This document shows, piece after piece, positions 1-64,000 of a stretch of DNA of 64,000 nt. The stretch is from assembly GCA_963663475.2 (NCBI GenBank), contig CAXXJV010000001.1, forward strand, positions 416,001 to 480,000. The letters are read 5' to 3'. The stretch is from Candidatus Cloacimonadales bacterium. Lineage in GTDB: Bacteria; Cloacimonadota; Cloacimonadia; Cloacimonadales; JAFGVF01. Below the pieces are notes generated by a model that was not told where the DNA came from, ran no database searches, and was given only the letters and a program-made list of their open reading frames with translations. Numbering within the stretch: the first letter of the stretch is position 1; every line of letters starts with the position of its first letter. Made by a program: the position numbers and the translations under genes.

Positions 1-1319
1 AAAATTAGACGAAAATCTAACTTACCTCTGATAGTTTTACGTAGTTTATAGCTATTGAATTCTTGATTAATTCTAGGAAGAATAGCACTAGTAAACCACT
101 CTCGAATCTGAGTCTCTTTTTCATTATCTGTAAGATCTCTTCTTTCGCGTTTAGTTCTTTCTATTTGCCTTTTCTCTAGTTCTGTATCATCAATTTCTGT
201 AGATTCAATAGTTTCTACTTTTTCAAATCCATCACCTAGATTACTATTTAAAGTTCCAATATCAGCTGTTTCTCCAGAACCAATTCTGGCAGTTCTTCTA
301 CCTCGAACATCACTAGCTCTAACACCTCTAGCAGACACAACTGCAGTATTTATTTGACTATCAGCTTGTCTTCCTAAGGCTTCAGCAATTCCACCGTAAT
401 CTGAATCTGTATCAACATCGATATCAAAGGATGAGCTAGCCCTTGATGTACCTCTAAGTCCTCTAACTCTACTTCTAACCGCTAAGGCTGTACCTGTACC
501 AGCTTGATCACCTCCACCTTCACCAACATTTTGATATCTTTCCTGTGAGTTAGCTTGAGCTGATCGTCTTCTCTGAGCAATTCTATCTTGAATTCTTTGA
601 GCATCTGCTGCTCTTTGCTCAGCTTCTTCCTGAGCCTTGGCTTCAGCTTCTCCATCTCCCTCTTCTATAATTTCAGGTTCTTCATAAAATTCAGTAGTTT
701 CCTGACTAATTTCAATTGGAGACTCAACTTGCATACTAACCATAATATTCTCTTCAGTTCTATCAAAGATTGTTTTTGCTCGGGAAGGAGTATAGGTCCA
801 TCCCACAATTGAAGCAAAAATTATTATGGCTAAAATTACAGAGATAACAGTAAAGCGAGTTACTTTTTGCTGAGTAGATATAGCTGGCCAACGATTAAGG
901 AGACTAACCAATTTCTTTTGTTCAGCAGTTAGCGGAGCAGGCTTTGGTATGGCTCTGAAGGAAATAGTAGTATTTTCATCAATTACTACTTCTCCTTCAT
1001 AATCTTCATTAAGATATAAACGATTATCTTTGAGCAGGCCTAGACTTTTAATTTCATCAAGAGATAAGTCTTTATCTCCCTTCTTAACACTAATAGAAAA
1101 TGATTTTAATAAATTAAAATAGTATTTCCCATTCTCATTTATTATTAAATCATGTTTCTTAGGGAATGAGGGATTGTATATCTGCCATAATAGACTTGGG
1201 TCCGAACCAATAGTCAGCTTTTTACCAATTAAAAAGTGTTTATTAGTTGTACCTTCAGAAAATGCGACAGAGAATTGCTTTCCCTTATACAGATATTTTA
1301 TTAGGAATCTTTTATTCAT
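1..1319 (-). CDS. GltG/PglI(AgmX)-like TonB-family energy transducer, 3'-truncated by the window edge (absent from the ORF track)
   Basis: My translation: ATG at 1319 overlaps the upstream TAA (TAATG) and the frame stays open to base 1. MNKRFLIKYLYKGKQFSVAF...KLTIGSDPSLLWQI...LYLNEDYEGEVVIDENTTISFRAIPKPAP (FHA-like N-domain), one TM (FTVISVILAIIIFASIVGW), acidic/Ala-rich then Gly-rich linker, ending INQEFNSYKLRKTIRGKLDFRLI (start of a TonB_C/AgmX-like domain). Follows exbB-exbD-exbD. Confidence 0.8.
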   Translation of the reverse strand, partial: MNKRFLIKYLYKGKQFSVAFSEGTTNKHFLIGKKLTIGSDPSLLWQIYNPSFPKKHDLIINENGKYYFNLLKSFSISVKKGDKDLSLDEIKSLGLLKDNRLYLNEDYEGEVVIDENTTISFRAIPKPAPLTAEQKKLVSLLNRWPAISTQQKVTRFTVISVILAIIIFASIVGWTYTPSRAKTIFDRTEENIMVSMQVESPIEISQETTEFYEEPEIIEEGDGEAEAKAQEEAEQRAADAQRIQDRIAQRRRSAQANSQERYQNVGEGGGDQAGTGTALAVRSRVRGLRGTSRASSSFDIDVDTDSDYGGIAEALGRQADSQINTAVVSARGVRASDVRGRRTARIGSGETADIGTLNSNLGDGFEKVETIESTEIDDTELEKRQIERTKRERRDLTDNEKETQIREWFTSAILPRINQEFNSYKLRKTIRGKLDFRLI

Positions 1320-1915
1320 TATAAACCTCCTAAGCCGTAAGCTGATAGAAGTCTATAATAATCATCAGTTTCTCTTTTAACAAAATCTGTAGCAAAATAG
1401 AGTTTAAACTCTTTAGATTTTGATAGAGTTGTAACTGATGAGTTCTCATCATTCCAAATATCTATAAGCATTGATTTAATTGTGTTGATATATTTAAAAG
1501 GAGTGTTTCGGTGAGCTTTAACTCTCACTACAACAGGCTTATTGCCAATATTATCTCCAAGTATAGAATGAATAGTAACATCTAAAGCGCGAGTTTTAGC
1601 TGTCATCACTTCACTTGTAGTATTATTAATGTCTTCAAGCTTTGCTATAGCAATTTGCTCAGTTGAATTTTCACTCTTATAAGTTATTACACCTGAATCT
1701 CTTCCAGTATAACTTACATTAAGAGATATGATTTTACTATTATCTGCAATCTGTTCTTCAAAGAGTGCTTCTTCAAGTTCTACACCTTCAGGGACCAAAT
1801 CAGGGTCGGATGAAACATTGACCATAACAAATAATAACAAAATTGTTAAAATATCAATTAAAGAAGTAATACTCATCTGCGTAGTTTTTTTTGTTCTGTG
1901 TGCTACTGGGCTCAT
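1319..1915 (-). CDS. ExbD/TolR family protein (AglS/AglQ-like)
   Basis: N-terminal TM motif ITSLIDILTILLLF with conserved Asp21; C-terminal VRVKAHRNTPFKYI ExbD motif. Confidence 0.85.
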   Translation of the reverse strand: MSPVAHRTKKTTQMSITSLIDILTILLLFVMVNVSSDPDLVPEGVELEEALFEEQIADNSKIISLNVSYTGRDSGVITYKSENSTEQIAIAKLEDINNTTSEVMTAKTRALDVTIHSILGDNIGNKPVVVRVKAHRNTPFKYINTIKSMLIDIWNDENSSVTTLSKSKEFKLYFATDFVKRETDDYYRLLSAYGLGGL

Positions 1916-1926
1916 AGTTTACTTCC

Positions 1927-2502
1927 TTATTCGACTTCACCGATCATAATATCGGAAAATTTCATCTTTTTACATAAGTCCATTGTTTTTACAAAAACAC
2001 CAAACTTAACATAGTCTTTCGGTATTATAATAATAGGTAAGGACCTATTATCACCTTCAGAGATATTAGAATCACCATATTTATCTTCAAGCATAATTGT
2101 ACGGTAAGATTTCAAAGCCTCAGATAACTTACTAAAATCAGAAGAAAGAATTTGAGCATACTTTACATCAATTGTATCATTTTTACTGAAGGAGAATATT
2201 TCTCCCTCTTCATCAACATTGATAGTAAGTTCTAATTTTTTAATTCTTGCCTGATCTTTATCCTTTTTTTTATCTTCAGATGAAGCAGCTCCACCTGATG
2301 CGTTTGGATTAGTCAAATCCAAAGAAATATAAGCAATTGAGACTAAGACCACCATACTCAAGAGCATTGGAATCAGAGTCACGAATAAGTTCATAATCGG
2401 GACTAAATCCACTTCTTGGTGACCAGTGCTTCTATTGGCGTTTCTTCCCTGTGAAGGACTATAGATTTTATTTTTCTTTCCAACAGCAGGATTAATTCTC
2501 AT
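1927..2502 (-). CDS. ExbD/TolR family protein (AglQ/AglS-like), Asn at the conserved Asp position
   Basis: EVDLVPIMNLFVTLIPMLL TM; C-terminal IIIIPKDYVKFGVFVKTMDLCK ExbD-type motif; adjacent to exbB. Confidence 0.8.
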   Translation of the reverse strand: MRINPAVGKKNKIYSPSQGRNANRSTGHQEVDLVPIMNLFVTLIPMLLSMVVLVSIAYISLDLTNPNASGGAASSEDKKKDKDQARIKKLELTINVDEEGEIFSFSKNDTIDVKYAQILSSDFSKLSEALKSYRTIMLEDKYGDSNISEGDNRSLPIIIIPKDYVKFGVFVKTMDLCKKMKFSDIMIGEVE

Positions 2503-2506
2503 GATA

Positions 2507-3328
2507 TTAGTCCTGTACTTGGTTATTGATCACATTCATTATTTTTACACTGTTAGCATCTAATTCATTAATAATCTTCTCAGCTCTAGTAGATAAGAAA
2601 CCTTTAATAAATTGTATAGCGATAGCACCAATAAGTCCTAAAGCTGTAGTACCCATCGCTTGTTTAATACCACCCATAAGAACTTCAGTTTCTGAGATAC
2701 CAGAGAAAGCCTGGATAAGACCCATGATAGTACCGAGAAGTCCTAGATAAGTTGATGATTGAGCAAGAAGGTCAAACCAGTGAAGACCTCTATCGATTTC
2801 AGGAATTGTTTGGTAAGCAGCTTCGTTAAAAGCATTTTGAACTTCTTCCTTTAAGCTGTCACCAGTTTTGCCTGAATTTTTAGCATCTTTATATGCTAAT
2901 AAACCGATACGATAAATCTGTCCCATTGTAGTTCTTTGAACAAGTTCAGCAGCAGCGATAGCTTCTTTAAGACTACCAGACTTGACTAAACCTTTAATTT
3001 TTAAATGGAATTTGTTACTATCAATTTTCTCTTTAACCATTAACTGGTAAAAGCGAATAAGTGCATAGAATACTGAAATTAAAAAGATACCTAGAATAAC
3101 CCAGGCAAAAACTCCAGATTCTGCAAAAACTCTGATTAAATTTGTTGGCCCAAGTTTTGCAATCCAATCTTCTGAATCTTCTTCAACTTCGGCTGGAACA
3201 GATTCTTCGTTAGCATTTTCTTGAGTTACTTGATTTTCATTGACGGCTACATCTCCGTTATCTTGGGCGAATAAAAACCCAAAACAAACAACTAAAAGTA
3301 ACATAACTAATAATGCAATCTTTCTCAT
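2507..3328 (-). CDS. MotA/TolQ/ExbB proton channel protein (AglR-like) with N-terminal signal/acidic extension
   Basis: YLGLLGTIMGLIQAF and GIKQAMGTTALGL TM2/TM3 signatures. Confidence 0.92.
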   Translation of the reverse strand: MRKIALLVMLLLVVCFGFLFAQDNGDVAVNENQVTQENANEESVPAEVEEDSEDWIAKLGPTNLIRVFAESGVFAWVILGIFLISVFYALIRFYQLMVKEKIDSNKFHLKIKGLVKSGSLKEAIAAAELVQRTTMGQIYRIGLLAYKDAKNSGKTGDSLKEEVQNAFNEAAYQTIPEIDRGLHWFDLLAQSSTYLGLLGTIMGLIQAFSGISETEVLMGGIKQAMGTTALGLIGAIAIQFIKGFLSTRAEKIINELDANSVKIMNVINNQVQD

Positions 3329-3356
3329 ACGATCTCCTATTTGGTTTTTATATAAT

Positions 3357-3632
3357 TTAGTATAAAACTCTATTAGATTTTAATAATTTTTCCATTATGT
3401 AGGTTTTAAAGATGAATTCTTCATCTGTTGACATTCTTGAACGAGTAATATCTATGTCAGGTAATCCAGAAGCAAATCTAGTAACTTGCTTAATTTCGAT
3501 AGAATCATAGATAGTTTCAACATTACCCTCAACCTCTATATAAACTGCATCATCATCTTGATTAGTCTGTGCATTACAAAGGTTAAAAGCAGAAACCAGA
3601 ATAATTACTAATATCAATATTACCTTTTTCAT
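3357..3632 (-). CDS. Small exported protein, possibly GltF-like
   Basis: Signal peptide, 91 aa, DDAVYIEVEGNVET motif; sits between the TPR gene and exbB, the slot GltF-like genes occupy in Agl-Glt-type clusters. Confidence 0.55.
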   Translation of the reverse strand: MKKVILILVIILVSAFNLCNAQTNQDDDAVYIEVEGNVETIYDSIEIKQVTRFASGLPDIDITRSRMSTDEEFIFKTYIMEKLLKSNRVLY

Positions 3633-3634
3633 AA

Positions 3635-6600
3635 TTATCTCCTTTCATTTAGGGTTCGGATTTGTAGATCTATTAACAATCCGTTATCTTGCTTAGGGCT
3701 ATTGACCTCAAAAATAATCACATTTTTACCTTGGACATAGTAGTCTGGACTAATGTCTAGATATGGGGCATCAGGTGGAGCAAAGTAGTAATATTCTTCG
3801 AATCCAACCTGTTGACCGTTTAGATAGATATTAACAGTTTCATTAGCTAAGAAATATATAATACTATCAATAACTTGTCCAGTGACCTCAAATTCTTTAA
3901 CAAAGTATTTTACAGTTGGCTGATCTTCTATTACTTCTTCCTCAAGCATAGTTGAATCAGCTAGAGAAGCCACGTTAAGGGAATCAAGTCCTGTATTTGC
4001 CAACATAAGAGAATCTTCTAGTACTTGTGCAGATAAAGTATCTTGGATATTAAGGTCTGTTAGTAGATTATTTGTATCAACTTGCTTTGTTTCTTCTTGA
4101 AGGAGGTCTGTGTTTCTGTACCAAATTGGTATAGCCACAGAATTCTTGAATGCATCTAATTGGTAATAGTCCTCATCAATAGTGCCATAACTAACTTGAC
4201 CCCAGTTAGGATCATCAATTGTTAAAGTTTCTAATGAATCAGCCCCTAACCAAGTATTATCAGTGACAAGATTAAACTTAACAGCATTGTTGTGAATAAA
4301 GAGTTTTTCCTTATCATAAATCATAGCAAAGTTAAAACCGATATTGATATCATCAAATGACTTATTTACTACTTGCAATGAGATGGTATTTTGTCCCTTA
4401 GAGTAGTTCAAAGATGCAAGATTATTATCATTACTTAAACCACGATAAAGATATGGGAAAGCTGATAGAGAATCTTCAATTATCCCATCTGGTAAATATA
4501 AATTACTAATATCAACTAAATTATCATTAGCTTTGAAGCTGATAGAAACTTGATCATTGAACCAAAAATCTCCTTCCTCGACAAATCTGATTCTAGATGC
4601 CATAGGTAAGATAGGACATTCGAAGCTAGTTTCAATATGCAAAGAATCACCAGAAGGAATTGTGTAAATCATGAAATCTCTATATCCATCATTTATCTCA
4701 CTTTCTTGGATGGCAGAAAAATCTTTACGCATTGAAGCTAAGAAGGGAATTTCTATCTCCTCTTTAGCTACTACTTCTGAAACACCAACCTTTTGTAAGA
4801 AAGCTACAATTTCATCTGTCCCAGGTAGAGGATTTGTTATTCCATCGATATATGTTTCATAAATTGATTTTGCATACCCAATACCGATATTATCAAATTC
4901 AGTAGCATACTGGCCTCTAACTAGATAGATTTCATCTTCATAAGCATAAAGAATCTCATCTTGTTCCTCATAGGTTAAATCAGTTCTGCCATAGATGATA
5001 TTTTGATAATTGACATATTGTCCATTTGGTAAGGTAAGGAATTTAGTAATTTGATTATAAATTAAATCACCACTATATTTAGCAATTTTAAATTTAGCAT
5101 AATCCAACTTATAAATTTCTTCTCTCTTTTCATCAACAGTTAATAAATCACTATCAAAAACTCTTTGGGCATCTTGGTCTATCAGAGCAAATTGATTTTT
5201 CACTAATTCAACAAAGTTATTAATTCTCTTATTTTCACCATATAGGTGAGTATTCCATGTAGTAGCATTGTTAACCTTAATTCTTTCATTAACTTCTGCA
5301 GGAACATCTATAAATTCCATAAATTTGTTGTATCTAATTTCAAGATCAGCTAAGAATGCTTTCTTTTCTTGTTCTCTTTCATAATCAAGAGTGTATTTAT
5401 CATAGCGTTCAAGTGATGAAGGTATAGCAATTGTCTCAGCAGGAATACCATTTGCAGTAAAGGTTTCTGCTTGAGCTTTAAAGTCTTCGATTAGAGATAG
5501 CATTCTATCCCATTCTTTATTGCGATAGGCCTTTTTAATCTCCTCATCAATAGGAGATAATTGTTCAACTGCATATCTAGGATATCTTACTGATGTATTA
5601 TCCGTTGCGTAAAGTATCTTAATGTATTCAAGATAGTTTTCATCATCTTCTAGTTCTTCATAAAGACTACAAATAAGGTTGAGGATGTAAATTCTCTCAT
5701 AGTCAGGGAACTTCAAGTTAAAAGCAACCCATTCTTGGACTTCATCTTCTTTAGATAAAGTTCTACATTTCATCTCAATAGCATTGAAATAATAATCTTC
5801 AGCCTTTAAGTCTAGAGAAGAAATATCTAATTTATCTCCTTCTTGGCTAGCTCTTTCATAGATTTCCAGCATCTTTTCAGAAGCTAATAAAGGATCATAT
5901 GTAGTAAGAGTTGAATCTTGGACAACACCTAATCTGCTTATTAAAATAACAAATGTCTGCTGGTCATTAGGGAATCTTCCCATAAATGTATCTTCAATTT
6001 CTTGTGTTCTTTCTTTATAACCAAGAGAATCTGTTATCGAGATAGCAGCACTATAGTTGTTCCATGCTTCTTCAATTGTTTTACTTGCATCACCTTGTTC
6101 AAGTAAACGACTAACAGCAGTATCGTAATCACCACCAGCAGCATAGAGAGCTATTGCATTTCTACGTAATTCAGCTTTCTTAGCTTCATCAATAACTGAA
6201 GACTGAAGAACTTTTTCCATTTCTTGAGCAGCTTTTACCTTATCTTCCTGGTTATCTGTGCTTTGAAGCTGGCTAATTTTGGCTGATCTATTATTAAAGA
6301 TTTCTTTTTCATACTCTGTTTTTTTCTCATCATCAACAAACTCTTTAGCCTTAGCGAAATACTCAATGGAAGAATCAATATCACCGTCAGCTTTATATAA
6401 TTCAGCAAGATTACGGAAGATACTTTCTTTATATTCATCTGAGATATTTAAGTCATTACAAGCTAAGAAGTCTGCTTTAGCTCCATCATTATCCCCCATT
6501 CTCCTCTTAGTTAAACCTCTATAATATAAAAGTTTATAAATAGTTTGGTCTTTATCGGGTATATCTGATGTGGATAGGAAATCATAGAATCTATTTGCAA

Positions 6601-9600
6601 TACTTATGTACTGGCTCCTTCTTTCACTTTTAATATCTTCAATTTCTTGAGTACTATAGTTTAAGGTATCAAAATTAGTAGTATCTGTTATTACAGAAAC
6701 ATTATAAGCCCAACTGTAAGCATTTTGCTCTAAATCAGTCCTAATGTCAGTTTCAGGATTTCTATCAATGAAGTTATAAACCTTTTCTATACCATAATTA
6801 TAAGCAGTAGTATCCTGTTGAGATCTCACATATTTCACAATAGCACTAATATTATTTTGATCATATATTTTAAGACGTTGAGCCCTAATTTCTTCATCAA
6901 ATCCAACATAATTGGCATATTCCTCTGTTGCATTAGTGAAGGACATTATATTTTCCATGTTAGGATTTGCATCTACTTTACTATATAAGTCTGGTAAGAT
7001 GAAATCATCAAAACCTTTTTGAATAACCTTAACATATGGACTTAAATCTTGATTCTTATTGTACTCATACCAATCACTAGTATAGCCATATCTTGCAATA
7101 GCTTTTCGATATTCTCTTTCACCTCTGATATCTAAAGAGTCTCCTAGTTCAAGAGAATAACGACTCATAGTTGTAATGATTGAATCTGTATAGACAGGGT
7201 TTGTAATAGCATATAAATCTACTCTAGACCTAGCGTCATAAAGAGTAATAATATCCTCAAATTCATCAAAGATTCTTTTCTTCTCTAATAGTTTTTGAAA
7301 AATATTATTAGCAGTGGATTCATCATAGAGGGTGAAGAGCTTATTCATAACATAATCTTTTGACTTCAGTTCAACATTTGGCAAGTAGTCAACTTCATTT
7401 AATGAATAAACGATTATGTCTTCAGCAGCACTATACTTATTCTTTTGATATTCAGTAAACATATCCTTATCTGCAAGCAAGATTTCTAAATCTGCAATAG
7501 CTGCTTCATAGTTTTGAATAGCCATTTTGTGCCATGCTCTTTGGAATAAAGCTTCATACTTTTGATCAAGACTACCAAGTGCATATATTTGGTCATAAAC
7601 TTTGATAGAAATACCGACATACTTTGCTGGGTCATCAGCATCAACAGCAATATCAAAATATAATTTAGCAAGACGTAACATTGATTCAATTTGATACTTA
7701 CTGTTAACATCCTTACTAAGTTCTAAGTAGTTATCAATTACTTCTCTATATTTACTTACTGATTTTGTGACAGATTCTGGTCGAGGTTGGTAGAAATAGT
7801 TTTCATCTTTCATTTTTTCTTCACGAAGATTAGCTATTTCTAAATCTAAAATTTGATTTTTATAATAAGCCAAATTGTAGAGGACCACATCTTTCTGTGG
7901 GAAATCAGGGTTTAATTCAAGAACCTTTTGATAGTTATTATAGATTAAATTATAGTTGTTACTATATATAATAGTAGCAATTTCAGCTAAATTAAAGTAT
8001 AGTTTAAAATTATTATTGAAGTTATTATTCTTGAAGATAAAAGCATTTGTTCTATTATATATGCTTTCATACTGGTCTTCATATTGGCCATATTCAGCCT
8101 CAGAAAGAGCTAAAGAATCACGATCTGCTTCTTCTAAACGACTTTTATAATTCTCGTTTAATTTGCGGAAATCTAAATCTAAAGCTATGAAATCAACATA
8201 AGTTTGTTGTTCATTTTTTATTTGATTAAATTTATTAAAAGAGTTAGAGTAAATTGATATTTTACCATCTAACTCTTTAAATTTATCCTTAACTTCTGCT
8301 TCAGCTTTAGCTGCAACAGTCTCATAATATGTATCTATAACTTTTCTTCTTTTAACTTCTAACTTACTTTCTTGAGCTAAAAATTCTTCTACTTTCTCTT
8401 CAGCTAATTCTTGTTTTTCAGATAAGTTTGGGAACTCAGCTAAATCAAACTTAGCCTTAACTCTTATCTCATCTAAATTCTCTTGTTCATCCTTAAGAAG
8501 CTGGCGTAGTTCGCTATTTTTTTGAGGATAAGATCTTGTTTTATCTACTAAATTAGAAAGATTAACAATATATTTCTTCTTGAGATAGAGTTGATTAGCA
8601 TACCAATAGGCTCTCAAGAATTGATCATCATTAGGACTTTCGATATCACTAAGAAGTTCTTCAGTAATATCAAGTAGGTAATCTTCCTCTTTATTTGCCC
8701 TGTCTCGATTTGCGATAGCGATTAATTCGTCTTTAGGTCTATTTCTATATTGATCAATAAGATCAAGTTCAACAAAATAGGTTTCAGTTCTTTCAATGAA
8801 GGTTAGTTCGAGTTCTTTGATAAGCTGAACAGATCTAGGATCTAAGAAAGAAATCTTTTCTTCTAAAACTAATTGGTTTGCAAGAACTGCTTCTTCCTTA
8901 CTAGTTATTTGCTCTCTTAAAATATTTTTTCTAGTTTCTTCAGTTTCCATTAAGAGGTTATTTCTTAAAGATCTAATTTCATTCATGAGATTTCTATTCT
9001 GAAGTAAACTAGTAAAATAATCATCTACTCTTGCTTGGTAACTAGTCATTAAGTTTGAAGCACTATCTCCATTATTAAGTTCATGGTCAATCAGTATTAA
9101 GTTGTAAAGAGTCTGAACATAGAAATCATTAGCATTTTTTGATTCAAGTAATCTTTCAAAAGTGGTTTTTGCCTTTTGGAGATTACCCGCTTTTCTGTGA
9201 GCAATACCTATTTCATAGATAACTTCACTTATGTTATCATTGTTCAATTGGCTATATGCTTGATAATAAGAAACAGCTGTTTCGGGATCTCCGTAATGAG
9301 AAAACAATCTTGCAATAGAGAGTAGAACAAAGTCATAGTAAGGTGTATCTGGCGAAAAGTTGTTTTGTAAAACATCAAAAATAGCTGTAGCTTCCTCAAT
9401 TCTTCCTTCAGAAAGAGAAATGAGAGCTAAAGTCGCAGTTGATCTGAGCGTATATTCAGTATCAATAGCAGCTTCTTCCAGATATTTTTGAGCATCATTA
9501 AATCTACCGATGTTGTAGAGAGATTGTCCATATCTGAACTTTTGTGATGCTAATTCAAATTCAGGATACTCTTCAACTAATTCCACATATTCTTGATCTT

Positions 9601-10078
9601 TTCCTGATTTAAATAGAGCTAATTTCCAGTAACGAATGGTTACGTTTTTACGGTTACTGTCTGGATATCTTCTTACTAAATCATTTGCTTTGAGAGTTAC
9701 CATATCCCAATCTTGAGAATAAACAGCTTTTTTGCAATCGAGAAATAGCAAATCGTCTTGTAGGCTTGCTACATTACGATAGGCCTTAAACATCATACTT
9801 CTGATGAAATTAGAATATTCTCGATCATTCTCTTTTATAAGAGTGAAGTAGGCTTCTTCATCTTCGGCAAATTTATCTTCTATTCCAGATATATTATTAG
9901 CTCTAAGCAAGTCATTTACTTGAGTAATTCTCTCTTCTTCAATAGCATTACGAATCTCGTCTAAACTGGCAACATCTCCCCCATTATCTGCAGGAGAAGT
10001 TTGAGAGTAAAGAGTTAGTAATGATAAGTTTATAAGAAGAAGGATCAACAACATCTTCTTTATACACATACTACCCAC
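3635..10078 (-). CDS. Giant exported TPR protein (2147 aa), GltC-like + GltD/AgmU-like regions, C-terminal beta-sandwich
   Basis: Signal peptide; many TPR motifs (LLSIARLFSHYGDPETAVSYY; NPDFPQKDVVLYNLAYY; YEALFQRAW); coiled coil; C-terminal YFVKEFEV...NIYLNGQQVG...QGKNVIIFEV jelly-roll-like segment. Confidence 0.8.
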   Translation of the reverse strand: MGSMCIKKMLLILLLINLSLLTLYSQTSPADNGGDVASLDEIRNAIEEERITQVNDLLRANNISGIEDKFAEDEEAYFTLIKENDREYSNFIRSMMFKAYRNVASLQDDLLFLDCKKAVYSQDWDMVTLKANDLVRRYPDSNRKNVTIRYWKLALFKSGKDQEYVELVEEYPEFELASQKFRYGQSLYNIGRFNDAQKYLEEAAIDTEYTLRSTATLALISLSEGRIEEATAIFDVLQNNFSPDTPYYDFVLLSIARLFSHYGDPETAVSYYQAYSQLNNDNISEVIYEIGIAHRKAGNLQKAKTTFERLLESKNANDFYVQTLYNLILIDHELNNGDSASNLMTSYQARVDDYFTSLLQNRNLMNEIRSLRNNLLMETEETRKNILREQITSKEEAVLANQLVLEEKISFLDPRSVQLIKELELTFIERTETYFVELDLIDQYRNRPKDELIAIANRDRANKEEDYLLDITEELLSDIESPNDDQFLRAYWYANQLYLKKKYIVNLSNLVDKTRSYPQKNSELRQLLKDEQENLDEIRVKAKFDLAEFPNLSEKQELAEEKVEEFLAQESKLEVKRRKVIDTYYETVAAKAEAEVKDKFKELDGKISIYSNSFNKFNQIKNEQQTYVDFIALDLDFRKLNENYKSRLEEADRDSLALSEAEYGQYEDQYESIYNRTNAFIFKNNNFNNNFKLYFNLAEIATIIYSNNYNLIYNNYQKVLELNPDFPQKDVVLYNLAYYKNQILDLEIANLREEKMKDENYFYQPRPESVTKSVSKYREVIDNYLELSKDVNSKYQIESMLRLAKLYFDIAVDADDPAKYVGISIKVYDQIYALGSLDQKYEALFQRAWHKMAIQNYEAAIADLEILLADKDMFTEYQKNKYSAAEDIIVYSLNEVDYLPNVELKSKDYVMNKLFTLYDESTANNIFQKLLEKKRIFDEFEDIITLYDARSRVDLYAITNPVYTDSIITTMSRYSLELGDSLDIRGEREYRKAIARYGYTSDWYEYNKNQDLSPYVKVIQKGFDDFILPDLYSKVDANPNMENIMSFTNATEEYANYVGFDEEIRAQRLKIYDQNNISAIVKYVRSQQDTTAYNYGIEKVYNFIDRNPETDIRTDLEQNAYSWAYNVSVITDTTNFDTLNYSTQEIEDIKSERRSQYISIANRFYDFLSTSDIPDKDQTIYKLLYYRGLTKRRMGDNDGAKADFLACNDLNISDEYKESIFRNLAELYKADGDIDSSIEYFAKAKEFVDDEKKTEYEKEIFNNRSAKISQLQSTDNQEDKVKAAQEMEKVLQSSVIDEAKKAELRRNAIALYAAGGDYDTAVSRLLEQGDASKTIEEAWNNYSAAISITDSLGYKERTQEIEDTFMGRFPNDQQTFVILISRLGVVQDSTLTTYDPLLASEKMLEIYERASQEGDKLDISSLDLKAEDYYFNAIEMKCRTLSKEDEVQEWVAFNLKFPDYERIYILNLICSLYEELEDDENYLEYIKILYATDNTSVRYPRYAVEQLSPIDEEIKKAYRNKEWDRMLSLIEDFKAQAETFTANGIPAETIAIPSSLERYDKYTLDYEREQEKKAFLADLEIRYNKFMEFIDVPAEVNERIKVNNATTWNTHLYGENKRINNFVELVKNQFALIDQDAQRVFDSDLLTVDEKREEIYKLDYAKFKIAKYSGDLIYNQITKFLTLPNGQYVNYQNIIYGRTDLTYEEQDEILYAYEDEIYLVRGQYATEFDNIGIGYAKSIYETYIDGITNPLPGTDEIVAFLQKVGVSEVVAKEEIEIPFLASMRKDFSAIQESEINDGYRDFMIYTIPSGDSLHIETSFECPILPMASRIRFVEEGDFWFNDQVSISFKANDNLVDISNLYLPDGIIEDSLSAFPYLYRGLSNDNNLASLNYSKGQNTISLQVVNKSFDDINIGFNFAMIYDKEKLFIHNNAVKFNLVTDNTWLGADSLETLTIDDPNWGQVSYGTIDEDYYQLDAFKNSVAIPIWYRNTDLLQEETKQVDTNNLLTDLNIQDTLSAQVLEDSLMLANTGLDSLNVASLADSTMLEEEVIEDQPTVKYFVKEFEVTGQVIDSIIYFLANETVNIYLNGQQVGFEEYYYFAPPDAPYLDISPDYYVQGKNVIIFEVNSPKQDNGLLIDLQIRTLNERR

Positions 10079-10103
10079 TTATCAAATTATTAAGTTAATT
10101 AAT

Positions 10104-11108
10104 TTACTCTAATTCTTCTAACTCATCAATTAGGTTATCTAACTCTGACTGTTTTTTCAATTCAGCTTCTCTTAATGCTCTAATTTGTTCTAAGATACTA
10201 GAACCAGTACCTTGGTTTGTATTAGTTTCAAGGTTCTGTCTTTGGGTTCTAACTCTTTCAGGATTTGCTTCAAAAACACCTTGTTTAGTAGCTTTAGAGT
10301 CTGCCCAACGTGTAATTCTGTATTGGATATTGAAAGCCATTTTTAGGTTGTCTTGATTTTCCTTAATAAACTCTTCAATTTCAATAATAGAGTATTGAAG
10401 GGCTAGGTTATTCCAGTTATATTTAGCACCGAAGTTAATGGCATGACCACTTTGTTCAGCGAAAACACTGAAATTGTTCTTAGGGAAAAGAGCAGTTGGA
10501 TAGTATTCAAAAGTTCCAAAGAGTCCGTTAAAGTCTTGAGCAAGATCTCTTTGTCCTACGAAACGATTAGTTCCGAGTCCAACGGTAACATATAGTTGCA
10601 TATCTCCTAAAATGTTAACATCTCTAAGAGCCCATGATTTAGTTGCAGCAACGTAGAAAGAGTTCTTTTCATAAGTAGTTGCTTGTGGGATATCTGCCCA
10701 ATCTTCAAAGTCTTCGTCTTCATAATCAACAGCGTCAGTACCAACTTTTGAGAAGAGGTTATCGACACCTAGGGTAATACCTGGGTATTCAAAAGTTTCT
10801 TGAACTAATTGATATTTGAAGTTAGCATAAAAAACTTCATCTCCTGTATATACAAAACCTAATTCTGCTCTATCGAAAAGTCCGTATTTAGCTTGAATAA
10901 CGTAATTGTATTCATAATCAGCAGGGTCAGTAGATCCTTGTTCTAAACCGTCTCTTAAATATGATGCAAAATTGACTGAGATTTGATTTGCAGGCATAAC
11001 AAAACCGTCAGGCACATCAATATTGCCTAGGGTTCCAAATGGAACAGCTACAAGAGCATTAATACAAAGTAAAACACTCATAATAAGTAAAATTTTTTCT
11101 CTCATCAC
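10104..11108 (-). CDS. Putative outer-membrane beta-barrel, YjbH-like, with C-terminal coiled coil
   Basis: Signal peptide, GTLGNIDVPDGFVMP YjbH-like start, alternating aromatic beta-strands, helical acidic tail; RBS AAGGAG. Confidence 0.65.
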   Translation of the reverse strand: MMREKILLIMSVLLCINALVAVPFGTLGNIDVPDGFVMPANQISVNFASYLRDGLEQGSTDPADYEYNYVIQAKYGLFDRAELGFVYTGDEVFYANFKYQLVQETFEYPGITLGVDNLFSKVGTDAVDYEDEDFEDWADIPQATTYEKNSFYVAATKSWALRDVNILGDMQLYVTVGLGTNRFVGQRDLAQDFNGLFGTFEYYPTALFPKNNFSVFAEQSGHAINFGAKYNWNNLALQYSIIEIEEFIKENQDNLKMAFNIQYRITRWADSKATKQGVFEANPERVRTQRQNLETNTNQGTGSSILEQIRALREAELKKQSELDNLIDELEELE

Positions 11109-11200
11109 AATTTCTCCTTTATGTACACTTAATCGTTAATAATCAAGTTTTTTTGAATTTTCTTTTTTTAGTCATTTTCACTCATCTCTAATTAAATGAA

Positions 11201-11218
11201 TTGACAAAATAGAGTCAA
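11201..11218. promoter_or_regulatory. Overlapping divergent -35-like boxes (TTGACA on +, TTGACT on -) between the motor operon and yraN
   Basis: TTGACAAAATAGAGTCAA, with inverted TTGAC/GTCAA, in the divergent intergenic region. Confidence 0.4.
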
Positions 11219-11235
11219 GCTTTTTTTTTCATTTT

Positions 11236-11628
11236 ATGAATAAATCTAACAAGAACAAAATATTTGGTAAATTAGGTGAAAGTTTAGCAAGTAGTTATTT
11301 AGCAAAAAATGGCTTTGTAATAGTAGAGAAGAACTTTCGTTGTTTTTCTGGCGAGATAGATATTATTGCACAAAAAGAAGATTTATTAATAATTGTTGAG
11401 GTCAAATCTAGAAAAAATATTGATAGTGATGAGACCATGCTATCTATTACAAAGTCTAAGCAAAGAAAAATAAGCCGAGCTACTGCTGATTTCATAGATA
11501 AGAACCAGCAGTATTCGGACAATTTTATCAGGTTTGATATAATAACAGTTATCAAGCATCCTTACTTGGATGAGTATTCAATCAATCATTATGAAGATGC
11601 TTTCTCTTATATTGCAGATGAAAGGTAA
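11236..11628 (+). CDS. yraN: YraN/UPF0102 family endonuclease-like protein
   Basis: GKLGESLA, NFRCFSGEIDII, VEVKSR, RFDII motifs. Confidence 0.92.
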   Translation: MNKSNKNKIFGKLGESLASSYLAKNGFVIVEKNFRCFSGEIDIIAQKEDLLIIVEVKSRKNIDSDETMLSITKSKQRKISRATADFIDKNQQYSDNFIRFDIITVIKHPYLDEYSINHYEDAFSYIADER

Positions 11629-11725
11629 GCAGGAATCCATAATTATTCTTGGTAAAAACACAGAATTATGAATGATTTATTTTTTCCTATCTTAAAAAAT
11701 CTTCATCCAGCAGTGTGTAATTCTT

Positions 11726-13114
11726 TTATTTAAGTCTTTCTACATCAAAATCTTGACCGAGGTAGAATTTATAATCTGCAGAGACATTAATATCGTTATC
11801 ATTATAAACATATATTAACTTATGCCCGTTGTTCATATTTACATCAAAGAAGGTGTAGCTAGCTAATTTTTTTGTAGCATATCTCCAGATTTCGTATTCC
11901 TTATCATTGAAAACAGCTCTTCTTTCCAATAGAGCGTCAGCATCATACTTATCAGTTGCATCTAACTCGCCAACCATAAATTTTTCAATATCATCAGGAG
12001 GACCGTACAAGATATAAATTTTGCCTCTATCAGAAGCCCAGCCTGGTTTATGATGGGAGAATTTTTGATTTGAGTAATCAATTCTTTCTTTTAGGGTAGA
12101 GATAAGCATTTCAGGGGTGATAGCCTGGGAATTAGCATATCTTTCCCAGAATTTATTTATTTCTTGTCTTTTCCTAGAGGAAGTGAAGGCATCCCAAGAA
12201 CTTTGAGTATTAGAATAGCCAAAATATCTCATAAGCTTAAATTCATCATCGCGATTATCAAATATGTAATAAGTTTCACCAGGGTAATCTGAGATTGAGA
12301 AATCAGTATAAGTCCTATTGTTTTCAACTTGGTTAAGTGATTTTACGGTAACATAATAGATGCCTTTAGGTAACTTTTGAATGTTAATAGCTTGGGTAAT
12401 GTTAGCTGTTTCTGAATTACTTAATCCACTTTTCTGCATAAAATCGACTTGCTGATCAAAAGAATCTTTTACTTCAATTATGTAGTCATATTTCCACTGA
12501 GATTTGGAGTGTCTTGTTAGACCTTGTAATTGAAAGTAGGCATAAAGACTATCAATAGTCTCTTTATAAAATATTCTTGAAGGGTTGGATTTATAAAGTT
12601 TTTTACCTCTATACATATATTTAAACTTATCATTAACTTGTGTGCTGACATAGTCATTTAGTTCAACATCACTAATATAGCGGTCATTAATTAGCTTAAG
12701 GTCTTTTTGGAAGATATAGGTATCTTTACTTACCATATCAATAAATTTCATTTCCAAGGTATTGCCCGAGCTGGGGTAATCAAAGCTATATCTATCGATA
12801 TGTTCACGAGTTTTGGATTCAATATCTTTTAGATCAGAGACAATAATTTGTTCAGCAAAAGCCTCCTGGTGGAGTATTTTATTACTATTGTATATTTTAA
12901 CTTCAATTCTTAACCCTGCAATAGCTCCACTCTTATCTTCGTTAATTTTAAAAGTAAGGTCTTGATATTTCACAGAATAGTTAACATCAATAATGGTGCG
13001 TTGATTTGCATCAAAAAAGTTAAGACCTTCAACACTAATATTCAAGTTCTTTGCCCAAGACATTGCTATCATTGATAATAGCACTAATAAAATGAATGTT
13101 TTTTTAGAAATCAT
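11726..13114 (-). CDS. GWxTD domain-containing exported protein
   Basis: FW...RIDYSNQKFS...GWASDRGKIYILYGPPD; likely start MISKKTFILL at 13114, which gives a signal peptide. Confidence 0.85.
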   Translation of the reverse strand: MISKKTFILLVLLSMIAMSWAKNLNISVEGLNFFDANQRTIIDVNYSVKYQDLTFKINEDKSGAIAGLRIEVKIYNSNKILHQEAFAEQIIVSDLKDIESKTREHIDRYSFDYPSSGNTLEMKFIDMVSKDTYIFQKDLKLINDRYISDVELNDYVSTQVNDKFKYMYRGKKLYKSNPSRIFYKETIDSLYAYFQLQGLTRHSKSQWKYDYIIEVKDSFDQQVDFMQKSGLSNSETANITQAINIQKLPKGIYYVTVKSLNQVENNRTYTDFSISDYPGETYYIFDNRDDEFKLMRYFGYSNTQSSWDAFTSSRKRQEINKFWERYANSQAITPEMLISTLKERIDYSNQKFSHHKPGWASDRGKIYILYGPPDDIEKFMVGELDATDKYDADALLERRAVFNDKEYEIWRYATKKLASYTFFDVNMNNGHKLIYVYNDNDINVSADYKFYLGQDFDVERLK

Positions 13115-14213
13115 ACTCTTCTTCTTTGTTGTATAGTTTGTAGTCTTCGATTCTAGATCGATCATAAAAAATGAAAGTTTTATTTAACCGATAATAGTGC
13201 CAGGTTTGCGTTGGATATCTCCCTACAGGATTATTATCAACACTTATTTCATCAGGTTCACCAAACTTTATATAAATCCTACCACGATCAGTTTGCCAAC
13301 CTTGCTTATAACGGTGAACTGAGAACTTTCTGTCTGCCTGTAAAATCCTATTATAGAAAAGATCTTGCAAACTAGAATTCTGAGATTCTTTAGGATTGTT
13401 AGAAGCCCAAAATTGCAATACTTTCTCAGAATCGGTCCAATTCTTATTACGATTAATTTCCTTCCAAGTTTTATCATTAACAATATATTTTATTTGACTG
13501 AGTTGGTCTTCCCAGCTGTATTTCTTCTGAAAACTATTAAGATATTTTTCCAGTTTAAGTTCTGATTGATATAGGTCATTAGCCAGTTTAAACTCAATAT
13601 AATTGTTAGTAAAATCTTCTATAAGGTAGTCAGCTTTAAGTTTTGTTAAGAGTTCCTTACTTGTAGGAAGTTCACTTACCTTTCTGTTATTTTTAGATTC
13701 ACTAACAAATTTTAATGTCTGAGTTTCAGTTTCATACAACTGGTAGAGATAGATATTATTGGAAGTTTCAATATCTTCCCAAGAAAGGACTTCCATATAG
13801 ATATTTTCCATTTTTTTCACTAAGTACAAAGCTGAAAAGTGTTGATTTTTTTCTACAAAAAACTCAAATTTTTCTTCTTTTTTATCATTTCTTAGCTTGT
13901 TGTTTAATTTTAGAAAAGCTGTATATTGGCCAGGTTCTACTTGTGTTTTCAAGAAGAATATCAAACGTTGGTTATTCTCAAGTTTATCAGACTTTAATTC
14001 AATATCTTCTTTTGCTAAATAGACTGATTTATTATTCTCATCAAAGAGCTCGAAAATCATCCGATAAGCAATTTCACCTTTCTTACTAAAAAGATCATTG
14101 CTGTCTATTCTCAGAGTAAGAAGAGTCTCATCACCTACCAATTGCGGGCTAAGATCAGCTGCAAATAAGAGATTGACTAGCAAGAAAAAGATTATCATCA
14201 AAGCTACTTTCAT
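13104..14213 (-). CDS. GWxTD domain-containing exported protein
   Basis: FW...RILQADRKFS...GWQTDRGRIYIKFGEPD; signal peptide; ATGA overlap with dnaE. Confidence 0.88.
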   Translation of the reverse strand: MKVALMIIFFLLVNLLFAADLSPQLVGDETLLTLRIDSNDLFSKKGEIAYRMIFELFDENNKSVYLAKEDIELKSDKLENNQRLIFFLKTQVEPGQYTAFLKLNNKLRNDKKEEKFEFFVEKNQHFSALYLVKKMENIYMEVLSWEDIETSNNIYLYQLYETETQTLKFVSESKNNRKVSELPTSKELLTKLKADYLIEDFTNNYIEFKLANDLYQSELKLEKYLNSFQKKYSWEDQLSQIKYIVNDKTWKEINRNKNWTDSEKVLQFWASNNPKESQNSSLQDLFYNRILQADRKFSVHRYKQGWQTDRGRIYIKFGEPDEISVDNNPVGRYPTQTWHYYRLNKTFIFYDRSRIEDYKLYNKEEEYDF

Positions 14214-17200
14214 TCAAGACTTCCTTGGATAGAGTAAGGAATATTCTTTTTACTCCAGAAATTACAAAAATCAGAACAAGGATCAACAGTAAATTCCTGA
14301 GACAAGAGGACAACATCATCCCATTCTTCAGTTTCAACAATGAACTTTAAGTAGTGTTTGCCTTTATAAGTCTTGATAACATCTAAATAGTTACTTTTAA
14401 CTATATTAGCTAGCCCTTCACGAGATATATTGATAGTAATTTCACCACCAATTTCCTGTCTAAATTCTTGATATGGCTTGATAACATTGGGATTTAACTT
14501 TAATAGAACATCATCATTGTTAAAGTTACTTTGACTGCCAATAATAGCGTAGATTTCACCTTCAATAAGTTTATCATAATATTCATTAAATCTCTCTTTA
14601 TAAAGGGTAATTTCGAATTTACCTTTGAGGTCTTCAAAACTAATAACTCCATAGTAATCTCCACTTTTGGCTTTCTTCTTGATTTTATTAGTCATAATCC
14701 CTACAATTATAGCTTTACTAGGAACTCCCATCTTTTGAGCTGGATATTGAGAATCTACATTAACTATACTTTCAATAATAGCTCTCTTTTCTTGTAGGGG
14801 ATGGCCAGAAACATAGAAACCAAGAACTTCTTTTTCTCTTCTTAATTTCTCTTTCTGATTCCATTCAGCTACTTTTTTTAGCTGAGGATAATAATCTGTT
14901 GCCTCCTCTTCATTGTCCATTAAGTCAAAAAGAGTCATCTGATCTTTACTCTTTTGGCAAGAAGTAGAATAATCTAAGGCATCAGCAATAGCTAACCATT
15001 TCTGAGCTCTATTACCTTCTAAGGAATCAGCTGCCCCTGAAGCAATCAGACTTTCAAGAGTTGTCTTATTTACTGCACTACTATTCAACCTACTACTTAG
15101 GTCAAATAAGGATGAAAAAGGACCATCAAGTGATCTATTTTCTAGAATCTCTTTAATAGCTGCTGCCCCAACATTCTTAATACCTCTTAAGCCAAACTGA
15201 ATTTTGTTACCTTTTACAGTAAACTCTTCTTCCGAATTATTTATATCTGGAGGATCTACCTCAATATTCATTTTCTTACATTCTTCAATAAAATAAGGTA
15301 TTTTAGCTGGGTCTTCTTCCAATGAAAGAATAGCAGCCATAAATTCAACAGGATAATGAGCTTTAAGATAGGCTGTTTGAAAAGATATAAAAGCATAACA
15401 AGCAGCGTGACTTTTATTAAAAGCGTAATTCGCAAATTCTAACCAGTTATCCCAAATTTTCTTTATTGTAGCCTCAGGAACTCCATTCTTAAGAGAGCCT
15501 TCCTGGAATTTGATAAACATTTCAGCCATCATATCCAATTTTTTCTTACTAATAGCCTTTCTTAAAACACCTGCTTCAGCACTGGTGAAGTTACCCATCA
15601 CCTTAGAAATCTGCATGACCTGCTCTTGATAAACAGTAACTCCATAGGTTTCTTCTAATGAAGAACGGGTTAACTCGTGGTCATAAACTATATCTTCTTT
15701 GCCATGTTTTCTATTAATATAGGTATCAATAAACTGCATTGGACCAGGTCTATATAGGGCAACCATGGCAATTAAATCTTCAAATTTATTCGGCTTGAGT
15801 TTTGAAAGATATTTCTTCATTCCTGGAGATTCAAACTGAAAAACACCATCAGTTAAACCTTTAGAAAGAAGCTTGAAAGTTTCCTTATCCGTGATATCAA
15901 CATTCTCAATATCTATATCAATTGCTTGAGACTCTTTTACATACTCTTTAGCTTTCTGAATTATAGTTAGAGTTTTCAAACCTAAGAAGTCCATCTTGAG
16001 AAGCTTCAAATCATCTAACCATTTTCCTTCATACTGCACTAAAACAGCATTCTCCCCTGTCTTTTGAGAAGATACTGCTAAAGGAACATAATTGCTTAAA
16101 TCATCAGGACCAATCACAACCCCTGCGGCATGAATACCAGTCTGCCTTATCAAGCCTTCTAAAACTTTACTATCTCTTAAGATTCTCTTATAGGTTTCAT
16201 TACTCTCCATGAGATACCTAAAATCATCAGACTCCTTCACAGCCTTATCAAGAGTCATCTTAGGATTACTAGGTATCAGCTTAGTCATTTTAGCAGCATC
16301 TTGTGGACTAACATCCATTACTCGAGCTACATCCTTGATAATTGATTTTGCTCCAAGTTTTCCAAATGTAATAATTTGAGTAACACTCTCTCGTCCATAC
16401 TTTTCCACAACATAATCTATGACTTTACTTCTGCCTTTAGCACAAAAATCTATATCAATATCGGGCATTCCTACACGTTTTAAATCAAGAAATCTTTCAA
16501 AGAGAAGCCCATACCTTAATGGATCAAGCTGAGTAATATCTAGGGTATAAGCAACAATTGAACCTGCAGCTGAACCACGACCTGGTCCAACTGGTATACC
16601 CATTTCCCTAGCCTTATCCATGAAATCTTTAACAACTAGGAAATAACCATCATACCCCATCTTATTGATAATACCTAATTCAAAATTAATCCTTTCCTCA
16701 ATTTCAGGTGTAATTTCAGGATACTTCCTTTTAGCACCTTCATAACATAAACCCCGCATATAATCAGCCATATCCTTGTATTGTTCAGGAACATCAATCT
16801 TAGGGAAAAGAAAATTATCATAGTTTAACTGAAGATCTATCATATCTGCAATCTTCTGAGTATTATCATAGGCTTCAGGCAGATTAGGAAACAAGACCCT
16901 CATCTCTGCTTCACTTTTAAAATAGAGATCCTGAGTTTCATATTTCATTCTATCAGGATCATCAAACTTTTTACCAGTCTGGATGCATAGCAAAACATCA
17001 TGAGCTTCAGCATCTTCCTTATCCAGATAATGGCAATCATTAGTTACAACTAATGGAGTATCTGTCTCTTGTGCTAATTCAATCAGCTGTGGCATCACCT
17101 TTCTTTCTAATTCAAGTCCATGATCTTGCAGTTCTAAATAAAATCTTCCTGGAAAAATATCTTTGTATTCTTGTAAGGCTTCTAGAGCTCCTTCATAATC

Positions 17201-17644
17201 TTCATCAAGTAATTTGCGAGGAACTTCCCCTTGAATACAAGCTGAAAGAGCTATTATACCTTCATTGTACTTTTGCAGGTCTGCTTTTATCATTCTAGGT
17301 TTGTAATATAGGCCCTCAGTAAAGGAATGGGATGATAGCTTAATCAAATTCTTATAACCTTGTAGGTTCATAGCAAGTAGGACTAGATGATAACGTTTTT
17401 TATGCTTGCTATCACTGTCATCATAATTGCCATTTATCACATAGGCTTCAGTACCAATTATTGGTTTAATGCCTGCAGCCTTTGCCTTGTTGTAAAATTC
17501 AATAGTCCCAAACATGTTACCATGATCTGTCATTGCTACTGCATTCATTCCTAGCTTAACAGCTTTATTAATCATTCTATCTATTCTACATGCACCATCT
17601 AGCAAGCTATATTGCGTATGGTTGTGTAGATGTACAAAAGACAT
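14210..17644 (-). CDS. dnaE: DNA polymerase III alpha subunit
   Basis: PHP HLHNHTQYSLLDG, GPGRGSAAGS, MPDIDIDF, KMDFLGL, YAFNKSH. Confidence 0.98.
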   Translation of the reverse strand: MSFVHLHNHTQYSLLDGACRIDRMINKAVKLGMNAVAMTDHGNMFGTIEFYNKAKAAGIKPIIGTEAYVINGNYDDSDSKHKKRYHLVLLAMNLQGYKNLIKLSSHSFTEGLYYKPRMIKADLQKYNEGIIALSACIQGEVPRKLLDEDYEGALEALQEYKDIFPGRFYLELQDHGLELERKVMPQLIELAQETDTPLVVTNDCHYLDKEDAEAHDVLLCIQTGKKFDDPDRMKYETQDLYFKSEAEMRVLFPNLPEAYDNTQKIADMIDLQLNYDNFLFPKIDVPEQYKDMADYMRGLCYEGAKRKYPEITPEIEERINFELGIINKMGYDGYFLVVKDFMDKAREMGIPVGPGRGSAAGSIVAYTLDITQLDPLRYGLLFERFLDLKRVGMPDIDIDFCAKGRSKVIDYVVEKYGRESVTQIITFGKLGAKSIIKDVARVMDVSPQDAAKMTKLIPSNPKMTLDKAVKESDDFRYLMESNETYKRILRDSKVLEGLIRQTGIHAAGVVIGPDDLSNYVPLAVSSQKTGENAVLVQYEGKWLDDLKLLKMDFLGLKTLTIIQKAKEYVKESQAIDIDIENVDITDKETFKLLSKGLTDGVFQFESPGMKKYLSKLKPNKFEDLIAMVALYRPGPMQFIDTYINRKHGKEDIVYDHELTRSSLEETYGVTVYQEQVMQISKVMGNFTSAEAGVLRKAISKKKLDMMAEMFIKFQEGSLKNGVPEATIKKIWDNWLEFANYAFNKSHAACYAFISFQTAYLKAHYPVEFMAAILSLEEDPAKIPYFIEECKKMNIEVDPPDINNSEEEFTVKGNKIQFGLRGIKNVGAAAIKEILENRSLDGPFSSLFDLSSRLNSSAVNKTTLESLIASGAADSLEGNRAQKWLAIADALDYSTSCQKSKDQMTLFDLMDNEEEATDYYPQLKKVAEWNQKEKLRREKEVLGFYVSGHPLQEKRAIIESIVNVDSQYPAQKMGVPSKAIIVGIMTNKIKKKAKSGDYYGVISFEDLKGKFEITLYKERFNEYYDKLIEGEIYAIIGSQSNFNNDDVLLKLNPNVIKPYQEFRQEIGGEITINISREGLANIVKSNYLDVIKTYKGKHYLKFIVETEEWDDVVLLSQEFTVDPCSDFCNFWSKKNIPYSIQGSLE

Positions 17645-17832
17645 AAATTCTCCCTCATCTTTTTTATATAATATTAAAATTGCTCTTGCTTTACTGTCAA
17701 TAAAATTTATCTTTTTCTCTTTTTTATAAGCTAAGCTTACTCTTAACAGGTATTTTTTAAGTATTACTTAATTTTTCTTGACAAATTATTACTGGCAGGT
17801 ATTTTTTACTTATTAACTTTAAGGGAGATAAT

Positions 17833-18312
17833 ATGGAAGCAAAAATTGTTGAATTACCTAAACTCTATTTTATTGGCTTAAAAGCACAACTAACTATGAA
17901 AGAAACAGACACTATTTGCCCTGCACTCTGGAGTGATTTAATGTCTCAATCCCAAGATTTAGATGGGAATGAGGAATTAATGTGCATAGCTGCTTGCCTA
18001 GCACCAGAGAATTGTGGAGAAAACGATACCTTTACTTATATGGCTGGTTTTGCTTCTGATAAAGCTATTCCTCCTCGCCCAGGCTTTATTTCTCATGAGA
18101 TTTCTGCCTGTACTTATGCTGTTTTTACCCATAAAGGTTCTGTTATGAACATGGGTGAAACTTATGATTATGCCTATAAAACATGGCTACCTAATAGTAA
18201 ATACCAAGTTAAGTGGCATGAAGATTTAGAACATTATGATAGCAGATTTAACCCTGAAAATAGTGAAAAATCTGAAATGGATATTTATATCCCAATTCAA
18301 GAAAAGAAATAA
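17833..18312 (+). CDS. GyrI-like small-molecule-binding (AraC effector) domain protein
   Basis: YAVFTHKG, TWLPNS, EHYDSRF, MDIYIPI. Confidence 0.88.
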   Translation: MEAKIVELPKLYFIGLKAQLTMKETDTICPALWSDLMSQSQDLDGNEELMCIAACLAPENCGENDTFTYMAGFASDKAIPPRPGFISHEISACTYAVFTHKGSVMNMGETYDYAYKTWLPNSKYQVKWHEDLEHYDSRFNPENSEKSEMDIYIPIQEKK

Positions 18313-18408
18313 TATTTGGATCAAATCCAATAAAATACTAGATTTTTCCAACTCCAACCCCTTCATCTACTAAAAGAGAAATGTGCATTTCTTACTTAGT
18401 GGATTTAG

Positions 18409-18440
18409 TCCTCCTCCTCCCGAGGAGGATTAAGGGGTGA
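18409..18440. repeat. REP-like GC-rich hairpin (TCCTCC...GGAGGA then TTAAGGGGTG)
   Basis: GC-rich palindrome in an AT-rich spacer; loosely related element at ~57134-57190. Confidence 0.45.
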
Positions 18441-18648
18441 TTAAAGCTTTAACAACTAACACAGAGTTAACTTCCCTTTAAGAAGTGATGCCCATAGCAA
18501 TCTATTTATTCTTATCTAGTCAAGAATGAAAAGCTAAAAATTTCCCCAAAATTATCAAATTGTCATTATGCTAATTATGAGCATGATTTTCTCTTGACAC
18601 TATTCTCCTTAATTTTAAGCTAAAGAAAATTATTAAATAGAGGTAATA

Positions 18649-19875
18649 ATGATAGAATATTTAGAATCACTAGTACCAGCAAACTCTTTTTTACCTGGAT
18701 TAGTCAGAGCTTTTATTATCTTAATCTTAGCAGGTGTAATTTATCTATTTTCTAGATTAGCAATGAAGATTGTCCATAAGATTATTATAAAGAGTAAGGT
18801 AACTTGGGACGACTACATGATCAAGAGAAATGTCATTTCAAGCTTAGTTCCCATTCCTGCCCTTCTCTTTCTTTATCAATTTACTTCTTATTTTCACTAT
18901 AGTGGTAAGTTCCTAGCTAAGTTAGTGTCTTCCTTAGTTATCGTTGTAATGCTAATCTTCTTCAATAACCTGTTAACAGCTCTAAATGATATTTATAAAA
19001 GACTAGAGATCTCTCGAGGAAAATCTATCAAAGGCTTCATTCAAGTCTTCATGATAATTCTTTATATACTAGGTTTTCTAATAATCGTATCAATTTTCAT
19101 AAACACTAATCCTCTTGTTTTAATTAGTGGTTTAGGAGCTATGACAGCTGTATTAATGTTAATTTTTAAAGACACTATTCTCTCCTTTGTTGCCAGTGTG
19201 AGAATTACGACTAGTGATATTATTAAAATAGGTGATTGGTTAGAAGTACCAAAATTTGGAGCAGATGGTGATGTTGTCGACATATCACTCTATAATATCC
19301 AGATCCAGAATTGGGATAAAACTATTACTAACATACCTACCTATAAGTTAATTGATGATTCTTTTAAGAACTGGCGAGGTATGCAGGAAGCTGGTGGCCG
19401 TAGAATCATGAGAAAGATTGTCTTAGATATTTCAAGTGTTAAATTCTGTGATGACCAAATGCTTGCTAAATTCGAGAAAATTAACTATCTCAAGGATTAT
19501 ATTGAGCAAAAGAAAAAAGAATTAGCAGACTATAATCAGAAGCATAATATAGATGATTCTGTCCTTGTAAATGGTAGAAGAATGACTAATCTAGGTACTT
19601 TTAGAGCATATGTGGCTAACTACCTAAAACACCATCCATATGTCCATAAAGATCTGATCTTTCTAATCAGACAATTAGAAGCTGAAAAAGATGGTATCCC
19701 TCTCCAGATCTATGTCTTTGTTAATCAAACTGCCTGGGTTAAATATGAAGATATTCAGTCTGATATCTTTGACCATTTACTAGCTGTTGTTCCTGAGTTT
19801 GGACTTAGAATCTTCCAAAACCCTTCTAGCTATAATTTTGAAAAGATAGCAGAAAATCTCATTAAGGATAAATAA
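18649..19875 (+). CDS. Mechanosensitive channel, MscS family (YbdG/MscM-like)
   Basis: LGAMTAVLMLIFKDTILSFVAS, GADGDV, QNWDKTIT, NWRGMQEAGGRRI. Confidence 0.93.
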   Translation: MIEYLESLVPANSFLPGLVRAFIILILAGVIYLFSRLAMKIVHKIIIKSKVTWDDYMIKRNVISSLVPIPALLFLYQFTSYFHYSGKFLAKLVSSLVIVVMLIFFNNLLTALNDIYKRLEISRGKSIKGFIQVFMIILYILGFLIIVSIFINTNPLVLISGLGAMTAVLMLIFKDTILSFVASVRITTSDIIKIGDWLEVPKFGADGDVVDISLYNIQIQNWDKTITNIPTYKLIDDSFKNWRGMQEAGGRRIMRKIVLDISSVKFCDDQMLAKFEKINYLKDYIEQKKKELADYNQKHNIDDSVLVNGRRMTNLGTFRAYVANYLKHHPYVHKDLIFLIRQLEAEKDGIPLQIYVFVNQTAWVKYEDIQSDIFDHLLAVVPEFGLRIFQNPSSYNFEKIAENLIKDK

Positions 19876-20702
19876 TGAAGTTAAAAATCTTACTCCAAAA
19901 AGGTCAAGCTCAACTAGCAGACCATAAAATAGAAAATCCTGGTTTAAACATTGGACTTATCTTGCAGGAAGTTACTGGGATTAAAAGACTATCTATCCCC
20001 CTCCACTATGAGGATGAAGTCAACCCCAACCAGATAAAAACTATCACCGAGATGCTAGACAGAAGATGTAAGAATGAACCTTTGCAATATATCTTTGGCT
20101 ATACTGAATTTTACGGACATAAGATTCTTCTCAATCCCCAGGTTTTAATTCCCAGACCAGAAACTGAATACCTAATAGAAATAATTAAAAATACTCAGCT
20201 AAATCCCCAAAGAATATTAGATATTGGAACAGGTTCAGGAGCAATAGCCATTTCTTTGAAAGCCATCTTCCCCCATGCTCAGGTTGTGGGACTAGATATT
20301 TCACTGGAAGCCCTTAAATTAGCTAGAAAGAATGCTCAATTAAATGATCTAGAAATAGATTTTATCCAAGCTGATATCTATAAAGCTCAATTAGGAAAAT
20401 TTGATTTGCTTGTCTCTAATCCCCCCTATATCTCTCAAGAAGATTATGCAATTCTACCTGACGAAGTTAAAAGATTTGAACCTCAATTAGCCCTAGTTGG
20501 CCTAGAATCTGGTCTTTATTTTTACAGAAAGATTATCGAAATGAGCCATCTAATCCTAACTGATCAAGGACATATATTCTTTGAGATTGGTGAAAAACAA
20601 GGACTTGAAATTACTAATCTTGCCCAGAAATATAATTTTAAGCAAGTCAACATTATCCCAGATTTAGTTGGTAGAGACAGAATTATTAGCATGACAAACT
20701 AG
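19875..20702 (+). CDS. prmC: Release factor glutamine methyltransferase
   Basis: EPLQYI, LIPRPETE, LDIGTGSGAIA, SNPPYI. Confidence 0.96.
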   Translation: MKLKILLQKGQAQLADHKIENPGLNIGLILQEVTGIKRLSIPLHYEDEVNPNQIKTITEMLDRRCKNEPLQYIFGYTEFYGHKILLNPQVLIPRPETEYLIEIIKNTQLNPQRILDIGTGSGAIAISLKAIFPHAQVVGLDISLEALKLARKNAQLNDLEIDFIQADIYKAQLGKFDLLVSNPPYISQEDYAILPDEVKRFEPQLALVGLESGLYFYRKIIEMSHLILTDQGHIFFEIGEKQGLEITNLAQKYNFKQVNIIPDLVGRDRIISMTN

Positions 20703-20939
20703 TTGTTCACTATGCAATTCGTGAAATATGGGGATAGACTTCTTTGGCAAGTGACTACCTCTTGTAGTGGTTTGTCTCAGACAGTTTTAAAAAACTGCCT
20801 GTTGCGGACAAGCTAGTCGCATTCCCAGTTAAATTATTGAACTATTCTCAAAAGCCTACTCTACTGTTTGCGATAATTCTTAACCAAATTTCAATTGACG
20901 TAATTTGCCTATATTTATGAAATGACATTGGGAGAAAAA

Positions 20940-23183
20940 ATGAAAACATCACACATAAATATCTGGATATTTGTCTTTTTAATAATATTTGGTTTATCAG
21001 TTCTATCAGCAGAAGAAATAGAAACATTGATAAATACAGGGGAAAAGGAGATTGAAAACTTAGCCCAGCTTAAGGAAATACTTTCAATAAATGCAAGTCT
21101 TGATGAAAATTTAAAGCAAGTGATTAATTTTGCCGACTCCCTTCTCTTTGACCAAAAAGCAGAAGAATCCCTTAATTTGCTAAAGGTTGCTCTTGCTGAT
21201 TCAATATTTGCAGACTATTCTAGCCAAAGGGAGCTTAAGTTTAAAATCTATGATATTTATTCCTACCAGTGGGATTTTTCTCAATCAATACCCAAAGTAC
21301 TAGAAATCTTTAAGGCAGATTCTCTCCACAATGATCTAGGCAGTATGGCCCACTCATCTCTCTGGGTAGCAACTACCTATTTAGATAATTACGACAATGA
21401 TAACTGTTTAAAATGGATTAACAAGAGCAAGTACTATGCAAGTCAAGCTGATTCTACTAGAATTTTAGCTTATCTAGCTATGTTAGAAGGTGATATTGCC
21501 TTAGTTAACAATAATACAAGCTTAGCTTTTGAACTCTACAAGCAAGCTGAAGCCTATACCCCTTCTTTTCCAGTTTCCAACACTGCTGCCCTAATTTACC
21601 TTAGTTTAGCTTCAATTTACACTAGTTTAGATCAACAAGATGCTACTGTTGAATATTATTCAAAAACAGCTGAAGTATATAATTCTTTAGAAGATTATGC
21701 AGGTGTTTCACTTGCCTATTATAATTTAGCTATTACTTATGGTAATATGAATAATTACCAAAAAGCCTTACATTACTCCCTGAAAAGTATTGATGTTTGC
21801 CTGCAAGAAGAAAACAAATTTGCAATTTCTGATATGCTAGTTTCCTGTTATGCTTTAACTTCACAGCTTTATGAAAGATTAGAAGATTGGGAAAACTCTC
21901 TCAAATATCTTAAATTATCAGATGAGATAGTTGAAGACAATACTGCTGTTAGTACTAGGATTGAAAAAACAAATCAATACATTCGTTTCTATACTAAATT
22001 AGATAATTATGACCAAGCCCTCCACTATGTAAAACTTGGAGATAGCTTAAAAACACAGCAACTTACCCCGTCTAATGAAAATGATTATCTGATAGCTAGA
22101 CTTAATTTTTATGAGACTTTTGGAGATTATGAAAAAGCAACTAGTATATCTAAACAGTTAATTACTAACATTAGAAAGACAAGCTCTCAAAAAATTTCAG
22201 ACCTTATTGCTGAACATGAGGCTGATAGGAACATTGACAAAATTAACCAAGAAAAACAAAAATTACTGCTGGATAATACTAAGAAAAATCTTACAATAGC
22301 TAATCAGTACAAGACTATTTACCTTGTTTTATCACTTATCTTATTAATCTCAACCCTAGCAATTATTATCTATCAAAGATATAAATCAAAGACTAAATTA
22401 GCAAGTTTACTTAATACAAAAGTTGAAGAGAGAACCAAAGAACTCAAGGAAGCTAATAGCAAACTCTTAGCTGAAATTGAAGACCACAGAGCAACTACTA
22501 ATCAGCTCGTCTTTGCTCAAAGACTTACAGGAGTTGGTGAAATAGCTTCTGGCTTAGCCCATGAAATCCGCAATCCATTAACTAATATCTTGGCTTCTAT
22601 TCAGATTCTTAAAACAAAATATGATATTGAAAATGATGAATTTACCAACATAATTATTAGAAATACTCAAAATGCTAATACTAGAGTCAATGAACTCCTC
22701 AATTACAGTCAGCCTATCGATTTTCATAAAGAAACTATTTCGCTTCACAGACTTATCAACGAAGTAATTAATCTTGCTAAGGGAAAACTAAATAAAGAAA
22801 ATATCAAGCTAAACTATTGCAATAATAGCAAGCAAGATCTTGTTTCAGTTGATAAAAAACAAATTTCTACCGTCTTTTTAAACTTAATATTAAATTCCAT
22901 AGATGCTATAAAATCGACTGATAAAGAAGGTTTAATTGAAATCACAAGCAGAGATGAATTCAACTTTGTTGTAGTTGAATTTACTGATAATGGTTGCGGA
23001 ATTAAAGCAAATATCATTTCTAAAATTTTCCAGCCTTTCTTCTCTAATAAAAAGGGTGGAACTGGCTTAGGGCTAAACTTGGCTCACAAAATCATCCATC
23101 AACATGGTGGTCTTATTAGCGTTAATAGTGAAGTTGAAGTAGCAACTACTTTTACTGTGAAATTACTAAATATTAAATCCTAA
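20940..23183 (+). CDS. TPR-sensor membrane histidine kinase
   Basis: Periplasmic TPRs, TM, H-box AHEIRNPL, N-box NLILNS, DNGCG, GGTGLGL; ATG at 20940 follows GGGAG. Confidence 0.92.
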   Translation: MKTSHINIWIFVFLIIFGLSVLSAEEIETLINTGEKEIENLAQLKEILSINASLDENLKQVINFADSLLFDQKAEESLNLLKVALADSIFADYSSQRELKFKIYDIYSYQWDFSQSIPKVLEIFKADSLHNDLGSMAHSSLWVATTYLDNYDNDNCLKWINKSKYYASQADSTRILAYLAMLEGDIALVNNNTSLAFELYKQAEAYTPSFPVSNTAALIYLSLASIYTSLDQQDATVEYYSKTAEVYNSLEDYAGVSLAYYNLAITYGNMNNYQKALHYSLKSIDVCLQEENKFAISDMLVSCYALTSQLYERLEDWENSLKYLKLSDEIVEDNTAVSTRIEKTNQYIRFYTKLDNYDQALHYVKLGDSLKTQQLTPSNENDYLIARLNFYETFGDYEKATSISKQLITNIRKTSSQKISDLIAEHEADRNIDKINQEKQKLLLDNTKKNLTIANQYKTIYLVLSLILLISTLAIIIYQRYKSKTKLASLLNTKVEERTKELKEANSKLLAEIEDHRATTNQLVFAQRLTGVGEIASGLAHEIRNPLTNILASIQILKTKYDIENDEFTNIIIRNTQNANTRVNELLNYSQPIDFHKETISLHRLINEVINLAKGKLNKENIKLNYCNNSKQDLVSVDKKQISTVFLNLILNSIDAIKSTDKEGLIEITSRDEFNFVVVEFTDNGCGIKANIISKIFQPFFSNKKGGTGLGLNLAHKIIHQHGGLISVNSEVEVATTFTVKLLNIKS

Positions 23184-23208
23184 AAAAAGAGCCTAAATAC
23201 TAGGCTCT
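23182..23208 (-). terminator. Rho-independent terminator between convergent genes
   Basis: Stem AGAGCCTA/TAGGCTCT with an A-run on + (U-tract on -). Confidence 0.7.
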
Positions 23209-23257
23209 CAAATTTATCTAAATAGTGCAGATTCTGCTACTAGCAAAGGCCTACGCC

Positions 23258-23860
23258 TTATTTAGCTTGTATTTTTACTACATAATTTAACATTTGTTTA
23301 TCTGATTTATGAATATCAGGGCACATCCATTCTTCCAGAATTTCAAACCTAGGCTTGAGTAGTTTAACAATCTGTCTATGTTTGTAATAGCTAGAGAATA
23401 AGCCCTTATCATCAAAGTCCTGACCACTTCCCTCATATAAAGAGAAAAAGAAAACACCAGTAAATTGAATATTATCAATGAATTCCTGTAACTGTTCAAA
23501 AGTAAGATGTTGCATTGCTAGATTACAGAAGAGGTGTTTAATCTCATAATCTCTAATAAAAGAATTTACAAAATCAACATCAGAAAAATCTATATAAGCA
23601 AAAGGACAGGCAAACCTGCTCCCTATCCATTCATAAAATCCTAGGACATTATCAGAACCTTGAATGCTTCTACCCTGTCCAAAAATGTAAGTGAGATTAT
23701 TTCCAGAACCAGATCCAAGCTCCAATATCTTTTCCTTACCATCTACATATTTGAGAAATTTCTCTACCCCTTCCTGATGATAATTATTAAAAGTTTGGGC
23801 AATATAATCTACACATATTTCATCATATATTTCCATATTTTTATCAATATTTTTTCTCAT
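23258..23860 (-). CDS. Class I SAM-dependent methyltransferase
   Basis: ILELGSGSG motif I. Confidence 0.8.
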   Translation of the reverse strand: MRKNIDKNMEIYDEICVDYIAQTFNNYHQEGVEKFLKYVDGKEKILELGSGSGNNLTYIFGQGRSIQGSDNVLGFYEWIGSRFACPFAYIDFSDVDFVNSFIRDYEIKHLFCNLAMQHLTFEQLQEFIDNIQFTGVFFFSLYEGSGQDFDDKGLFSSYYKHRQIVKLLKPRFEILEEWMCPDIHKSDKQMLNYVVKIQAK

Positions 23861-23905
23861 TTTTTATCCTTATTTTTGCCTGCCAAGATAAGTCTTACTT
23901 AACAG

Positions 23906-25150
23906 CTATTTTTTTCCTATGATATCTCTAAAATTAAGAAGTAGATTTAGAACCATTCCTACAAGAGCCGCCAATCCTAAGCCTTCTAATTCAAAACTTC
24001 CATAGGCAAATTTAGCATTTCCTAAACCAATTACTAGCATTGAAGCTGAAATTATTAGTATCTTAGGATTAGAAAAATCAACTTTCGCATCAATCATATT
24101 TTTGATACCAATTGAAGAAATCATCCCAAATAGTAAGATAGAAATACCACCAATTACTGGTCCTGGTATTACCTTGATTAGCTCTGTAAATTTAGGGATG
24201 AAAGCTAAGATAATCGCAAACATGGCAGCAAATCTCATAATAATTGGATTGGTATTACCTGTGAGGGCTACAGCTCCAGTATTTTCACTATAAGTTGTTA
24301 AAACAGGTCCCCCCATGGCAGAAGATACACAACTTGCTACACCATCTCCAAATAAAGTTCTGTGAATACCTGGTTTGGTAAGAAAATCTTTCCCCGCAAC
24401 ATTACCAATAGCCAAAACATCGCCAAAATGCTCAACAATTGCAACTAAAGCAATTGGAACTGTTATTGATAAAGCATTAATGGAAAATTTTGGACTTGTT
24501 AAAGTAGGTAAACCAAACCAGTTAGCTTGCTGAACTGCTGACCAATCTATTAATCCAAAAATAGATGATACAAGAAAACCAAAAATTAAGGAAATTAAAA
24601 CTGGTAGCATGGATAAAAACTTCAAACCAATCTTTTCAAAATAAATTTTAACAAAGACTGATACAGCAAAAGTTGATAGAGCTAAAAGCCAGCAACCATT
24701 GGTTCCGATAGAGCTTTGTAAGTCAGGAGAATTACTTCCATTAGCATTTGCTATGGCAACTGGAGCTAAGATTAAGCCTATTAAGACAATCATCGGACCA
24801 GTTACCCAAGCAGGTAAGATTTTATGTAGAGATTCAATACTAATGAAATTTAATAATAAGCCAACTAACATAAACATAACCCCTGCTCCAAAAATACCTC
24901 CTAGAGCATAAGCCATTCCACTATTGGCTGAGATGGAAGTTATGGCTGCGATAAAGGCAAAAGAAGATCCTAAATATATTGGTACCATATTTTTGGTAAT
25001 CAGGTGAAAAAGTAAGGTTCCAATACCTGTCGCTAAAAGGGTAGCCCCTATATCCAATCCTGTTAACATTGGCACTAAAACAGTTGCTCCAAACATAACA
25101 AAGGTATGCTGTAAGCCCATTATTACATTTCTACTATTGATGTCTTTCAT
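23906..25150 (-). CDS. uraA: Uracil/xanthine permease (NCS2, UraA/PyrP)
   Basis: GLQHTFVMFGATVLVP, YLGSSFAFI, EHFGD, TTYSENTG; ATG at 25150 after GGAG. Confidence 0.92.
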   Translation of the reverse strand: MKDINSRNVIMGLQHTFVMFGATVLVPMLTGLDIGATLLATGIGTLLFHLITKNMVPIYLGSSFAFIAAITSISANSGMAYALGGIFGAGVMFMLVGLLLNFISIESLHKILPAWVTGPMIVLIGLILAPVAIANANGSNSPDLQSSIGTNGCWLLALSTFAVSVFVKIYFEKIGLKFLSMLPVLISLIFGFLVSSIFGLIDWSAVQQANWFGLPTLTSPKFSINALSITVPIALVAIVEHFGDVLAIGNVAGKDFLTKPGIHRTLFGDGVASCVSSAMGGPVLTTYSENTGAVALTGNTNPIIMRFAAMFAIILAFIPKFTELIKVIPGPVIGGISILLFGMISSIGIKNMIDAKVDFSNPKILIISASMLVIGLGNAKFAYGSFELEGLGLAALVGMVLNLLLNFRDIIGKK

Positions 25151-25401
25151 TATTGCTCCCAAATATTTTGTTTTTTATTTTTTTGGAATATCTGGAATTC
25201 TGTCAATTATTTTCGCTAAAAACTTATGCAAAAATGTGAAAACACCTTACAGGCAAGTCTGAAAAGAAGACTCTTATTTCTTTACGGTCTATTGGGATTA
25301 TATTAGGCCTTCATTAGCTTTTCATTAGCTTTAGCCCCAATAAGTCACATGATAGAGACCTTATACAAGGCCATTATACATTAGATTGTCAAAGGTCTAT
25401 T

Positions 25402-25493
25402 ATCCCGAATAGTGCAGTAGAGCTTTAGAGAAGAGTGCCTATTCTTTCAGCAAAATAGTGGTATTCTCAAAGATCTACTCCATTATTTGGGAT
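25402..25493. mobile_element. MITE-like element, family 1 (short, internally deleted copy)
   Basis: ~30-bp imperfect TIRs ATCCCGAATAGTGCAGTAGAGCTTTAGAGAA / TTCTCAAAGATCTACTCCATTATTTGGGAT; homologous to copies at 32.8, 48.1 and 50.8-51.2 kb. Confidence 0.75.
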
Positions 25494-25501
25494 TATTAAC
25501 T

Positions 25502-25963
25502 CTAGTCATCCTTGAACAAAGTTTGTAGCTTCTGGATAATCTGATTATAATGACTTCCTTGCCAATAGACTCTTCCGCACTTATGACAAATTTTAAAATC
25601 ATCATATATTTCAGCTACCTTTGCTGGGATTAGGTGGAGAATCTTAGCCTTGTCAATATCACTTAAAGGGTCATTATCTTCAGGGCATCTAGCGAATACA
25701 GACTCTTGGTCTAAGCTTAGGAAACTTTTTATTTCTGCTAATTGTTGGTCAAGCTGATTACTATGAATATAAATTCTAGCAAACTCCACAGGATGATTTA
25801 GAATTTCTTTACTTCTACTTACCACTATCCTATTTTCTTTCTTAGCCAGTCTTATCAAGTTCAAGAGAGAAATTGATTTTATTACTTTGGTATCATAACC
25901 CAATAATCTTAGCCATTTAGCTAATTTTTGAGCATCAACTGTTAGGATAAATTTCTTTTTCAT
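25502..25963 (-). CDS. Mut7-C RNase (DUF82) domain protein
   Basis: KLAKWLRLLGYDT, RCPEDN, CHKCGRVYWQGSH. Confidence 0.9.
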   Translation of the reverse strand: MKKKFILTVDAQKLAKWLRLLGYDTKVIKSISLLNLIRLAKKENRIVVSRSKEILNHPVEFARIYIHSNQLDQQLAEIKSFLSLDQESVFARCPEDNDPLSDIDKAKILHLIPAKVAEIYDDFKICHKCGRVYWQGSHYNQIIQKLQTLFKDD

Positions 25964-25969
25964 TTTTGA

Positions 25970-26656
25970 TTAGTCTCTAGCATTTCTCAAAACAAGTAAT
26001 CTTACCACCTGCAATAATGCCATTAAAGCAGCAGCAACATAAGTAAGGGCAGCAGCCTTAAGCACCTTCTTAATTCCTGCCATTTCACTTTCTTCAACGA
26101 CTAATCCATCACCAAGTTGCTGAAATGCTCTTTGGGAAGCGTTAAATTCAACTGGTAATGTAGCCAATTGGAATAAAAAAGCTGCCAGAAAAAAGATGAT
26201 TCCCAGATTCATGAGCATAGGAGTATTGAAAAGAAATCCAATGAAAAATAAAGGTAAAGCTGCACTTGAACCAAACCTAGCCATTGGGAATATTGAGTGT
26301 CTTATCTTAAGAGGAAGATATCCATGGGCATGCTGAATAGCATGACCAACTTCATGAGCAGCGATAGCTAACGCTGAGATAGTTTGCCCGTAATAAATAT
26401 CACTTGAAAGCTTAACTTCTTTTTTTCTAGGGTCATAGTGGTCTGTTAATTCTCCCTCAAGAGCTAAAACTTGCACATCATAAATACCATTCTTTTGTAG
26501 GATATGCTGAGCAACTTCAGCACCTGTCATACCAATATTGTTTGGTATTTTTTTATATTTACTGTAATTACTTTTTACTAAAGAATTAGCCCATAAAGCT
26601 AATATTATAGCTGGAATGATTATTATTATGCTAGGATCATAAAAGAACATAATCAT
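25970..26656 (-). CDS. Membrane zinc metallopeptidase (YugP/Zn_peptidase_2)
   Basis: LTDHYDP, AAHEVGHAIQH, TLPVEFNAS, AAALTYV. Confidence 0.93.
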   Translation of the reverse strand: MIMFFYDPSIIIIIPAIILALWANSLVKSNYSKYKKIPNNIGMTGAEVAQHILQKNGIYDVQVLALEGELTDHYDPRKKEVKLSSDIYYGQTISALAIAAHEVGHAIQHAHGYLPLKIRHSIFPMARFGSSAALPLFFIGFLFNTPMLMNLGIIFFLAAFLFQLATLPVEFNASQRAFQQLGDGLVVEESEMAGIKKVLKAAALTYVAAALMALLQVVRLLVLRNARD

Positions 26657-26680
26657 TTCTCCTTTTTTGTTTTTTTAGCA

Positions 26681-26709
26681 ATCATAAGAATGCCTTGCTA
26701 ATTTGTCAA
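26681..26709 (-). promoter_or_regulatory. Sigma70-type promoter for the peptidase operon
   Basis: Minus strand TTGACA-N17-TATGAT just upstream of RBS AAGGAG. Confidence 0.65.
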
Positions 26710-26856
26710 TATATTTTTTTATTTAAACCTAGAAGAGCAGTAGAGACTCTTCAACCATCAAGCCACCTTCTTCAATAGTTTATCCTTAAAGAAGTCAACA
26801 ATATTGCCCTTCTTTAGGTTTTCTTGACATTTTATCAGGATTGCTTTTAGTTAAGA

Positions 26857-27063
26857 TTGCCACTTCAGTCGGACGGTGGAGATTCTCTTCCCACTAAGCC
26901 GTAAGCTTAAATCCCAGAGTGATGAAAATATTATAGGCAGTCGTCGCAAGACACTGTTGTTACGGAGACCAATGAAATCTTAGTCCTAGAGGAGCGACAA
27001 TATTCATTTCGCATTTTTATTTATTTCTATTATGTCTATTATTAGGTGTCTAAAAACTGGCAA
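26857..27063 (+). ncRNA. Candidate structured non-coding RNA, family unknown
   Basis: TTGACA at 26824 faces no CDS; GC-richer block with several stems and a GCAA tetraloop (see findings). Confidence 0.4.
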
Positions 27064-27134
27064 AATAAGCTTTAAGCTAAACCCTCTTTTTATTTTTTTG
27101 CTTATAGTAAACATTCGACAAGATCAAATAGAAG

Positions 27135-27433
27135 TAGCCAGCAGGTTCACTGGCTAGGCCCCGTAACCACTTGGCATCTGCGTAACCGCGGGCTGGAATC
27201 CCGCGACCCAAAGACGGGTATGGCTTCCACTCCATAAAAAAGGTCTCAGAGGAAGAATGGGCAAGTAAGAATGCTTATCGACTGGAGCAGACCAGAGTTC
27301 CTCAACCGTAGGTAAGGGACTTCGGACTGAGTGTGATGGCATCTTGCCATCAGATTTGTGGAAGCAGGGATGCTTATGGACTGATGGCATCTTGCCATCA
27401 GATTTGTGGAAGCAGGGATGCTTCCACTCCATA
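27135..27433. repeat. Mosaic of REP-like palindromes, including a 48-bp tandem duplication
   Basis: GTAGCCAG..CTGGCTAG, CGCGGGCTGGAATCCCGCG, and 2x TGATGGCATCTTGCCATCAGATTTGTGGAAGCAGGGATGCTT. Confidence 0.75.
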
Positions 27434-27447
27434 GGCCCCGTCTCTCT

Positions 27448-27536
27448 CTTACCATCCTTAATCCTTCCTTTACAGTCTTTCGATGAAAGTCCCAGTTTCA
27501 TCGAAAGACTGTAAAGGAAGGGTAATGGATGGTAAG
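27448..27536. repeat. Long perfect palindrome, family 2, copy 1
   Basis: 26-bp perfect stem CCTTCCTTTACAGTCTTTCGATGAAA, 7-nt loop, outer CTTACCATCC/GGATGGTAAG; second copy at 47082. Confidence 0.9.
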
Positions 27537-27545
27537 GGTATTGAT

Positions 27546-27609
27546 AAGCCCAAATAATGCAGTAGAAGGTTGAGCTATTGCATAAATTCTACTGCACTAT
27601 TTAGCCTAA
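27546..27609. mobile_element. MITE family 1, minimal copy (TIRs only)
   Basis: CCCAAATAATGCAGTAGA...TCTACTGCACTATTTAG. Confidence 0.6.
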
Positions 27610-27661
27610 AATTATAAGCTGGCAGAGCCAGCTCACAATTCAAGTATTTTAAAGATGCATA

Positions 27662-30600
27662 TTATTTATCTAAGAGATATTGAATAGCTGTTTTCAACTG
27701 CCTATCATTATCATTAATCATATCTTCAGGTGTAAGTTCTACTCTGATATCAGGTTGAACTCCATTACCTTCCATATTAGTTCCACTTAAAGTCCACCAA
27801 CCTGATCTAGGTAATCTTAGAGATGAACCATCAAAGAGGTCAATATCAAAGGTACCGATTACTGATCCACTTGTTGGCATACCAATAATAGTCCCTAGCT
27901 TTTGTTCCTGCATTAGGTGAGGAAATACCTCAGCATCTGAGAAGGAATCTTCATCAATTAGAACAACAATGGGTTTGTCATAGTAACGAGCGGGAGTTTT
28001 CATTTTCCTAAATCCCCAACCCCTATAGGAAGAAATTGAGAGAGGTCTTTTGCGAATAGCTTCAACAAGTTCTTCACTAATATTACCACCACCATTACCT
28101 CTAACATCGATAATAAAACCATCTTTCTTAATATTATCGTTCCAAAAGTCTTCTAAGAATTTTTTATAAGCAGTATTATTCATACGTCTGATATGCAAGT
28201 AAGCTAGCTTGCCATCACTAATTTCATTAACTATTTCCCTACGTCTGTTAACCCAGTCATTATACTCTAGGTCATAATTACGACTCCAATCAAAGCCTTC
28301 AATCCAAACATCAAAGGCTTCCTCTTTTTGCTTTTTAACCCTAAGTTTTACCTTGCGATTAACGATATTAAAGAAAAGAGGATAAATATCGACATCAGGA
28401 GTAATTTCTTGGTCATTAATTGCTAGAATCAAATCTCCTTCTTCTAGTTTATAATAATCTTTTAGACTTGTCCCATCATAAAGTCTTCTAAGTTTGACAC
28501 CTTTATTGAGTCTTTCTGAAAGGTCAAATTCAACTCCAATATAGCCAATCTGATAAGAGAATCTTGAATCATAGTATTTAGGAGAAAATCCTGTATGGGA
28601 AGCATTTACTTCGCCAATCATTTCATCAACGATATTGGATAAAACTTCTTCATCATAACAGTATTGTAGGTAAGGTTCATACTTTTCATAAAGTTCATCC
28701 CAGTCAACCCCATGCATTTGAGGATCGTAGAAGCTTAAGCCAAAGACTCCCCAGACTTCTTTGAAAACTTGTTGTCTAAGATTTTTTAAATCAAATTCAT
28801 AGAAGAAGCTATTTTTAATTTCTCCACTAGCTCTAGTTTTTAAGTTATAAGAGTTAAGTTTACTTCCATCATTATAGTAATAAGTAGAGGATTTATCATT
28901 ATAAGAGAAGTAAGTTCTATCGTTAATAGTGGTTAGCTTTTCTTCATTTTGTCCTTGATAATTAGACTTATAAAGATTTGTAGAACCATTTGAATTAGCA
29001 TAATAAATAGTTGAGTCATTAACTACCGATAGAATATAGTTATATCCTGGATGAGAAACAATTGTAGTTATTCTGGATTCAACACCTGGAAGGTCAATAT
29101 CCAATTCAGGATAATCTTTAGGGAGCTTATCTCCTGTCTCTTTCTTTTCTTCTACTTGGTCTGAACTATTGAGCAGTTTTTCCCAAGGATCCTGATAATC
29201 TGCAAGTTTATCAAAAGGCCTTAAATCTATCCGTCTAATATCTCCTGATTCGGTAAAGAATAATGATTTATCGTCTTTACCCCAAGTTAGATTATAGATA
29301 GATTTATAGGAGTTATAAAGTAGATAGGATTCTTGAATAATTGTATCTCTAAGATAAAGATAGGTTACTCTTTTCTCCATATCAAATTCAACATAAGCAA
29401 TATAACGTGAATTTATCCTATCTGCATATTCAGTAACATCATACTTATTAAAATCAATTGGAGTAAAATAAGTAAAAGTTGAATCAGCTATAGCAATATG
29501 ACGTCTATCTCTATCAATGTAATAATCAATAATGTAGTTTCCAGCTGGACTTTTACTAATTCCCGAGATAGAATAATCTTCACTCCAAGCTATCTTCTCT
29601 ATTTCCTGAGGATTATCTATAGTAAATTTAAAGATTTTACCTTCTCCTCTTTCTCTGCCATTAACCACAACAGTCTTGTTATCGCTTAATATTCTAATAC
29701 CTTCATAAGGAACCTGATTGTAAGTAATCTGTTTAACTGGTCCGCCAGCTGCTGGCATCATAAAGAGGTCATATTCATAATTGAAAATAACAAAATCATC
29801 ATTAGGAGATACTTCAAAATCAGCAAAACCGTTTGTAACATATCTGCGTATCATGCTATTAACATCTTGGTTCTCTCTAATATCGATATCTAATTTTCTT
29901 AATTTATCTCCTCTTTCAGGCTTATCATCATAAATCCAGATTTCATCAAACTTCTCAAAAGCAATAATATCCTTTACCTGAGCAATAGAAATATCTCTAA
30001 CAGACCATGTTGGAAAATCAGTAAGTTGTTCTTCATTATTAAAATCGAAATTATTTACCCTGAATAACTGAAAAACTTGGCCATCAGATTTAGCGTAATA
30101 TAGTCTTTCTGGATAAACCTTTGATAATTCTGGATATCTTTCTGTCAACTCATTATCAGTCAACTTCTCATACTTATCTTGCTTGATATCATACTTCCAT
30201 AATTCTCCATCAGTTGAGCCACGATAAGCTTCCCTATAAGGATCACCTCTATCAGAATATATAATTGAATTACCATCTTGACTAATAGAAGGGAAGGAAC
30301 CACCTATTGGAGTAATTTCCACGTCTCTTGACTCATCAAGACTAACCTTATAAAAAGCAGAACCTAATCTGGGAGAATATTTATTAGCTAGGATATTTTC
30401 CCCATCTGGGAACCAAGTTAAGAGTCCCAATCCAGCTCCACTCACCTTAGTAATTTCACCACCTATTGCAGGAATAGTATATACAGCGTTATAGCCATCT
30501 TTGTAATAATTGAATGCTATTGTTTGCCCGTCAGGAGAATACTTAGGACTACTTATACCTGAATCGGTATCAGTTAATCTACTGGCGAGACCACCCTCAA

Positions 30601-30748
30601 TAGCTACTTTCCATAAATCTCCTCGATAAACAAAAGTTACTTCACTTGCATCTGGTGATACAGCTGGGTCTTTTACGAAATGTGGTTCAAATGCCGCAAC
30701 ATAAATACTCATGATTAGCAAAAACCCTACAATTAAAATCTTCTTCAT
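27662..30748 (-). CDS. Tricorn-like S41 peptidase (beta-propellers, PDZ, protease)
   Basis: PD40-like repeats, GEVNASH, IDVRGNGGG, SFSDAE, TNMEGNGVQPD; signal peptide. Confidence 0.93.
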   Translation of the reverse strand: MKKILIVGFLLIMSIYVAAFEPHFVKDPAVSPDASEVTFVYRGDLWKVAIEGGLASRLTDTDSGISSPKYSPDGQTIAFNYYKDGYNAVYTIPAIGGEITKVSGAGLGLLTWFPDGENILANKYSPRLGSAFYKVSLDESRDVEITPIGGSFPSISQDGNSIIYSDRGDPYREAYRGSTDGELWKYDIKQDKYEKLTDNELTERYPELSKVYPERLYYAKSDGQVFQLFRVNNFDFNNEEQLTDFPTWSVRDISIAQVKDIIAFEKFDEIWIYDDKPERGDKLRKLDIDIRENQDVNSMIRRYVTNGFADFEVSPNDDFVIFNYEYDLFMMPAAGGPVKQITYNQVPYEGIRILSDNKTVVVNGRERGEGKIFKFTIDNPQEIEKIAWSEDYSISGISKSPAGNYIIDYYIDRDRRHIAIADSTFTYFTPIDFNKYDVTEYADRINSRYIAYVEFDMEKRVTYLYLRDTIIQESYLLYNSYKSIYNLTWGKDDKSLFFTESGDIRRIDLRPFDKLADYQDPWEKLLNSSDQVEEKKETGDKLPKDYPELDIDLPGVESRITTIVSHPGYNYILSVVNDSTIYYANSNGSTNLYKSNYQGQNEEKLTTINDRTYFSYNDKSSTYYYNDGSKLNSYNLKTRASGEIKNSFFYEFDLKNLRQQVFKEVWGVFGLSFYDPQMHGVDWDELYEKYEPYLQYCYDEEVLSNIVDEMIGEVNASHTGFSPKYYDSRFSYQIGYIGVEFDLSERLNKGVKLRRLYDGTSLKDYYKLEEGDLILAINDQEITPDVDIYPLFFNIVNRKVKLRVKKQKEEAFDVWIEGFDWSRNYDLEYNDWVNRRREIVNEISDGKLAYLHIRRMNNTAYKKFLEDFWNDNIKKDGFIIDVRGNGGGNISEELVEAIRKRPLSISSYRGWGFRKMKTPARYYDKPIVVLIDEDSFSDAEVFPHLMQEQKLGTIIGMPTSGSVIGTFDIDLFDGSSLRLPRSGWWTLSGTNMEGNGVQPDIRVELTPEDMINDNDRQLKTAIQYLLDK

Positions 30749-30755
30749 TTTATCC

Positions 30756-32027
30756 TCATCTTAAGTTTATTATTTCTTTATTATCATAAAAAGTATCTGA
30801 AACAATTAATGATTCTTTTAATATTTTAAGTCTTACACCATTGCCCAGTTTTCCCTTGCTTTTAATCATTAAAGCATCTCTATTATCAAGATCTATAGCC
30901 TCTTCAACCTTGTTTGATAAAAGTTCTTCTAGCTGTTTAATCTCTTTTTTTATTATAGCAACTTTCTCATTCTGACTATCATTTTCATTAAAATATACCA
31001 GCTCTCGAGTTAAAATCATTAATTGTTGTTTGGTATATGGACTTACACTTATTTCAAGTTCTGAACAAGTATCACCTTCATTTCTTACATCATAGACTTG
31101 AATAAATCTAGAACTTTGAAGGTTGGAAGCAATAACTTTAGCCTCTTTTATTAAGCTAATAGATATTTCTCCTACTAGGCTTGAGTAAAAAACATCACCT
31201 GAAACGGTTAAGTCTTTTCCTGAAAAAACTTTTGAACTTTTTATCTGGCCACATTCAATAGATTGAGGACAAGTAACACCTGCCCCATTACAGTTTTCAA
31301 GACTACCATTGATACTAATGCCATGCTCTCCATAAAGATTACTTTTGAAGACATTACCATTAATTGTTAGCTGCCCAATTACCCTTATATGGCGAACATT
31401 ACTAACATTACCATTAATAGTAAGATTACCTAAAACATAGATATTACCGTAATCCCTATCAATATCATGTTCTATGTATAAATGATTTGTTATATTATAC
31501 TTACCATCACTAGATAAAGACAAGTAGCCACTCTTGCTGGCAATAAATTCTCGAGATTCTAAGTTAAAATCAAGATTATCACCCCGATACTTATCTATTA
31601 GTTTTTTCCTACCTTCAAGGGTTAAGAGGTAGTTTCCATAAACATCTTTTCGAGAAAACATATCTTCATCGTAAGATAATTTCCCTATTGCTGATCCTTT
31701 TTGGACATAGACTAACTTGAAAATATTTGCCTCGTTAATAGGTGTCTTAGCATATAAGAGTTCTTCACTGTCATAATAGAGATCTAGCCTAACCTCTTGA
31801 TCAATTGCTGGAACTTCTGCAATTTTAAAAGGATGATATAATTCTTTCTCTCCTTCTTGATCAATACTAGGAATAAATCCATTGCTTATACCAGCTTTAG
31901 CAATTAAGTCTAAAATCTCATCTTGAGTAATAAAACCATTATCACGCTTAATTGTCATTGTAGCACATAAATGATTTTCAGTAACTTCTATTAAAATATC
32001 TTCTCGATTATTAGTGTATTTTTCCAT
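30756..32027 (-). CDS. DUF342/FapA-like beta-helix protein
   Basis: N-terminal FapA_N-like segment, KDVYGN, ASKSG, GNI...GNLTINGNV beta-helix and coiled-coil insert. Confidence 0.75.
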   Translation of the reverse strand: MEKYTNNREDILIEVTENHLCATMTIKRDNGFITQDEILDLIAKAGISNGFIPSIDQEGEKELYHPFKIAEVPAIDQEVRLDLYYDSEELLYAKTPINEANIFKLVYVQKGSAIGKLSYDEDMFSRKDVYGNYLLTLEGRKKLIDKYRGDNLDFNLESREFIASKSGYLSLSSDGKYNITNHLYIEHDIDRDYGNIYVLGNLTINGNVSNVRHIRVIGQLTINGNVFKSNLYGEHGISINGSLENCNGAGVTCPQSIECGQIKSSKVFSGKDLTVSGDVFYSSLVGEISISLIKEAKVIASNLQSSRFIQVYDVRNEGDTCSELEISVSPYTKQQLMILTRELVYFNENDSQNEKVAIIKKEIKQLEELLSNKVEEAIDLDNRDALMIKSKGKLGNGVRLKILKESLIVSDTFYDNKEIINLR

Positions 32028-32718
32028 CTACTATTCCTATTATTGCTATTTGCCTTTCAGCTGTCTTATCCCTTCTATAAGAATTATAAGAAGTGTTTTC
32101 ATAAGTGCAAACATTACTAGCTATTATATTATTTGCTAAAACTCCACTTTGAACAAGATCTCTTATAATTACCTTCTGCATATCTATATGACGATATTCT
32201 TGGTCTAATTTTGTTATTCTTAGAAAATCACTATAGATTTCTGGTGATACTTGATAGTTAGGTCCACTTATGGCAGGACCTATCATAACTACTAAATCAG
32301 AAGCTAAAACATCATAGTCTTTTATCATAGTCTCCACTAGAACTTTGACAATTCCATTCTTGCTCCCTTGTCTTCCTGAATGGCAACCACCAATAAGATT
32401 CTTCTCTTTAGCATAAACTAAAATAGGACTACAATCAGCTGCTTTGATAACAATAAAAACATTGCATTTATCAGTAATAAAACCATCAACATGACTTACT
32501 TCAGCTTTATTATTTGCAAATCCAGCTCCCAAATCTTCATCTGTAATAATTTTTATATCTGTAGAATGAGTCTGCTCTGCCATAACTAATCTGTCATGTG
32601 GAATAATCTTGTTTCCTAAAAGTATCTGTCTCTTTCCCTCTTTGAGTAAGGAAAGACTGTCTGTTTTATCACCAAAAGAGTAAAAGATGTTTTGATTTAA
32701 TGATTTATTTAACTTCAT
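32011..32718 (-). CDS. pgeF: YfiH/PgeF family (purine nucleoside phosphorylase / peptidoglycan editing factor)
   Basis: EQTHS, ADCSPI, HSG, IGPAIS, CT...SYRR; start codon uncertain (32718 or 32766). Confidence 0.88.
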   Translation of the reverse strand: MKLNKSLNQNIFYSFGDKTDSLSLLKEGKRQILLGNKIIPHDRLVMAEQTHSTDIKIITDEDLGAGFANNKAEVSHVDGFITDKCNVFIVIKAADCSPILVYAKEKNLIGGCHSGRQGSKNGIVKVLVETMIKDYDVLASDLVVMIGPAISGPNYQVSPEIYSDFLRITKLDQEYRHIDMQKVIIRDLVQSGVLANNIIASNVCTYENTSYNSYRRDKTAERQIAIIGIVDGKIH

Positions 32719-32806
32719 GATAATAAACAAAAAAGAATCTCTTTTTTTGTCAATTTTTTTTATCATCTATTAGGCTAAAATGCAGAATGTAAGCCCTAAA
32801 ATGCTT

Positions 32807-32919
32807 TAATCCGAATGGTGGAAAAGAGCTTTAGAGAAGAGTGGAGATTCTTTTTAGCAAAATAGCTTGCAAAAGAATATGGTGCTATTCTCAAAGATCT
32901 ATTGCATTATTGGGTTTAA
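32807..32919. mobile_element. MITE family 1, intermediate-length copy
   Basis: TAATCCGAATGGTG...AGAGCTTTAGAGAAGAGTG...TTCTCAAAGATCTATTGCATTATTGGGTTTAA. Confidence 0.75.
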
Positions 32920-32955
32920 GGATTCAAGAGGAGAAAAAAACTAAGCTAAGAAGTT

Positions 32956-33330
32956 TTATTTACTAATCCACATTCCACATTGGTTAAATTTAAAGCCACA
33001 CTTTTCATAGAAGGCTCTTTTACCCTCAGTATGAGTTAGAAAGAAGTAGGTTCCTTTATACTTTTCTAAAATTCTTAAGATTAGTTGTTTACCAATACCC
33101 TGTTTTTGGTAGTGAGGATGAACAATAACATCAAAGATATTAGTATAGTAATAATCATCACTTATAGCTCTAGCAAATGCTATTAATTTATCTTTATCAT
33201 AACAAGTCACATAGTGAGACTTATTAAAAGCAGGGATAATATCATCAGGATTCTTATTCCAACCTACTGATTTAAAAAGACTTATAACTTCTTCTTTTGT
33301 TAATTGATTATTTTCAAAATAGTGGTACAT
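32956..33330 (-). CDS. GNAT acetyltransferase
   Basis: VHPHYQKQGIG, FYEKCGF. Confidence 0.92.
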   Translation of the reverse strand: MYHYFENNQLTKEEVISLFKSVGWNKNPDDIIPAFNKSHYVTCYDKDKLIAFARAISDDYYYTNIFDVIVHPHYQKQGIGKQLILRILEKYKGTYFFLTHTEGKRAFYEKCGFKFNQCGMWISK

Positions 33331-33401
33331 AATAACTCCTTATGAATAAAAAGTACAATTTTGTTGACTAAATGAAGTAAATTTTCCAAGCTGTAAAAAG
33401 G

Positions 33402-33478
<77 letters not shown>

Positions 33479-33545
33479 GATTTGCTTAGAATGAACAAAA
33501 CAGATAGTTATAAAATTTGTCAAGAAAAAATAAAAAGGAGATAGT

Positions 33546-34094
33546 ATGGAAGTCTATATGACCTTCGTGAAAGAGAATGTTATCTTATCTGCTATCATTC
33601 ACTTCGCTATATTAGGTACCTTTGGGGAGATTCTCTCTAAATGGGTTGTAAATAAGAGTGTTAAGTATCCATTTGCTTTCTTTATGACCATCAAGAAAAT
33701 GGTAATTTGGGCTCTTTTAGGTGTTGCTATAAAATACACATTTGTTGGTTTTGCTGGTAATGCAGGCCATAATGATGGCTTTGTAAATGCTTTAATGAAT
33801 CATAACTTTTTGCCTAAACTAGGGCATGATTCATTTTTGTTTGCTTTCTTTGTATCAGCATTTATGAACTTACAGTTTGGACCATTTTTAGTAATAGTTC
33901 ACCGTGTTTTAGATAATCTAGCAGCTGGAGAGAGTAATTGGAAAGGAATAAACAAAGGCTTATATTGTTTATTATGGTTCTGGATTCCAGCCCATACAGT
34001 TACTTTCTTGATGCCAACAGATCTTCGTATTTTAATGGCAGCTGTCTGGTCTTTAGCCTTAGGAATATTGTTAGGCTATTTTAATCGTAAATAA
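33546..34094 (+). CDS. Membrane protein, Mpv17/PMP22-like
   Basis: About 4 TMs; C-terminal WFWIPAHTVTFLMPTDLRILMAAVWSLALG resembles the Mpv17/PMP22 motif. Confidence 0.6.
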   Translation: MEVYMTFVKENVILSAIIHFAILGTFGEILSKWVVNKSVKYPFAFFMTIKKMVIWALLGVAIKYTFVGFAGNAGHNDGFVNALMNHNFLPKLGHDSFLFAFFVSAFMNLQFGPFLVIVHRVLDNLAAGESNWKGINKGLYCLLWFWIPAHTVTFLMPTDLRILMAAVWSLALGILLGYFNRK

Positions 34095-34108
34095 ATAAAG
34101 AAGGAAGA

Positions 34109-36190
34109 ATGGTTAGTATAGAGGGAGAAATAAAATTTCTGAAAGGGGTTGGTGAATATAGGGCAAAATTACTTAAGAAAGTGGGGGTTGAAACACTGTT
34201 AGATATGATGGAGTACTTTCCCCGAGCCTATATTGACAGAAATGCTGATGTTAAAATTGCTGAGATTGAAAATGATACTAATATAGCCTTAGTTGGTAAA
34301 ATAGTTGATGTCTATGAACAAGCTTACGGCAATAATAAGAAAAAATTACATGCAGTTATTTCAGATAATTCTGATTCCTTAATGCTAACCTGGTTCCGTT
34401 ATCACAAGTGGTTAAGTGATAAACTAAAGATTGGTAAAGAAGTATGGATTAGTGGGAGAGTATCTATCTTCATGAATTCCTTAAATATTGTCCATCCAGA
34501 AATAGAGTTTATTGATGGAGAAGGTGGTGAAGATGATTTTTGGAAGAAGAGACCTCTCCTACCTATTTATAGATTAACAGGTAATTTAACAAATAAAGCT
34601 TTAAGGAAAATAGTATTAAACTGTTTCTCTGAGTATTCCGACTTAATAAGAGAGAATCTTCCACCAAGAATTATTAAAGAGCTTGGCTTAAAAGATAGAA
34701 GATCAGCCTTACAGATTATGCACTTTGCTACTAATGAAGCCTTAGCTTTGCAAACTAGAAAGAGATTTGCCTTTGAAGAACTCTTCTATACCCAAATATT
34801 ACTAGCTAGAACAAAATTCAGACATAAAAAAATTGTGCAAGGTCTTGAATTTAAACTTTTCCATACCTATACCACAAAACTTAAAGAATCTCTCCCATAT
34901 GAACTTACTGGTGCCCAAAAAAGGGTTATTAATGAAATAGTCCAAGATATGACTTCTAAGAAACAAATGAATAGGTTAATTCAGGGAGATGTAGGCTCAG
35001 GAAAGACAATAGTTACTCTCTTTTGTATGCTTTTAGCAGTTGAGAATAGCTATCAAGCTATCATGATGGTACCAACTGAGATTTTAGCCCAACAGCACTT
35101 TCAGACTATTTCAGGATATTTAAGTAACCAGCCAGAACTCAAAATAGCTCTTCTTAAAGGTGGTGTGTATAAGGGTAAAAGTCAGATAAAAGAAGGAATT
35201 AAAGAAGGTAAATTTAACATAATTATTGGGACTCATGCTCTTATTCAAGATGATATTCAATTCTATAAAGCAGGTTTCCTAGTAGTTGATGAACAGCATA
35301 GATTTGGAGTTGAACAAAGAGCTAAGTTATCTCAGAAAATGAACTTTCCTGATATGCTTTATCTCTCAGCAACGCCTATTCCCCGTTCTTTAGCCCTAAC
35401 AGTTTATGGAGACTTAGATGTTTCTCAAATTGACGAATTACCACCCACAAGAAAGCAAGTCAAAACTATCTGGCATGGTCAAGCTAAAAAGAAACACGTT
35501 TATCAAGAAATTGAGAATGAGTTAAAAAAAGGTAGACAGGCTTATGTAGTCTGCCCCCTCGTTGAAGAATCAGAAAAAATGGACTTACAAGATGCTGAAA
35601 CTGTTTTTCAAAGACTTTCACAGGTAGAATTCCCTAACTATAGAGTAGCTCTTTTGCATGGCAGAATGAAAAGTAGTGAGAAAGATGAGATTATGCTGGC
35701 TTTCAAAAATTATGACTATGATATTTTGGTTTCAACAACAGTAATCGAAGTAGGATTAGATGTTCCTAATGCCTCAGTAATGATGATTGAGCATGCAGAA
35801 AGATTTGGATTAAGCCAAATCCACCAGCTTAGAGGCAGAGTTGGTCGGGGTTCAGACCAAGCCTTTTGCTATCTGATAAGTTATCCTCCTATCAGTTCTG
35901 AAGGCAGAGAAAGACTACAAACAATGACAGCCACTAATGATGGATTCTTGATTGCAGAGAAGGATCTAGAATTGCGAGGACCAGGAGACTTCTTTGGAAA
36001 AGAGCAATCAGGAATGCCTCGCTTTAAATTTGCCTCCATAGTAAACGATCAAAAAATCTTACTAGTTGCTAGAGATTTAGCCTTTCAATTAATTAAAGAT
36101 GATCCACATCTAGAAAAAGAAGAAAATAGAATTATCAAAGACTATTATTTTAAAGCATTCTTTGAAAAAGAAAAATTGATAAGATACTAG
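34109..36190 (+). CDS. recG: ATP-dependent DNA helicase RecG
   Basis: QGDVGSGKT, DEQHRFGV, SATPIPRS, HQLRGRVGRG, DLELRGPG. Confidence 0.98.
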   Translation: MVSIEGEIKFLKGVGEYRAKLLKKVGVETLLDMMEYFPRAYIDRNADVKIAEIENDTNIALVGKIVDVYEQAYGNNKKKLHAVISDNSDSLMLTWFRYHKWLSDKLKIGKEVWISGRVSIFMNSLNIVHPEIEFIDGEGGEDDFWKKRPLLPIYRLTGNLTNKALRKIVLNCFSEYSDLIRENLPPRIIKELGLKDRRSALQIMHFATNEALALQTRKRFAFEELFYTQILLARTKFRHKKIVQGLEFKLFHTYTTKLKESLPYELTGAQKRVINEIVQDMTSKKQMNRLIQGDVGSGKTIVTLFCMLLAVENSYQAIMMVPTEILAQQHFQTISGYLSNQPELKIALLKGGVYKGKSQIKEGIKEGKFNIIIGTHALIQDDIQFYKAGFLVVDEQHRFGVEQRAKLSQKMNFPDMLYLSATPIPRSLALTVYGDLDVSQIDELPPTRKQVKTIWHGQAKKKHVYQEIENELKKGRQAYVVCPLVEESEKMDLQDAETVFQRLSQVEFPNYRVALLHGRMKSSEKDEIMLAFKNYDYDILVSTTVIEVGLDVPNASVMMIEHAERFGLSQIHQLRGRVGRGSDQAFCYLISYPPISSEGRERLQTMTATNDGFLIAEKDLELRGPGDFFGKEQSGMPRFKFASIVNDQKILLVARDLAFQLIKDDPHLEKEENRIIKDYYFKAFFEKEKLIRY

Positions 36191-36269
36191 GAAACTTAAG
36201 CAATATTTTATTGACAAAATACCCTTGATTTACAAGCTTATGCTATCTTACTAAAAAAGCAGGAAATCT

Positions 36270-36896
36270 ATGAAAGAGATTAAGGATAAAAGAGAAAGTT
36301 GGGTTGATAAGAAGAAAAAAAAGAAGCGAGAAAGGATTATTAAAGCTGCAATAGAGCTACTTTCTGACAAGGGTTTTGCTAAAACAAAGATTAAAGACAT
36401 TGCCCAAGATGCTGGAGTAGCTGATGGGACAGTTTACACTTACTTTAATTCAAAAGAAGATTTAATGATGAAAGCCCTAACTGAAAGTCTCCATATCAAA
36501 CTTCTAGAAGTCAAACAGATCACTGCTAAAGAGGCTGATGCAAGAGCTAAAATTCTTAAATTTTTTGATATCCATGCAATTGTCTTTACTCAACACCCCG
36601 AGATAGCTAAATTTTTAGTAGAAGATATTCGCCAGATTAAAGAGTATTACAATAAATATCCTGAATATTCAATCTTTGATGAGTATAGGGATTATATGAT
36701 AGAAATCTACAAAGAAGGAATTGATAAGGGTAGATTCCGTGATGTTTCAGCAGAAGCCTTTGCTTTAACTGTAATTGGAGCTATGGATTTTGTCCTAACT
36801 CAATGGGTTTTAAAGAAACACCAATTTGATTTGAGAGCCATGGTCTTTAGAATAATAGATTTAATCCACTATGGTACAGGTAACTTAGATGTATAA
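36270..36896 (+). CDS. TetR/AcrR family regulator
   Basis: IAQDAGVADGTVYTYFNSKEDL HTH. Confidence 0.93.
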   Translation: MKEIKDKRESWVDKKKKKKRERIIKAAIELLSDKGFAKTKIKDIAQDAGVADGTVYTYFNSKEDLMMKALTESLHIKLLEVKQITAKEADARAKILKFFDIHAIVFTQHPEIAKFLVEDIRQIKEYYNKYPEYSIFDEYRDYMIEIYKEGIDKGRFRDVSAEAFALTVIGAMDFVLTQWVLKKHQFDLRAMVFRIIDLIHYGTGNLDV

Positions 36897-37695
36897 TATC
36901 ATTCAAATTTCAGATAATGTAAGCCTTCTCCAAGCTAAAAATTCCTTACTAAATTCAACAGTAATTGAAAATGAAGATGGCCTATTAATTATAGATTCTT
37001 TACTACTTCCTAAAGATAGTAAAGATCTATACCAGTTTTGCCTTGAAAAGAAAAAACCCGTTAAATACATCATCAATACCCATTGGCATAGTGATCATTG
37101 CTATGGGAATAGATTTTTTGATTCCTACAAACCTATCATTATTGCTCAGGAAAGTTTCTGGCAGACTATTGAGTCTGAAAAAAATGTCATTGCCCCCAAC
37201 AAGCCCAATATCATTAATAAAAAGCTCTTACGACTTCCCCATATTACTTTTAGTAAAAGCTTACAGATTCCTGAATTTGATTTAATTATCCAGCATGCAC
37301 CAGGCCATTCCTATGACTCCACAAGAATATATTCGAGCCAAGAAGATATTTATTGGACTGGTGACAACTTGCTTAACTCTAATGATGGGAGAATTGCAAT
37401 TCCTTATTTTTACTGGGGAGATCCCCATGCACACCTAGCTGAATTAAAAAGTCTCTCAGAAAAAAAACCAAGACTAATTATTCCTGGCCACGGTTTGCCT
37501 TGCGGATTAGCTAAGGTCCAAAAAGATATGATTTATCTACAAAATCTCCTATTGCAGTATTCAAAACTAGCTTCTTTATGTTTGGAAGGAGACTACCCAA
37601 GCTTAGAAACTTGTTACCCTAAAGAAGCGGGACAAGACTTTTGGGTTGAAAAAATGCATGACCTTAATCTTGAAAAGCTAAAGATGACTAAATAA
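36889..37695 (+). CDS. MBL-fold metallo-hydrolase
   Basis: THWHSDH, PGHS, GD, IPGHG. Confidence 0.9.
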   Translation: MYNIIQISDNVSLLQAKNSLLNSTVIENEDGLLIIDSLLLPKDSKDLYQFCLEKKKPVKYIINTHWHSDHCYGNRFFDSYKPIIIAQESFWQTIESEKNVIAPNKPNIINKKLLRLPHITFSKSLQIPEFDLIIQHAPGHSYDSTRIYSSQEDIYWTGDNLLNSNDGRIAIPYFYWGDPHAHLAELKSLSEKKPRLIIPGHGLPCGLAKVQKDMIYLQNLLLQYSKLASLCLEGDYPSLETCYPKEAGQDFWVEKMHDLNLEKLKMTK

Positions 37696-37836
37696 CCAAA
37701 TAAATCTCTGGAGAAAATCCGATAAACTATCGGGTTATTTAGCATAAATCCCATAAAAATTTATCACAAAAATTAATATTATTGACAGTTTAGCTAGCTT
37801 CAAGCAAATTGCCTAAAAGTGAATATGGGAGTTAAT

Positions 37837-38733
37837 ATGCCTAAAATTGAAGAACTTAGTATAGTTAAAAATCATTACAGTGGAAAAGTGAGAGATATTT
37901 ACGATTTAGGAGACCTTTTATTAATAGTTACAAGTGACAGAATTTCTGCATTTGATGTGGTCTTCCCTAATGAGATTCCTAACAAGGGAAAAATTCTCAA
38001 TCAAATTTCAGTCCACTTTTTTAAAGAAACAAAATCCATTATCGATAACCATTTTGTTACAGATAATATAGATGAATATCCTGAAGAGTTACATACTTTT
38101 AGAGATGAATTAGAAGATAGAAGTATGCTTGTTAAAAAAACTAAAGTAATCCCTTTTGAATGTATTACCCGTGGCTATATAACAGGATCTGCTTGGAGCG
38201 AATATCAAAGAGGTGGTACTGTAGGAAGCACTCTCTTACCTGAAAACATGAAGGAAAGTCAGAGATTTCCAGAAGTTTTATTTACTCCTTCTACAAAAGC
38301 AGAAGAAGGACATGATATTAATATTTCTTACATGGAAATGTTAGCTAGATGTGATAAAATGATTGCAGAAGAACTTAAAAACAAATCACTTGAATTGTAC
38401 AAATATGCTCATTCTATTATGTGGGAAAAGGGTATAATTCTGGCTGATACCAAGTTTGAATTCGGTGTTATAGGTAACAAAATAATCTTAATTGATGAGA
38501 TTCTAACACCTGATTCTTCAAGATATTGGGATATGGATGATTATGTTGTAGGGCAAACTCCTAAATCATATGATAAGCAATATGTGAGAGATTACATCTC
38601 TGAAACTGCTTGGGATAAAACTCCTCCTGCTCCTCAATTACCATTAGAAGTAATTGAAAAAACTTATGAAAAATACTATAATGCTTACAAAATAATTGTA
38701 GGGGATAAGGCAAAAGTATGGGCTACAAAATAG
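37837..38733 (+). CDS. purC: SAICAR synthase
   Basis: GKVRDIY, SDRISAFD, TPSTKA, ADTKFEFG, LTPDSSR, DKQYVRD; ATG at 37837 after GGGAG. Confidence 0.96.
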   Translation: MPKIEELSIVKNHYSGKVRDIYDLGDLLLIVTSDRISAFDVVFPNEIPNKGKILNQISVHFFKETKSIIDNHFVTDNIDEYPEELHTFRDELEDRSMLVKKTKVIPFECITRGYITGSAWSEYQRGGTVGSTLLPENMKESQRFPEVLFTPSTKAEEGHDINISYMEMLARCDKMIAEELKNKSLELYKYAHSIMWEKGIILADTKFEFGVIGNKIILIDEILTPDSSRYWDMDDYVVGQTPKSYDKQYVRDYISETAWDKTPPAPQLPLEVIEKTYEKYYNAYKIIVGDKAKVWATK

Positions 38734-39092
38734 TAATAGTTGATGATGAAGTTGAAATTACAGATAACCTAAAAGATGACCTTACTGATTTAACAGATGA
38801 ATTTGAAATAAAATGCTTTAACTATGGCTATGATGCTTTGAATGAAGTTTTTCATGGTGATATTGATTTAATAATTAGTGATATAGCCATGCCAGATATG
38901 GATGGCTATGAGCTTTACAACAGGATAAAAGATTATAATAAAGACCTTCCTATTATCATGATGACTGGTTTCGGTTATGATCCAAATCATGTTCTTGTTA
39001 ATATTAAGAAGTTTGAAAAAGTTGAAGTTTTATTGAAACCTTTTGATCCTGAAGAATTACTTGAAAAGATACAAAGACATTTACACAAATGA
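38718..39092 (+). CDS. Single-domain response regulator
   Basis: VDDE, SDIAMPDMDG, MMTGFG, KPF. Confidence 0.92.
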   Translation: MGYKIVIVDDEVEITDNLKDDLTDLTDEFEIKCFNYGYDALNEVFHGDIDLIISDIAMPDMDGYELYNRIKDYNKDLPIIMMTGFGYDPNHVLVNIKKFEKVEVLLKPFDPEELLEKIQRHLHK

Positions 39093-39859
39093 AAGAATTT
39101 GATAAATTAGTGAATATTGTCTCTCGCTTAAGAGATCCAGATCATGGTTGTCCTTGGGATCTAAAGCAAAATAGCAAGACCTTAATTAGTGGCATGATTG
39201 AAGAAGTCTATGAAGTAGCTGAAGCAGTAGAATCAGAGAATCAGACTGACCTGCAAGAAGAGTTAGGAGACGTTTTACTACACATCATCCTACAGGCTCA
39301 AATTGCTAGTGAAGAAGAATCATTTACTATAAAGCAGGTTATTGAAGGAATAAGTAGCAAGCTAGTTAGACGTCATCCTCATATTTTCGGAGATGTTAAA
39401 ATGTCTGACCCTCATTTGGTTAAAGAACGCTGGGAGCAGATTAAACTTGCCGAAAAACAAGAAAGAGAGTCTGTGTTAGATGGAGTTCCTCAAGCTATGC
39501 CTGCTTTATTACAAGGTCAAAGACTGCAAGAAAAAGCTGCTTCAGTAGGATTTGATTGGCCAGATATCGAGCCTGTCTTTGCTAAAATACAAGAAGAGAT
39601 AGGAGAAGTAAAGGCTGAAATCCTCAATAATAATCACGAACAATTACAAAATGAAGTAGGTGATCTCCTATTCTCAGTTGTTAATTTAGCAAGAAAACTC
39701 AAGATTGATTCAGAATTGGCAATGAAAAGTGCTAATCGTAAGTTCAGTTCAAGATTCAAGAAAATTGAAAACGAACTAAAAAAAACAGGGAGTAAAATCA
39801 ATGAAAAATCTTTGGAAGACTTGGATAAAATCTGGGATAGTGTCAAAAAAACTGAATAG
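39089..39859 (+). CDS. mazG: Nucleoside triphosphate pyrophosphohydrolase MazG
   Basis: GCPWD, EELGDVLL, RRHPHIF, GFDW, EVGDLLF. Confidence 0.96.
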   Translation: MKEFDKLVNIVSRLRDPDHGCPWDLKQNSKTLISGMIEEVYEVAEAVESENQTDLQEELGDVLLHIILQAQIASEEESFTIKQVIEGISSKLVRRHPHIFGDVKMSDPHLVKERWEQIKLAEKQERESVLDGVPQAMPALLQGQRLQEKAASVGFDWPDIEPVFAKIQEEIGEVKAEILNNNHEQLQNEVGDLLFSVVNLARKLKIDSELAMKSANRKFSSRFKKIENELKKTGSKINEKSLEDLDKIWDSVKKTE

Positions 39860-41438
39860 ACATAATTTTTCTACAATATATTTCACTCTTGGCTTTTTAA
39901 TAATTATAGGAATATTTATAGGCTTTAGCCAGATACTTATCAAAAGTCTGAGAGAGGACTCAAAGAAAGCCCCCTCCTTATTTGCTAACTATATATATAA
40001 CACAAAATCATATCTTGATGAAGCTCAAAAGAACTACAATGAGATTGTTACCAGTTTAGAAGTAATAAACGATAATTACCGACAGGCAAATGAGAATTCT
40101 CAACTATTAGCCAAGATTTTTGATCGCTGGATTAGGTCTTTAAGTGAGTTTAAAGGGGAAGAAGATTTTTACGATTACTTCTCTTCAGAATTCACAGAAG
40201 ATTTAAGTTTCCCACTTATTCTAACTGATGATAAAAGAATACCACTTACTTGGCGGAATATAGAAATCCCTGAAATATCCTATCAAGATCTTTCTCGAGC
40301 TGAGAAGGATAGTCTTATTTCTCTCATAAATCGCATGGAAACTATAGATGTAGAAATTTCAGGAAAAATAATAAATTATGTTTATTACCTACCTATAAAA
40401 AACTATCTCAAAGAGCCTCCCCTACCACCCAAGAAATTTGAAGATTTTATAAAATCAATGGAACAACCAATCATTATTACTAACAAGAATAACAATCCTA
40501 TCATCTGGAACAATATTGAAGGCGTTAGTAATGATAATGATTATATATTTCTTTCAACTGCTGAGAAAAGCACATTAACTTCAGCTATTAATAAAATGAA
40601 TGCTATTCCTATTGAATCAGACAACCTAGATATAGGTCGGATATATGTAAGTGAACTACAGGCAATTAAGAATCTTAATATGTTTACAGTTGTTCAGTTA
40701 AGTTTGGTAATCATTTTCTTTTTAATCGGTTTTTTAGGTCTCAAGTTAATAAAGAGAACAGAAAATGATTTAATCTGGGTAGGACTAGCTAAAGAAACAG
40801 CTCACCAGCTAGGAACCCCCATTACTTCCTTAATAGGATGGATTGAATATTTAAAGATAAAGGAAGAGTTTCAAGACCCTGAAAATGCGGAAATGCTTGG
40901 TTTTATGGAGAATGATGTCTTCTATCTCAAGAAGATAGCCTCTAGATTTGGAAAGATTGGCTCTAAGGTTGAGCTTATTCCTTTAGAAATAGCTCCCTTA
41001 CTTGAAGAGAGTGTTAGTTATGTAAGACAGCGATTACCTCATTTAGGTAAAACTATAAGCTTAGAACTCAAGAGCAATGTAGGTCAAAGTAAGATAAAAA
41101 CAGAGAAAGAACTTTTTGGTTGGGTTCTTGAAAACTTACTCAAGAATTGTGTTGATGCACTAAGTGACAAAGGTGGCAAGATAGAAGTCGTAGCTAAAAT
41201 TAAAAATAACGATATCATAATTCTAGTTAGTGATAATGGGAAAGGCATTGATAAGCATTACATAAATAAGATTTTTGAAGCAGGAGTAACAACGAAAAAG
41301 AGAGGTTGGGGTTTAGGCCTAAGCCTAGTAAGAAGGATTATTGTTGATTATCATAAGGGTAAGATAAGAGTAGCCAAAAGTGTTGTAAATAAGGGAACTA
41401 CCTTTGAGATAGTCCTACCTATATACCAGGAGGTTTAA
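39840..41438 (+). CDS. Membrane sensor histidine kinase
   Basis: Two TMs, AKETAHQLGTP H-box, ENLLKN, DNGKG, GWGLGL; start uncertain (GTG 39840 or ATG 39801). Confidence 0.9.
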   Translation: MSKKLNRHNFSTIYFTLGFLIIIGIFIGFSQILIKSLREDSKKAPSLFANYIYNTKSYLDEAQKNYNEIVTSLEVINDNYRQANENSQLLAKIFDRWIRSLSEFKGEEDFYDYFSSEFTEDLSFPLILTDDKRIPLTWRNIEIPEISYQDLSRAEKDSLISLINRMETIDVEISGKIINYVYYLPIKNYLKEPPLPPKKFEDFIKSMEQPIIITNKNNNPIIWNNIEGVSNDNDYIFLSTAEKSTLTSAINKMNAIPIESDNLDIGRIYVSELQAIKNLNMFTVVQLSLVIIFFLIGFLGLKLIKRTENDLIWVGLAKETAHQLGTPITSLIGWIEYLKIKEEFQDPENAEMLGFMENDVFYLKKIASRFGKIGSKVELIPLEIAPLLEESVSYVRQRLPHLGKTISLELKSNVGQSKIKTEKELFGWVLENLLKNCVDALSDKGGKIEVVAKIKNNDIIILVSDNGKGIDKHYINKIFEAGVTTKKRGWGLGLSLVRRIIVDYHKGKIRVAKSVVNKGTTFEIVLPIYQEV

Positions 41439-42923
41439 GTGCAAAATGATTATGTAATAAATCGTGAGCAAATGTATAGTCTAGATAAAAGAACTATGCA
41501 TGAGTTTGCTATTGAATCGCCAATATTAATGGAAATAGCTGGCTTAAAATCTTGCCAAGCTATAGTTGATTTATATCCAGTTCATGACTATAATTATCTA
41601 ATAATGTGTTCTCATGGCAATAACAGTGGAGATGGTTTTGTTATTGCTCGTTGGTTGCATAATCTGAATGCTAATCTTGATATCCTCTTTGTAGGTGATA
41701 AAAAGAAAATGACTGCTGAAAGTTGGAATAACTACAAGCTCTGTCAACAACTCAAAATTAACTTTGTAGATAAGGATAGTTTTAGTTTTGATAAATTAGC
41801 ATCAAATACTATTATTATTGATGCCTTATTAGGAATAGGCTTTACAGGCCAACTTAAAAGTCCCCTGTTTGAATTAATAAGCCAAGCTAACCAGCTTTCT
41901 AATCCAAGAATAGCTATTGATATACCTTCTGGACTTGATGCTAATACAGGACAGACTAGTCTAGCTTTTAAAGCAGACTATACCTTCACCATGGCAGCTA
42001 TTAAACAAGGAATGCTCCTTAATAATGGACCAGCTGTCTGTGGCCAAATTCAGGTTATTGATATTTCTATTCCTGATGACTACTATCATGAACTTGATTT
42101 TTATGCTAAAGTAAACAAGACTATGATCTATCCTGAAAGATATCAACATTCTCATAAGGGACATTATGGTAAGATACTTATTATTGCTGGATCCGAATCA
42201 TTTTCTGGAGCTGCTATCCTGTCTGCAAAAGCATGCGTAAAAGCTGGAGCAGGCTTAGTTAAACTGCTTCATCCTCAAGGAATGGAATCTATCTTTGAAA
42301 CTGAGCTTACAGAAGTTATGACCAAAGGTGTTAGTGGTGAAACTAATATTGGGGATTTTTTACTTTGGGCAGACACAATTCTAATAGGACCAGGCTTAGG
42401 ACAAAGCAAGGATGCTGAACATCTGTTAATAAATGTGTTAAAACATTTTGAAAAGAATATTATTATTGATGCAGATGGGCTTAACTTACTAGCCAAGAAT
42501 AGACATCTCTTATTGAGAAGTAAAGCAAATATTTTACTAACACCTCATCTGGGAGAGTTTGCTAGACTTTGTGGCATTACTTTAACAGATTTAATGCAAG
42601 ATATAATCAGATATGCTAAAGCATTTGTGAAGGATTATCCAATTTCCCTTTTGCTTAAAAGCGCTAAGACTCTTTATTTGGATAGAGAAAAAGCTGTCTT
42701 TAATGTTTCAGGAAATGATGGTTTATCCACAGGTGGTTCAGGAGATGTTTTAGCTGGGATAATTAGCAGTTTTGTAGGCCAGAAGCTCCCCTTAGACCAA
42801 GCTGCAATAAGTGCTTCCTATTACTTAGGCAAGCTAGTAGAAAATATGGCTAGCCAACAAGCAACTTTTTCTATTATCCCTAGTGAGATTATTAAGTCTA
42901 TCGGAAAATACAATATAAGATAA
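41439..42923 (+). CDS. nnr: Bifunctional NAD(P)HX epimerase/dehydratase
   Basis: GNNSGDG, DIPSG, HKGHYG, GPGLG, DADGL, TPHLGE, GGSGDVLAG. Confidence 0.95.
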   Translation: MQNDYVINREQMYSLDKRTMHEFAIESPILMEIAGLKSCQAIVDLYPVHDYNYLIMCSHGNNSGDGFVIARWLHNLNANLDILFVGDKKKMTAESWNNYKLCQQLKINFVDKDSFSFDKLASNTIIIDALLGIGFTGQLKSPLFELISQANQLSNPRIAIDIPSGLDANTGQTSLAFKADYTFTMAAIKQGMLLNNGPAVCGQIQVIDISIPDDYYHELDFYAKVNKTMIYPERYQHSHKGHYGKILIIAGSESFSGAAILSAKACVKAGAGLVKLLHPQGMESIFETELTEVMTKGVSGETNIGDFLLWADTILIGPGLGQSKDAEHLLINVLKHFEKNIIIDADGLNLLAKNRHLLLRSKANILLTPHLGEFARLCGITLTDLMQDIIRYAKAFVKDYPISLLLKSAKTLYLDREKAVFNVSGNDGLSTGGSGDVLAGIISSFVGQKLPLDQAAISASYYLGKLVENMASQQATFSIIPSEIIKSIGKYNIR

Positions 42924-42944
42924 AACTTTTACTCAGGAGGTAAG

Positions 42945-44552
42945 GTGAGAAGGATAAGTTTTCTTATCTTCTTAATGGTGGTTTGGTTAGATAGCTATTG
43001 CTCAATAGTCATTAATGAAGTCATGTATGATGCTGTAGGAAGTGACCAGGGAAAAGAGTGGATAGAACTCTATAATAATGGTCAAGAGGATGTTGATCTA
43101 CAAGGTTGGTTACTCCAAGCAGGAGGTTCTAGTTTTACTGATATCCTAAGCTTTCCAAGTATTAATATTAGAGCCAAGTCCTTCTTTCTTATCAGCGAAC
43201 AAGCTAGTCCTCTAACTAATTATATTGCAGAATTACATTTTGAGAATGGTGGTTCTACCTCCGATGGCATCCGAATACTTAATCCTAGAGACCAATATAC
43301 AGATACTATTCTCTACGATAGTCCAAACACTAACAACTTAGTTGGAGATAACGGAGACTATGATTGCTTATGCCCTGCAGTCACACCTGGCCAGTCTTTA
43401 GCTAGGATCTCTGATGGAGTAGATACAGATTGTCCAGAAGACTGGTTAGCCACTAGCCAATCAAGTCCTGGAAATTCAAATGAGATTGTAAAGATTGTAG
43501 AAATGACATCCTGCAAGGCACTAATATCAACTGATAATATTGAAGTATCCACAATTATCCTCAACTTATCCACATTTAAAGTGGATAAGTCTGATTTAAG
43601 TATTAAAATCATCTTTAATAATGAGTTAAAATATAATAGCCCATTATCAGAGATTCCGCCTCTAGATAGCCTAAACATCTGTCTTCTAATAGAAAATGAG
43701 AATTATCAAAATGGTCAGTTAAGTATAGAACTTGTTAATAATACAAATGTTGATATTGTGGATAACTTGTGGGAAACTCTAATATGCTATGACATCCCAG
43801 ACTTGCAATTATCGGAAATTATGCATTCTCCCCTGACTGGTAATTCTGAATGGATAGAAGTTAAACTACTTGAAGATATTAAGGATCTACAAGTAAGATT
43901 ATCTGATTCTGCAGGTAATTATGCCCAAGCAGTGATTTCTGGTTATGCTGGTGATTATTTGGTTATTGCCCAAGATAAGAATAAACTACTTGCGACCTTC
44001 TCAGTTAGTGATTCTTCTTTAGTTATGCAGCCTACTACTTGGCCTAGGCTAAATAATAATGGAGATAAGATTAATCTTGAAATCTATAATACCCGCATTG
44101 ATTCTCTTATCTATGGACCAAATTCAACTTCCAAAGGTTACTCTTTAGAATATCACGAAACTAGTCAGCAATGGAGTCAGTGCACTTTTCCTACCAGAGC
44201 AAGTCCAACTAAAGAAAACTCTCTGCCAACTCCTAACCATGATATTAAAATAAACAATATCCAAGTTGCTAATAGTTTAATCTCTAGAAAACAAGATAAG
44301 TTATTAAGAATAGACTTTGCATCTGAAGATGAAAATTGCTTTCTATCATTAAAGATATTTGATATCAGAGGTAAAGAAATTACTGTAATAAAATCAGATA
44401 TAGCAGGGAAATATGGTGGTCAATTGGCTTGGAATGGCTATTTACAAGGTAAGTATTTAGCTAGCGGTTTATATCCAGCAGTAATTAGATTAAATTCAGA
44501 AAATGGCAGACTAATAGCAGAAAAAAAGACATTAATCACGATAAATAGATAA
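42945..44552 (+). CDS. Exported lamin-tail-domain protein with FlgD/T9SS-like C-terminal domain
   Basis: INEVMYD...EWIELYN and a second SEIM...EWIEV LTD; C-terminal KIFDIRGKEI...WNG...LASGLY. Confidence 0.8.
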   Translation: MRRISFLIFLMVVWLDSYCSIVINEVMYDAVGSDQGKEWIELYNNGQEDVDLQGWLLQAGGSSFTDILSFPSINIRAKSFFLISEQASPLTNYIAELHFENGGSTSDGIRILNPRDQYTDTILYDSPNTNNLVGDNGDYDCLCPAVTPGQSLARISDGVDTDCPEDWLATSQSSPGNSNEIVKIVEMTSCKALISTDNIEVSTIILNLSTFKVDKSDLSIKIIFNNELKYNSPLSEIPPLDSLNICLLIENENYQNGQLSIELVNNTNVDIVDNLWETLICYDIPDLQLSEIMHSPLTGNSEWIEVKLLEDIKDLQVRLSDSAGNYAQAVISGYAGDYLVIAQDKNKLLATFSVSDSSLVMQPTTWPRLNNNGDKINLEIYNTRIDSLIYGPNSTSKGYSLEYHETSQQWSQCTFPTRASPTKENSLPTPNHDIKINNIQVANSLISRKQDKLLRIDFASEDENCFLSLKIFDIRGKEITVIKSDIAGKYGGQLAWNGYLQGKYLASGLYPAVIRLNSENGRLIAEKKTLITINR

Positions 44553-44678
44553 AAGCATTGACAAAAGCTAGAGATAAAATTTTTTTGACATTAGAAGGGA
44601 GTCGAAAGATATATGATAATGAAAAATAAAATAGTGGTGTTTTTAATTTTTAGTGTTTCTAAAAATATATATAATGAT

Positions 44679-44719
44679 AAAATAGCATTTACTCATTAGG
44701 GTAGATGCTATTTTTTTTT
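44679..44719 (+). terminator. Terminator-like hairpin immediately upstream of nadC
   Basis: AAAATAGCATTTAC...GTAGATGCTATTTT followed by a T-run. Confidence 0.65.
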
Positions 44720-44738
44720 CAAGAAATGGGGTATAAAT

Positions 44739-45563
44739 ATGGATATTAAAGAATTAGTTAAACAAAGCTTGCTAGAGGATATTGGAAGCGGTGATATTAC
44801 AACTGACTCCTTAGAATTAGTTAAGACTATCACTCAAGCTACTATCGTAGCCAAAGAAGATGGAGTAATTGCTGGTTTGAATATCTTTGCTGAAGTATTC
44901 AAACAAGTTGACCCCGATATTAACATCACCTTGTACAAAAGAGATGGTGATAAAGTACATAATAAGGAAGAAATTGCTAAGTTACAAGGCAATCCAATGT
45001 CCTTACTTAAAGGAGAAAGAGTAGCCCTTAACTTTATCCAAAGAATGAGTGGTATTGCTAGTCTCACAGCTAAGATGGTTGAGCAGATAGCAGGCACTCA
45101 TGCCAAACTCTTAGATACTAGAAAAACAACTCCCATGTTACGTTCTCTAGAGAAGTACTCAGTTAAAGTTGCCGGTGGTTATAATCATCGTTTTGGACTT
45201 TATGATATGATAATGCTGAAAGAAAACCATATCAGGGCTGCTGGTTCGATTAGCAAGGCTGTAGAAATGGTTAAGAAAAATAACTGTACATACAAAATAG
45301 AAGTTGAAGTAACTAACTTAGAAGAACTTAAAGAAGCTGTAGAAGCAAAAGTTGATAGAGTTATGCTAGATAATATGTCTTTGGAAAAAATGAAAGAGGC
45401 TGTTGAACTTTACCACGGCAAAGTAGAGTTAGAAGCTTCAGGTAATGTAAGATTAGAGACAATACGAGAAATTGCAGAGACTGGGGTAGATTTTATCTCA
45501 AGTGGAGCAATTACTCATTCTTATAAATCGTTAGATATTAGTTTATTATTCAGGGAGAACTAG
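44739..45563 (+). CDS. nadC: Quinolinate phosphoribosyltransferase
   Basis: DTRKT, NHRFGL, LKENH, EVEV, MLDN, EASG. Confidence 0.97.
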   Translation: MDIKELVKQSLLEDIGSGDITTDSLELVKTITQATIVAKEDGVIAGLNIFAEVFKQVDPDINITLYKRDGDKVHNKEEIAKLQGNPMSLLKGERVALNFIQRMSGIASLTAKMVEQIAGTHAKLLDTRKTTPMLRSLEKYSVKVAGGYNHRFGLYDMIMLKENHIRAAGSISKAVEMVKKNNCTYKIEVEVTNLEELKEAVEAKVDRVMLDNMSLEKMKEAVELYHGKVELEASGNVRLETIREIAETGVDFISSGAITHSYKSLDISLLFREN

Positions 45564-46274
45564 ATGAAGAAGAAAGTTGAATGTTTGATTGAGATGCAAA
45601 AGTATGATGACAGAATTGCTGAGAAAGAGACACTTAAATCAGAGTTACCTAAACAATTAAAAAGTTTGATTGAGGAAGAAGCAGAAGCTAAAGCAGCTGT
45701 AGCTGAGACTATTGAAGATATTAACAAGCTAGTAATTCTTCAAAAGGATAAAGAAATTGAAATCAAACAAAATAAAGAAAAAGCAGCTAAATATGAAGAA
45801 CAATTAGCTTCAATTAAAACAAACAAAGAGTATAAAGCTCTTAATAGCGAAATTGCCCTTCTAGCTAGCTTAAATTCTGAACTAGAATCAGAAATTATTT
45901 CCTTAATGGAACAAGAAAATCAATTAAAACAAATTAAAGTAGAACGTGAAAAAGTCTTACAGGAAAAACAAAAGAATCTTTCTGACCAAGAAGATGTTTT
46001 AAAAGATCAAATTGCTGGTCTTGATGGAGAAATCGAAAAGTTCAAAAAAGAAAGAAACTCTCTTGCTATTGATTTACCTAAAAATATGATCAAGCAGTAT
46101 AAGATTCTTATTATAAATCGTAATAGAAAAGCTGTTGCTTTTGAACAAGAAGGTGCTTGTTCTGCTTGCGGTTTTAAAATAAGACCTCAGCTTATTATCG
46201 AACTTGAAAAACAAGATAAAATCCTCTTCTGCGAAAACTGTAATAGATTCTTAGTTAGAAAATCAATTCATTAA
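45564..46274 (+). CDS. Coiled-coil C4 zinc-ribbon protein (DUF164/CT398-like)
   Basis: KTNKEYKAL, long coiled coil, CSAC...CENC. Confidence 0.9.
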   Translation: MKKKVECLIEMQKYDDRIAEKETLKSELPKQLKSLIEEEAEAKAAVAETIEDINKLVILQKDKEIEIKQNKEKAAKYEEQLASIKTNKEYKALNSEIALLASLNSELESEIISLMEQENQLKQIKVEREKVLQEKQKNLSDQEDVLKDQIAGLDGEIEKFKKERNSLAIDLPKNMIKQYKILIINRNRKAVAFEQEGACSACGFKIRPQLIIELEKQDKILFCENCNRFLVRKSIH

Positions 46275-46288
46275 ATAAATCTTTTTTA

Positions 46289-46684
46289 GCTAAAAGAGGA
46301 TAAAATGTCTGCGTGCTTTGCTTTGGCAAGTCACGAGGAAAGTCCGGACACCATAGGGTAGGATGCTTCTTAACGGGAAGTCTTGGCAACAAGAAGCTAG
46401 CTCCACAGAAAGAAACCGCTTAGATACGAAAGTTGAATAAGTAAGGGTGAAAAGGTAGTGTAAGAGACTACCAGATGCCTTGGTGACAAGGTATGCTCGG
46501 AATGCCTCATCAGGTGCAATGCCAAATAGGGGAGCTTGAAGTGACCCGCTTCTATAACTCTCGGGTAGGCAGCTTAAATCGGCTCATTGAGACATTAGTG
46601 TATGGCAACATCCGATTTAGATGAATAGACATTATGCTACTTCTTAGGTAGTATACAGAATCCGGCTTAATATCTTCTTTTAGC
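46289..46684 (+). ncRNA. rnpB: RNase P RNA (type A-like)
   Basis: GAGGAAAGTCC, ACAGAAA..ACCGC, AGGGTGAAA, GGGTAGG, AGATGAAT, ACAGAATCCGGCTTA; 14-bp P1 GCTAAAAGAGGATA/TATCTTCTTTTAGC. Confidence 0.97.
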
Positions 46685-46701
46685 ATTAGTATATTATTAT
46701 T

Positions 46702-46734
46702 AAGCTTACGAAATTAATCTCGTAAGCTTTTTTT
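46702..46734 (+). terminator. rnpB terminator
   Basis: AAGCTTACG/CGTAAGCTT stem plus T-run. Confidence 0.85.
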
Positions 46735-46916
46735 ACAGGCATGTGGATACTTAATTTTTTCATCCAGCCACTCTACTTGAGAGAGAGTCTTAAAATGAGG
46801 CGTAATAATAGAAGAAAGCCACAGCCCAATATGTTAAAAATGACTCAAGTTCAAGTCTAGTGGGAATAATATAGGAAAATGAGAATATTTCATTAGAATA
46901 TTGATTCATCAAAAAT

Positions 46917-47014
46917 CCCTGAAAGGGATAAAATAATTTAGCCCAGGGTAAGATGCTGAAAGTATCGCAAGCCTGGGTAATGATGGCTAGCCCAAAGATA
47001 TTACTCTGTAAGGG
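46917..47014. repeat. REP-like element (CCCTGAAAGGG...AGCCCAGGG...CCTGGG)
   Basis: Nested short palindromes in an intergenic repeat cluster. Confidence 0.5.
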
Positions 47015-47081
47015 TTTACTAAAATGATAAATAATGTATTATCCCAAATAGTACAGTAGAGCTTGGTGAGTTTCCTTCTAG

Positions 47082-47160
47082 CATCCTTAATCCTTCCTTT
47101 ACAGTCTTTCGATGAAAGTCCAGGTTTCATCGAAAGACTGTAAAGGAAGGGTTAAGGATG
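47082..47160. repeat. Long palindrome, family 2, copy 2
   Basis: Same 26-bp stem as at 27463, extended to 36 bp with one G-T pair; preceded by a family 1 left end (47039-47070). Confidence 0.9.
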
Positions 47161-47315
47161 AAATAAGCAAGAAGATGTTTCTTAGGAATCAATCCAAGCT
47201 TGAAATAAATGGGAAAAAATATTGACAATCACATTAAGATAATATTTTTATAGTAATTGGATTCTCTGAACAAATTACATCTGATAATGAAAAATAAAAT
47301 ATGAGAGGGTATAAA

Positions 47316-48035
47316 ATGTCTAAGTTAAGATTATTGATTATTGCAATTTCATTCATAATGCTGATAGGATGTCATGTAAACCCATATAAGGTATATGATT
47401 TAACACCAGCTGATAAAAATATGGAAAGCATGTGGTTAAATGGAAAAGAGCTTGTTAAGCTTAGTGGTGATAAGGCTGATATTATTGTTAATTATGACAC
47501 TTCAGATAATGGGATGCTAATCTTTGATCTCTCAGTTCTAAATAAGACCACTGAAACTATTTTAATTTCTCCTACTGATTTCTCTTGCAAGACTAATAAT
47601 AGATTAAATGAAGTCAGGGAAATTGAGGCAATTGATCCTGAACTTAAGATTAAAGATTATAATAAAAAAATTGAAAAATTAAGAGCAAGATCTAAGGCAA
47701 AAGCAAGAGATCATTTAGTATTCTCAATATTTGAAGTGGTTGATAACTTTACTTATAGCAATCCTGAAGAAAAAGAGCAAGCAAAAGAGGATTATGCAGA
47801 GCAAGAAGAAAGACGCAATAAAGCACTTTCTCAGATTAATTCTCAAATGCAAGATGCCAAAGCAAAAAGACAATCTTTTGAAGTTGAAGCTCTTAGGAAA
47901 ACTTCTTTAATAGCAGGAAACAAGATTGGAGGTAAACTTTATTTTCCAGTTCGAGACTCCCTAACTGAATTTTCTTTAGTAATCCCAATTGGACAAGAAG
48001 TATTTGTTATCCCCTATGCGATAGAAATATTTTAA
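47316..48035 (+). CDS. Hypothetical lipoprotein
   Basis: Lipobox LIGC after a hydrophobic signal; ATG at 47316 after GAGGG; central coiled coil. Confidence 0.7.
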   Translation: MSKLRLLIIAISFIMLIGCHVNPYKVYDLTPADKNMESMWLNGKELVKLSGDKADIIVNYDTSDNGMLIFDLSVLNKTTETILISPTDFSCKTNNRLNEVREIEAIDPELKIKDYNKKIEKLRARSKAKARDHLVFSIFEVVDNFTYSNPEEKEQAKEDYAEQEERRNKALSQINSQMQDAKAKRQSFEVEALRKTSLIAGNKIGGKLYFPVRDSLTEFSLVIPIGQEVFVIPYAIEIF

Positions 48036-48056
48036 CCGAATGGTAGAGTAAAACTT

Positions 48057-48226
48057 TATCCCAGATAGTGTAGTAGAATTTTAGTGAAGAATGCAGATTA
48101 TTCTAGCAAAATAGCTTGCAGAATTCTGACCCATATAATATATATATTCTAAAGAATTATGTAAGTTACTTTTGCAAAAGAAGATATTGCTATTTTCAAA
48201 GATCTATTGCATTATTTTGGCTTTAA
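48057..48226. mobile_element. MITE family 1, full-length (~170 bp), preceded by a partial left end at 48032
   Basis: TIRs plus internal inverted arms GCAAAATAGCTT...AAGTTACTTTTGC. Confidence 0.8.
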
Positions 48227-48233
48227 TAAAAAC

Positions 48234-48295
48234 TATGGACTTATGGCATCCTTGCCATAAGAAAAATGTGGAAGCAAGGATGCTTCCACTCCATA
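48234..48295. repeat. REP-like double-hairpin element (family 3)
   Basis: TATGGA..ATGGCATCCTTGCCAT..GTGGAAGCAAGGATGCTTCCAC..TCCATA, homologous to 27375-27433. Confidence 0.8.
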
Positions 48296-48330
48296 AGATC
48301 AAATACATTATTGGGATTATTTTCATAGAA

Positions 48331-48358
48331 AAAGAGCTTTTGTCACCATAAGCTCTTT
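48331..48358. terminator. Bidirectional terminator-like hairpin downstream of ODC
   Basis: AAAGAGCTT/AAGCTCTTT stem. Confidence 0.6.
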
Positions 48359-48374
48359 ATTTATTGAATATATA

Positions 48375-49535
48375 TTAATCGATTACATAAGTTGTTAGAG
48401 GTGGGAAACCATTAAATTCAATTGAACTATAGGAGGTAGTATATGCTCCAGTTGATAGGAAATAAACTCTATCACCTATAGCCAAATTTAGAGGAAGGTC
48501 ATATTTAAAATCTTCATACATTATATCCTGAGAATCACAGGTTGGTCCTGCCAAAATACACTCTTCAGTTTCTCCCCGTCTTTCAGTGAAAATTGGGAAC
48601 TTAATAGATTCATCAAGAGTTTCAATCAAACCACTGAATTTGCCTATATCAGTAAATATCCAGCGATTTAAGGCTGTTCGAGACTTTCTTGATATCAGAA
48701 CTACTTCACTAACAATAACGCCTGCATCAGCCACTAATGAACGACCTGGTTCTATCAATATTTCAGGAATATCATCACCAAAGTCTTCGTTTAAATATCT
48801 TTTAATTTCTGAGGCATATACTTCCAACTCATTAGTTCTAGAAGTATAGTTAGCTGGGAAACCACCGCCCATATTAATCATTTTTAATTTAATGCCTTCT
48901 TCTTCTTCAAGCCAAGAGAAGATATACCTAACTTTGGCAATTGCTGCATCCCAAGATGCAATATCACGTTGTTGAGAACCTACATGGAAGGATATACCAT
49001 AAGGTTCAAGACCTAATTTTTTAGCAAGAACAATTAAATCACATGCCATATCAGATTGACAGCCAAATTTTCTGGAAAGAGGCCAGTCTGCTGTTTCAAC
49101 CCCTTCAGTTAATATACGAACAAAAACTCTTGAGCCTGGAGCAGCTTTAGCAATATTTCTCAAATCAGCTTCTGAATCAGAAACAAAGAGTCTGACACCA
49201 GCCTCGTAATGTTCACGGATATCTTTAGCTTTTTTGATAGTATTCCCATAGCTTATTCTATCAGCAGAAATACCTAGAGCAAGAAGTTTTCTTAATTCAT
49301 AGATTGATGCTACATCAAAATTTGAACCTAAGTCTCTCAAGAGACTTAACACTTGGGTAGCTGGATTAGCTTTGACAGCATAGTGGATTTTAGCGTAGGG
49401 AAAGTTTCTAGTAAGCTCTTCATACTTTTCTTTAATTGTACTTAATTTGACTACTAAGAATGGAGTTTCTTTGTCTTCAGAAAAGGCAAGTAATTTTTGC
49501 CATTCAGCTTTGGTAATATAGGAATCTCTTAACAT
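48375..49535 (-). CDS. Fold-type III PLP ornithine (lysine/ornithine) decarboxylase
   Basis: YAVKAN, FDVAS, LSRKFG, SFHVGSQ, GGGFP, EPGR, GPTCDS, GAYT, FNGF. Confidence 0.93.
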   Translation of the reverse strand: MLRDSYITKAEWQKLLAFSEDKETPFLVVKLSTIKEKYEELTRNFPYAKIHYAVKANPATQVLSLLRDLGSNFDVASIYELRKLLALGISADRISYGNTIKKAKDIREHYEAGVRLFVSDSEADLRNIAKAAPGSRVFVRILTEGVETADWPLSRKFGCQSDMACDLIVLAKKLGLEPYGISFHVGSQQRDIASWDAAIAKVRYIFSWLEEEEGIKLKMINMGGGFPANYTSRTNELEVYASEIKRYLNEDFGDDIPEILIEPGRSLVADAGVIVSEVVLISRKSRTALNRWIFTDIGKFSGLIETLDESIKFPIFTERRGETEECILAGPTCDSQDIMYEDFKYDLPLNLAIGDRVYFLSTGAYTTSYSSIEFNGFPPLTTYVID

Positions 49536-49562
49536 GATAAATCCTCCGATTTTAATATTTTT

Positions 49563-49649
49563 TTATAAAAACCCGAGGAGGTTTTTGATTAGTAAAGACA
49601 TGTAGTTAGGCGGTTGATATCTAACACCGCTTAGAAGTCTATTACTCAT
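49563..49649 (-). CDS. Candidate 28-aa leader peptide of ornithine decarboxylase (MSNRLLSGVRYQPPNYMSLLIKNLLGFL)
   Basis: GGAGG 7 nt before ATG; stop lies 27 nt before the ODC ATG; 3' end forms a hairpin containing CCTCC. Confidence 0.55.
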   Translation of the reverse strand: MSNRLLSGVRYQPPNYMSLLIKNLLGFL

Positions 49650-49853
49650 AGCATTTCCTCCAATTTTAAGTTCTTGAAATACTTTCAAATTGCAAGAGGT
49701 ATTTTTTAGCAAGAAAAAAAATAATTATTTTTATAAGTAGAGATATCTTCTTTATTTATAGTTAATTAAAGCTTGACACTTTCTTAGAAATATATTAAAA
49801 AGTTTAATAGAAATTTCCTAAAACTAAAACATTATAAGAGAGGATTTAAAAAG

Positions 49854-50738
49854 ATGAAAAGACTTAGTTTTATTATTATTACTATTGGAGCTATTAGTCT
49901 ATTGCTTGCCCTAATGGCATGTCAAACTAAAGAGGAAGATATGAAAATATGGCATACAATTGCAGCACAAGATTCTACTAGCCAAGAAATTTCCTACTTT
50001 GTTCAACCTAATCTTGACACATCTTACCTGGCTAACAAGCAAATTAAGGCCAGAATAGAAGGAGAATGGACTGATCTTGAGGTTAGTGACTTTCCTCAAT
50101 CATTTGTTAAATGGAATTTCCAAAGAAGATTAGAACAATTAAAAGAGATTAAGGAAGGATTAGAAACTGGTAATATGAGAATGCCGACCTTATCAGGACC
50201 ACACAATGGCATGGTAGCGACCCATGGCAACAAACGCAAAGATGCTATTTTCAGTATTAATAATGCTGTTAAAGGTATGGGTTGGTTGCCCAAGGCAGAA
50301 AAGATTAAAGAAGTAAAGCAGATGCTTTTAGATACTTGGGAAGAAGATATTTTTAAGAAATTAGATGTTTTAACTAAGCTATATGAGCAGGGAGAAGAGA
50401 TTTTTGATATGTCCAAACAGACTTCCCTTGAATTGTATTCTCATCCAGGCTATGAAACCCAATCTTTTTTAAATCAGATGGCTGACCCAGGTGTTACTAT
50501 AGTATTTTTAGATTTACCAGAGTCATATAAATTGAAGTGTATAGTTCAAATGATACATCCCAATAATCCTAATTTAACGGAATATGAAAAAGATGTAGTT
50601 GATTACATCAATCTTGTTCATGACTATTTTCATGGTCAAATGCCTCGCAAATCCATTGGGGTAGTCTATCATGCTATTCAAGTATATGATAATTCTCCAA
50701 AAGGTAAAGGAAAACTTATTAGTCCAATGTTTCCTTAA
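49854..50738 (+). CDS. Lipoprotein, possibly split-barrel FMN-binding (PNPOx-like)
   Basis: Lipobox LMAC; strong RBS; fold call rests on weak resemblance only. Confidence 0.55.
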   Translation: MKRLSFIIITIGAISLLLALMACQTKEEDMKIWHTIAAQDSTSQEISYFVQPNLDTSYLANKQIKARIEGEWTDLEVSDFPQSFVKWNFQRRLEQLKEIKEGLETGNMRMPTLSGPHNGMVATHGNKRKDAIFSINNAVKGMGWLPKAEKIKEVKQMLLDTWEEDIFKKLDVLTKLYEQGEEIFDMSKQTSLELYSHPGYETQSFLNQMADPGVTIVFLDLPESYKLKCIVQMIHPNNPNLTEYEKDVVDYINLVHDYFHGQMPRKSIGVVYHAIQVYDNSPKGKGKLISPMFP

Positions 50739-50769
50739 GTAACAAAGAATTTCACTACAGATAGGGTAT

Positions 50770-51179
50770 AATCCCAGATAGTGTAGTAGAACTTTAGTGA
50801 AGAGTGCAGATTCTTCTTTAAACCCAGATAGTGTAGTAGAGCTTTAGTGAAGAGTGCAGATTATTCTAGCAAAATAGCTTACAGAATTTTGACGCATATA
50901 TTTTATATATTCGGAGAAATTATGGAAGTTACTTTTGCAGAAGAATATAGTGCTGTTCACAAAGGTCTACTGCATTATTGGGTTAAAATCCTACTGCACT
51001 ATTTTTGTTTAACCCAAATGGTGCAATAGAGCTTTAGAGAAGAGTGCTAGATTCTTTTAGCAAAATAGCTTACAGAATTTTGACGCATATTTTTTATATA
51101 TTCGGAGAAATAATGGAAGTTACTTTTGCAAAAGAATATAGTGCTATTCTCAAAGAACTATTGCATTATTTGGGTTTAA
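50770..51179. mobile_element. Tandem cluster of MITE family 1 (one partial and two full copies: 50820-50986, 51008-51179)
   Basis: Near-identical ~170-bp units with TIRs, joined at TA/TTAA-rich junctions. Confidence 0.85.
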
Positions 51180-51324
51180 CCACTTACGTCAAAAAAGATA
51201 CCACTAAATTAAATAATCTTGTTGAATGGAGAAAAACCGATTATTTGTCTTACTGTTATAAAATGACATTGAAAATTATGTATAAGATTAAGAAATCAAA
51301 ACAAATAATAAAGAAGAGGTTTTT

Positions 51325-52698
51325 ATGGTAAAAAGAATTTTACTAGCACTTTTCGTGCTTAGTTCTTTAAGCATAGTCTTAGCTTTAGACAGGTTAAACT
51401 TAGACAAAGCTAAAGAAATGGTATTAGAAAACAATCTAGAATATCTTTCCGTTCAAGCAAGTAGAGATAAAGCAGACTACAATAAAAAGTCAGCCTTTTA
51501 TTCCTATTTACCTAGTGGAAATTTTACAGGTAGCCATACACGCTATGAGCCAGAGCTCATGATGTCAGGTAAGTATAGTAATCAGTTTGGATTAACTCTA
51601 AATCAGCCCTTATTAGCTAATGGAAGTATATATTATAGGAATAAAGTTCAAGCAGAAAATAGTAAATCAGCCAATATTAGTGTAAGGCAGAAAAGAGTAG
51701 AGCTTTTAACTCAAGTTGAGATTTTATACTACAACGTCTTAGAATCCCAGAAGAACTTGCAATTAGCCCAGACCAATGTTGAGAGAGCTTGGAAAGCCTA
51801 TGAAAGTGGTAAAATAAGCTTTCAGCAAAATGTGCTATCTAAAGCTCAACTACTTAGATTACAGGTTGATGCCACTAACAAAGCAATAAGCCAGCTCAAT
51901 AGCAAAAACGCTTATTCTGATGCTTATCGTGCCTTGCAATTATACCTAAATAGTGATGATGATTTTAGTTTAGAGGAAGTAGATTTCATCGCAGAAGAAA
52001 AATCAAAAGATTATCTGAAGATGTCTGGAAAATTTGCCTTGAATGATCAAGGAGCTTTAATTAAGGATACTAAGGCCTATACTAAGCTGTTAAATAAACT
52101 TCTTACTACTTCAATCCAAGAAAATCCTCAAATAGCCATAGCTAAAACAGGTATCAATCTAGCCCAATATTCTTTGAAGCAAGAGCAAAGTTCTTTCCTT
52201 CCTAGTCTAAATTTATCTCTAAATCATAATTGGTCAGCCAATGAACTTGCAACAGACTATGAAGACCAAACAAGTATAATGCTCAATGCCTCAATATCTT
52301 TCTTCCCTTTAATGAATAAAGTCCATAATGTTAATTCTCAAAAAATGAATCTCAAACAAGTGAACTATAATTACCAAGCCCTATTGAAAGATATCAAATC
52401 AAGAATTGAAACATCTTTAAACAACTATTTGATATCTTTGGAAAGAATAGAGCTAGCAGGTCAAACACTAAGACTTAACCAAGAGATATTTAAAGAGCAA
52501 GAAGCAAAGTTTCAGAACAATTTAATTTCAGTCGATGACTATTTAGATTCTCAAGCAGAGCTGGATCAAGCCAGCCTTCAATATAATTCTTCCCTTTATG
52601 GCTTCCTCAAAAGCCAATCTAATCTAGCCTATACAATAGGGTTTGAGGACTCTAGCCAAATCGCAAATATAATTACACTAATTCTAGAGGAGCAATAA
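51325..52698 (+). CDS. TolC-family outer-membrane efflux protein
   Basis: Signal peptide, two OEP repeats (SYLPS, SFLPSLNL). Confidence 0.9.
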   Translation: MVKRILLALFVLSSLSIVLALDRLNLDKAKEMVLENNLEYLSVQASRDKADYNKKSAFYSYLPSGNFTGSHTRYEPELMMSGKYSNQFGLTLNQPLLANGSIYYRNKVQAENSKSANISVRQKRVELLTQVEILYYNVLESQKNLQLAQTNVERAWKAYESGKISFQQNVLSKAQLLRLQVDATNKAISQLNSKNAYSDAYRALQLYLNSDDDFSLEEVDFIAEEKSKDYLKMSGKFALNDQGALIKDTKAYTKLLNKLLTTSIQENPQIAIAKTGINLAQYSLKQEQSSFLPSLNLSLNHNWSANELATDYEDQTSIMLNASISFFPLMNKVHNVNSQKMNLKQVNYNYQALLKDIKSRIETSLNNYLISLERIELAGQTLRLNQEIFKEQEAKFQNNLISVDDYLDSQAELDQASLQYNSSLYGFLKSQSNLAYTIGFEDSSQIANIITLILEEQ

Positions 52699-53804
52699 TG
52701 AACATAAATAAAAATAAAATGATAAAGTTTGTTGGTATAATCTCTCTACTAATCTTAGCTGTCAGCAGTGGATGTGCTAAAAGAGATAAAGAAGATAATC
52801 TTAGTAAAAATGGTAATGGAGCAACAAGAGTAATAGTTGAAACTATCAAAAAAGAACCAATAGTAAGAACAATCCAGCTTTCAGGTAAAGCAGAAGGCAT
52901 AGTAGATATTGATGTACATGCAGAAATTAGTGGCAGACTTGTTTCTCTCAATAAAGCTTTGGGAGATTACGTTAAAGAAGGTCAAGAAATTGGTCGTATT
53001 GAATCTGCCCAATATGAATATGCTTTCAAACAAGCAGAAGCCCAACTTATTGCAGCAGAAGCAGGACTCAAATCAAAAGAGATGCAAGTCAAAGCAGATT
53101 CTCTTCTTTTCTCACAAGAATCAATATCCCAACAAGCCCTTCTAAACTCACAAAATGCTTACCAAATGGCACTAGCTTCCTATAAAGGAGGACAAGCACT
53201 TTATGAACAAAGCAAAAGAACACTTGCTAGAGCAATCATTAAAGCTCCAAAATCAGGCTATATTTCTTATCTTCCTGTAAAAGTAGGAGAAGCTATACAA
53301 GCTAATACCCTGCTTTACTCATTAGTAGATGATTCAGAAATAATTGTCAGAACAGGATTAGGACAAAACTATATCAATCTAATAGATAAAAATGATAAAG
53401 TTTCTATCACCTGTAATTCTACTAATCTTGAGACCAAGGGAATAGTCAAAAGAATTGGTAGATCTGCAAAACTTGGAGATTCACTCTACCCCATAGAAAT
53501 AACATTCAAGAATCCAGGACAAATGAAGTCTGGTATGATACTTAACTTAGAATTGGAAAAAGAGACAGAACAATCTATGTATGCAATCAGATTTTCTGTA
53601 GTAGAACAACGCTATGATAAAAGATATGTCTATGTTGCAGAAGGTGATAAAGCAAAATTAAAAGAAGTAAAATTAGGTGATATGTTTGGCAACAATGTTG
53701 TAGTCACAGAAGGTTTAGCAGAAGGCGACCTTCTTATCGTTGATTCTGCAGGAAAATTATCTGATGGATATCCCATAATTTATAATCAATCAGAAAAGGA
53801 GTAG
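52698..53804 (+). CDS. RND periplasmic adaptor (MFP) lipoprotein
   Basis: Lipobox SSGC, AEISG..GDYVKEGQ, IKAPKSG. Confidence 0.92.
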   Translation: MNINKNKMIKFVGIISLLILAVSSGCAKRDKEDNLSKNGNGATRVIVETIKKEPIVRTIQLSGKAEGIVDIDVHAEISGRLVSLNKALGDYVKEGQEIGRIESAQYEYAFKQAEAQLIAAEAGLKSKEMQVKADSLLFSQESISQQALLNSQNAYQMALASYKGGQALYEQSKRTLARAIIKAPKSGYISYLPVKVGEAIQANTLLYSLVDDSEIIVRTGLGQNYINLIDKNDKVSITCNSTNLETKGIVKRIGRSAKLGDSLYPIEITFKNPGQMKSGMILNLELEKETEQSMYAIRFSVVEQRYDKRYVYVAEGDKAKLKEVKLGDMFGNNVVVTEGLAEGDLLIVDSAGKLSDGYPIIYNQSEKE

Positions 53805-53807
53805 GAT

Positions 53808-56800
53808 ATGTCTCTCCCAAAATTCTCGATAGATAACCCAATTCTCGTAAACATGTTTATGATTATAGTCTTTATATTTGGCTTCATAACCATATACGAG
53901 ATACCAAAAGAAGAAATGCCAGGAATTGAATTCGGTGCATTTAATATTGTAGTTACCTACCCAGGAGTTTCTCCAGAAGAAATTGAACAGAATGTAGTAA
54001 ATAAGATCGAGAAGCAAATCCAACGAATGGATGGTATTGATTATATATCTTCCACTTCCCAAGAAGGAATGGCTACAATCTATGTTCAAATGGAAGCAGA
54101 TGCTGATATGGAAAGAGCTTGGTCGGATATAAATGCAGAACTTGATAAGGTAAATGATTTACCAGAAAACGCTAATGAACCAATAGTTACCGAAATCAAG
54201 ATGCGAGAATTTAATTCAATAGCATCAGTAGTCATTAGTGGTGATAAAGATGATAACACCTTAAGAGAGATTTCAGAAGATTTCGAAGACGCCTTGTTTA
54301 AAATTCCTTTTATCTCAAAAGTAGAAATATCAGGTACAAGAGATCGCCAGTTTTGGATTCAGGTAGATAACGATAGACTAAATCAGCTGGGAATTACTTA
54401 TAATGAAGTTGCTAATATAATTTCTCAAACAAATGCAAATGTTCCTGCGGGAGAATTAGATGTAGGCTCAAGTCAATATCTAGTTCGCACTATGGGAGAA
54501 TATGCAAGTGTAGAGGAAATTGCAAATCAAGTAGTCAGGATGAATAGTGATGGTTCTGCTATCAAGGTAAAAGACTTTGCCCAAGTTTTAGATACCTTAG
54601 AAGACCAAGAAACAATAGGAAAATATAATGGAATGCAAGGAATCAACATATCTGTCTATATGAAGGGAGAAGGTAATATAATAACCGTTATAGAAGATGT
54701 AAAAGAGCTTGCAAATAGATTCCAAGAAGATATTGATGGTATTCGTGTTGATGTAAGAAATGATGGCTCAATCAGGGTAAAGAATAGCATAGCCACTCTT
54801 TCAACAAATGCTCTTATGGGTATTGTTCTTGTATTTATCGTTCTCTATATATTCTTAGGCTTTAAAAATGCTCTTTACGCAGCTTGGGGAATTCCTTTTT
54901 CTTTCCTTCTAACAATTATTTTTATGGATTACTTCGGAGTAACCTTAAATAATCTGAGTCTTTTTGGACTTATCTTAGTCTTGGGTATGATAGTTGATGA
55001 CGCGATTATTGTCTTAGAAAATATCCACAGGTATAGCGAAATGGGTTATACCAAATATGATGCAGCTTTGAAAGGAACTCAAGAAATCATGTGGCCAGTA
55101 ATAGCAGCAGTAGCTACAACAGTCGCTGCTTTTGCTCCAATGCTCTTCATGGAAGGAAACATGGGTAAGTTCTTAGGTAACTTCACTATAGTTGTAAGTT
55201 TAGCCCTTACTGCTTCTCTGATAGAATGTTTATTACTTCTTCCTTCTCATGTTAATGAATTTGGAACAGCAAATTTTGTTGAAGGTCAAGACCATAAGCT
55301 TCATAAAGCCTTAACTTTAAAATATAAGAAAGCAATCTCATGGGTATTAAAACATAGAACAATATCTTTAAGTACAGCCATTCTAGCTCTTATTGCTTCA
55401 GGAGGACTTCTAGTAGCTGGAGCAGTAGGCTTTGAGTTTTTCCCAAAATCAACTCCTAAAACGCTTAAGATTATCATAGAAACTGAAGTAGGTTCAAGTC
55501 TTGATAAAACTAATCAAGTAGTTTCTAAGATTGAACAAGGTATCATTACTATGAAAGAAAAGGACGATATCGAAGCTATTGTTTCTACAATTGGTTCCTA
55601 TAGAGATAGAAGAATTACAGAACAAGCAACTAATTACGCCTCTGTTTCAGTTGATTTAGTTGATGCAGACCTTCTAACTAACGATTATAGGTCTATTCGT
55701 AGAAGAATTATGAAAATACTTGATTCAACTGATGGTTTAAAACTCTATAAACTTAAAGAAGCTCAAGGCGGTGGTCCAAGAGCGGAATATGATATTGAGC
55801 TTAGACTTTATGGTGAAGACATGAAAGAGTTAGATCAGCTTTCAAACTACCTTACTGGTATTCTTGATGAAATACCTGGTGTTGAAGAGATAGAACTAGG
55901 ACAAGCTGATGGTAAATCTGAAATTAGAATTCTTCCTAACAAAAATGCACTCTATATCAATGGTTTAAATGAAGCTTCTATTTCCAATACTGTTGCTACT
56001 GCACTTTATGGAAGAAAAATATCTGTCTTTAGAGGTTCTGGTATTGAAGAATATGACATTATACTCAAGTCAGATAAAGAACAATTATCTAAATTCTCTG
56101 ATTTAGAAAACCTAAAAATACGTAACAAGAATCAACAGTTAATTCCTCTCCAAGATCTAGCTAGCTTCAATATTAGCCAAGCTTCATCTAAAATAGAACA
56201 CTATGATTTAGAAAGAATGTACACAATAACTGCCCAGTGTGGCTTCTATGAAGAAAATGGTGTCCAAAGAAAAAGAGTTCCAAATGAAGTTACAGAAATC
56301 CTCCAAGGTTCTAGAATTAAGGGAACTGAAGGATTACTATCTAACTTTAGTCAAGAAAATCCTGGCTATCGAGTTGAGTTAGGTGGTATCCAGAAACAAC
56401 AAGATGAAACCTATTCTAGCTTAGGTAAAGCTTTTGGGATTGCTCTTTTGTTAATCTTTACTATCCTGGCAACCCAGTTTAAATCATATTTCAAGCCACT
56501 CATTGTTATGTCTGCCCTACCTTTCGCCTTTATTGGTGTGGTATTTGGACTATTTATAACTGGCCAATCATTCTCAATGATGACTATGATTGCCGTGCTT
56601 GCTTTGGCTGGTATTGTGGTGAATGATTCTCTTGTTCTTGTGGATTTCATTAATAAAGAAAGATTTGAAGGTCGTGATAGATGGCATTCTCTTGTTAATG
56701 CAGGAGCTGTAAGACTTAGACCTATCATTATGACTACAGTGACTACTATTGCTGGCTTCTTGCCTATGATATTGTCAAATTCTGTAGCAACAGCTGACTG

Positions 56801-56954
56801 GAAACCAATGGCTACTGCAATTGCCTTCGGACTTGGCTTTGCAACTGTATTAACACTTTTCCTTGTGCCTGTTCTTTACTCTATAGTTGATTCAATCACT
56901 GTGAGAATTACTGGTAAAGGTGAAAAAACTAAAGCTAAAGATGTTCTAAACTAG
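53808..56954 (+). CDS. RND efflux permease (AcrB/AcrD/AcrF family)
   Basis: YPGVSPEE, GMIVDDAII, GIVVND, RLRPIIMT. Confidence 0.96.
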   Translation: MSLPKFSIDNPILVNMFMIIVFIFGFITIYEIPKEEMPGIEFGAFNIVVTYPGVSPEEIEQNVVNKIEKQIQRMDGIDYISSTSQEGMATIYVQMEADADMERAWSDINAELDKVNDLPENANEPIVTEIKMREFNSIASVVISGDKDDNTLREISEDFEDALFKIPFISKVEISGTRDRQFWIQVDNDRLNQLGITYNEVANIISQTNANVPAGELDVGSSQYLVRTMGEYASVEEIANQVVRMNSDGSAIKVKDFAQVLDTLEDQETIGKYNGMQGINISVYMKGEGNIITVIEDVKELANRFQEDIDGIRVDVRNDGSIRVKNSIATLSTNALMGIVLVFIVLYIFLGFKNALYAAWGIPFSFLLTIIFMDYFGVTLNNLSLFGLILVLGMIVDDAIIVLENIHRYSEMGYTKYDAALKGTQEIMWPVIAAVATTVAAFAPMLFMEGNMGKFLGNFTIVVSLALTASLIECLLLLPSHVNEFGTANFVEGQDHKLHKALTLKYKKAISWVLKHRTISLSTAILALIASGGLLVAGAVGFEFFPKSTPKTLKIIIETEVGSSLDKTNQVVSKIEQGIITMKEKDDIEAIVSTIGSYRDRRITEQATNYASVSVDLVDADLLTNDYRSIRRRIMKILDSTDGLKLYKLKEAQGGGPRAEYDIELRLYGEDMKELDQLSNYLTGILDEIPGVEEIELGQADGKSEIRILPNKNALYINGLNEASISNTVATALYGRKISVFRGSGIEEYDIILKSDKEQLSKFSDLENLKIRNKNQQLIPLQDLASFNISQASSKIEHYDLERMYTITAQCGFYEENGVQRKRVPNEVTEILQGSRIKGTEGLLSNFSQENPGYRVELGGIQKQQDETYSSLGKAFGIALLLIFTILATQFKSYFKPLIVMSALPFAFIGVVFGLFITGQSFSMMTMIAVLALAGIVVNDSLVLVDFINKERFEGRDRWHSLVNAGAVRLRPIIMTTVTTIAGFLPMILSNSVATADWKPMATAIAFGLGFATVLTLFLVPVLYSIVDSITVRITGKGEKTKAKDVLN

Positions 56955-56986
56955 AAGCTATATTTGCTTGTGGTGTTTAATTAATT

Positions 56987-57012
56987 AAGGCGGACTTTTG
57001 TTCGCCTTTTTT
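56987..57012 (+). terminator. Terminator of the RND operon
   Basis: AAGGCGGAC TTTT GTTCGCCTT plus T-run. Confidence 0.8.
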
Positions 57013-57190
57013 ATTGCTCTCCCCAAAGTAGAGTGGCGAGGTTCCAGCCCGTATTTACGGAGATGACAAGAAGAAAAAGATCCTTAACACAGAGTTCACA
57101 GAGGTTACCACAGAGTTTAGAAGGGAATGTTTACTCTCCCCGCCTTACGGCACCCCTCTCATACCGCTCTTACGAGCTGAAAGGGGAATG

Positions 57191-57262
57191 TCAATCTCTC
57201 AATCTCTCAATCTCTCAATCTCTCAATCTCTCTATCCCTCAATCTCTCAATCTCTCTATCCC
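57191..57262. repeat. 8-mer tandem repeat (TCAATCTC)x7 with two TCTATCCC variants
   Basis: Nine units read directly; overlaps the pabC 3' end. Confidence 0.92.
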
Positions 57263-57994
57263 TCCAATTAACCAGGGGGAAAATTCAATATCATCAATTG
57301 ATTTAACAGCTACTACTCCCTGAACAGAGTTACTTATAAAAGCTTGTTCGAAGCTTGCTAAGTCATTTAGATAAATATCAACTTCTTCAACAGGGTACTT
57401 GTCAATAATTTTCTGTCTCATAATACCATTTAGAATATTATTATTTGCTTTAGGAGTATAGATTTTCCCTTTTTTACTGAAGAAAATATTAGCATAACAA
57501 CATTCGCAGATCATTCCTTGAGAATTAACTAATAAACCTTCATCATAGCCTTGCTTGCTAGCCAACCTATGCAAGAATACCTGTTCTAGGTAATTAAGAG
57601 ACTTAATATTGCGAAAATCATTAGCTTGATAAGTGTGAGATATGACTTTTATTCGGATGGCTTCTTGCAAAAGATTTAGTTGGGAGGTTAAGATTATCAG
57701 ACTTGATTCTCCTCCTAAATTTTCATAGATTATTATTTTAATTCTCAGGTTATCTTTTTTATTTAAGACAAGTAAATGGCTAATAATCTCCTTATAATCT
57801 ACTTGGGGAAAAGTTAATTTAAGTTTCGCACAAGATGTCTTAAGTCGTAAAATATGCTTATCTAAATCTAAAGCTATTCCGTCTTTTGTTCTTAAAGAAG
57901 TAAAAACCCCATAAGCATATTGGAATCCAGAGCAGGTCAAAGGAATATTAATCTCTGACTCTGATCTATAACAGCCATTATGATAGGCTATCAT
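57239..57994 (-). CDS. pabC: Aminotransferase class IV (likely 4-amino-4-deoxychorismate lyase)
   Basis: H..RL, KSLNY, EGLL, ILNGIMR, NSVQG; downstream of pabA/pabB. Confidence 0.8.
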   Translation of the reverse strand: MIAYHNGCYRSESEINIPLTCSGFQYAYGVFTSLRTKDGIALDLDKHILRLKTSCAKLKLTFPQVDYKEIISHLLVLNKKDNLRIKIIIYENLGGESSLIILTSQLNLLQEAIRIKVISHTYQANDFRNIKSLNYLEQVFLHRLASKQGYDEGLLVNSQGMICECCYANIFFSKKGKIYTPKANNNILNGIMRQKIIDKYPVEEVDIYLNDLASFEQAFISNSVQGVVAVKSIDDIEFSPWLIGGIERLRD

Positions 57995-59271
57995 TTTCCC
58001 TCCTTAATATCTAAAAAGTTTCGAATTTTATGTAATATTTCCTGATACTCATTTGCAGGCTGGGAATCAATAGTAATTGCTCCTCCACTATTAACATAAA
58101 GTTTATCATCAACAATAATACCTGTTCTTATCACAATACTGCTAGTTAAAAAAGTCTTATTTACCAGCAAGATACTACCTGTGTAGAGATTTCTTTTATA
58201 GCTTTCCAAATCTTCGATTACTTTCATGGAAGCTATTTTAGGGCAACCAGTTATTGAACCACCAGGAAAGCAGGCTTTTATCAGATTAACAATTGAAATA
58301 TTTGGTTTTAGTCTGCCCTCCACTATCCCAACCAAGTGAAAAACATTAGCAAAAACTTCTAATTTATTGGGGTTAAGAACCTTGACTGAACCAATTTGAC
58401 AGACTTTTGATAAGTCATTTCTTAGTAAATCAACTATCATGTGTAATTCAGCTAAATCTTTCTTAGAACTCAATAAGAAATCTCTATTAGCTTGATCTTC
58501 TTGGTCATTTTTCCCACGTGGTGCAGTTCCCTTAATAGGTTTAGTACTTACCTTTCCTTGGTCACAATAGAGAAATTGTTCAGGAGAAATACTAGCTACA
58601 GTAAAATCTGAGTAGCTTAAATATGCTGAGAAAGGGCCATTGTTCTTCTCATATAAGTTAAGAAAAAAGGCAAGTGAACTACCTATAAAGTCTGCTGAAA
58701 ATTGCTGAGTAAGGTTAACTTCATAGACTTCTCCTTGCAGGATTAAATCTTGAATAGTTTCCACTTTTTGGCAATATTCACTTTCATTACATTCTTGGGT
58801 AAAGTTTGCTAGCTGATAGTTTTCTAAATAATTAGTTTTTTTAGAAGTTTCATATTCAGTGAAAGCAAATTCTATTTCCCAACATTTATTGTTTTTATTA
58901 TCCCAGTAGCGGTAGTTCTTATAGATAACTAATCTAGCTTGAGGAATCTGATATGAGTATATATTCTTATCAGGTATTGACTCTATATAGCGGCCTAAAT
59001 CATAGTTCAAGTAACCTATCCAACCACATCTGTTAGCAGGATAAACTAAATGAGCAAAATCATACTTATTTATCAGTTTATCAAGTTTAGCCCACACTTG
59101 TTTATCATTAGAGAAAAGAGCTTCTTCAACTGGATTCCAGCCACATATTGAAAATTCTGATTGTAGGGGATCACCAGTTAATAAGGCGGAATTTTGGTAG
59201 TTATTTTCTTTAATCCACAAGCTAGCTTCATTAAAATCTACTTGTTTTATTTTAGCAATTTCAATTTTCAT
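57991..59271 (-). CDS. pabB: Aminodeoxychorismate synthase component I
   Basis: SPEQF, PIKGT, MIVDLLRND, FPGGSITGCPK. Confidence 0.9.
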   Translation of the reverse strand: MKIEIAKIKQVDFNEASLWIKENNYQNSALLTGDPLQSEFSICGWNPVEEALFSNDKQVWAKLDKLINKYDFAHLVYPANRCGWIGYLNYDLGRYIESIPDKNIYSYQIPQARLVIYKNYRYWDNKNNKCWEIEFAFTEYETSKKTNYLENYQLANFTQECNESEYCQKVETIQDLILQGEVYEVNLTQQFSADFIGSSLAFFLNLYEKNNGPFSAYLSYSDFTVASISPEQFLYCDQGKVSTKPIKGTAPRGKNDQEDQANRDFLLSSKKDLAELHMIVDLLRNDLSKVCQIGSVKVLNPNKLEVFANVFHLVGIVEGRLKPNISIVNLIKACFPGGSITGCPKIASMKVIEDLESYKRNLYTGSILLVNKTFLTSSIVIRTGIIVDDKLYVNSGGAITIDSQPANEYQEILHKIRNFLDIKEGK

Positions 59272-59843
59272 TAGCTCTCCAAGTTAGCGAGAAAATTCTT
59301 GATCATCTTACTTCCCTGCGGTGTCATAAAAGATTCAGGGTGAAACTGAATTCCAAAAATAGGCAATCTTTTATGCTCAATAACCATAGGAAGCTGGTCA
59401 CTAGTAGTAGCGGTAATTGCTAGTTGGGAAGATACTTCTGAGATCATAAGAGAGTGATAGCGAGCAACCTTAATCGGTTCACACAAACCTTGCATAATAA
59501 TTCCTGGGTCAAGAATTCTAATTTTTTCCTGTTTACCATGCACTGGATAAGGAGCTTTTATTGTTTTCCCACCAAAGAATTCATTTATACACTGCATACC
59601 TAAACATATACCTAATATTGCTTTAGTTTCATAATACTTGTCTATGATTTCCATAGTTAGGCCAGTATCAGCTGGTCTGCCTGGTCCTGGAGATATTACA
59701 ATTGCCTGGTATTGGGCAACATTTCCCAGCTCTATTGCATTATTCCTTACTACTTCAACTAATCCTGAATAGTTTTGCTGAATTAAGTAATATAAGTTAT
59801 AAGTGAATGAATCATAGTTATCTATCAATAATATTTTTTCCAT
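59271..59843 (-). CDS. pabA: Glutamine amidotransferase PabA/TrpG
   Basis: IDNYDSFT, SPGPG, GICLG, RYHSL, QFHPES. Confidence 0.92.
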   Translation of the reverse strand: MEKILLIDNYDSFTYNLYYLIQQNYSGLVEVVRNNAIELGNVAQYQAIVISPGPGRPADTGLTMEIIDKYYETKAILGICLGMQCINEFFGGKTIKAPYPVHGKQEKIRILDPGIIMQGLCEPIKVARYHSLMISEVSSQLAITATTSDQLPMVIEHKRLPIFGIQFHPESFMTPQGSKMIKNFLANLES

Positions 59844-59943
59844 AGAAGTTAGATTATTTAGTCTTATTATTTAGTCAATTTAATATTTATTTTAGCAAAT
59901 CTTTTTAAAAAAGAGAAAAAATTATTTGACATATTGAGCATAC

Positions 59944-59964
59944 TGTATATATTGTACATATACA
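59944..59964 (+). promoter_or_regulatory. YtrA-type GntR operator overlapping the -10 region
   Basis: TGTATAT-N7-ATATACA inverted repeat; TTGACA at ~59926 just upstream. Confidence 0.7.
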
Positions 59965-59991
59965 TTATATACTAAAACTAAAGGAGTTCAT

Positions 59992-60369
59992 ATGGTAATT
60001 TTAATAAGTAATTCTTCTGAACTACCGATTTACATGCAAATAGTTGAGCAGATTAAGCAACAAATACTAAGCCAAGAACTAAAAGAAGGTCAAATGCTTC
60101 CTTCAATTAGATCATTAGCACGTGACTTAAAAATTAGTGTAATCACTACTAAAAAGGCTTATTCTGAACTAGAGAAAGAAAACTTTGTAGAAACAGTTCC
60201 TGGCAAAGGAACTTTCGTTGCTCAAGCAAACTTAGAATACTTACAGGAAATGAGATTACGTAAGATAGAGAATCATCTTCAAATAGTCTTACAGGAAGCT
60301 AAATTTATCAATTTATCTAAAGAAGATTTAATAGAAATGCTAAACACTTTGCTAGAAGAGGAGAAATAA
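59992..60369 (+). CDS. GntR family regulator, YtrA subfamily
   Basis: PIYMQI, LPSIRSLA, TTKKAY, GKGTFV; short; precedes an ABC ATPase. Confidence 0.95.
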   Translation: MVILISNSSELPIYMQIVEQIKQQILSQELKEGQMLPSIRSLARDLKISVITTKKAYSELEKENFVETVPGKGTFVAQANLEYLQEMRLRKIENHLQIVLQEAKFINLSKEDLIEMLNTLLEEEK

Positions 60370-61223
60370 TGAAGAATATTTTGGAAATAAAGGATCTTGT
60401 TAAGAAATTTAAATACTTTCAATTAGGTCAAATTTCGCTGAGTTTAGAGGAAGGTTCAATACTTGGGATTGTAGGACCAAATGGTGCTGGGAAAACCACA
60501 TTAATCAAGTCTATTTTAGGATTAGTAGTAAAAGATTCAGGCACTATTAAAGTTTTTGATAAATATCTGGATAAATCTGGAGTTGAAATCAGAGATAGGA
60601 TTGGTTTTGTAAATAATGAAATGATTATGAGGGGTATTGTTAGTCCTAAATCACTAGGAAAGATATATGGAAAATTCTATAGTAAATGGAATCAAAAAGT
60701 ATATGATGACTATTTAGCGAGATTTGATATTATCCCATCTAAAAGCATATCCAAACTCTCACAAGGTATGCAAATGAAGACTTCTCTAGCCTTTGCTTTA
60801 TCACATGATGCTGACTTATTAATCTTAGACGAACCTACGGCAGGTTTAGACCCAATCTTTAGAGAGGAAATTATTGATATCCTTCTAGAAGAATTAGAAG
60901 ATACAGCTAAATCTATCATCATTTCCTCCCACATCACCTCTGATTTAGACAAGTGTGCAGATTATTTGCTGGTTATGAACAAGGGTAAAATCCTTCTTCA
61001 TGGTGGTAAAGACGAGATTATTGAAAATCACCGTTTAGTAAAAGGGGATAAGGCTGATTTAAACGAGACTAGCCAAGAGCTCTTTGTTAATTATAGAGAG
61101 AATAAGTATGGCTTCGAAGGCTTGACTAAAGATTTGAGTAATCTCAAGAAAACTGTTTCTAGTGGTTATGTAATAGAGAGGCCACGCGTAGAAGACATAA
61201 TGTATTATTATTGCAAGAAGTAG
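60369..61223 (+). CDS. ABC transporter ATP-binding protein
   Basis: GPNGAGKT, LSQG, LDEPT, SSH. Confidence 0.95.
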   Translation: MKNILEIKDLVKKFKYFQLGQISLSLEEGSILGIVGPNGAGKTTLIKSILGLVVKDSGTIKVFDKYLDKSGVEIRDRIGFVNNEMIMRGIVSPKSLGKIYGKFYSKWNQKVYDDYLARFDIIPSKSISKLSQGMQMKTSLAFALSHDADLLILDEPTAGLDPIFREEIIDILLEELEDTAKSIIISSHITSDLDKCADYLLVMNKGKILLHGGKDEIIENHRLVKGDKADLNETSQELFVNYRENKYGFEGLTKDLSNLKKTVSSGYVIERPRVEDIMYYYCKK

Positions 61224-61229
61224 GTAGCT

Positions 61230-61820
61230 ATGAAAAATATGATATTAAAGTACTTTCGTAAACAGGCTACTCTTTTATTCTCTTTATTTGTTTTACCTGC
61301 CGTCTTTATTTTGATTGGGAACACCAATTTAGTTTTTCTGGCTTACATTAGCTTGACTTTTGCCTATATTTTTATGCTTGATGATTTTTCCTATTCGCTT
61401 GCTCTTCCCATAAGTCGTAAGGATATAGTTATTGCCAATTATCTTGCCTATCTTATCTTGGGGGTAATAATTGTCTTTTACATGGCAGGATTATTATTTA
61501 CAGCTTCTAAGTTCTTTAATTTGGCAACAGACCAATCACTATCGCTACTAGGAATCTTATACACGTTTAATATTCTGGCTATATTTTCAATAATTATACC
61601 ACTCTCAATCATCTCAAAATATAATCATTTTGTCTCAAGAATAGCCTTTTTACCTGGTGTTTTGGGTTATCTTTTAATGCTTCCTATCTTGAATTACTTT
61701 GAATACTTAGCGAAAATTAATATTCTCTATCACCTAATTTTCACTCTCTTATTAACTAGTTCTCTTGCTTATTGTGGTATTAAAATTTCACTTAAAAAAA
61801 TAGAATCAATTGATTTTTAA
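61230..61820 (+). CDS. ABC-2 type permease
   Basis: About 6 TMs, LPISRKDIV motif. Confidence 0.8.
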   Translation: MKNMILKYFRKQATLLFSLFVLPAVFILIGNTNLVFLAYISLTFAYIFMLDDFSYSLALPISRKDIVIANYLAYLILGVIIVFYMAGLLFTASKFFNLATDQSLSLLGILYTFNILAIFSIIIPLSIISKYNHFVSRIAFLPGVLGYLLMLPILNYFEYLAKINILYHLIFTLLLTSSLAYCGIKISLKKIESIDF

Positions 61821-61829
61821 GGAGCTACT

Positions 61830-62432
61830 ATGTTGTTGAAATTGTATAAATATTATCTCTACCAAAGCAGATTCATTAGTTTTGGAGCTTTACTAGCTGC
61901 CTCAATTTATTCTCTATTAATCCTGGAGATGGAAGTAACCACCACAGTATTGATTATATCAGCTTTTGTTACTAGTTATTATATCTCACAAACCCATGCT
62001 TGTCACAAAGCCTTACTAATGCTACCTCTTTCTAGAAATAAAACTATCTTAGCTGATTACTTAGCCTTGATTAGCAATTTACTTATTAGTAATTCTGTTT
62101 TTTTACTAATATTTTATTGTCTCAAGTTTATGCTAAATAATCCAAAATTACATAGCCCTCTTTCTTATCTACTAATTAACATAGGAGCAAGCATAACTGT
62201 TTCTCTAATAGCAAAATCCTGCCATGATTATTTTAGGAAATTTGGAGGAATTGGACACATTGTTACAATCATAATTGCCATTCTTTTATTTTTTGGATTA
62301 GTAATAGCTTCTTTGTATGTAGTTAAGTTGGCTAGTCCCTTATTTATCTATCTCAACTACGCTATTTATTTATTTTTGATATTTGCATTATTTCTTGTAA
62401 CCAAGAGCTACTTTGCCCGTTTAGACTTTTAG
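61830..62432 (+). CDS. ABC-2 type permease
   Basis: About 6 TMs, LPLSRNKTI motif. Confidence 0.75.
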   Translation: MLLKLYKYYLYQSRFISFGALLAASIYSLLILEMEVTTTVLIISAFVTSYYISQTHACHKALLMLPLSRNKTILADYLALISNLLISNSVFLLIFYCLKFMLNNPKLHSPLSYLLINIGASITVSLIAKSCHDYFRKFGGIGHIVTIIIAILLFFGLVIASLYVVKLASPLFIYLNYAIYLFLIFALFLVTKSYFARLDF

Positions 62433-62465
62433 AACACAGTAATGTATCCTCTCACTACCTAAATT

Positions 62466-62496
62466 GACCGATCTTATTACAGAGATCGGTCTTTTT
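62466..62496 (+). terminator. Terminator of the GntR-ABC operon
   Basis: GACCGATCT/AGATCGGTC stem plus T-run. Confidence 0.85.
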
Positions 62497-62577
62497 AACT
62501 TTATAAGACAAAGTTGTGCCATACCATATAAGTGGACTAGTAAATATTACGTCCTTCCACTAGGCATAATTTAGAAT

Positions 62578-64000
62578 CTATTTTAACAGAATCATCTTTC
62601 TTGATTTAGAAAAAGAACCATTTTTCATACGATAAAGATAGACACCTGAAGCCACATTTTCTCCCTGGTCATTTTTACCCTTCCAGACTATGCTATGCCT
62701 TCCTTGTCCATATATATTTTCAGTTAAAGTCTTAACTTTCCTTCCCTTGATATCATAAATTTCAATAAGAACAGGACTTTGCTTTTCAACATAAAAACTA
62801 ATGGTTGTCTGAGGGTTAAAAGGATTTGGATAGTTTTGCTGGAGTTGAGAAAGAAGTGGCGCTACAGGATTATCATCATTAGAGACACTTGTAATTTCTG
62901 CTGTTAAAGGTATTTCAATTAAGGCATTTTCTGGGTCATTAGTATGAACTCTAATATTTGCGTGATATTGACCACTAGGAACTTGGTATTGGGGAACACT
63001 AAGGGTGATAGTTTCAGGATTATTCTCACTAACTACACCCTGCCATTTATCAAGCTGAACCCAAGGTGCATTATAAGATATTTTTATTGCCTGGTAAGAA
63101 GATAAATAGTTGCCGTTGTAGATTACTTGAAGTCCATCACTTGCATCTGCATTTTCTATACCAATAGTAGCACTATATAAGTTACCATCCATCAAGTCAT
63201 AATAGAAATAGATATCTCCATTATCATAGAGGTGGGCTTGGAAGTTAAGGTTTCCAGAACCATTAAAGAAAGGGAAATTTGAATATTGGACTATAAATCT
63301 ATTATTCTCTTGATCATGATAGTAATAAAAATCTGCACTTGACCCATTCAAATCATCCCAGAAGATAGCAATTAAATCATTGGGTTGGAAGGGTGAAGGA
63401 ATAGGATCATTACTATAATCTACCCCATCTTCCCCGAAGGTAATATAACCATTAGTAGATACTCTTGCCTGATGCTTTATTTGACCATAAAATGGGAAAG
63501 CAAAAGGTAAATCTAAATCCACAAAATCATCAGTACTCAAAAAGTTAACATAAGTTCCAAGGTCACTAATATCAAACCAAACATAGTCTAAATTTGTCTG
63601 CTCACTATCATGCCATGAGTAGCCATATAAGTCTGGTCCTCCAGAATTTCTTTCTGTTTCAAATACTTCAATCCAGTATTCAAGATCTTGCTGGCCTAGA
63701 TTATTTAACTCAAAAGAAATCTCTCCATCTCCATTATAAGAGTCAATTTCTAAAGCTGTAGGATAATCAATAGCTGGGAAAGTATAATTATTTATTGAGA
63801 CGGGTATTGAGATATTAGGGTTGTTAGGGTCATTTGTTTCAAACTCAATCTCACCCTCATAAAATCCAGACTGGTCATTTTCAAATTCAACTTCTAACAT
63901 TAAGATATTGCCTAAATCTAGCACCATATCGCCAGTATTAACAATATTAAAAGCTGGATTAGTTGATAGAATATTAGATATTTCTAGTGGATTATTTCCT
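62578..64000 (-). CDS. Large secreted protein (5'-truncated): Ig-like + nidogen-like domains + FlgD/T9SS-like C-terminal sorting domain
   Basis: Frame is open from 63927 to the window end (GNNPLEISNILSTNPAF...); GGPDLYGY, LPFAFPFYG, STNGY, IAIFWDDL; QNYPNPFNPQTTISF...SGVYLY...KMILLK. Confidence 0.88.
   Translation of the reverse strand, partial: GNNPLEISNILSTNPAFNIVNTGDMVLDLGNILMLEVEFENDQSGFYEGEIEFETNDPNNPNISIPVSINNYTFPAIDYPTALEIDSYNGDGEISFELNNLGQQDLEYWIEVFETERNSGGPDLYGYSWHDSEQTNLDYVWFDISDLGTYVNFLSTDDFVDLDLPFAFPFYGQIKHQARVSTNGYITFGEDGVDYSNDPIPSPFQPNDLIAIFWDDLNGSSADFYYYHDQENNRFIVQYSNFPFFNGSGNLNFQAHLYDNGDIYFYYDLMDGNLYSATIGIENADASDGLQVIYNGNYLSSYQAIKISYNAPWVQLDKWQGVVSENNPETITLSVPQYQVPSGQYHANIRVHTNDPENALIEIPLTAEITSVSNDDNPVAPLLSQLQQNYPNPFNPQTTISFYVEKQSPVLIEIYDIKGRKVKTLTENIYGQGRHSIVWKGKNDQGENVASGVYLYRMKNGSFSKSRKMILLK

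What the first reader, a model, noticed from the sequence alone, without database searches (positions are those of the whole stretch)
1..11108. Agl-Glt-like envelope-spanning motor operon in a probable non-myxobacterium
Seen: seven tightly packed minus-strand genes (gaps 0-28 nt): OM barrel, giant TPR, 91-aa exported protein, ExbB, ExbD, ExbD, and an FHA-like/TM/TonB-like protein missing from the ORF track. Known: this set matches the core of the Myxococcus xanthus Agl-Glt gliding machine (AglR/Q/S, GltG, GltF, GltC/D), whose relatives in non-gliding bacteria have no established function. No TonB-dependent receptor, TolB or Pal is in view, so it does not look like an ordinary Ton or Tol locus. 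Inference: a lineage-specific ion-driven machine for envelope transport, surface polymer handling or motility.
Basis: partly seen in the sequence, partly recalled or inferred. Interest (0 to 1): 0.85.

Follow-up and report, generated by a model that had tools for sequence, protein, structure and literature searches.

The report
Glt-core-like envelope motor operon, Cloacimonadota
Seven tightly packed genes of an uncultured Cloacimonadota bacterium encode a proton-channel motor, a long membrane-anchored transducer, a giant periplasmic scaffold and an outer-membrane barrel that are distant relatives of the core of the Myxococcus gliding machine, whose job in non-gliding bacteria is still unknown.

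Summary
Seven co-directional minus-strand genes (spacing -1 to 28 nt) keep their order in 6 of 7 related Cloacimonadales genomes; the seventh is cut by a contig end. The last gene runs 150 nt past base 1 (489 aa) and is followed by a terminator-like hairpin and ackA, not a TonB-dependent receptor or tolB-pal.

The 489-aa protein has an FHA fold, one membrane helix, a ~200-aa disordered linker and a TonB-like C-terminal domain. A profile of it against 1.84 billion proteins found 86 hits. The most distant 13 all carry the AgmX/PglI domain and 12 match the GltG model; hhalign gives 99.8%.

Those relatives sit in same-order clusters in KSB1, Calditrichota, Fibrobacter and Myxococcota. Sampled clusters of all four share an ExbD pair in which the first copy lacks the membrane Asp. 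The 2147-aa TPR protein looks like a fusion of the two TPR genes plus a beta-rich tail.

So this is a divergent, phylum-wide member (163 of 232 genomes) of the Glt/Agl "core complex", known since 2011 in non-gliders including Fibrobacter. The GltF and Glt-barrel equivalences are not supported. Function remains inferred. It is a new variant of a known kind, of moderate interest.

The parts
10104..11108 (-). Exported 334-aa protein: signal peptide, predicted 12-stranded outer-membrane beta-barrel, disordered stretch, then a C-terminal charged helix (305-333). It is the first gene of the operon. The likely start is the ATG at 11105.
   Evidence: ORF. AF2 model pLDDT 63.6, pTM 0.60. Foldseek PDB hits are all OM barrels. 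41 relatives, the named ones from Cloacimonadota. Weak hhalign match to the first gene of KSB1/Calditrichota clusters (72%, E 3.4e-5). Those proteins also end in a charged helix with a similar motif.
3635..10078 (-). 2147-aa exported TPR giant. Residues ~130-400 resemble the short TPR gene of related clusters, and ~715-1340 resemble the long TPR gene. Residues ~1450-2147 are a non-TPR tail with no family match. The likely start is the ATG at 10069.
   Evidence: Pfam TPR families. Full-length relatives number only 13, plus three 1444-1462-aa forms. One of these (P0016) aligns to residues 673 to about 2110. hhalign to the KSB1 short TPR 93% and long TPR 97%, colinear. No Pfam, PDB or Atlas match for the tail.
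3357..3632 (-). 91-aa exported protein with a near-invariant C-terminal motif (last ~23 residues). No family.
   Evidence: Conserved in 7 of 7 Cloacimonadales loci. No Pfam or NCBIfam match. No similarity to the 110-145-aa gene at the same position in KSB1 clusters (hhalign 2%).
2507..3328 (-). 273-aa MotA/TolQ/ExbB-family channel protein with a signal peptide and an acidic N-terminal extension.
   Evidence: PF01618 1.7e-21. The best NCBIfam match is TolQ, 1.6e-16, below its cut-off. A quick ML tree places it with the channel proteins of Glt-like clusters, SH-aLRT 96 against 9 other paralogues.
1927..2502 (-). 191-aa ExbD/TolR-family protein, type D1. The membrane Asp is replaced by Asn (PIMNLF).
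   Evidence: PF02472 2.4e-9. Alignment of the membrane helices.
1319..1915 (-). 198-aa ExbD/TolR-family protein, type D2. The membrane Asp is kept (SLIDIL).
   Evidence: PF02472 3e-6. Alignments.
1..1319 (-). GltG-like transducer: the first 439 of 489 codons. The gene ends 150 nt beyond base 1. It has a cytoplasmic FHA fold (1-125), a membrane helix (149-175), a charged disordered linker and a TonB-like C-terminal domain (398-488).
   Evidence: A terminator-like hairpin follows the stop codon, before ackA.

Best explanation
This operon is the Cloacimonadota version of the Glt/Agl 'core complex' family.

Shown here:
- Gene content, order and conservation.
- The folds of the first and last gene products.
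- Full-length profile homology of the last protein to GltG-like proteins.
- An ExbD pair with only one membrane Asp, shared with the sampled clusters in other phyla.

Inferred mechanism:
- The ExbB-like protein and the D1/D2 pair form a TolQR-type 5:2 proton-driven stator in the inner membrane.
- The membrane helix of the GltG-like protein rides on the stator. Its FHA domain faces the cytoplasm, its ~200-aa disordered linker crosses the periplasm, and its TonB-like end docks on the exported TPR giant.
- The giant, with the 91-aa protein, links to the outer-membrane barrel through the barrel's periplasmic C-terminal helix.
- The output is mechanical work on outer-membrane or surface components, such as holding, moving or exposing surface proteins or polymers. 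It is not receptor-mediated nutrient uptake.

The only functional hint from a relative is that the same-order cluster of Fibrobacter succinogenes rises on cellulose and two of its products sit in a vesicle complex with cellulases.

The confidence given covers the whole statement. I hold membership of the family at about 0.8 and the stated kind of output at about 0.35.
For: - Organism and conservation: ExbB relatives are Cloacimonadales MAGs. The seven-gene order is kept in 6 of 7 loci, the seventh being truncated. The GltG-like gene is found in 163 of 232 genomes of the phylum, in 114 of 151 high-quality ones and in 42 of 66 genera.
- Family link: a profile of 8 Cloacimonadales proteins against 1.84e9 representatives gave 86 hits. 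The 13 weakest all hit NF033768, and 12 of 13 hit NF033760 gliding_GltG, below its cut-off. hhalign between the two sets gives 99.8%, E 7e-29, over 418 columns.
- Structure: FHA fold, membrane helix, disordered linker and C-terminal domain.
- Synteny: 29 KSB1/Calditrichota-type loci show the order ~340 aa / TPR / TPR / small / ExbB / ExbD / ExbD / GltG-like. Fibrobacter has OmpA-family / TPR / TPR / TolQ / ExbD / ExbD / AgmX-domain protein. 14 Myxococcota-type loci show the long TPR / ExbB / D1 / D2 upstream of the GltG-like match; the short TPR also hit in 7 of them.
- Shared signature: D1 has Asn at the Asp position (Gly in Fibrobacter) in 5 Cloacimonadales, 5 KSB1-type, 1 Fibrobacter and 8 of 8 Myxococcota clusters examined. 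D2 keeps Asp in all of them. The genome's own Ton and Tol ExbDs all keep Asp.
- Tree: cluster-linked channel proteins are split from 9 other paralogues (SH-aLRT 96).
- The genome has a separate canonical Ton locus.
- Contigs of two RNA libraries of one study carry the operon. Pieces bridge the barrel-giant, giant-small and small-ExbB junctions.
- Literature, passages read: the core complex in non-gliders including F. succinogenes (PMC3169522); GltG architecture and its predicted docking on GltD (PMC11761067); FSU_2396-2403 up on cellulose (PMC6851124).
Against: - The window's own 489-aa protein matches no Pfam or NCBIfam model, including GltG and AgmX/PglI. The link rests on profile searches and intermediates that the profile itself selected.
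- No named M. xanthus sequence could be compared. The Myxococcota loci are MAG clusters whose GltG-like proteins score below the GltG equivalog cut-off.
- A review states that both AglQ and AglS keep the membrane Asp (PMC9389320). The Asn/Asp asymmetry may therefore separate these compact clusters from the gliding motor proper.
- TPR-to-TPR profile matches are partly repeat-driven.
- The barrel link is weak (72%), and the small protein has no link at all.
- The tree is a quick search with long Cloacimonadota and Fibrobacter branches that meet.
- No experiment bears on function in this phylum. RNA-library contigs do not exclude DNA carry-over.
- The identity of the Fibrobacter locus with FSU_2396-2403, and with Luciano's core, is inferred from gene order only. 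The supplements are closed.
Confidence: 0.6

Rival explanations
1. It is a Tol-Pal-like housekeeping system. The stator and transducer would energise outer-membrane tethering or constriction through a CpoB-like TPR scaffold and an outer-membrane anchor, replacing the missing TolB-Pal.
For: - The genome has no TolB or Pal match above the curated cut-offs.
- The operon is single-copy, widely conserved in the phylum and sits among housekeeping genes (ackA, dnaE).
- The TPR genes of the KSB1 and Fibrobacter clusters exceed the YbgF/CpoB model cut-off, and Fibrobacter's first gene carries a Pal-like OmpA domain.
- The channel protein's best NCBIfam match is TolQ.
Against: - The window's giant does not hit the YbgF model.
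- Its barrel has no OmpA/Pal peptidoglycan-binding domain.
- A second TolQ/TolR-like pair lies elsewhere in the genome (L071).
- The transducer family is nearest to GltG-like proteins, not TolA.
Confidence: 0.22
2. It is a divergent Ton system. The transducer would energise uptake through the 12-stranded barrel or through unlinked TonB-dependent receptors.
For: - The ExbB-ExbD-ExbD-transducer order is that of Ton loci in this superphylum, including this genome's own.
- More distant family members carry Pfam TonB_C.
- The authors of the Fibrobacter proteome paper proposed cellodextrin uptake (PMC6851124).
Against: - No receptor lies in the 16 kb downstream or next to the operon.
- The barrel has no plug or receptor domains.
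- A complete canonical Ton locus with a receptor exists elsewhere.
- D1 lacks the membrane Asp that both canonical ExbDs keep.
- No His is conserved in the transducer's membrane helix. The role of such a His in TonB and TolA is taken from PMC12204202.
Confidence: 0.1
3. It is a working gliding-motility machine of Cloacimonadota.
For: It is homologous to the core of the Myxococcus gliding machine. A VWA lipoprotein in the same genome shares the transducer's C-terminal domain, which recalls the CglB adhesin.
Against: Luciano 2011 argues that the core alone does not give motility and that gliding needs further genes restricted to Myxococcales and Bdellovibrionales. None of those was found here. 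Motility of these uncultured bacteria is not documented in the papers I read.
Confidence: 0.05

Closest known systems
[quoted passage not shown] 2011 (PMC3169522)
   Same: - A single operon-like cluster with a TolQ-like channel, two TolR-like proteins, a GltG-like transducer and periplasmic TPR proteins.
- Present in a non-myxobacterium.
- Function unknown.
   Different: - One fused 2147-aa TPR protein with a beta-rich tail replaces two or three TPR genes.
- The transducer has diverged so far that curated GltG and AgmX models miss it.
- The cluster has its own barrel with a coiled-coil tail and its own 91-aa protein.
- The host phylum was not in that survey, as far as the passages I read show.
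Myxococcus xanthus GltG (FHA - FHA - membrane helix - disordered linker - TonB-like domain; PMC11761067)
   Same: - A cytoplasmic FHA fold directly before the membrane helix.
- A long disordered periplasmic linker.
- A TonB-like end.
- A gene next to, or working with, a TolQR-type motor.
   Different: - 489 aa with one FHA domain, against about 650 aa with two.
- No hit to NF033760 or NF033768.
- Gene order with the motor is compact here, whereas the paper places the motor and glt genes of M. xanthus in separate clusters.
Fibrobacter cluster: OmpA-family / TPR / TPR / TolQ / ExbD / ExbD / AgmX-domain protein. This matches the pattern of FSU_2396-2403 in PMC6851124.
   Same: - Same gene order and same superphylum.
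- The D1 copy lacks the membrane Asp.
- The transducer belongs to the same family.
   Different: - Fibrobacter's transducer lacks the FHA domain (about 310-350 aa; the best match in each of 16 genomes begins at profile position 182 or later, behind the FHA part).
- Its outer-membrane protein is OmpA-like.
- It has two separate TPR genes.
Canonical Ton (ExbB-ExbD-TonB with receptors) and Tol-Pal systems
   Same: - Same motor superfamily.
- Same logic of a membrane-anchored transducer that reaches the outer membrane.
   Different: - No receptor, TolB or Pal.
- FHA domain on the transducer.
- An ExbD pair with a single Asp.
- A giant TPR partner.

Membership tests
Glt/Agl core complex (Luciano 2011) | Adjacent genes for one MotA/TolQ/ExbB-family protein and two ExbD/TolR-family proteins | tested here: met
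   Pfam PF01618 1.7e-21; PF02472 2.4e-9 and 3e-6.
Glt/Agl core complex (Luciano 2011) | GltG-type transducer architecture: cytoplasmic FHA, one membrane helix, long linker, TonB-like end | tested here: met
   AF2 model and Foldseek. hhalign to GltG-like proteins 99.8% over the full length.
Glt/Agl core complex (Luciano 2011) | The transducer reaches the curated models NF033760 (GltG) or NF033768 (AgmX/PglI C-terminal domain) | tested here: not met
   No hit for the 489-aa protein even at E<=10. Only the distant relatives reach them.
Glt/Agl core complex (Luciano 2011) | Periplasmic TPR proteins homologous to GltD, GltE and GltC in the cluster | tested here: inconclusive
   A TPR giant with a signal peptide is present. 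It gives colinear hhalign matches to the two TPR genes of KSB1 clusters (93%, 97%). No named GltC/D/E was available. The KSB1 short TPR hits the GltC model only weakly (1.5e-10, below cut-off).
Glt/Agl core complex (Luciano 2011) | Gene trees place the proteins with M. xanthus Agl/Glt rather than Tol/Exb | tested here: inconclusive
   A quick ExbB tree groups the window with the cluster-linked proteins of Myxococcota MAGs, KSB1 and Fibrobacter against 9 other paralogues (SH-aLRT 96). It has no named references, long branches, and the careful search did not finish.
Complete M. xanthus Agl-Glt gliding machine | GltF homologue | tested here: not met
   The 91-aa protein matches no family and not the small gene of KSB1 clusters. 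It is a positional analogy only.
Complete M. xanthus Agl-Glt gliding machine | Group A and cytoplasmic parts (GltA/B/H/K, GltI/J, CglB, AglZ, MglA) | not tested
   No searches were made for these. A VWA lipoprotein that shares the transducer's end was seen elsewhere in the genome, but it was not shown to be a CglB relative.
Ton system | TonB_C domain at the Pfam cut-off and a TonB-dependent receptor partner nearby | tested here: not met
   No TonB_C hit on the protein. No receptor in the 16 kb downstream or next to the operon. The receptor matches found lie about 8 kb beyond the window's far end and elsewhere.
Ton system | The ExbD membrane Asp is kept | tested here: not met
   D1 has Asn and D2 has Asp. 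The genome's own Ton and Tol ExbDs all have Asp.
Tol-Pal system | tolB and pal linked to tolQRA | tested here: not met
   ackA follows the operon. No TolB or Pal match above the cut-off anywhere in the genome.

The most novel reading that the evidence does not exclude
The ancestral job of the Glt core may be motor-driven handling of surface adhesins, and the Cloacimonadota operon may still do it.

In this genus a VWA-domain lipoprotein carries a copy of the transducer's TonB-like end (67% identical; the coding DNA is 83% identical over 113 nt). It could therefore dock on the same site of the giant TPR shaft or the barrel. The proton motor could then load, move or expose that adhesin on the surface of a non-gliding anaerobe.

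This would give the long-unexplained 'core complex' of non-gliders a testable cargo. It would also link it to CglB in Myxococcus and to the cellulose-adhesion complex of Fibrobacter.
Probability: 0.2. Interest if true: 0.75.

Novelty: new variant of a known kind. Interest (0 to 1): 0.5.

Why it matters
The Glt/Agl core complex has been known since 2011 as a conserved machine of unknown function in bacteria that do not glide.

This work shows the same gene order in Cloacimonadota, KSB1, Calditrichota, Fibrobacter and Myxococcota. The sampled clusters of these groups share a signature: one Asp-less ExbD beside one Asp-bearing ExbD. Together these widen the family and give comparative handles on its function:
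- Which parts are always present: the motor trio, the transducer and the TPR scaffold.
- Which parts are swapped: the outer-membrane protein and the small protein.
- Which parts are fused.

The system is present in most Cloacimonadota, which are common in anaerobic digesters. The genome lacks a recognisable TolB-Pal, so the operon may be central to their envelope or surface biology. The adhesin that shares the C-terminal domain offers a concrete binding experiment.

Tried and rejected
- Complex prediction of the transducer's C-terminal domain (392-489) with the mature 91-aa protein gave 'no answer', score 0.00 in both runs. It counts neither way.
- The giant's tail (residues 1450-2147) gave no PDB sequence match at E<=1, no usable Atlas lead (best 0.86, TPR clusters) and no Pfam match at E<=1 beyond noise, also for two relatives.
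- hhalign of the small protein against the small gene of KSB1 clusters gave 2%.
- With only 7 close sequences the barrel gave 8%. With 32 diverse sequences it rose to 72%.
- One KSB1 first-gene protein found nothing in 3 Myxococcota genomes. My naive ORF calling on the high-GC Myxococcota stretch could not be read. Whether Myxococcota clusters start with such a barrel therefore stays open.
- The first Fibrobacter locus fetched (L057) held a lone AgmX-domain gene, not the cluster.
Narrower ones worked.
- The careful ML search did not finish in 300 s, so the quick tree is reported.
- RNA libraries: bins 11133-12100 and 13069-14500 beside the operon had no cover in X5 and X18, while the DNA run X6 covered them. 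X21 had no cover at all.
- Supplements of Luciano 2011 and Raut 2019 were not open. I could not confirm which F. succinogenes genes form their core complex, or what FSU_2399 is.
- Literature searches listed no paper that joins Agl-Glt or GltG terms with Cloacimonadota, Calditrichota or KSB1. One search listed 20 of 176 papers and one search listed 15 of 142, so this is not exhaustive.
Full report
**What is there.** The window is G000:C1:416001-480000 of a 3.3-Mb genome at 33% G+C. Seven minus-strand genes fill 1-11108: a 334-aa exported protein, a 2147-aa TPR protein, a 91-aa exported protein, a 273-aa MotA/TolQ/ExbB-family protein, two ExbD-family proteins (191 and 198 aa), and a gene that leaves the window. 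The spacings are 25, 2, 28, 4, 11 and -1 nt. Fetching the genome to the left shows that the last gene is 489 aa. A terminator-like hairpin follows it (12-bp stem and a T run), then ackA. Beyond that lie a radical-SAM gene and type IX secretion cargo genes on the other strand. Upstream of the operon are yraN (plus strand), two GWxTD genes and dnaE. No receptor, tolB or pal is adjacent.

**Organism and conservation.** The closest ExbB relatives are Cloacimonadales MAGs at 55-89% identity. In 6 of the 7 loci all seven genes are present in the same order; the seventh locus is cut inside the giant. ackA follows directly in six of the seven, and about 4 kb further on in L009. A profile of the last protein finds it in 163 of 232 genomes of the phylum, in 114 of 151 high-quality genomes and in 42 of 66 genera.

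**The last protein.** Neither Pfam nor NCBIfam matches it, even at E<=10.
- A profile of eight Cloacimonadales copies (A1) was scored against 1.84 billion representatives. It found only 86 proteins at E<=0.001, most of them about 440-530 aa long.
- Of ten clusters looked up, the two with names are Cloacimonadota.
- I scanned 67 of the 86, leaving out 7 close copies and 12 short fragments. Of these, 22 show Pfam TonB_C at E<=0.01 (6 above the cut-off) and two show FHA-type hits.
- The 13 weakest hits (A3) all reach NF033768, the AgmX/PglI C-terminal domain. Twelve match NF033760 gliding_GltG, best 4e-60, all below the equivalog cut-off.
- hhalign of A1 against A3 gives 99.8%, E 7e-29, from end to end. 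A3 was chosen by the A1 search, so this confirms the link rather than testing it independently.
- The AF2 model (75 sequences, pLDDT 76) has a beta-sandwich at 1-125, a helix at 149-175, a mostly disordered stretch at 199-390, and a helix followed by beta-beta-alpha-beta at 398-488. Its Foldseek PDB hits are FHA domains, with two type III secretion cytoplasmic domains among them.
- This is the architecture described for GltG, which has two FHA domains (PMC11761067, passages).

**Related clusters.** Relatives of four A3 members lie in KSB1, Calditrichaceae/Caldithrix and variously labelled MAGs (39 loci).
- In 29 loci examined the genes before them repeat one pattern: ~340 aa, TPR ~460 aa (or two ~225-aa ORFs), TPR ~950-1090 aa, a 110-160-aa gene, ExbB ~207, ExbD ~152, ExbD ~172, then the GltG-like gene ~445 aa. 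Families were checked on L017.
- Four other A3 members lead to Myxococcota and 'Deltaproteobacteria' MAGs: 519 relatives, of which 80 were kept. In all 14 loci I examined, the long TPR, ExbB, D1 and D2 lie upstream of the GltG-like match; the short TPR also hit in 7 of them. Their ExbB is 43-50% identical to that of KSB1.
- All 16 Fibrobacter-genus genomes searched carry AgmX-domain proteins, and the best match in each lacks the FHA part. Two loci show OmpA-family 511 aa, TPR about 750-790 aa, TPR about 1250-1290 aa, TolQ-like, two ExbD-like and a transducer (308 aa in L068, 332 aa in L069).
- This is the pattern of FSU_2396-2403. Raut et al. found those proteins raised in cellulose-grown cells, and cite FSU_2396 and FSU_2397 as part of a vesicle complex with cellulases (PMC6851124, passages and table text). 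The equivalence is by gene order only.
- Luciano et al. described a clustered 'core complex' (gltD, E, G, C, aglR, Q, S and one extra gene) of unknown function in some beta- and gammaproteobacteria, Geobacter and F. succinogenes (PMC3169522, passages).

**A shared signature in the motor.** In every Glt-like cluster examined, the first ExbD has Asn at the position of the membrane Asp (Gly in Fibrobacter), and the second keeps Asp. This holds for the window plus 4 Cloacimonadales, 5 KSB1-type and 1 Fibrobacter cluster, and for 8 of 8 Myxococcota clusters. The three ExbDs of the genome's canonical Ton and Tol-like loci all keep Asp. A quick ML tree of 38 channel proteins puts the 29 cluster-linked ones on one side of a branch (SH-aLRT 96), away from 9 other paralogues. 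The Cloacimonadota and Fibrobacter branches are long and meet, and there are no named references. Against a simple identity with the gliding motor, a review says both AglQ and AglS keep the Asp (PMC9389320). I could not check this on sequence.

**The other parts.**
- The giant has few relatives: 13 full-length and three of about 1450 aa. One of the latter aligns to residues 673 to about 2110.
- hhalign places the KSB1 short TPR on residues 132-398 (93%) and the long TPR on 715-1339 (97%). The giant thus reads as short TPR + long TPR + a tail with no family match. TPR repeats inflate such scores, so the colinearity and the split form are the better arguments.
- The barrel model is of moderate confidence, and all its listed matches are outer-membrane barrels.
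- The first gene of KSB1 clusters has the same layout (signal peptide, beta-rich body, charged C-terminal helix) and a similar terminal motif. hhalign with 32 diverse Cloacimonadota sequences gives 72%, E 3e-5, so homology is probable but not shown.
- The 91-aa protein is conserved, especially its last ~23 residues, but it has no relatives outside the order.

**Genome context.** There are four MotA/ExbB loci.
- A canonical receptor-ExbB-ExbD-ExbD-TonB locus.
- A TolQ/TolR-like pair followed by a 268-aa protein of no family.
- A MotA/MotB pair beside a FliG_C protein and a Wzz-type kinase.
- This operon.

No TolB or Pal reaches its cut-off, so a Tol-like housekeeping role cannot be dismissed.

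**Expression.** Contigs from two RNA libraries of one study carry the operon. In X5, 23 of 29 pieces are at least 99% alike. Pieces bridge the barrel-giant, giant-small and small-ExbB junctions. This is compatible with transcription but is not proof of it.

**Verdict.** Mechanism and function are inferred from the anatomy and from the Myxococcus and Fibrobacter literature. The operon is a new, fused and strongly diverged variant of a known kind.

Noticed in passing
G000:C1:1534440-1536623 (L073:4440-6623, minus strand); outside the window: A 727-aa probable lipoprotein with a VWA domain (PF13519 5.9e-15). Its last ~94 residues are 67% identical to the C-terminal domain of the window's transducer; the coding DNA is 83% identical over 113 nt. 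A second VWA gene (751 aa) lies next to it. Two of six other genomes of the genus show 756- and 760-aa frames with the same end.
   Followed up: partly
G000:C2:158815-165195 (L072): An unusual neighbourhood on one strand: a FliG_C-domain protein (478 aa), MotA-like (245 aa), MotB/OmpA-like (229 aa), an AAA protein, and a Wzz/tyrosine-kinase-type protein (891 aa). It pairs a stator-like couple with polysaccharide chain-length genes.
   Followed up: no
window 11726-13165 and 13104-14213 (minus strand): Two adjacent GWxTD-domain proteins (479 and 369 aa) lie between yraN and dnaE. The listed frames overlap by 62 nt, so one start may be later.
   Followed up: no
L003:6659-12349 (4-9 kb left of the window): Type IX secretion cargo genes: a 548-aa protein with a lamin-tail domain and a Por_Secre_tail, and a 1307-aa C25 peptidase with a CHU_C-type sorting domain.
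   Followed up: no
window 30206-30685 (within a 1032-aa minus-strand frame): A weak TolB-propeller-like match (47.5 bits against a cut-off of 343). It is one of the two best TolB-like hits in the genome and is not a canonical TolB.
   Followed up: no
L070:6059-9244 (G000:C1:1166058-1169243): A 1061-aa protein of no Pfam family lies directly after the canonical ExbB-ExbD-ExbD-TonB genes.
   Followed up: no
L009:13530-17447: In one Cloacimonadales genome about 4 kb lie between the transducer gene and ackA. In the other six loci ackA follows directly.
   Followed up: no
window 46293-46684 (+) and 33405-33478 (-): RNase P RNA (class A, 247.6 bits) and one tRNA were the only Rfam matches in the window.
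   Followed up: no
L012-L049, the gene just before ExbB: The 110-160-aa exported protein of KSB1/Calditrichota clusters has its own strongly conserved core (LDKIEILG...KPQT.FI.PG). This core is unrelated to that of the Cloacimonadota 91-aa protein.
   Followed up: partly

Follow-up and report, generated by a model that had tools for sequence, protein, structure and literature searches.

A short upstream open reading frame (uORF) and an anti-Shine-Dalgarno (anti-SD) element within it, both located immediately before a predicted ornithine decarboxylase (ODC) gene of Candidatus Cloacimonadales, very likely form a real and so far undescribed leader-peptide attenuator. All coordinates given here are positions in the window, i.e., the 64,000-nt stretch of contig CAXXJV010000001.1 (Candidatus Cloacimonadales bacterium) that was analyzed, and leader and ODC lie on its minus strand. 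A sequence-only reading of the window had described a GGAGG-N7-ATG uORF at 49649-49563 that ends 27 nt before the ODC start, and this description was confirmed: the spacer between SD and ATG is 7 nt, and the uORF stop lies 27 nt before the ODC ATG at 49535. The features of the region are collected in Table 1. A search of full texts, mainly open-access papers and for small-ORF surveys their main text, returned no PP[N/D] leader with an anti-SD before an ODC gene.

Table 1. Features of the leader-ODC region (positions in the window).
Feature	Position	Strand	Basis
CTTGCTA, a -35-like box of the putative promoter for leader and ODC	49707..49713	-	inferred from conserved spacing
Shine-Dalgarno GGAGG of the uORF	49657..49661	-	sequence; GGAG(G) before ATG in 12/12 leaders
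Leader uORF, 28 codons, peptide MSNRLLSGVRYQPPNYMSLLIKNLLGFL	49563..49649	-	ATG at 49649, stop ends at 49563
Hairpin over codons 7-14; probably incidental or minor	49610..49630	-	-7.2 kcal/mol
Pro13-Pro14-Asn15, predicted ribosome pause site	49605..49613	-	conservation, codon-type changes
Terminator-like hairpin of the sequence-only reading; not a terminator	49567..49586	-	-6.0 kcal/mol
Anti-SD CCTCC	49577..49581	-	CTCC or CCTCC in 12/12, 8-30 nt 5' of SD
SD-sequestering hairpin (OFF state)	49543..49581	-	-13.1 kcal/mol; in MFE and centroid
Shine-Dalgarno GGAGG of the decarboxylase	49543..49547	-	sequence
Fold III (alanine-racemase-fold) ornithine or lysine/ornithine decarboxylase, predicted, 386 aa	48375..49535	-	PF02784 and PF00278
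Intrinsic-terminator-like hairpin 3' of the decarboxylase gene	48268..48289	-	terminator scan

The structural relatives of the decarboxylase were led by the lysine/ornithine decarboxylases 5gjm and 2plj, followed by eukaryotic ODCs and AZIN1, and in the family profile search the gene product fell below the LysA cut-off. Its closest named relatives come from Candidatus Cloacimonadales and Cloacimonadota. One neighboring gene is divergent and the other convergent, so the ODC unit looks monocistronic. A TTGC box is found 57-66 nt 5' of the uORF ATG in all 12 of the leader loci described below. In most Cloacimonadota loci that lack the leader, a TTGACA/TTGC box precedes the ODC start by about 58-80 nt, and this spacing of the promoter-like box points to the leader as the first ORF on the ODC message. 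The box in the window was not called by a sigma-70 scan. An in-frame TTG start at 49712, giving a 49-codon ORF, was rejected because it has no SD, overlaps the promoter-like box and is not common to relatives. The same genome encodes a second fold-III decarboxylase on contig C2 (G000:C2:109955-111040) with 24% identity to the ODC, which is thus not necessarily the sole putrescine route.

ODC loci were drawn from 61 related genomes, 232 genomes of the phylum, and one genome and one metagenome collection. After removal of fragments and distant paralogues, 204 loci with an ODC N-terminus gave 158 distinct loci, 153 of which carried 200 nt or more of upstream sequence. Of the 102 ODC matches in the phylum, only some were taken as loci, and the pattern search spanned all 232 phylum genomes. 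The leader, with Pro-Pro at codons 13-14 and Asn or Asp at codon 15, was present in 12 of the 13 distinct loci with ODC identity of at least 75% (about five lineages of one clade rather than 12 independent cases, the motif being defined on those same leaders), and in none of the 140 distinct loci below 75%. A uORF conserved in relatives, as the sequence-only reading had anticipated, is therefore found. In a tree of 31 selected ODCs, the 13 sequences make up one starred clade (100/99), and the confinement of the leader to this well-supported clade agrees with the proposed origin separate from that of SpeFL. Locus L009 is nested within the clade and has no PP leader, so that one gain and one loss provide the simplest account; it keeps the promoter-like box, at -137, together with a leader of about 100 nt and a TTG-started frame that runs into the ODC start region.

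The leader pattern was matched in 18 of the 232 phylum genomes. Eleven of these matches were the ODC leaders, and the seven others were apparently due to chance (the reverse-pattern control gave three), for which reason occurrence of the same leader before non-ODC genes was discarded. Occurrence in other phyla was also rejected, since a looser test returned only two near-identical gammaproteobacterial loci in which the frame overlaps a promoter-like stretch. The leader peptide had no Pfam or NCBIfam match, an exact-sequence look-up of three leader peptides in a protein collection found 0 of 3, and Rfam, the speF leader family included, returned nothing for the leader with E values of up to 10 allowed, and nothing at gathering score in nine loci. 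By crude ORF calls, just one of the 18 short SD-led uORFs in the genome has Pro-Pro, and this is the ODC leader itself.

Several elements at other loci were observed during these searches. Pseudomonadaceae ODC loci (L064, L066-L068, L070-L072, L074-L077, L079, L087, L095 and L102) have in common a conserved non-coding segment, about 40 nt long, that lies about 60-110 nt before ODC, and the Halopseudomonas ODC loci L086, L097, L103 and L109 share another conserved stretch; the four loci tested had no Rfam match at gathering score. A short SD-led ORF or element with a DLTFA/EVTFA-like peptide start is repeated (window 51044-51331, G000:C1:23670, C1:1755438, C2:66551), sits just before several unrelated genes and resembles a small mobile or REP-like repeat. 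At G000:C1:2095297, an 18-codon SD-led uORF, possibly a leader peptide, ends 34 nt before a gene that we take to be a tryptophanase/tyrosine phenol-lyase.

The pattern of codon changes among the 12 leaders indicates that the leader ORF is under peptide-level selection centered on codons 12-15. Pro-Pro occupies codons 13-14 in all 12 without gaps, at a fixed distance from the ATG, as in the aligned examples MSNRLLSGVRYQPPN (window locus), MNTRLFRNVIYQPPD (L008) and MFVIRRWDTQIHPPD (L011). All four Pro codons are used at each of the two positions; on the tree, the two codons have undergone at least four and at least six third-position changes and none at positions 1-2, amounting to at least 10 silent and 0 replacement changes. 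These silent-only changes uphold the Pro-Pro stall site predicted earlier. Codon 15 is Asn or Asp only, and codon 12 is Gln or His. The suggestion that an RYQPP motif would be conserved held in part, as PP[N/D] at codons 13-15 is conserved but the three most distant members read QxHPPD. Coding selection, for which the sequence-only reading had proposed a check, was supported by pN/pS values from the eight closest rows (mean pairwise, uncorrected, from pairs that are not independent) of 0.12 for codons 9-15 and 0.30 for codons 2-15, vs about 1.0 for codons 16-21; the value for ODC itself is 0.08. Additionally, the uORF frame is open in 12 of 12 leaders, and each of the other two frames is stopped within 20 codons in 11 of 12. 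Behind codon 15 lies a free linker: uORF length ranges from 28 to 35 codons, the stop codon falls between 28 nt upstream of the ODC start and 14 nt within the gene, and the C-terminal sequence, frame and stop position of the peptide vary among the 12.

Two alternative readings were considered. In the first, the Pro codons would be kept as RNA, their CC-N-CC pairing with the SD of the leader itself; it was rejected because one of the 12 leaders has T as the middle base at Pro13, and peptide selection thus fits the Pro codons better. Unregulated translational coupling, in which the uORF would merely set a constant low ODC level, would explain the plain geometry (an ATGA overlap in L011, TGA-ATG in L012) and a leader that is dispensable in L009 and absent in the 140 more distant loci, but pure coupling would give no reason for PP[N/D] to stay at a single position while changing only silently, and we regard this reading as very improbable.

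The sequence-only reading had further noted that a CCTCC in the last uORF codons is complementary to the ODC SD. This pairing, between 49581-49577 and 49547-49543, was recovered in both MFE and centroid structures (z -2.33; 5 of 200 shuffles as stable), with CTCC or CCTCC retained in every leader, and across the 12 leaders the SD hairpin ranges from -6.9 to -13.1 kcal/mol. By crude ORF calls, CCTCC occurs 18-60 nt upstream in 2 of the 232 GGAGG-led ORFs of the genome; this arrangement, like the Pro-Pro in the uORF, thus exceeds what chance would give. Every uORF runs through the anti-SD, which falls in three different uORF reading frames among the 12; as it is kept in three frames and with gaps of 8-30 nt, the element is under selection as RNA.

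The other two hairpins described earlier fared differently. A terminator-like hairpin is indeed present at the end of the uORF, but it was not called by the terminator scan, is weak (-6.0 vs -13.1 kcal/mol for the SD hairpin) and is not conserved, falling to -0.1 in L006, where the SD hairpin remains at -12.7, and to 0 in L008 and L011. On these grounds, its reading as an intrinsic terminator was rejected, and the proposed switch between this hairpin and the SD hairpin was not upheld; in our model, it is the translating ribosome that competes with the SD hairpin. Within codons 7-14, GCGGT (49630-49626) can pair with ACCGC (49614-49610) as claimed, but this hairpin ranges from -9.7 to 0 in the 12 leaders, is absent in L008 and has no compensatory changes in the register originally given; due to this lack of conservation, it was dismissed as a switch element.

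The effect of ribosome position was modelled by folding only the RNA 3' of a ribosome assumed to cover roughly 15 nt downstream. With the P site at codon 14, the cost of opening the ODC SD was 5.3-10.7 kcal/mol (median 7.7) in the 12 leaders, and it fell by more than 2.5 once the ribosome was at codons 17-23, with minima of 0.2-4.0 kcal/mol (median 1.95). Among 47 leaderless low-GC controls, the median cost was 3.1, with five reaching 5.3 and two reaching 7.7. Blanking CTCC cut the cost by 0.6-7.3 kcal/mol; the small drops, of only 0.6 in L012 (the least) and about 2 in L001-L002, count against the attenuator model. An alternative model that allows pairing across the ribosome gave lower costs in L008, L011 and L012 (2.8-4.0), partly because the anti-SD also pairs with the leader's own SD.

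We consider a cis-acting translational attenuator with negative logic upstream of ODC to be highly probable. By folding and conservation, the ODC SD is held in a hairpin with the anti-SD inside the leader ORF, and in the model a ribosome passing about codon 20-23 would melt this hairpin and allow ODC to initiate. A ribosome pausing at Pro13-Pro14-Asn/Asp15, as the motif would predict, would stop short of the anti-SD and block following ribosomes. The anti-SD starts 30-41 nt 3' of the second Pro codon, i.e., beyond the paused ribosome, and such a pause would thus keep ODC off, with the hairpin modelled to stay shut as long as the pause lasts; Rho may then end the untranslated message. On this geometry, a pause at Pro-Pro probably corresponds to ODC OFF and read-through to ON.

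Other data from the genome bear on the proposed pause. According to PMC13602936 and PMC4140641, E. coli ribosomes deprived of EF-P show some of their strongest pauses at PPN and PPD; PMC8503589 and PMC10319736 serve as general background only. PPN is depleted in the ORFs of the genome (26 seen vs 51.5 expected) and PPD marginally so (37 seen vs 48.2 expected, P 0.05). EF-P is present, with a lysine-type loop, and Rho was over the cut-off in 4 of 5 genomes searched. As separate observations, a second Rho-like frame (G000:C1:491018-491980; 359 aa; 328.6 bits, below the cut-off) is present in addition to the canonical rho and was not seen in the four other genomes searched, and at G000:C1:628368-630540 (L221) efp is followed by a small unlisted ORF and then by a gene that we take to be arginine-deiminase-like.

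With regard to the signal, a polyamine acting in product feedback (most likely putrescine, the product of the enzyme) is the candidate that we favor, with a likelihood close to but short of even. High putrescine or another polyamine would lengthen the pause, either by competing with EF-P or by acting inside the exit tunnel jointly with residues 1-12 of the peptide, and the lengthened pause could then exert product feedback on ODC, by analogy with eukaryotic Pro-Pro uORFs. The OFF-on-pause geometry fits product feedback rather than ornithine induction. The more specific proposal, that polyamines slow EF-P-dependent Pro-Pro-X synthesis in the leader and thereby shut the same-fold ODC, as an independently evolved form of the eukaryotic device, is tentative, and we hold it as possible rather than probable.

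The content of pathway genes was examined with this signal in mind. Neither proC nor ornithine cyclodeaminase was found in any of 18 genomes, and argG was over the cut-off in 0 of 5; the idea that ODC is switched off to spare ornithine for Pro or Arg synthesis was rejected, since without these genes there would be no motive for doing so. Ornithine aminotransferase was present in 4 of 5 genomes, and ornithine looks like a catabolic product here. There was no deoxyhypusine synthase in 18 genomes and no EpmA over the cut-off in the source genome. Thus, no direct chemical link from polyamine to EF-P was seen, and a hypusine-like or beta-lysyl link was set aside on the basis of a search limited to modifiers of these two kinds. 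Polyamine inhibition of EF-P in bacteria was likewise not found in the literature search. The source genome and its genus have no speD, so the ligand would be putrescine or cadaverine, whereas spermidine is the polyamine named for the eukaryotic precedent; the source genome has only a partial, weak spermidine-synthase match (26.6 bits). Genomes with speD carry the three QxHPPD leaders, and genomes without it the eight genome-derived YQPP leaders, a co-occurrence that kinship may explain.

Upstream of speD, a separate conserved frame was observed (L232, L233, L237-L266). It is apparently 45-55 codons long, starts 30-33 codons before its motif, ends 46-168 nt before speD, and shows codon-type variation and a C-terminus of the type DDEEV-L[VLA][EQK]LS[AV]F[TSN]ATL[TS]P. 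The frame is present in 31 of 31 Cloacimonadota loci with a located speD start (32 were read, and the pattern was tuned on them), speD itself being present in 67 of 232 phylum genomes, and four of the loci gave no Rfam match. This frame is a candidate second polyamine leader peptide of the same phylum, absent from the source genome.

The main rival to the polyamine reading retains the OFF-on-pause switch and takes Pro-tRNA supply, possibly with Arg-tRNA at codons 4-6, as the signal. Under it, an apparent Pro/Arg auxotroph would sense peptide supply and make ODC only when food and arginine-derived ornithine are plentiful, a possibility to which the missing proC and argG and the presumed arginine-deiminase-like gene near efp lend support. 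Seven of the 8 closest rows encode Pro13 by CCG, yet CCG makes up 342 of 14351 genomic Pro codons; CCG or CCC is found in 10 of 12 leaders, and no tRNA-Pro(CGG) was found in the genome. However, there are just two control codons, L012 and L141 carry common Pro codons only, and neither Asn/Asp at codon 15 nor a fixed position would be needed for simple starvation sensing. Arg4 is kept in nine rows, with Arg-Arg at codons 5-6 in the other three, but AGA is the commonest Arg codon in the genome. Altogether, we judge this rival to be unlikely. As described in the available text of PMC8129111, codon choice tunes PP pausing in E. coli.

It is quite unlikely that the leader reports EF-P activity or the general elongation state (i.e., EF-P modification, Mg2+ or growth rate), with no direct sensing of polyamines. 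PP[N/D] is an EF-P-type motif, EF-P has a lysine-type loop, and proline-containing leaders such as MgtL sense Mg2+ (PMC12856214, available text), but the benefit of turning ODC off when EF-P is weaker is not obvious, and the partial constraint on residues 1-12 (pN/pS of 0.30 over codons 2-15) exceeds what a bare PPX would need.

Substrate induction, in which ornithine (or lysine) would relieve the pause, or would arrest the ribosome near the stop as in SpeFL and turn ODC on, is improbable. A ribosome at codons 21-28 would keep the hairpin open, the deiminase route supplies ornithine, and three members have an Arg-Arg close to the N-terminus that is reminiscent of the sensor loop of SpeFL. In SpeFL, however, arrest takes place at the last codons (10.1101/604074, in the parts available), and the C-terminus, frame and stop of the Cloacimonadales leaders are unconserved. 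The leaders have no HIRRXXH motif, no Phe-rich effector and no conserved end, in line with the earlier statement that the peptide does not resemble SpeFL, and SpeFL-like ornithine induction is unlikely.

In the available portions of the literature compared, bacterial leaders of polyamine genes (SpeFL, MdtU) switch their gene on. The Cloacimonadales leader would instead be built to switch a biosynthetic ODC off upon pausing at an EF-P-type motif, like the Pro-Pro uORFs of animals and fungi. If polyamines are the signal, one feedback trick would have converged across domains, and the leader would provide a 130-nt reporter for whether polyamines antagonize EF-P, a question that the literature search did not find addressed. 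If the EF-P-based proposal is true, Pro-Pro uORFs of ODC homologues would have a fifth, prokaryotic origin, here coupled to an anti-SD, with EF-P acting as a bacterial polyamine sensor. If the signal is Pro-tRNA, the leader would still represent a family of leader peptides not described before, from a phylum with few cultured members.

Compared with known classes of attenuators, the leader ORF has its own SD and is under coding selection, and in silico it has the conserved SD-sequestering helix, dependent on ribosome position, of a translational attenuator; the conserved GC-rich hairpin followed by a U-tract of a transcriptional attenuator was not found. SpeFL/orf34 is similar in that a short leader ORF precedes an ornithine decarboxylase and its translation unfolds an SD-sequestering structure (10.1101/604074; PMC6386406; available text of both). 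In the same sources, the HIRRXXH ornithine-sensor loop of SpeFL (residues 10-16; 10.1101/604074) has no counterpart in any of the 12 Cloacimonadales peptides, and SpeFL, with 34 residues, has a Phe-rich C-terminal effector and arrests at the stop codon (10.1101/604074), whereas the conserved site of the Cloacimonadales leader is internal and its C-terminus about neutral (pN/pS ~1). Arrest means ON in the available account of SpeFL, and a pause is predicted to mean OFF here; the spacer given there for SpeFL/orf34 is 257 nt vs 27 nt here. The enzymes differ as well, as the sequence-only reading had stated, speF being of fold I (AAT-fold) and the Cloacimonadales ODC of the PF02784/PF00278 type, and PF01276 was not found in any of the five leader genomes searched.

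MgtL of mgtA (PMC12856214) and CutF of Rhodobacter (PMC9973294) are, in the parts of these papers available, also proline-containing uORFs in which ribosome progress controls the next gene, with CutF acting on an RBS stem-loop (PMC9973294). They differ in their signals, Mg2+ or Cu, and in that their gene is turned ON when translation slows; moreover, CutF is exported as a protein. In E. coli, the uORF MdtU of mdtJI is needed for the polyamine response and overlaps a stretch of RNA for which pairing with the RBS downstream is predicted (PMC7815308); in the same source, it induces a spermidine exporter, is conserved at its C-terminus and ends 106 nt upstream.

The closest parallel is eukaryotic. 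As described in PMC2811004, ODC homologues of animals and fungi acquired uORFs on four occasions, and almost all of these uORFs contain two adjacent prolines. Repression by the AZIN1 uORF is stronger with spermidine; it acts through a PPW stall and eIF5A (PMC9082881 and PMC8705083, available text). Like the eukaryotic uCC, the Cloacimonadales leader ORF contains two adjacent prolines and precedes an ODC homologue of the alanine-racemase fold; a PPX pause needing the EF-P/eIF5A family, and repression on pausing, are predicted for it as well. The eukaryotic uCC has a non-AUG start, output through scanning/queuing and PP near the C-terminus, whereas the Cloacimonadales leader has an ATG with a strong SD in 12 of 12, an anti-SD hairpin, and PP in mid-peptide (13-14 of 28-35 codons), fixed from the N-terminus. 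AZIN1 has W after PP where the Cloacimonadales leader has N or D, and no sequence homology was seen. The Cloacimonadales leader thus resembles the eukaryotic uCC in its logic and is not a member of it.
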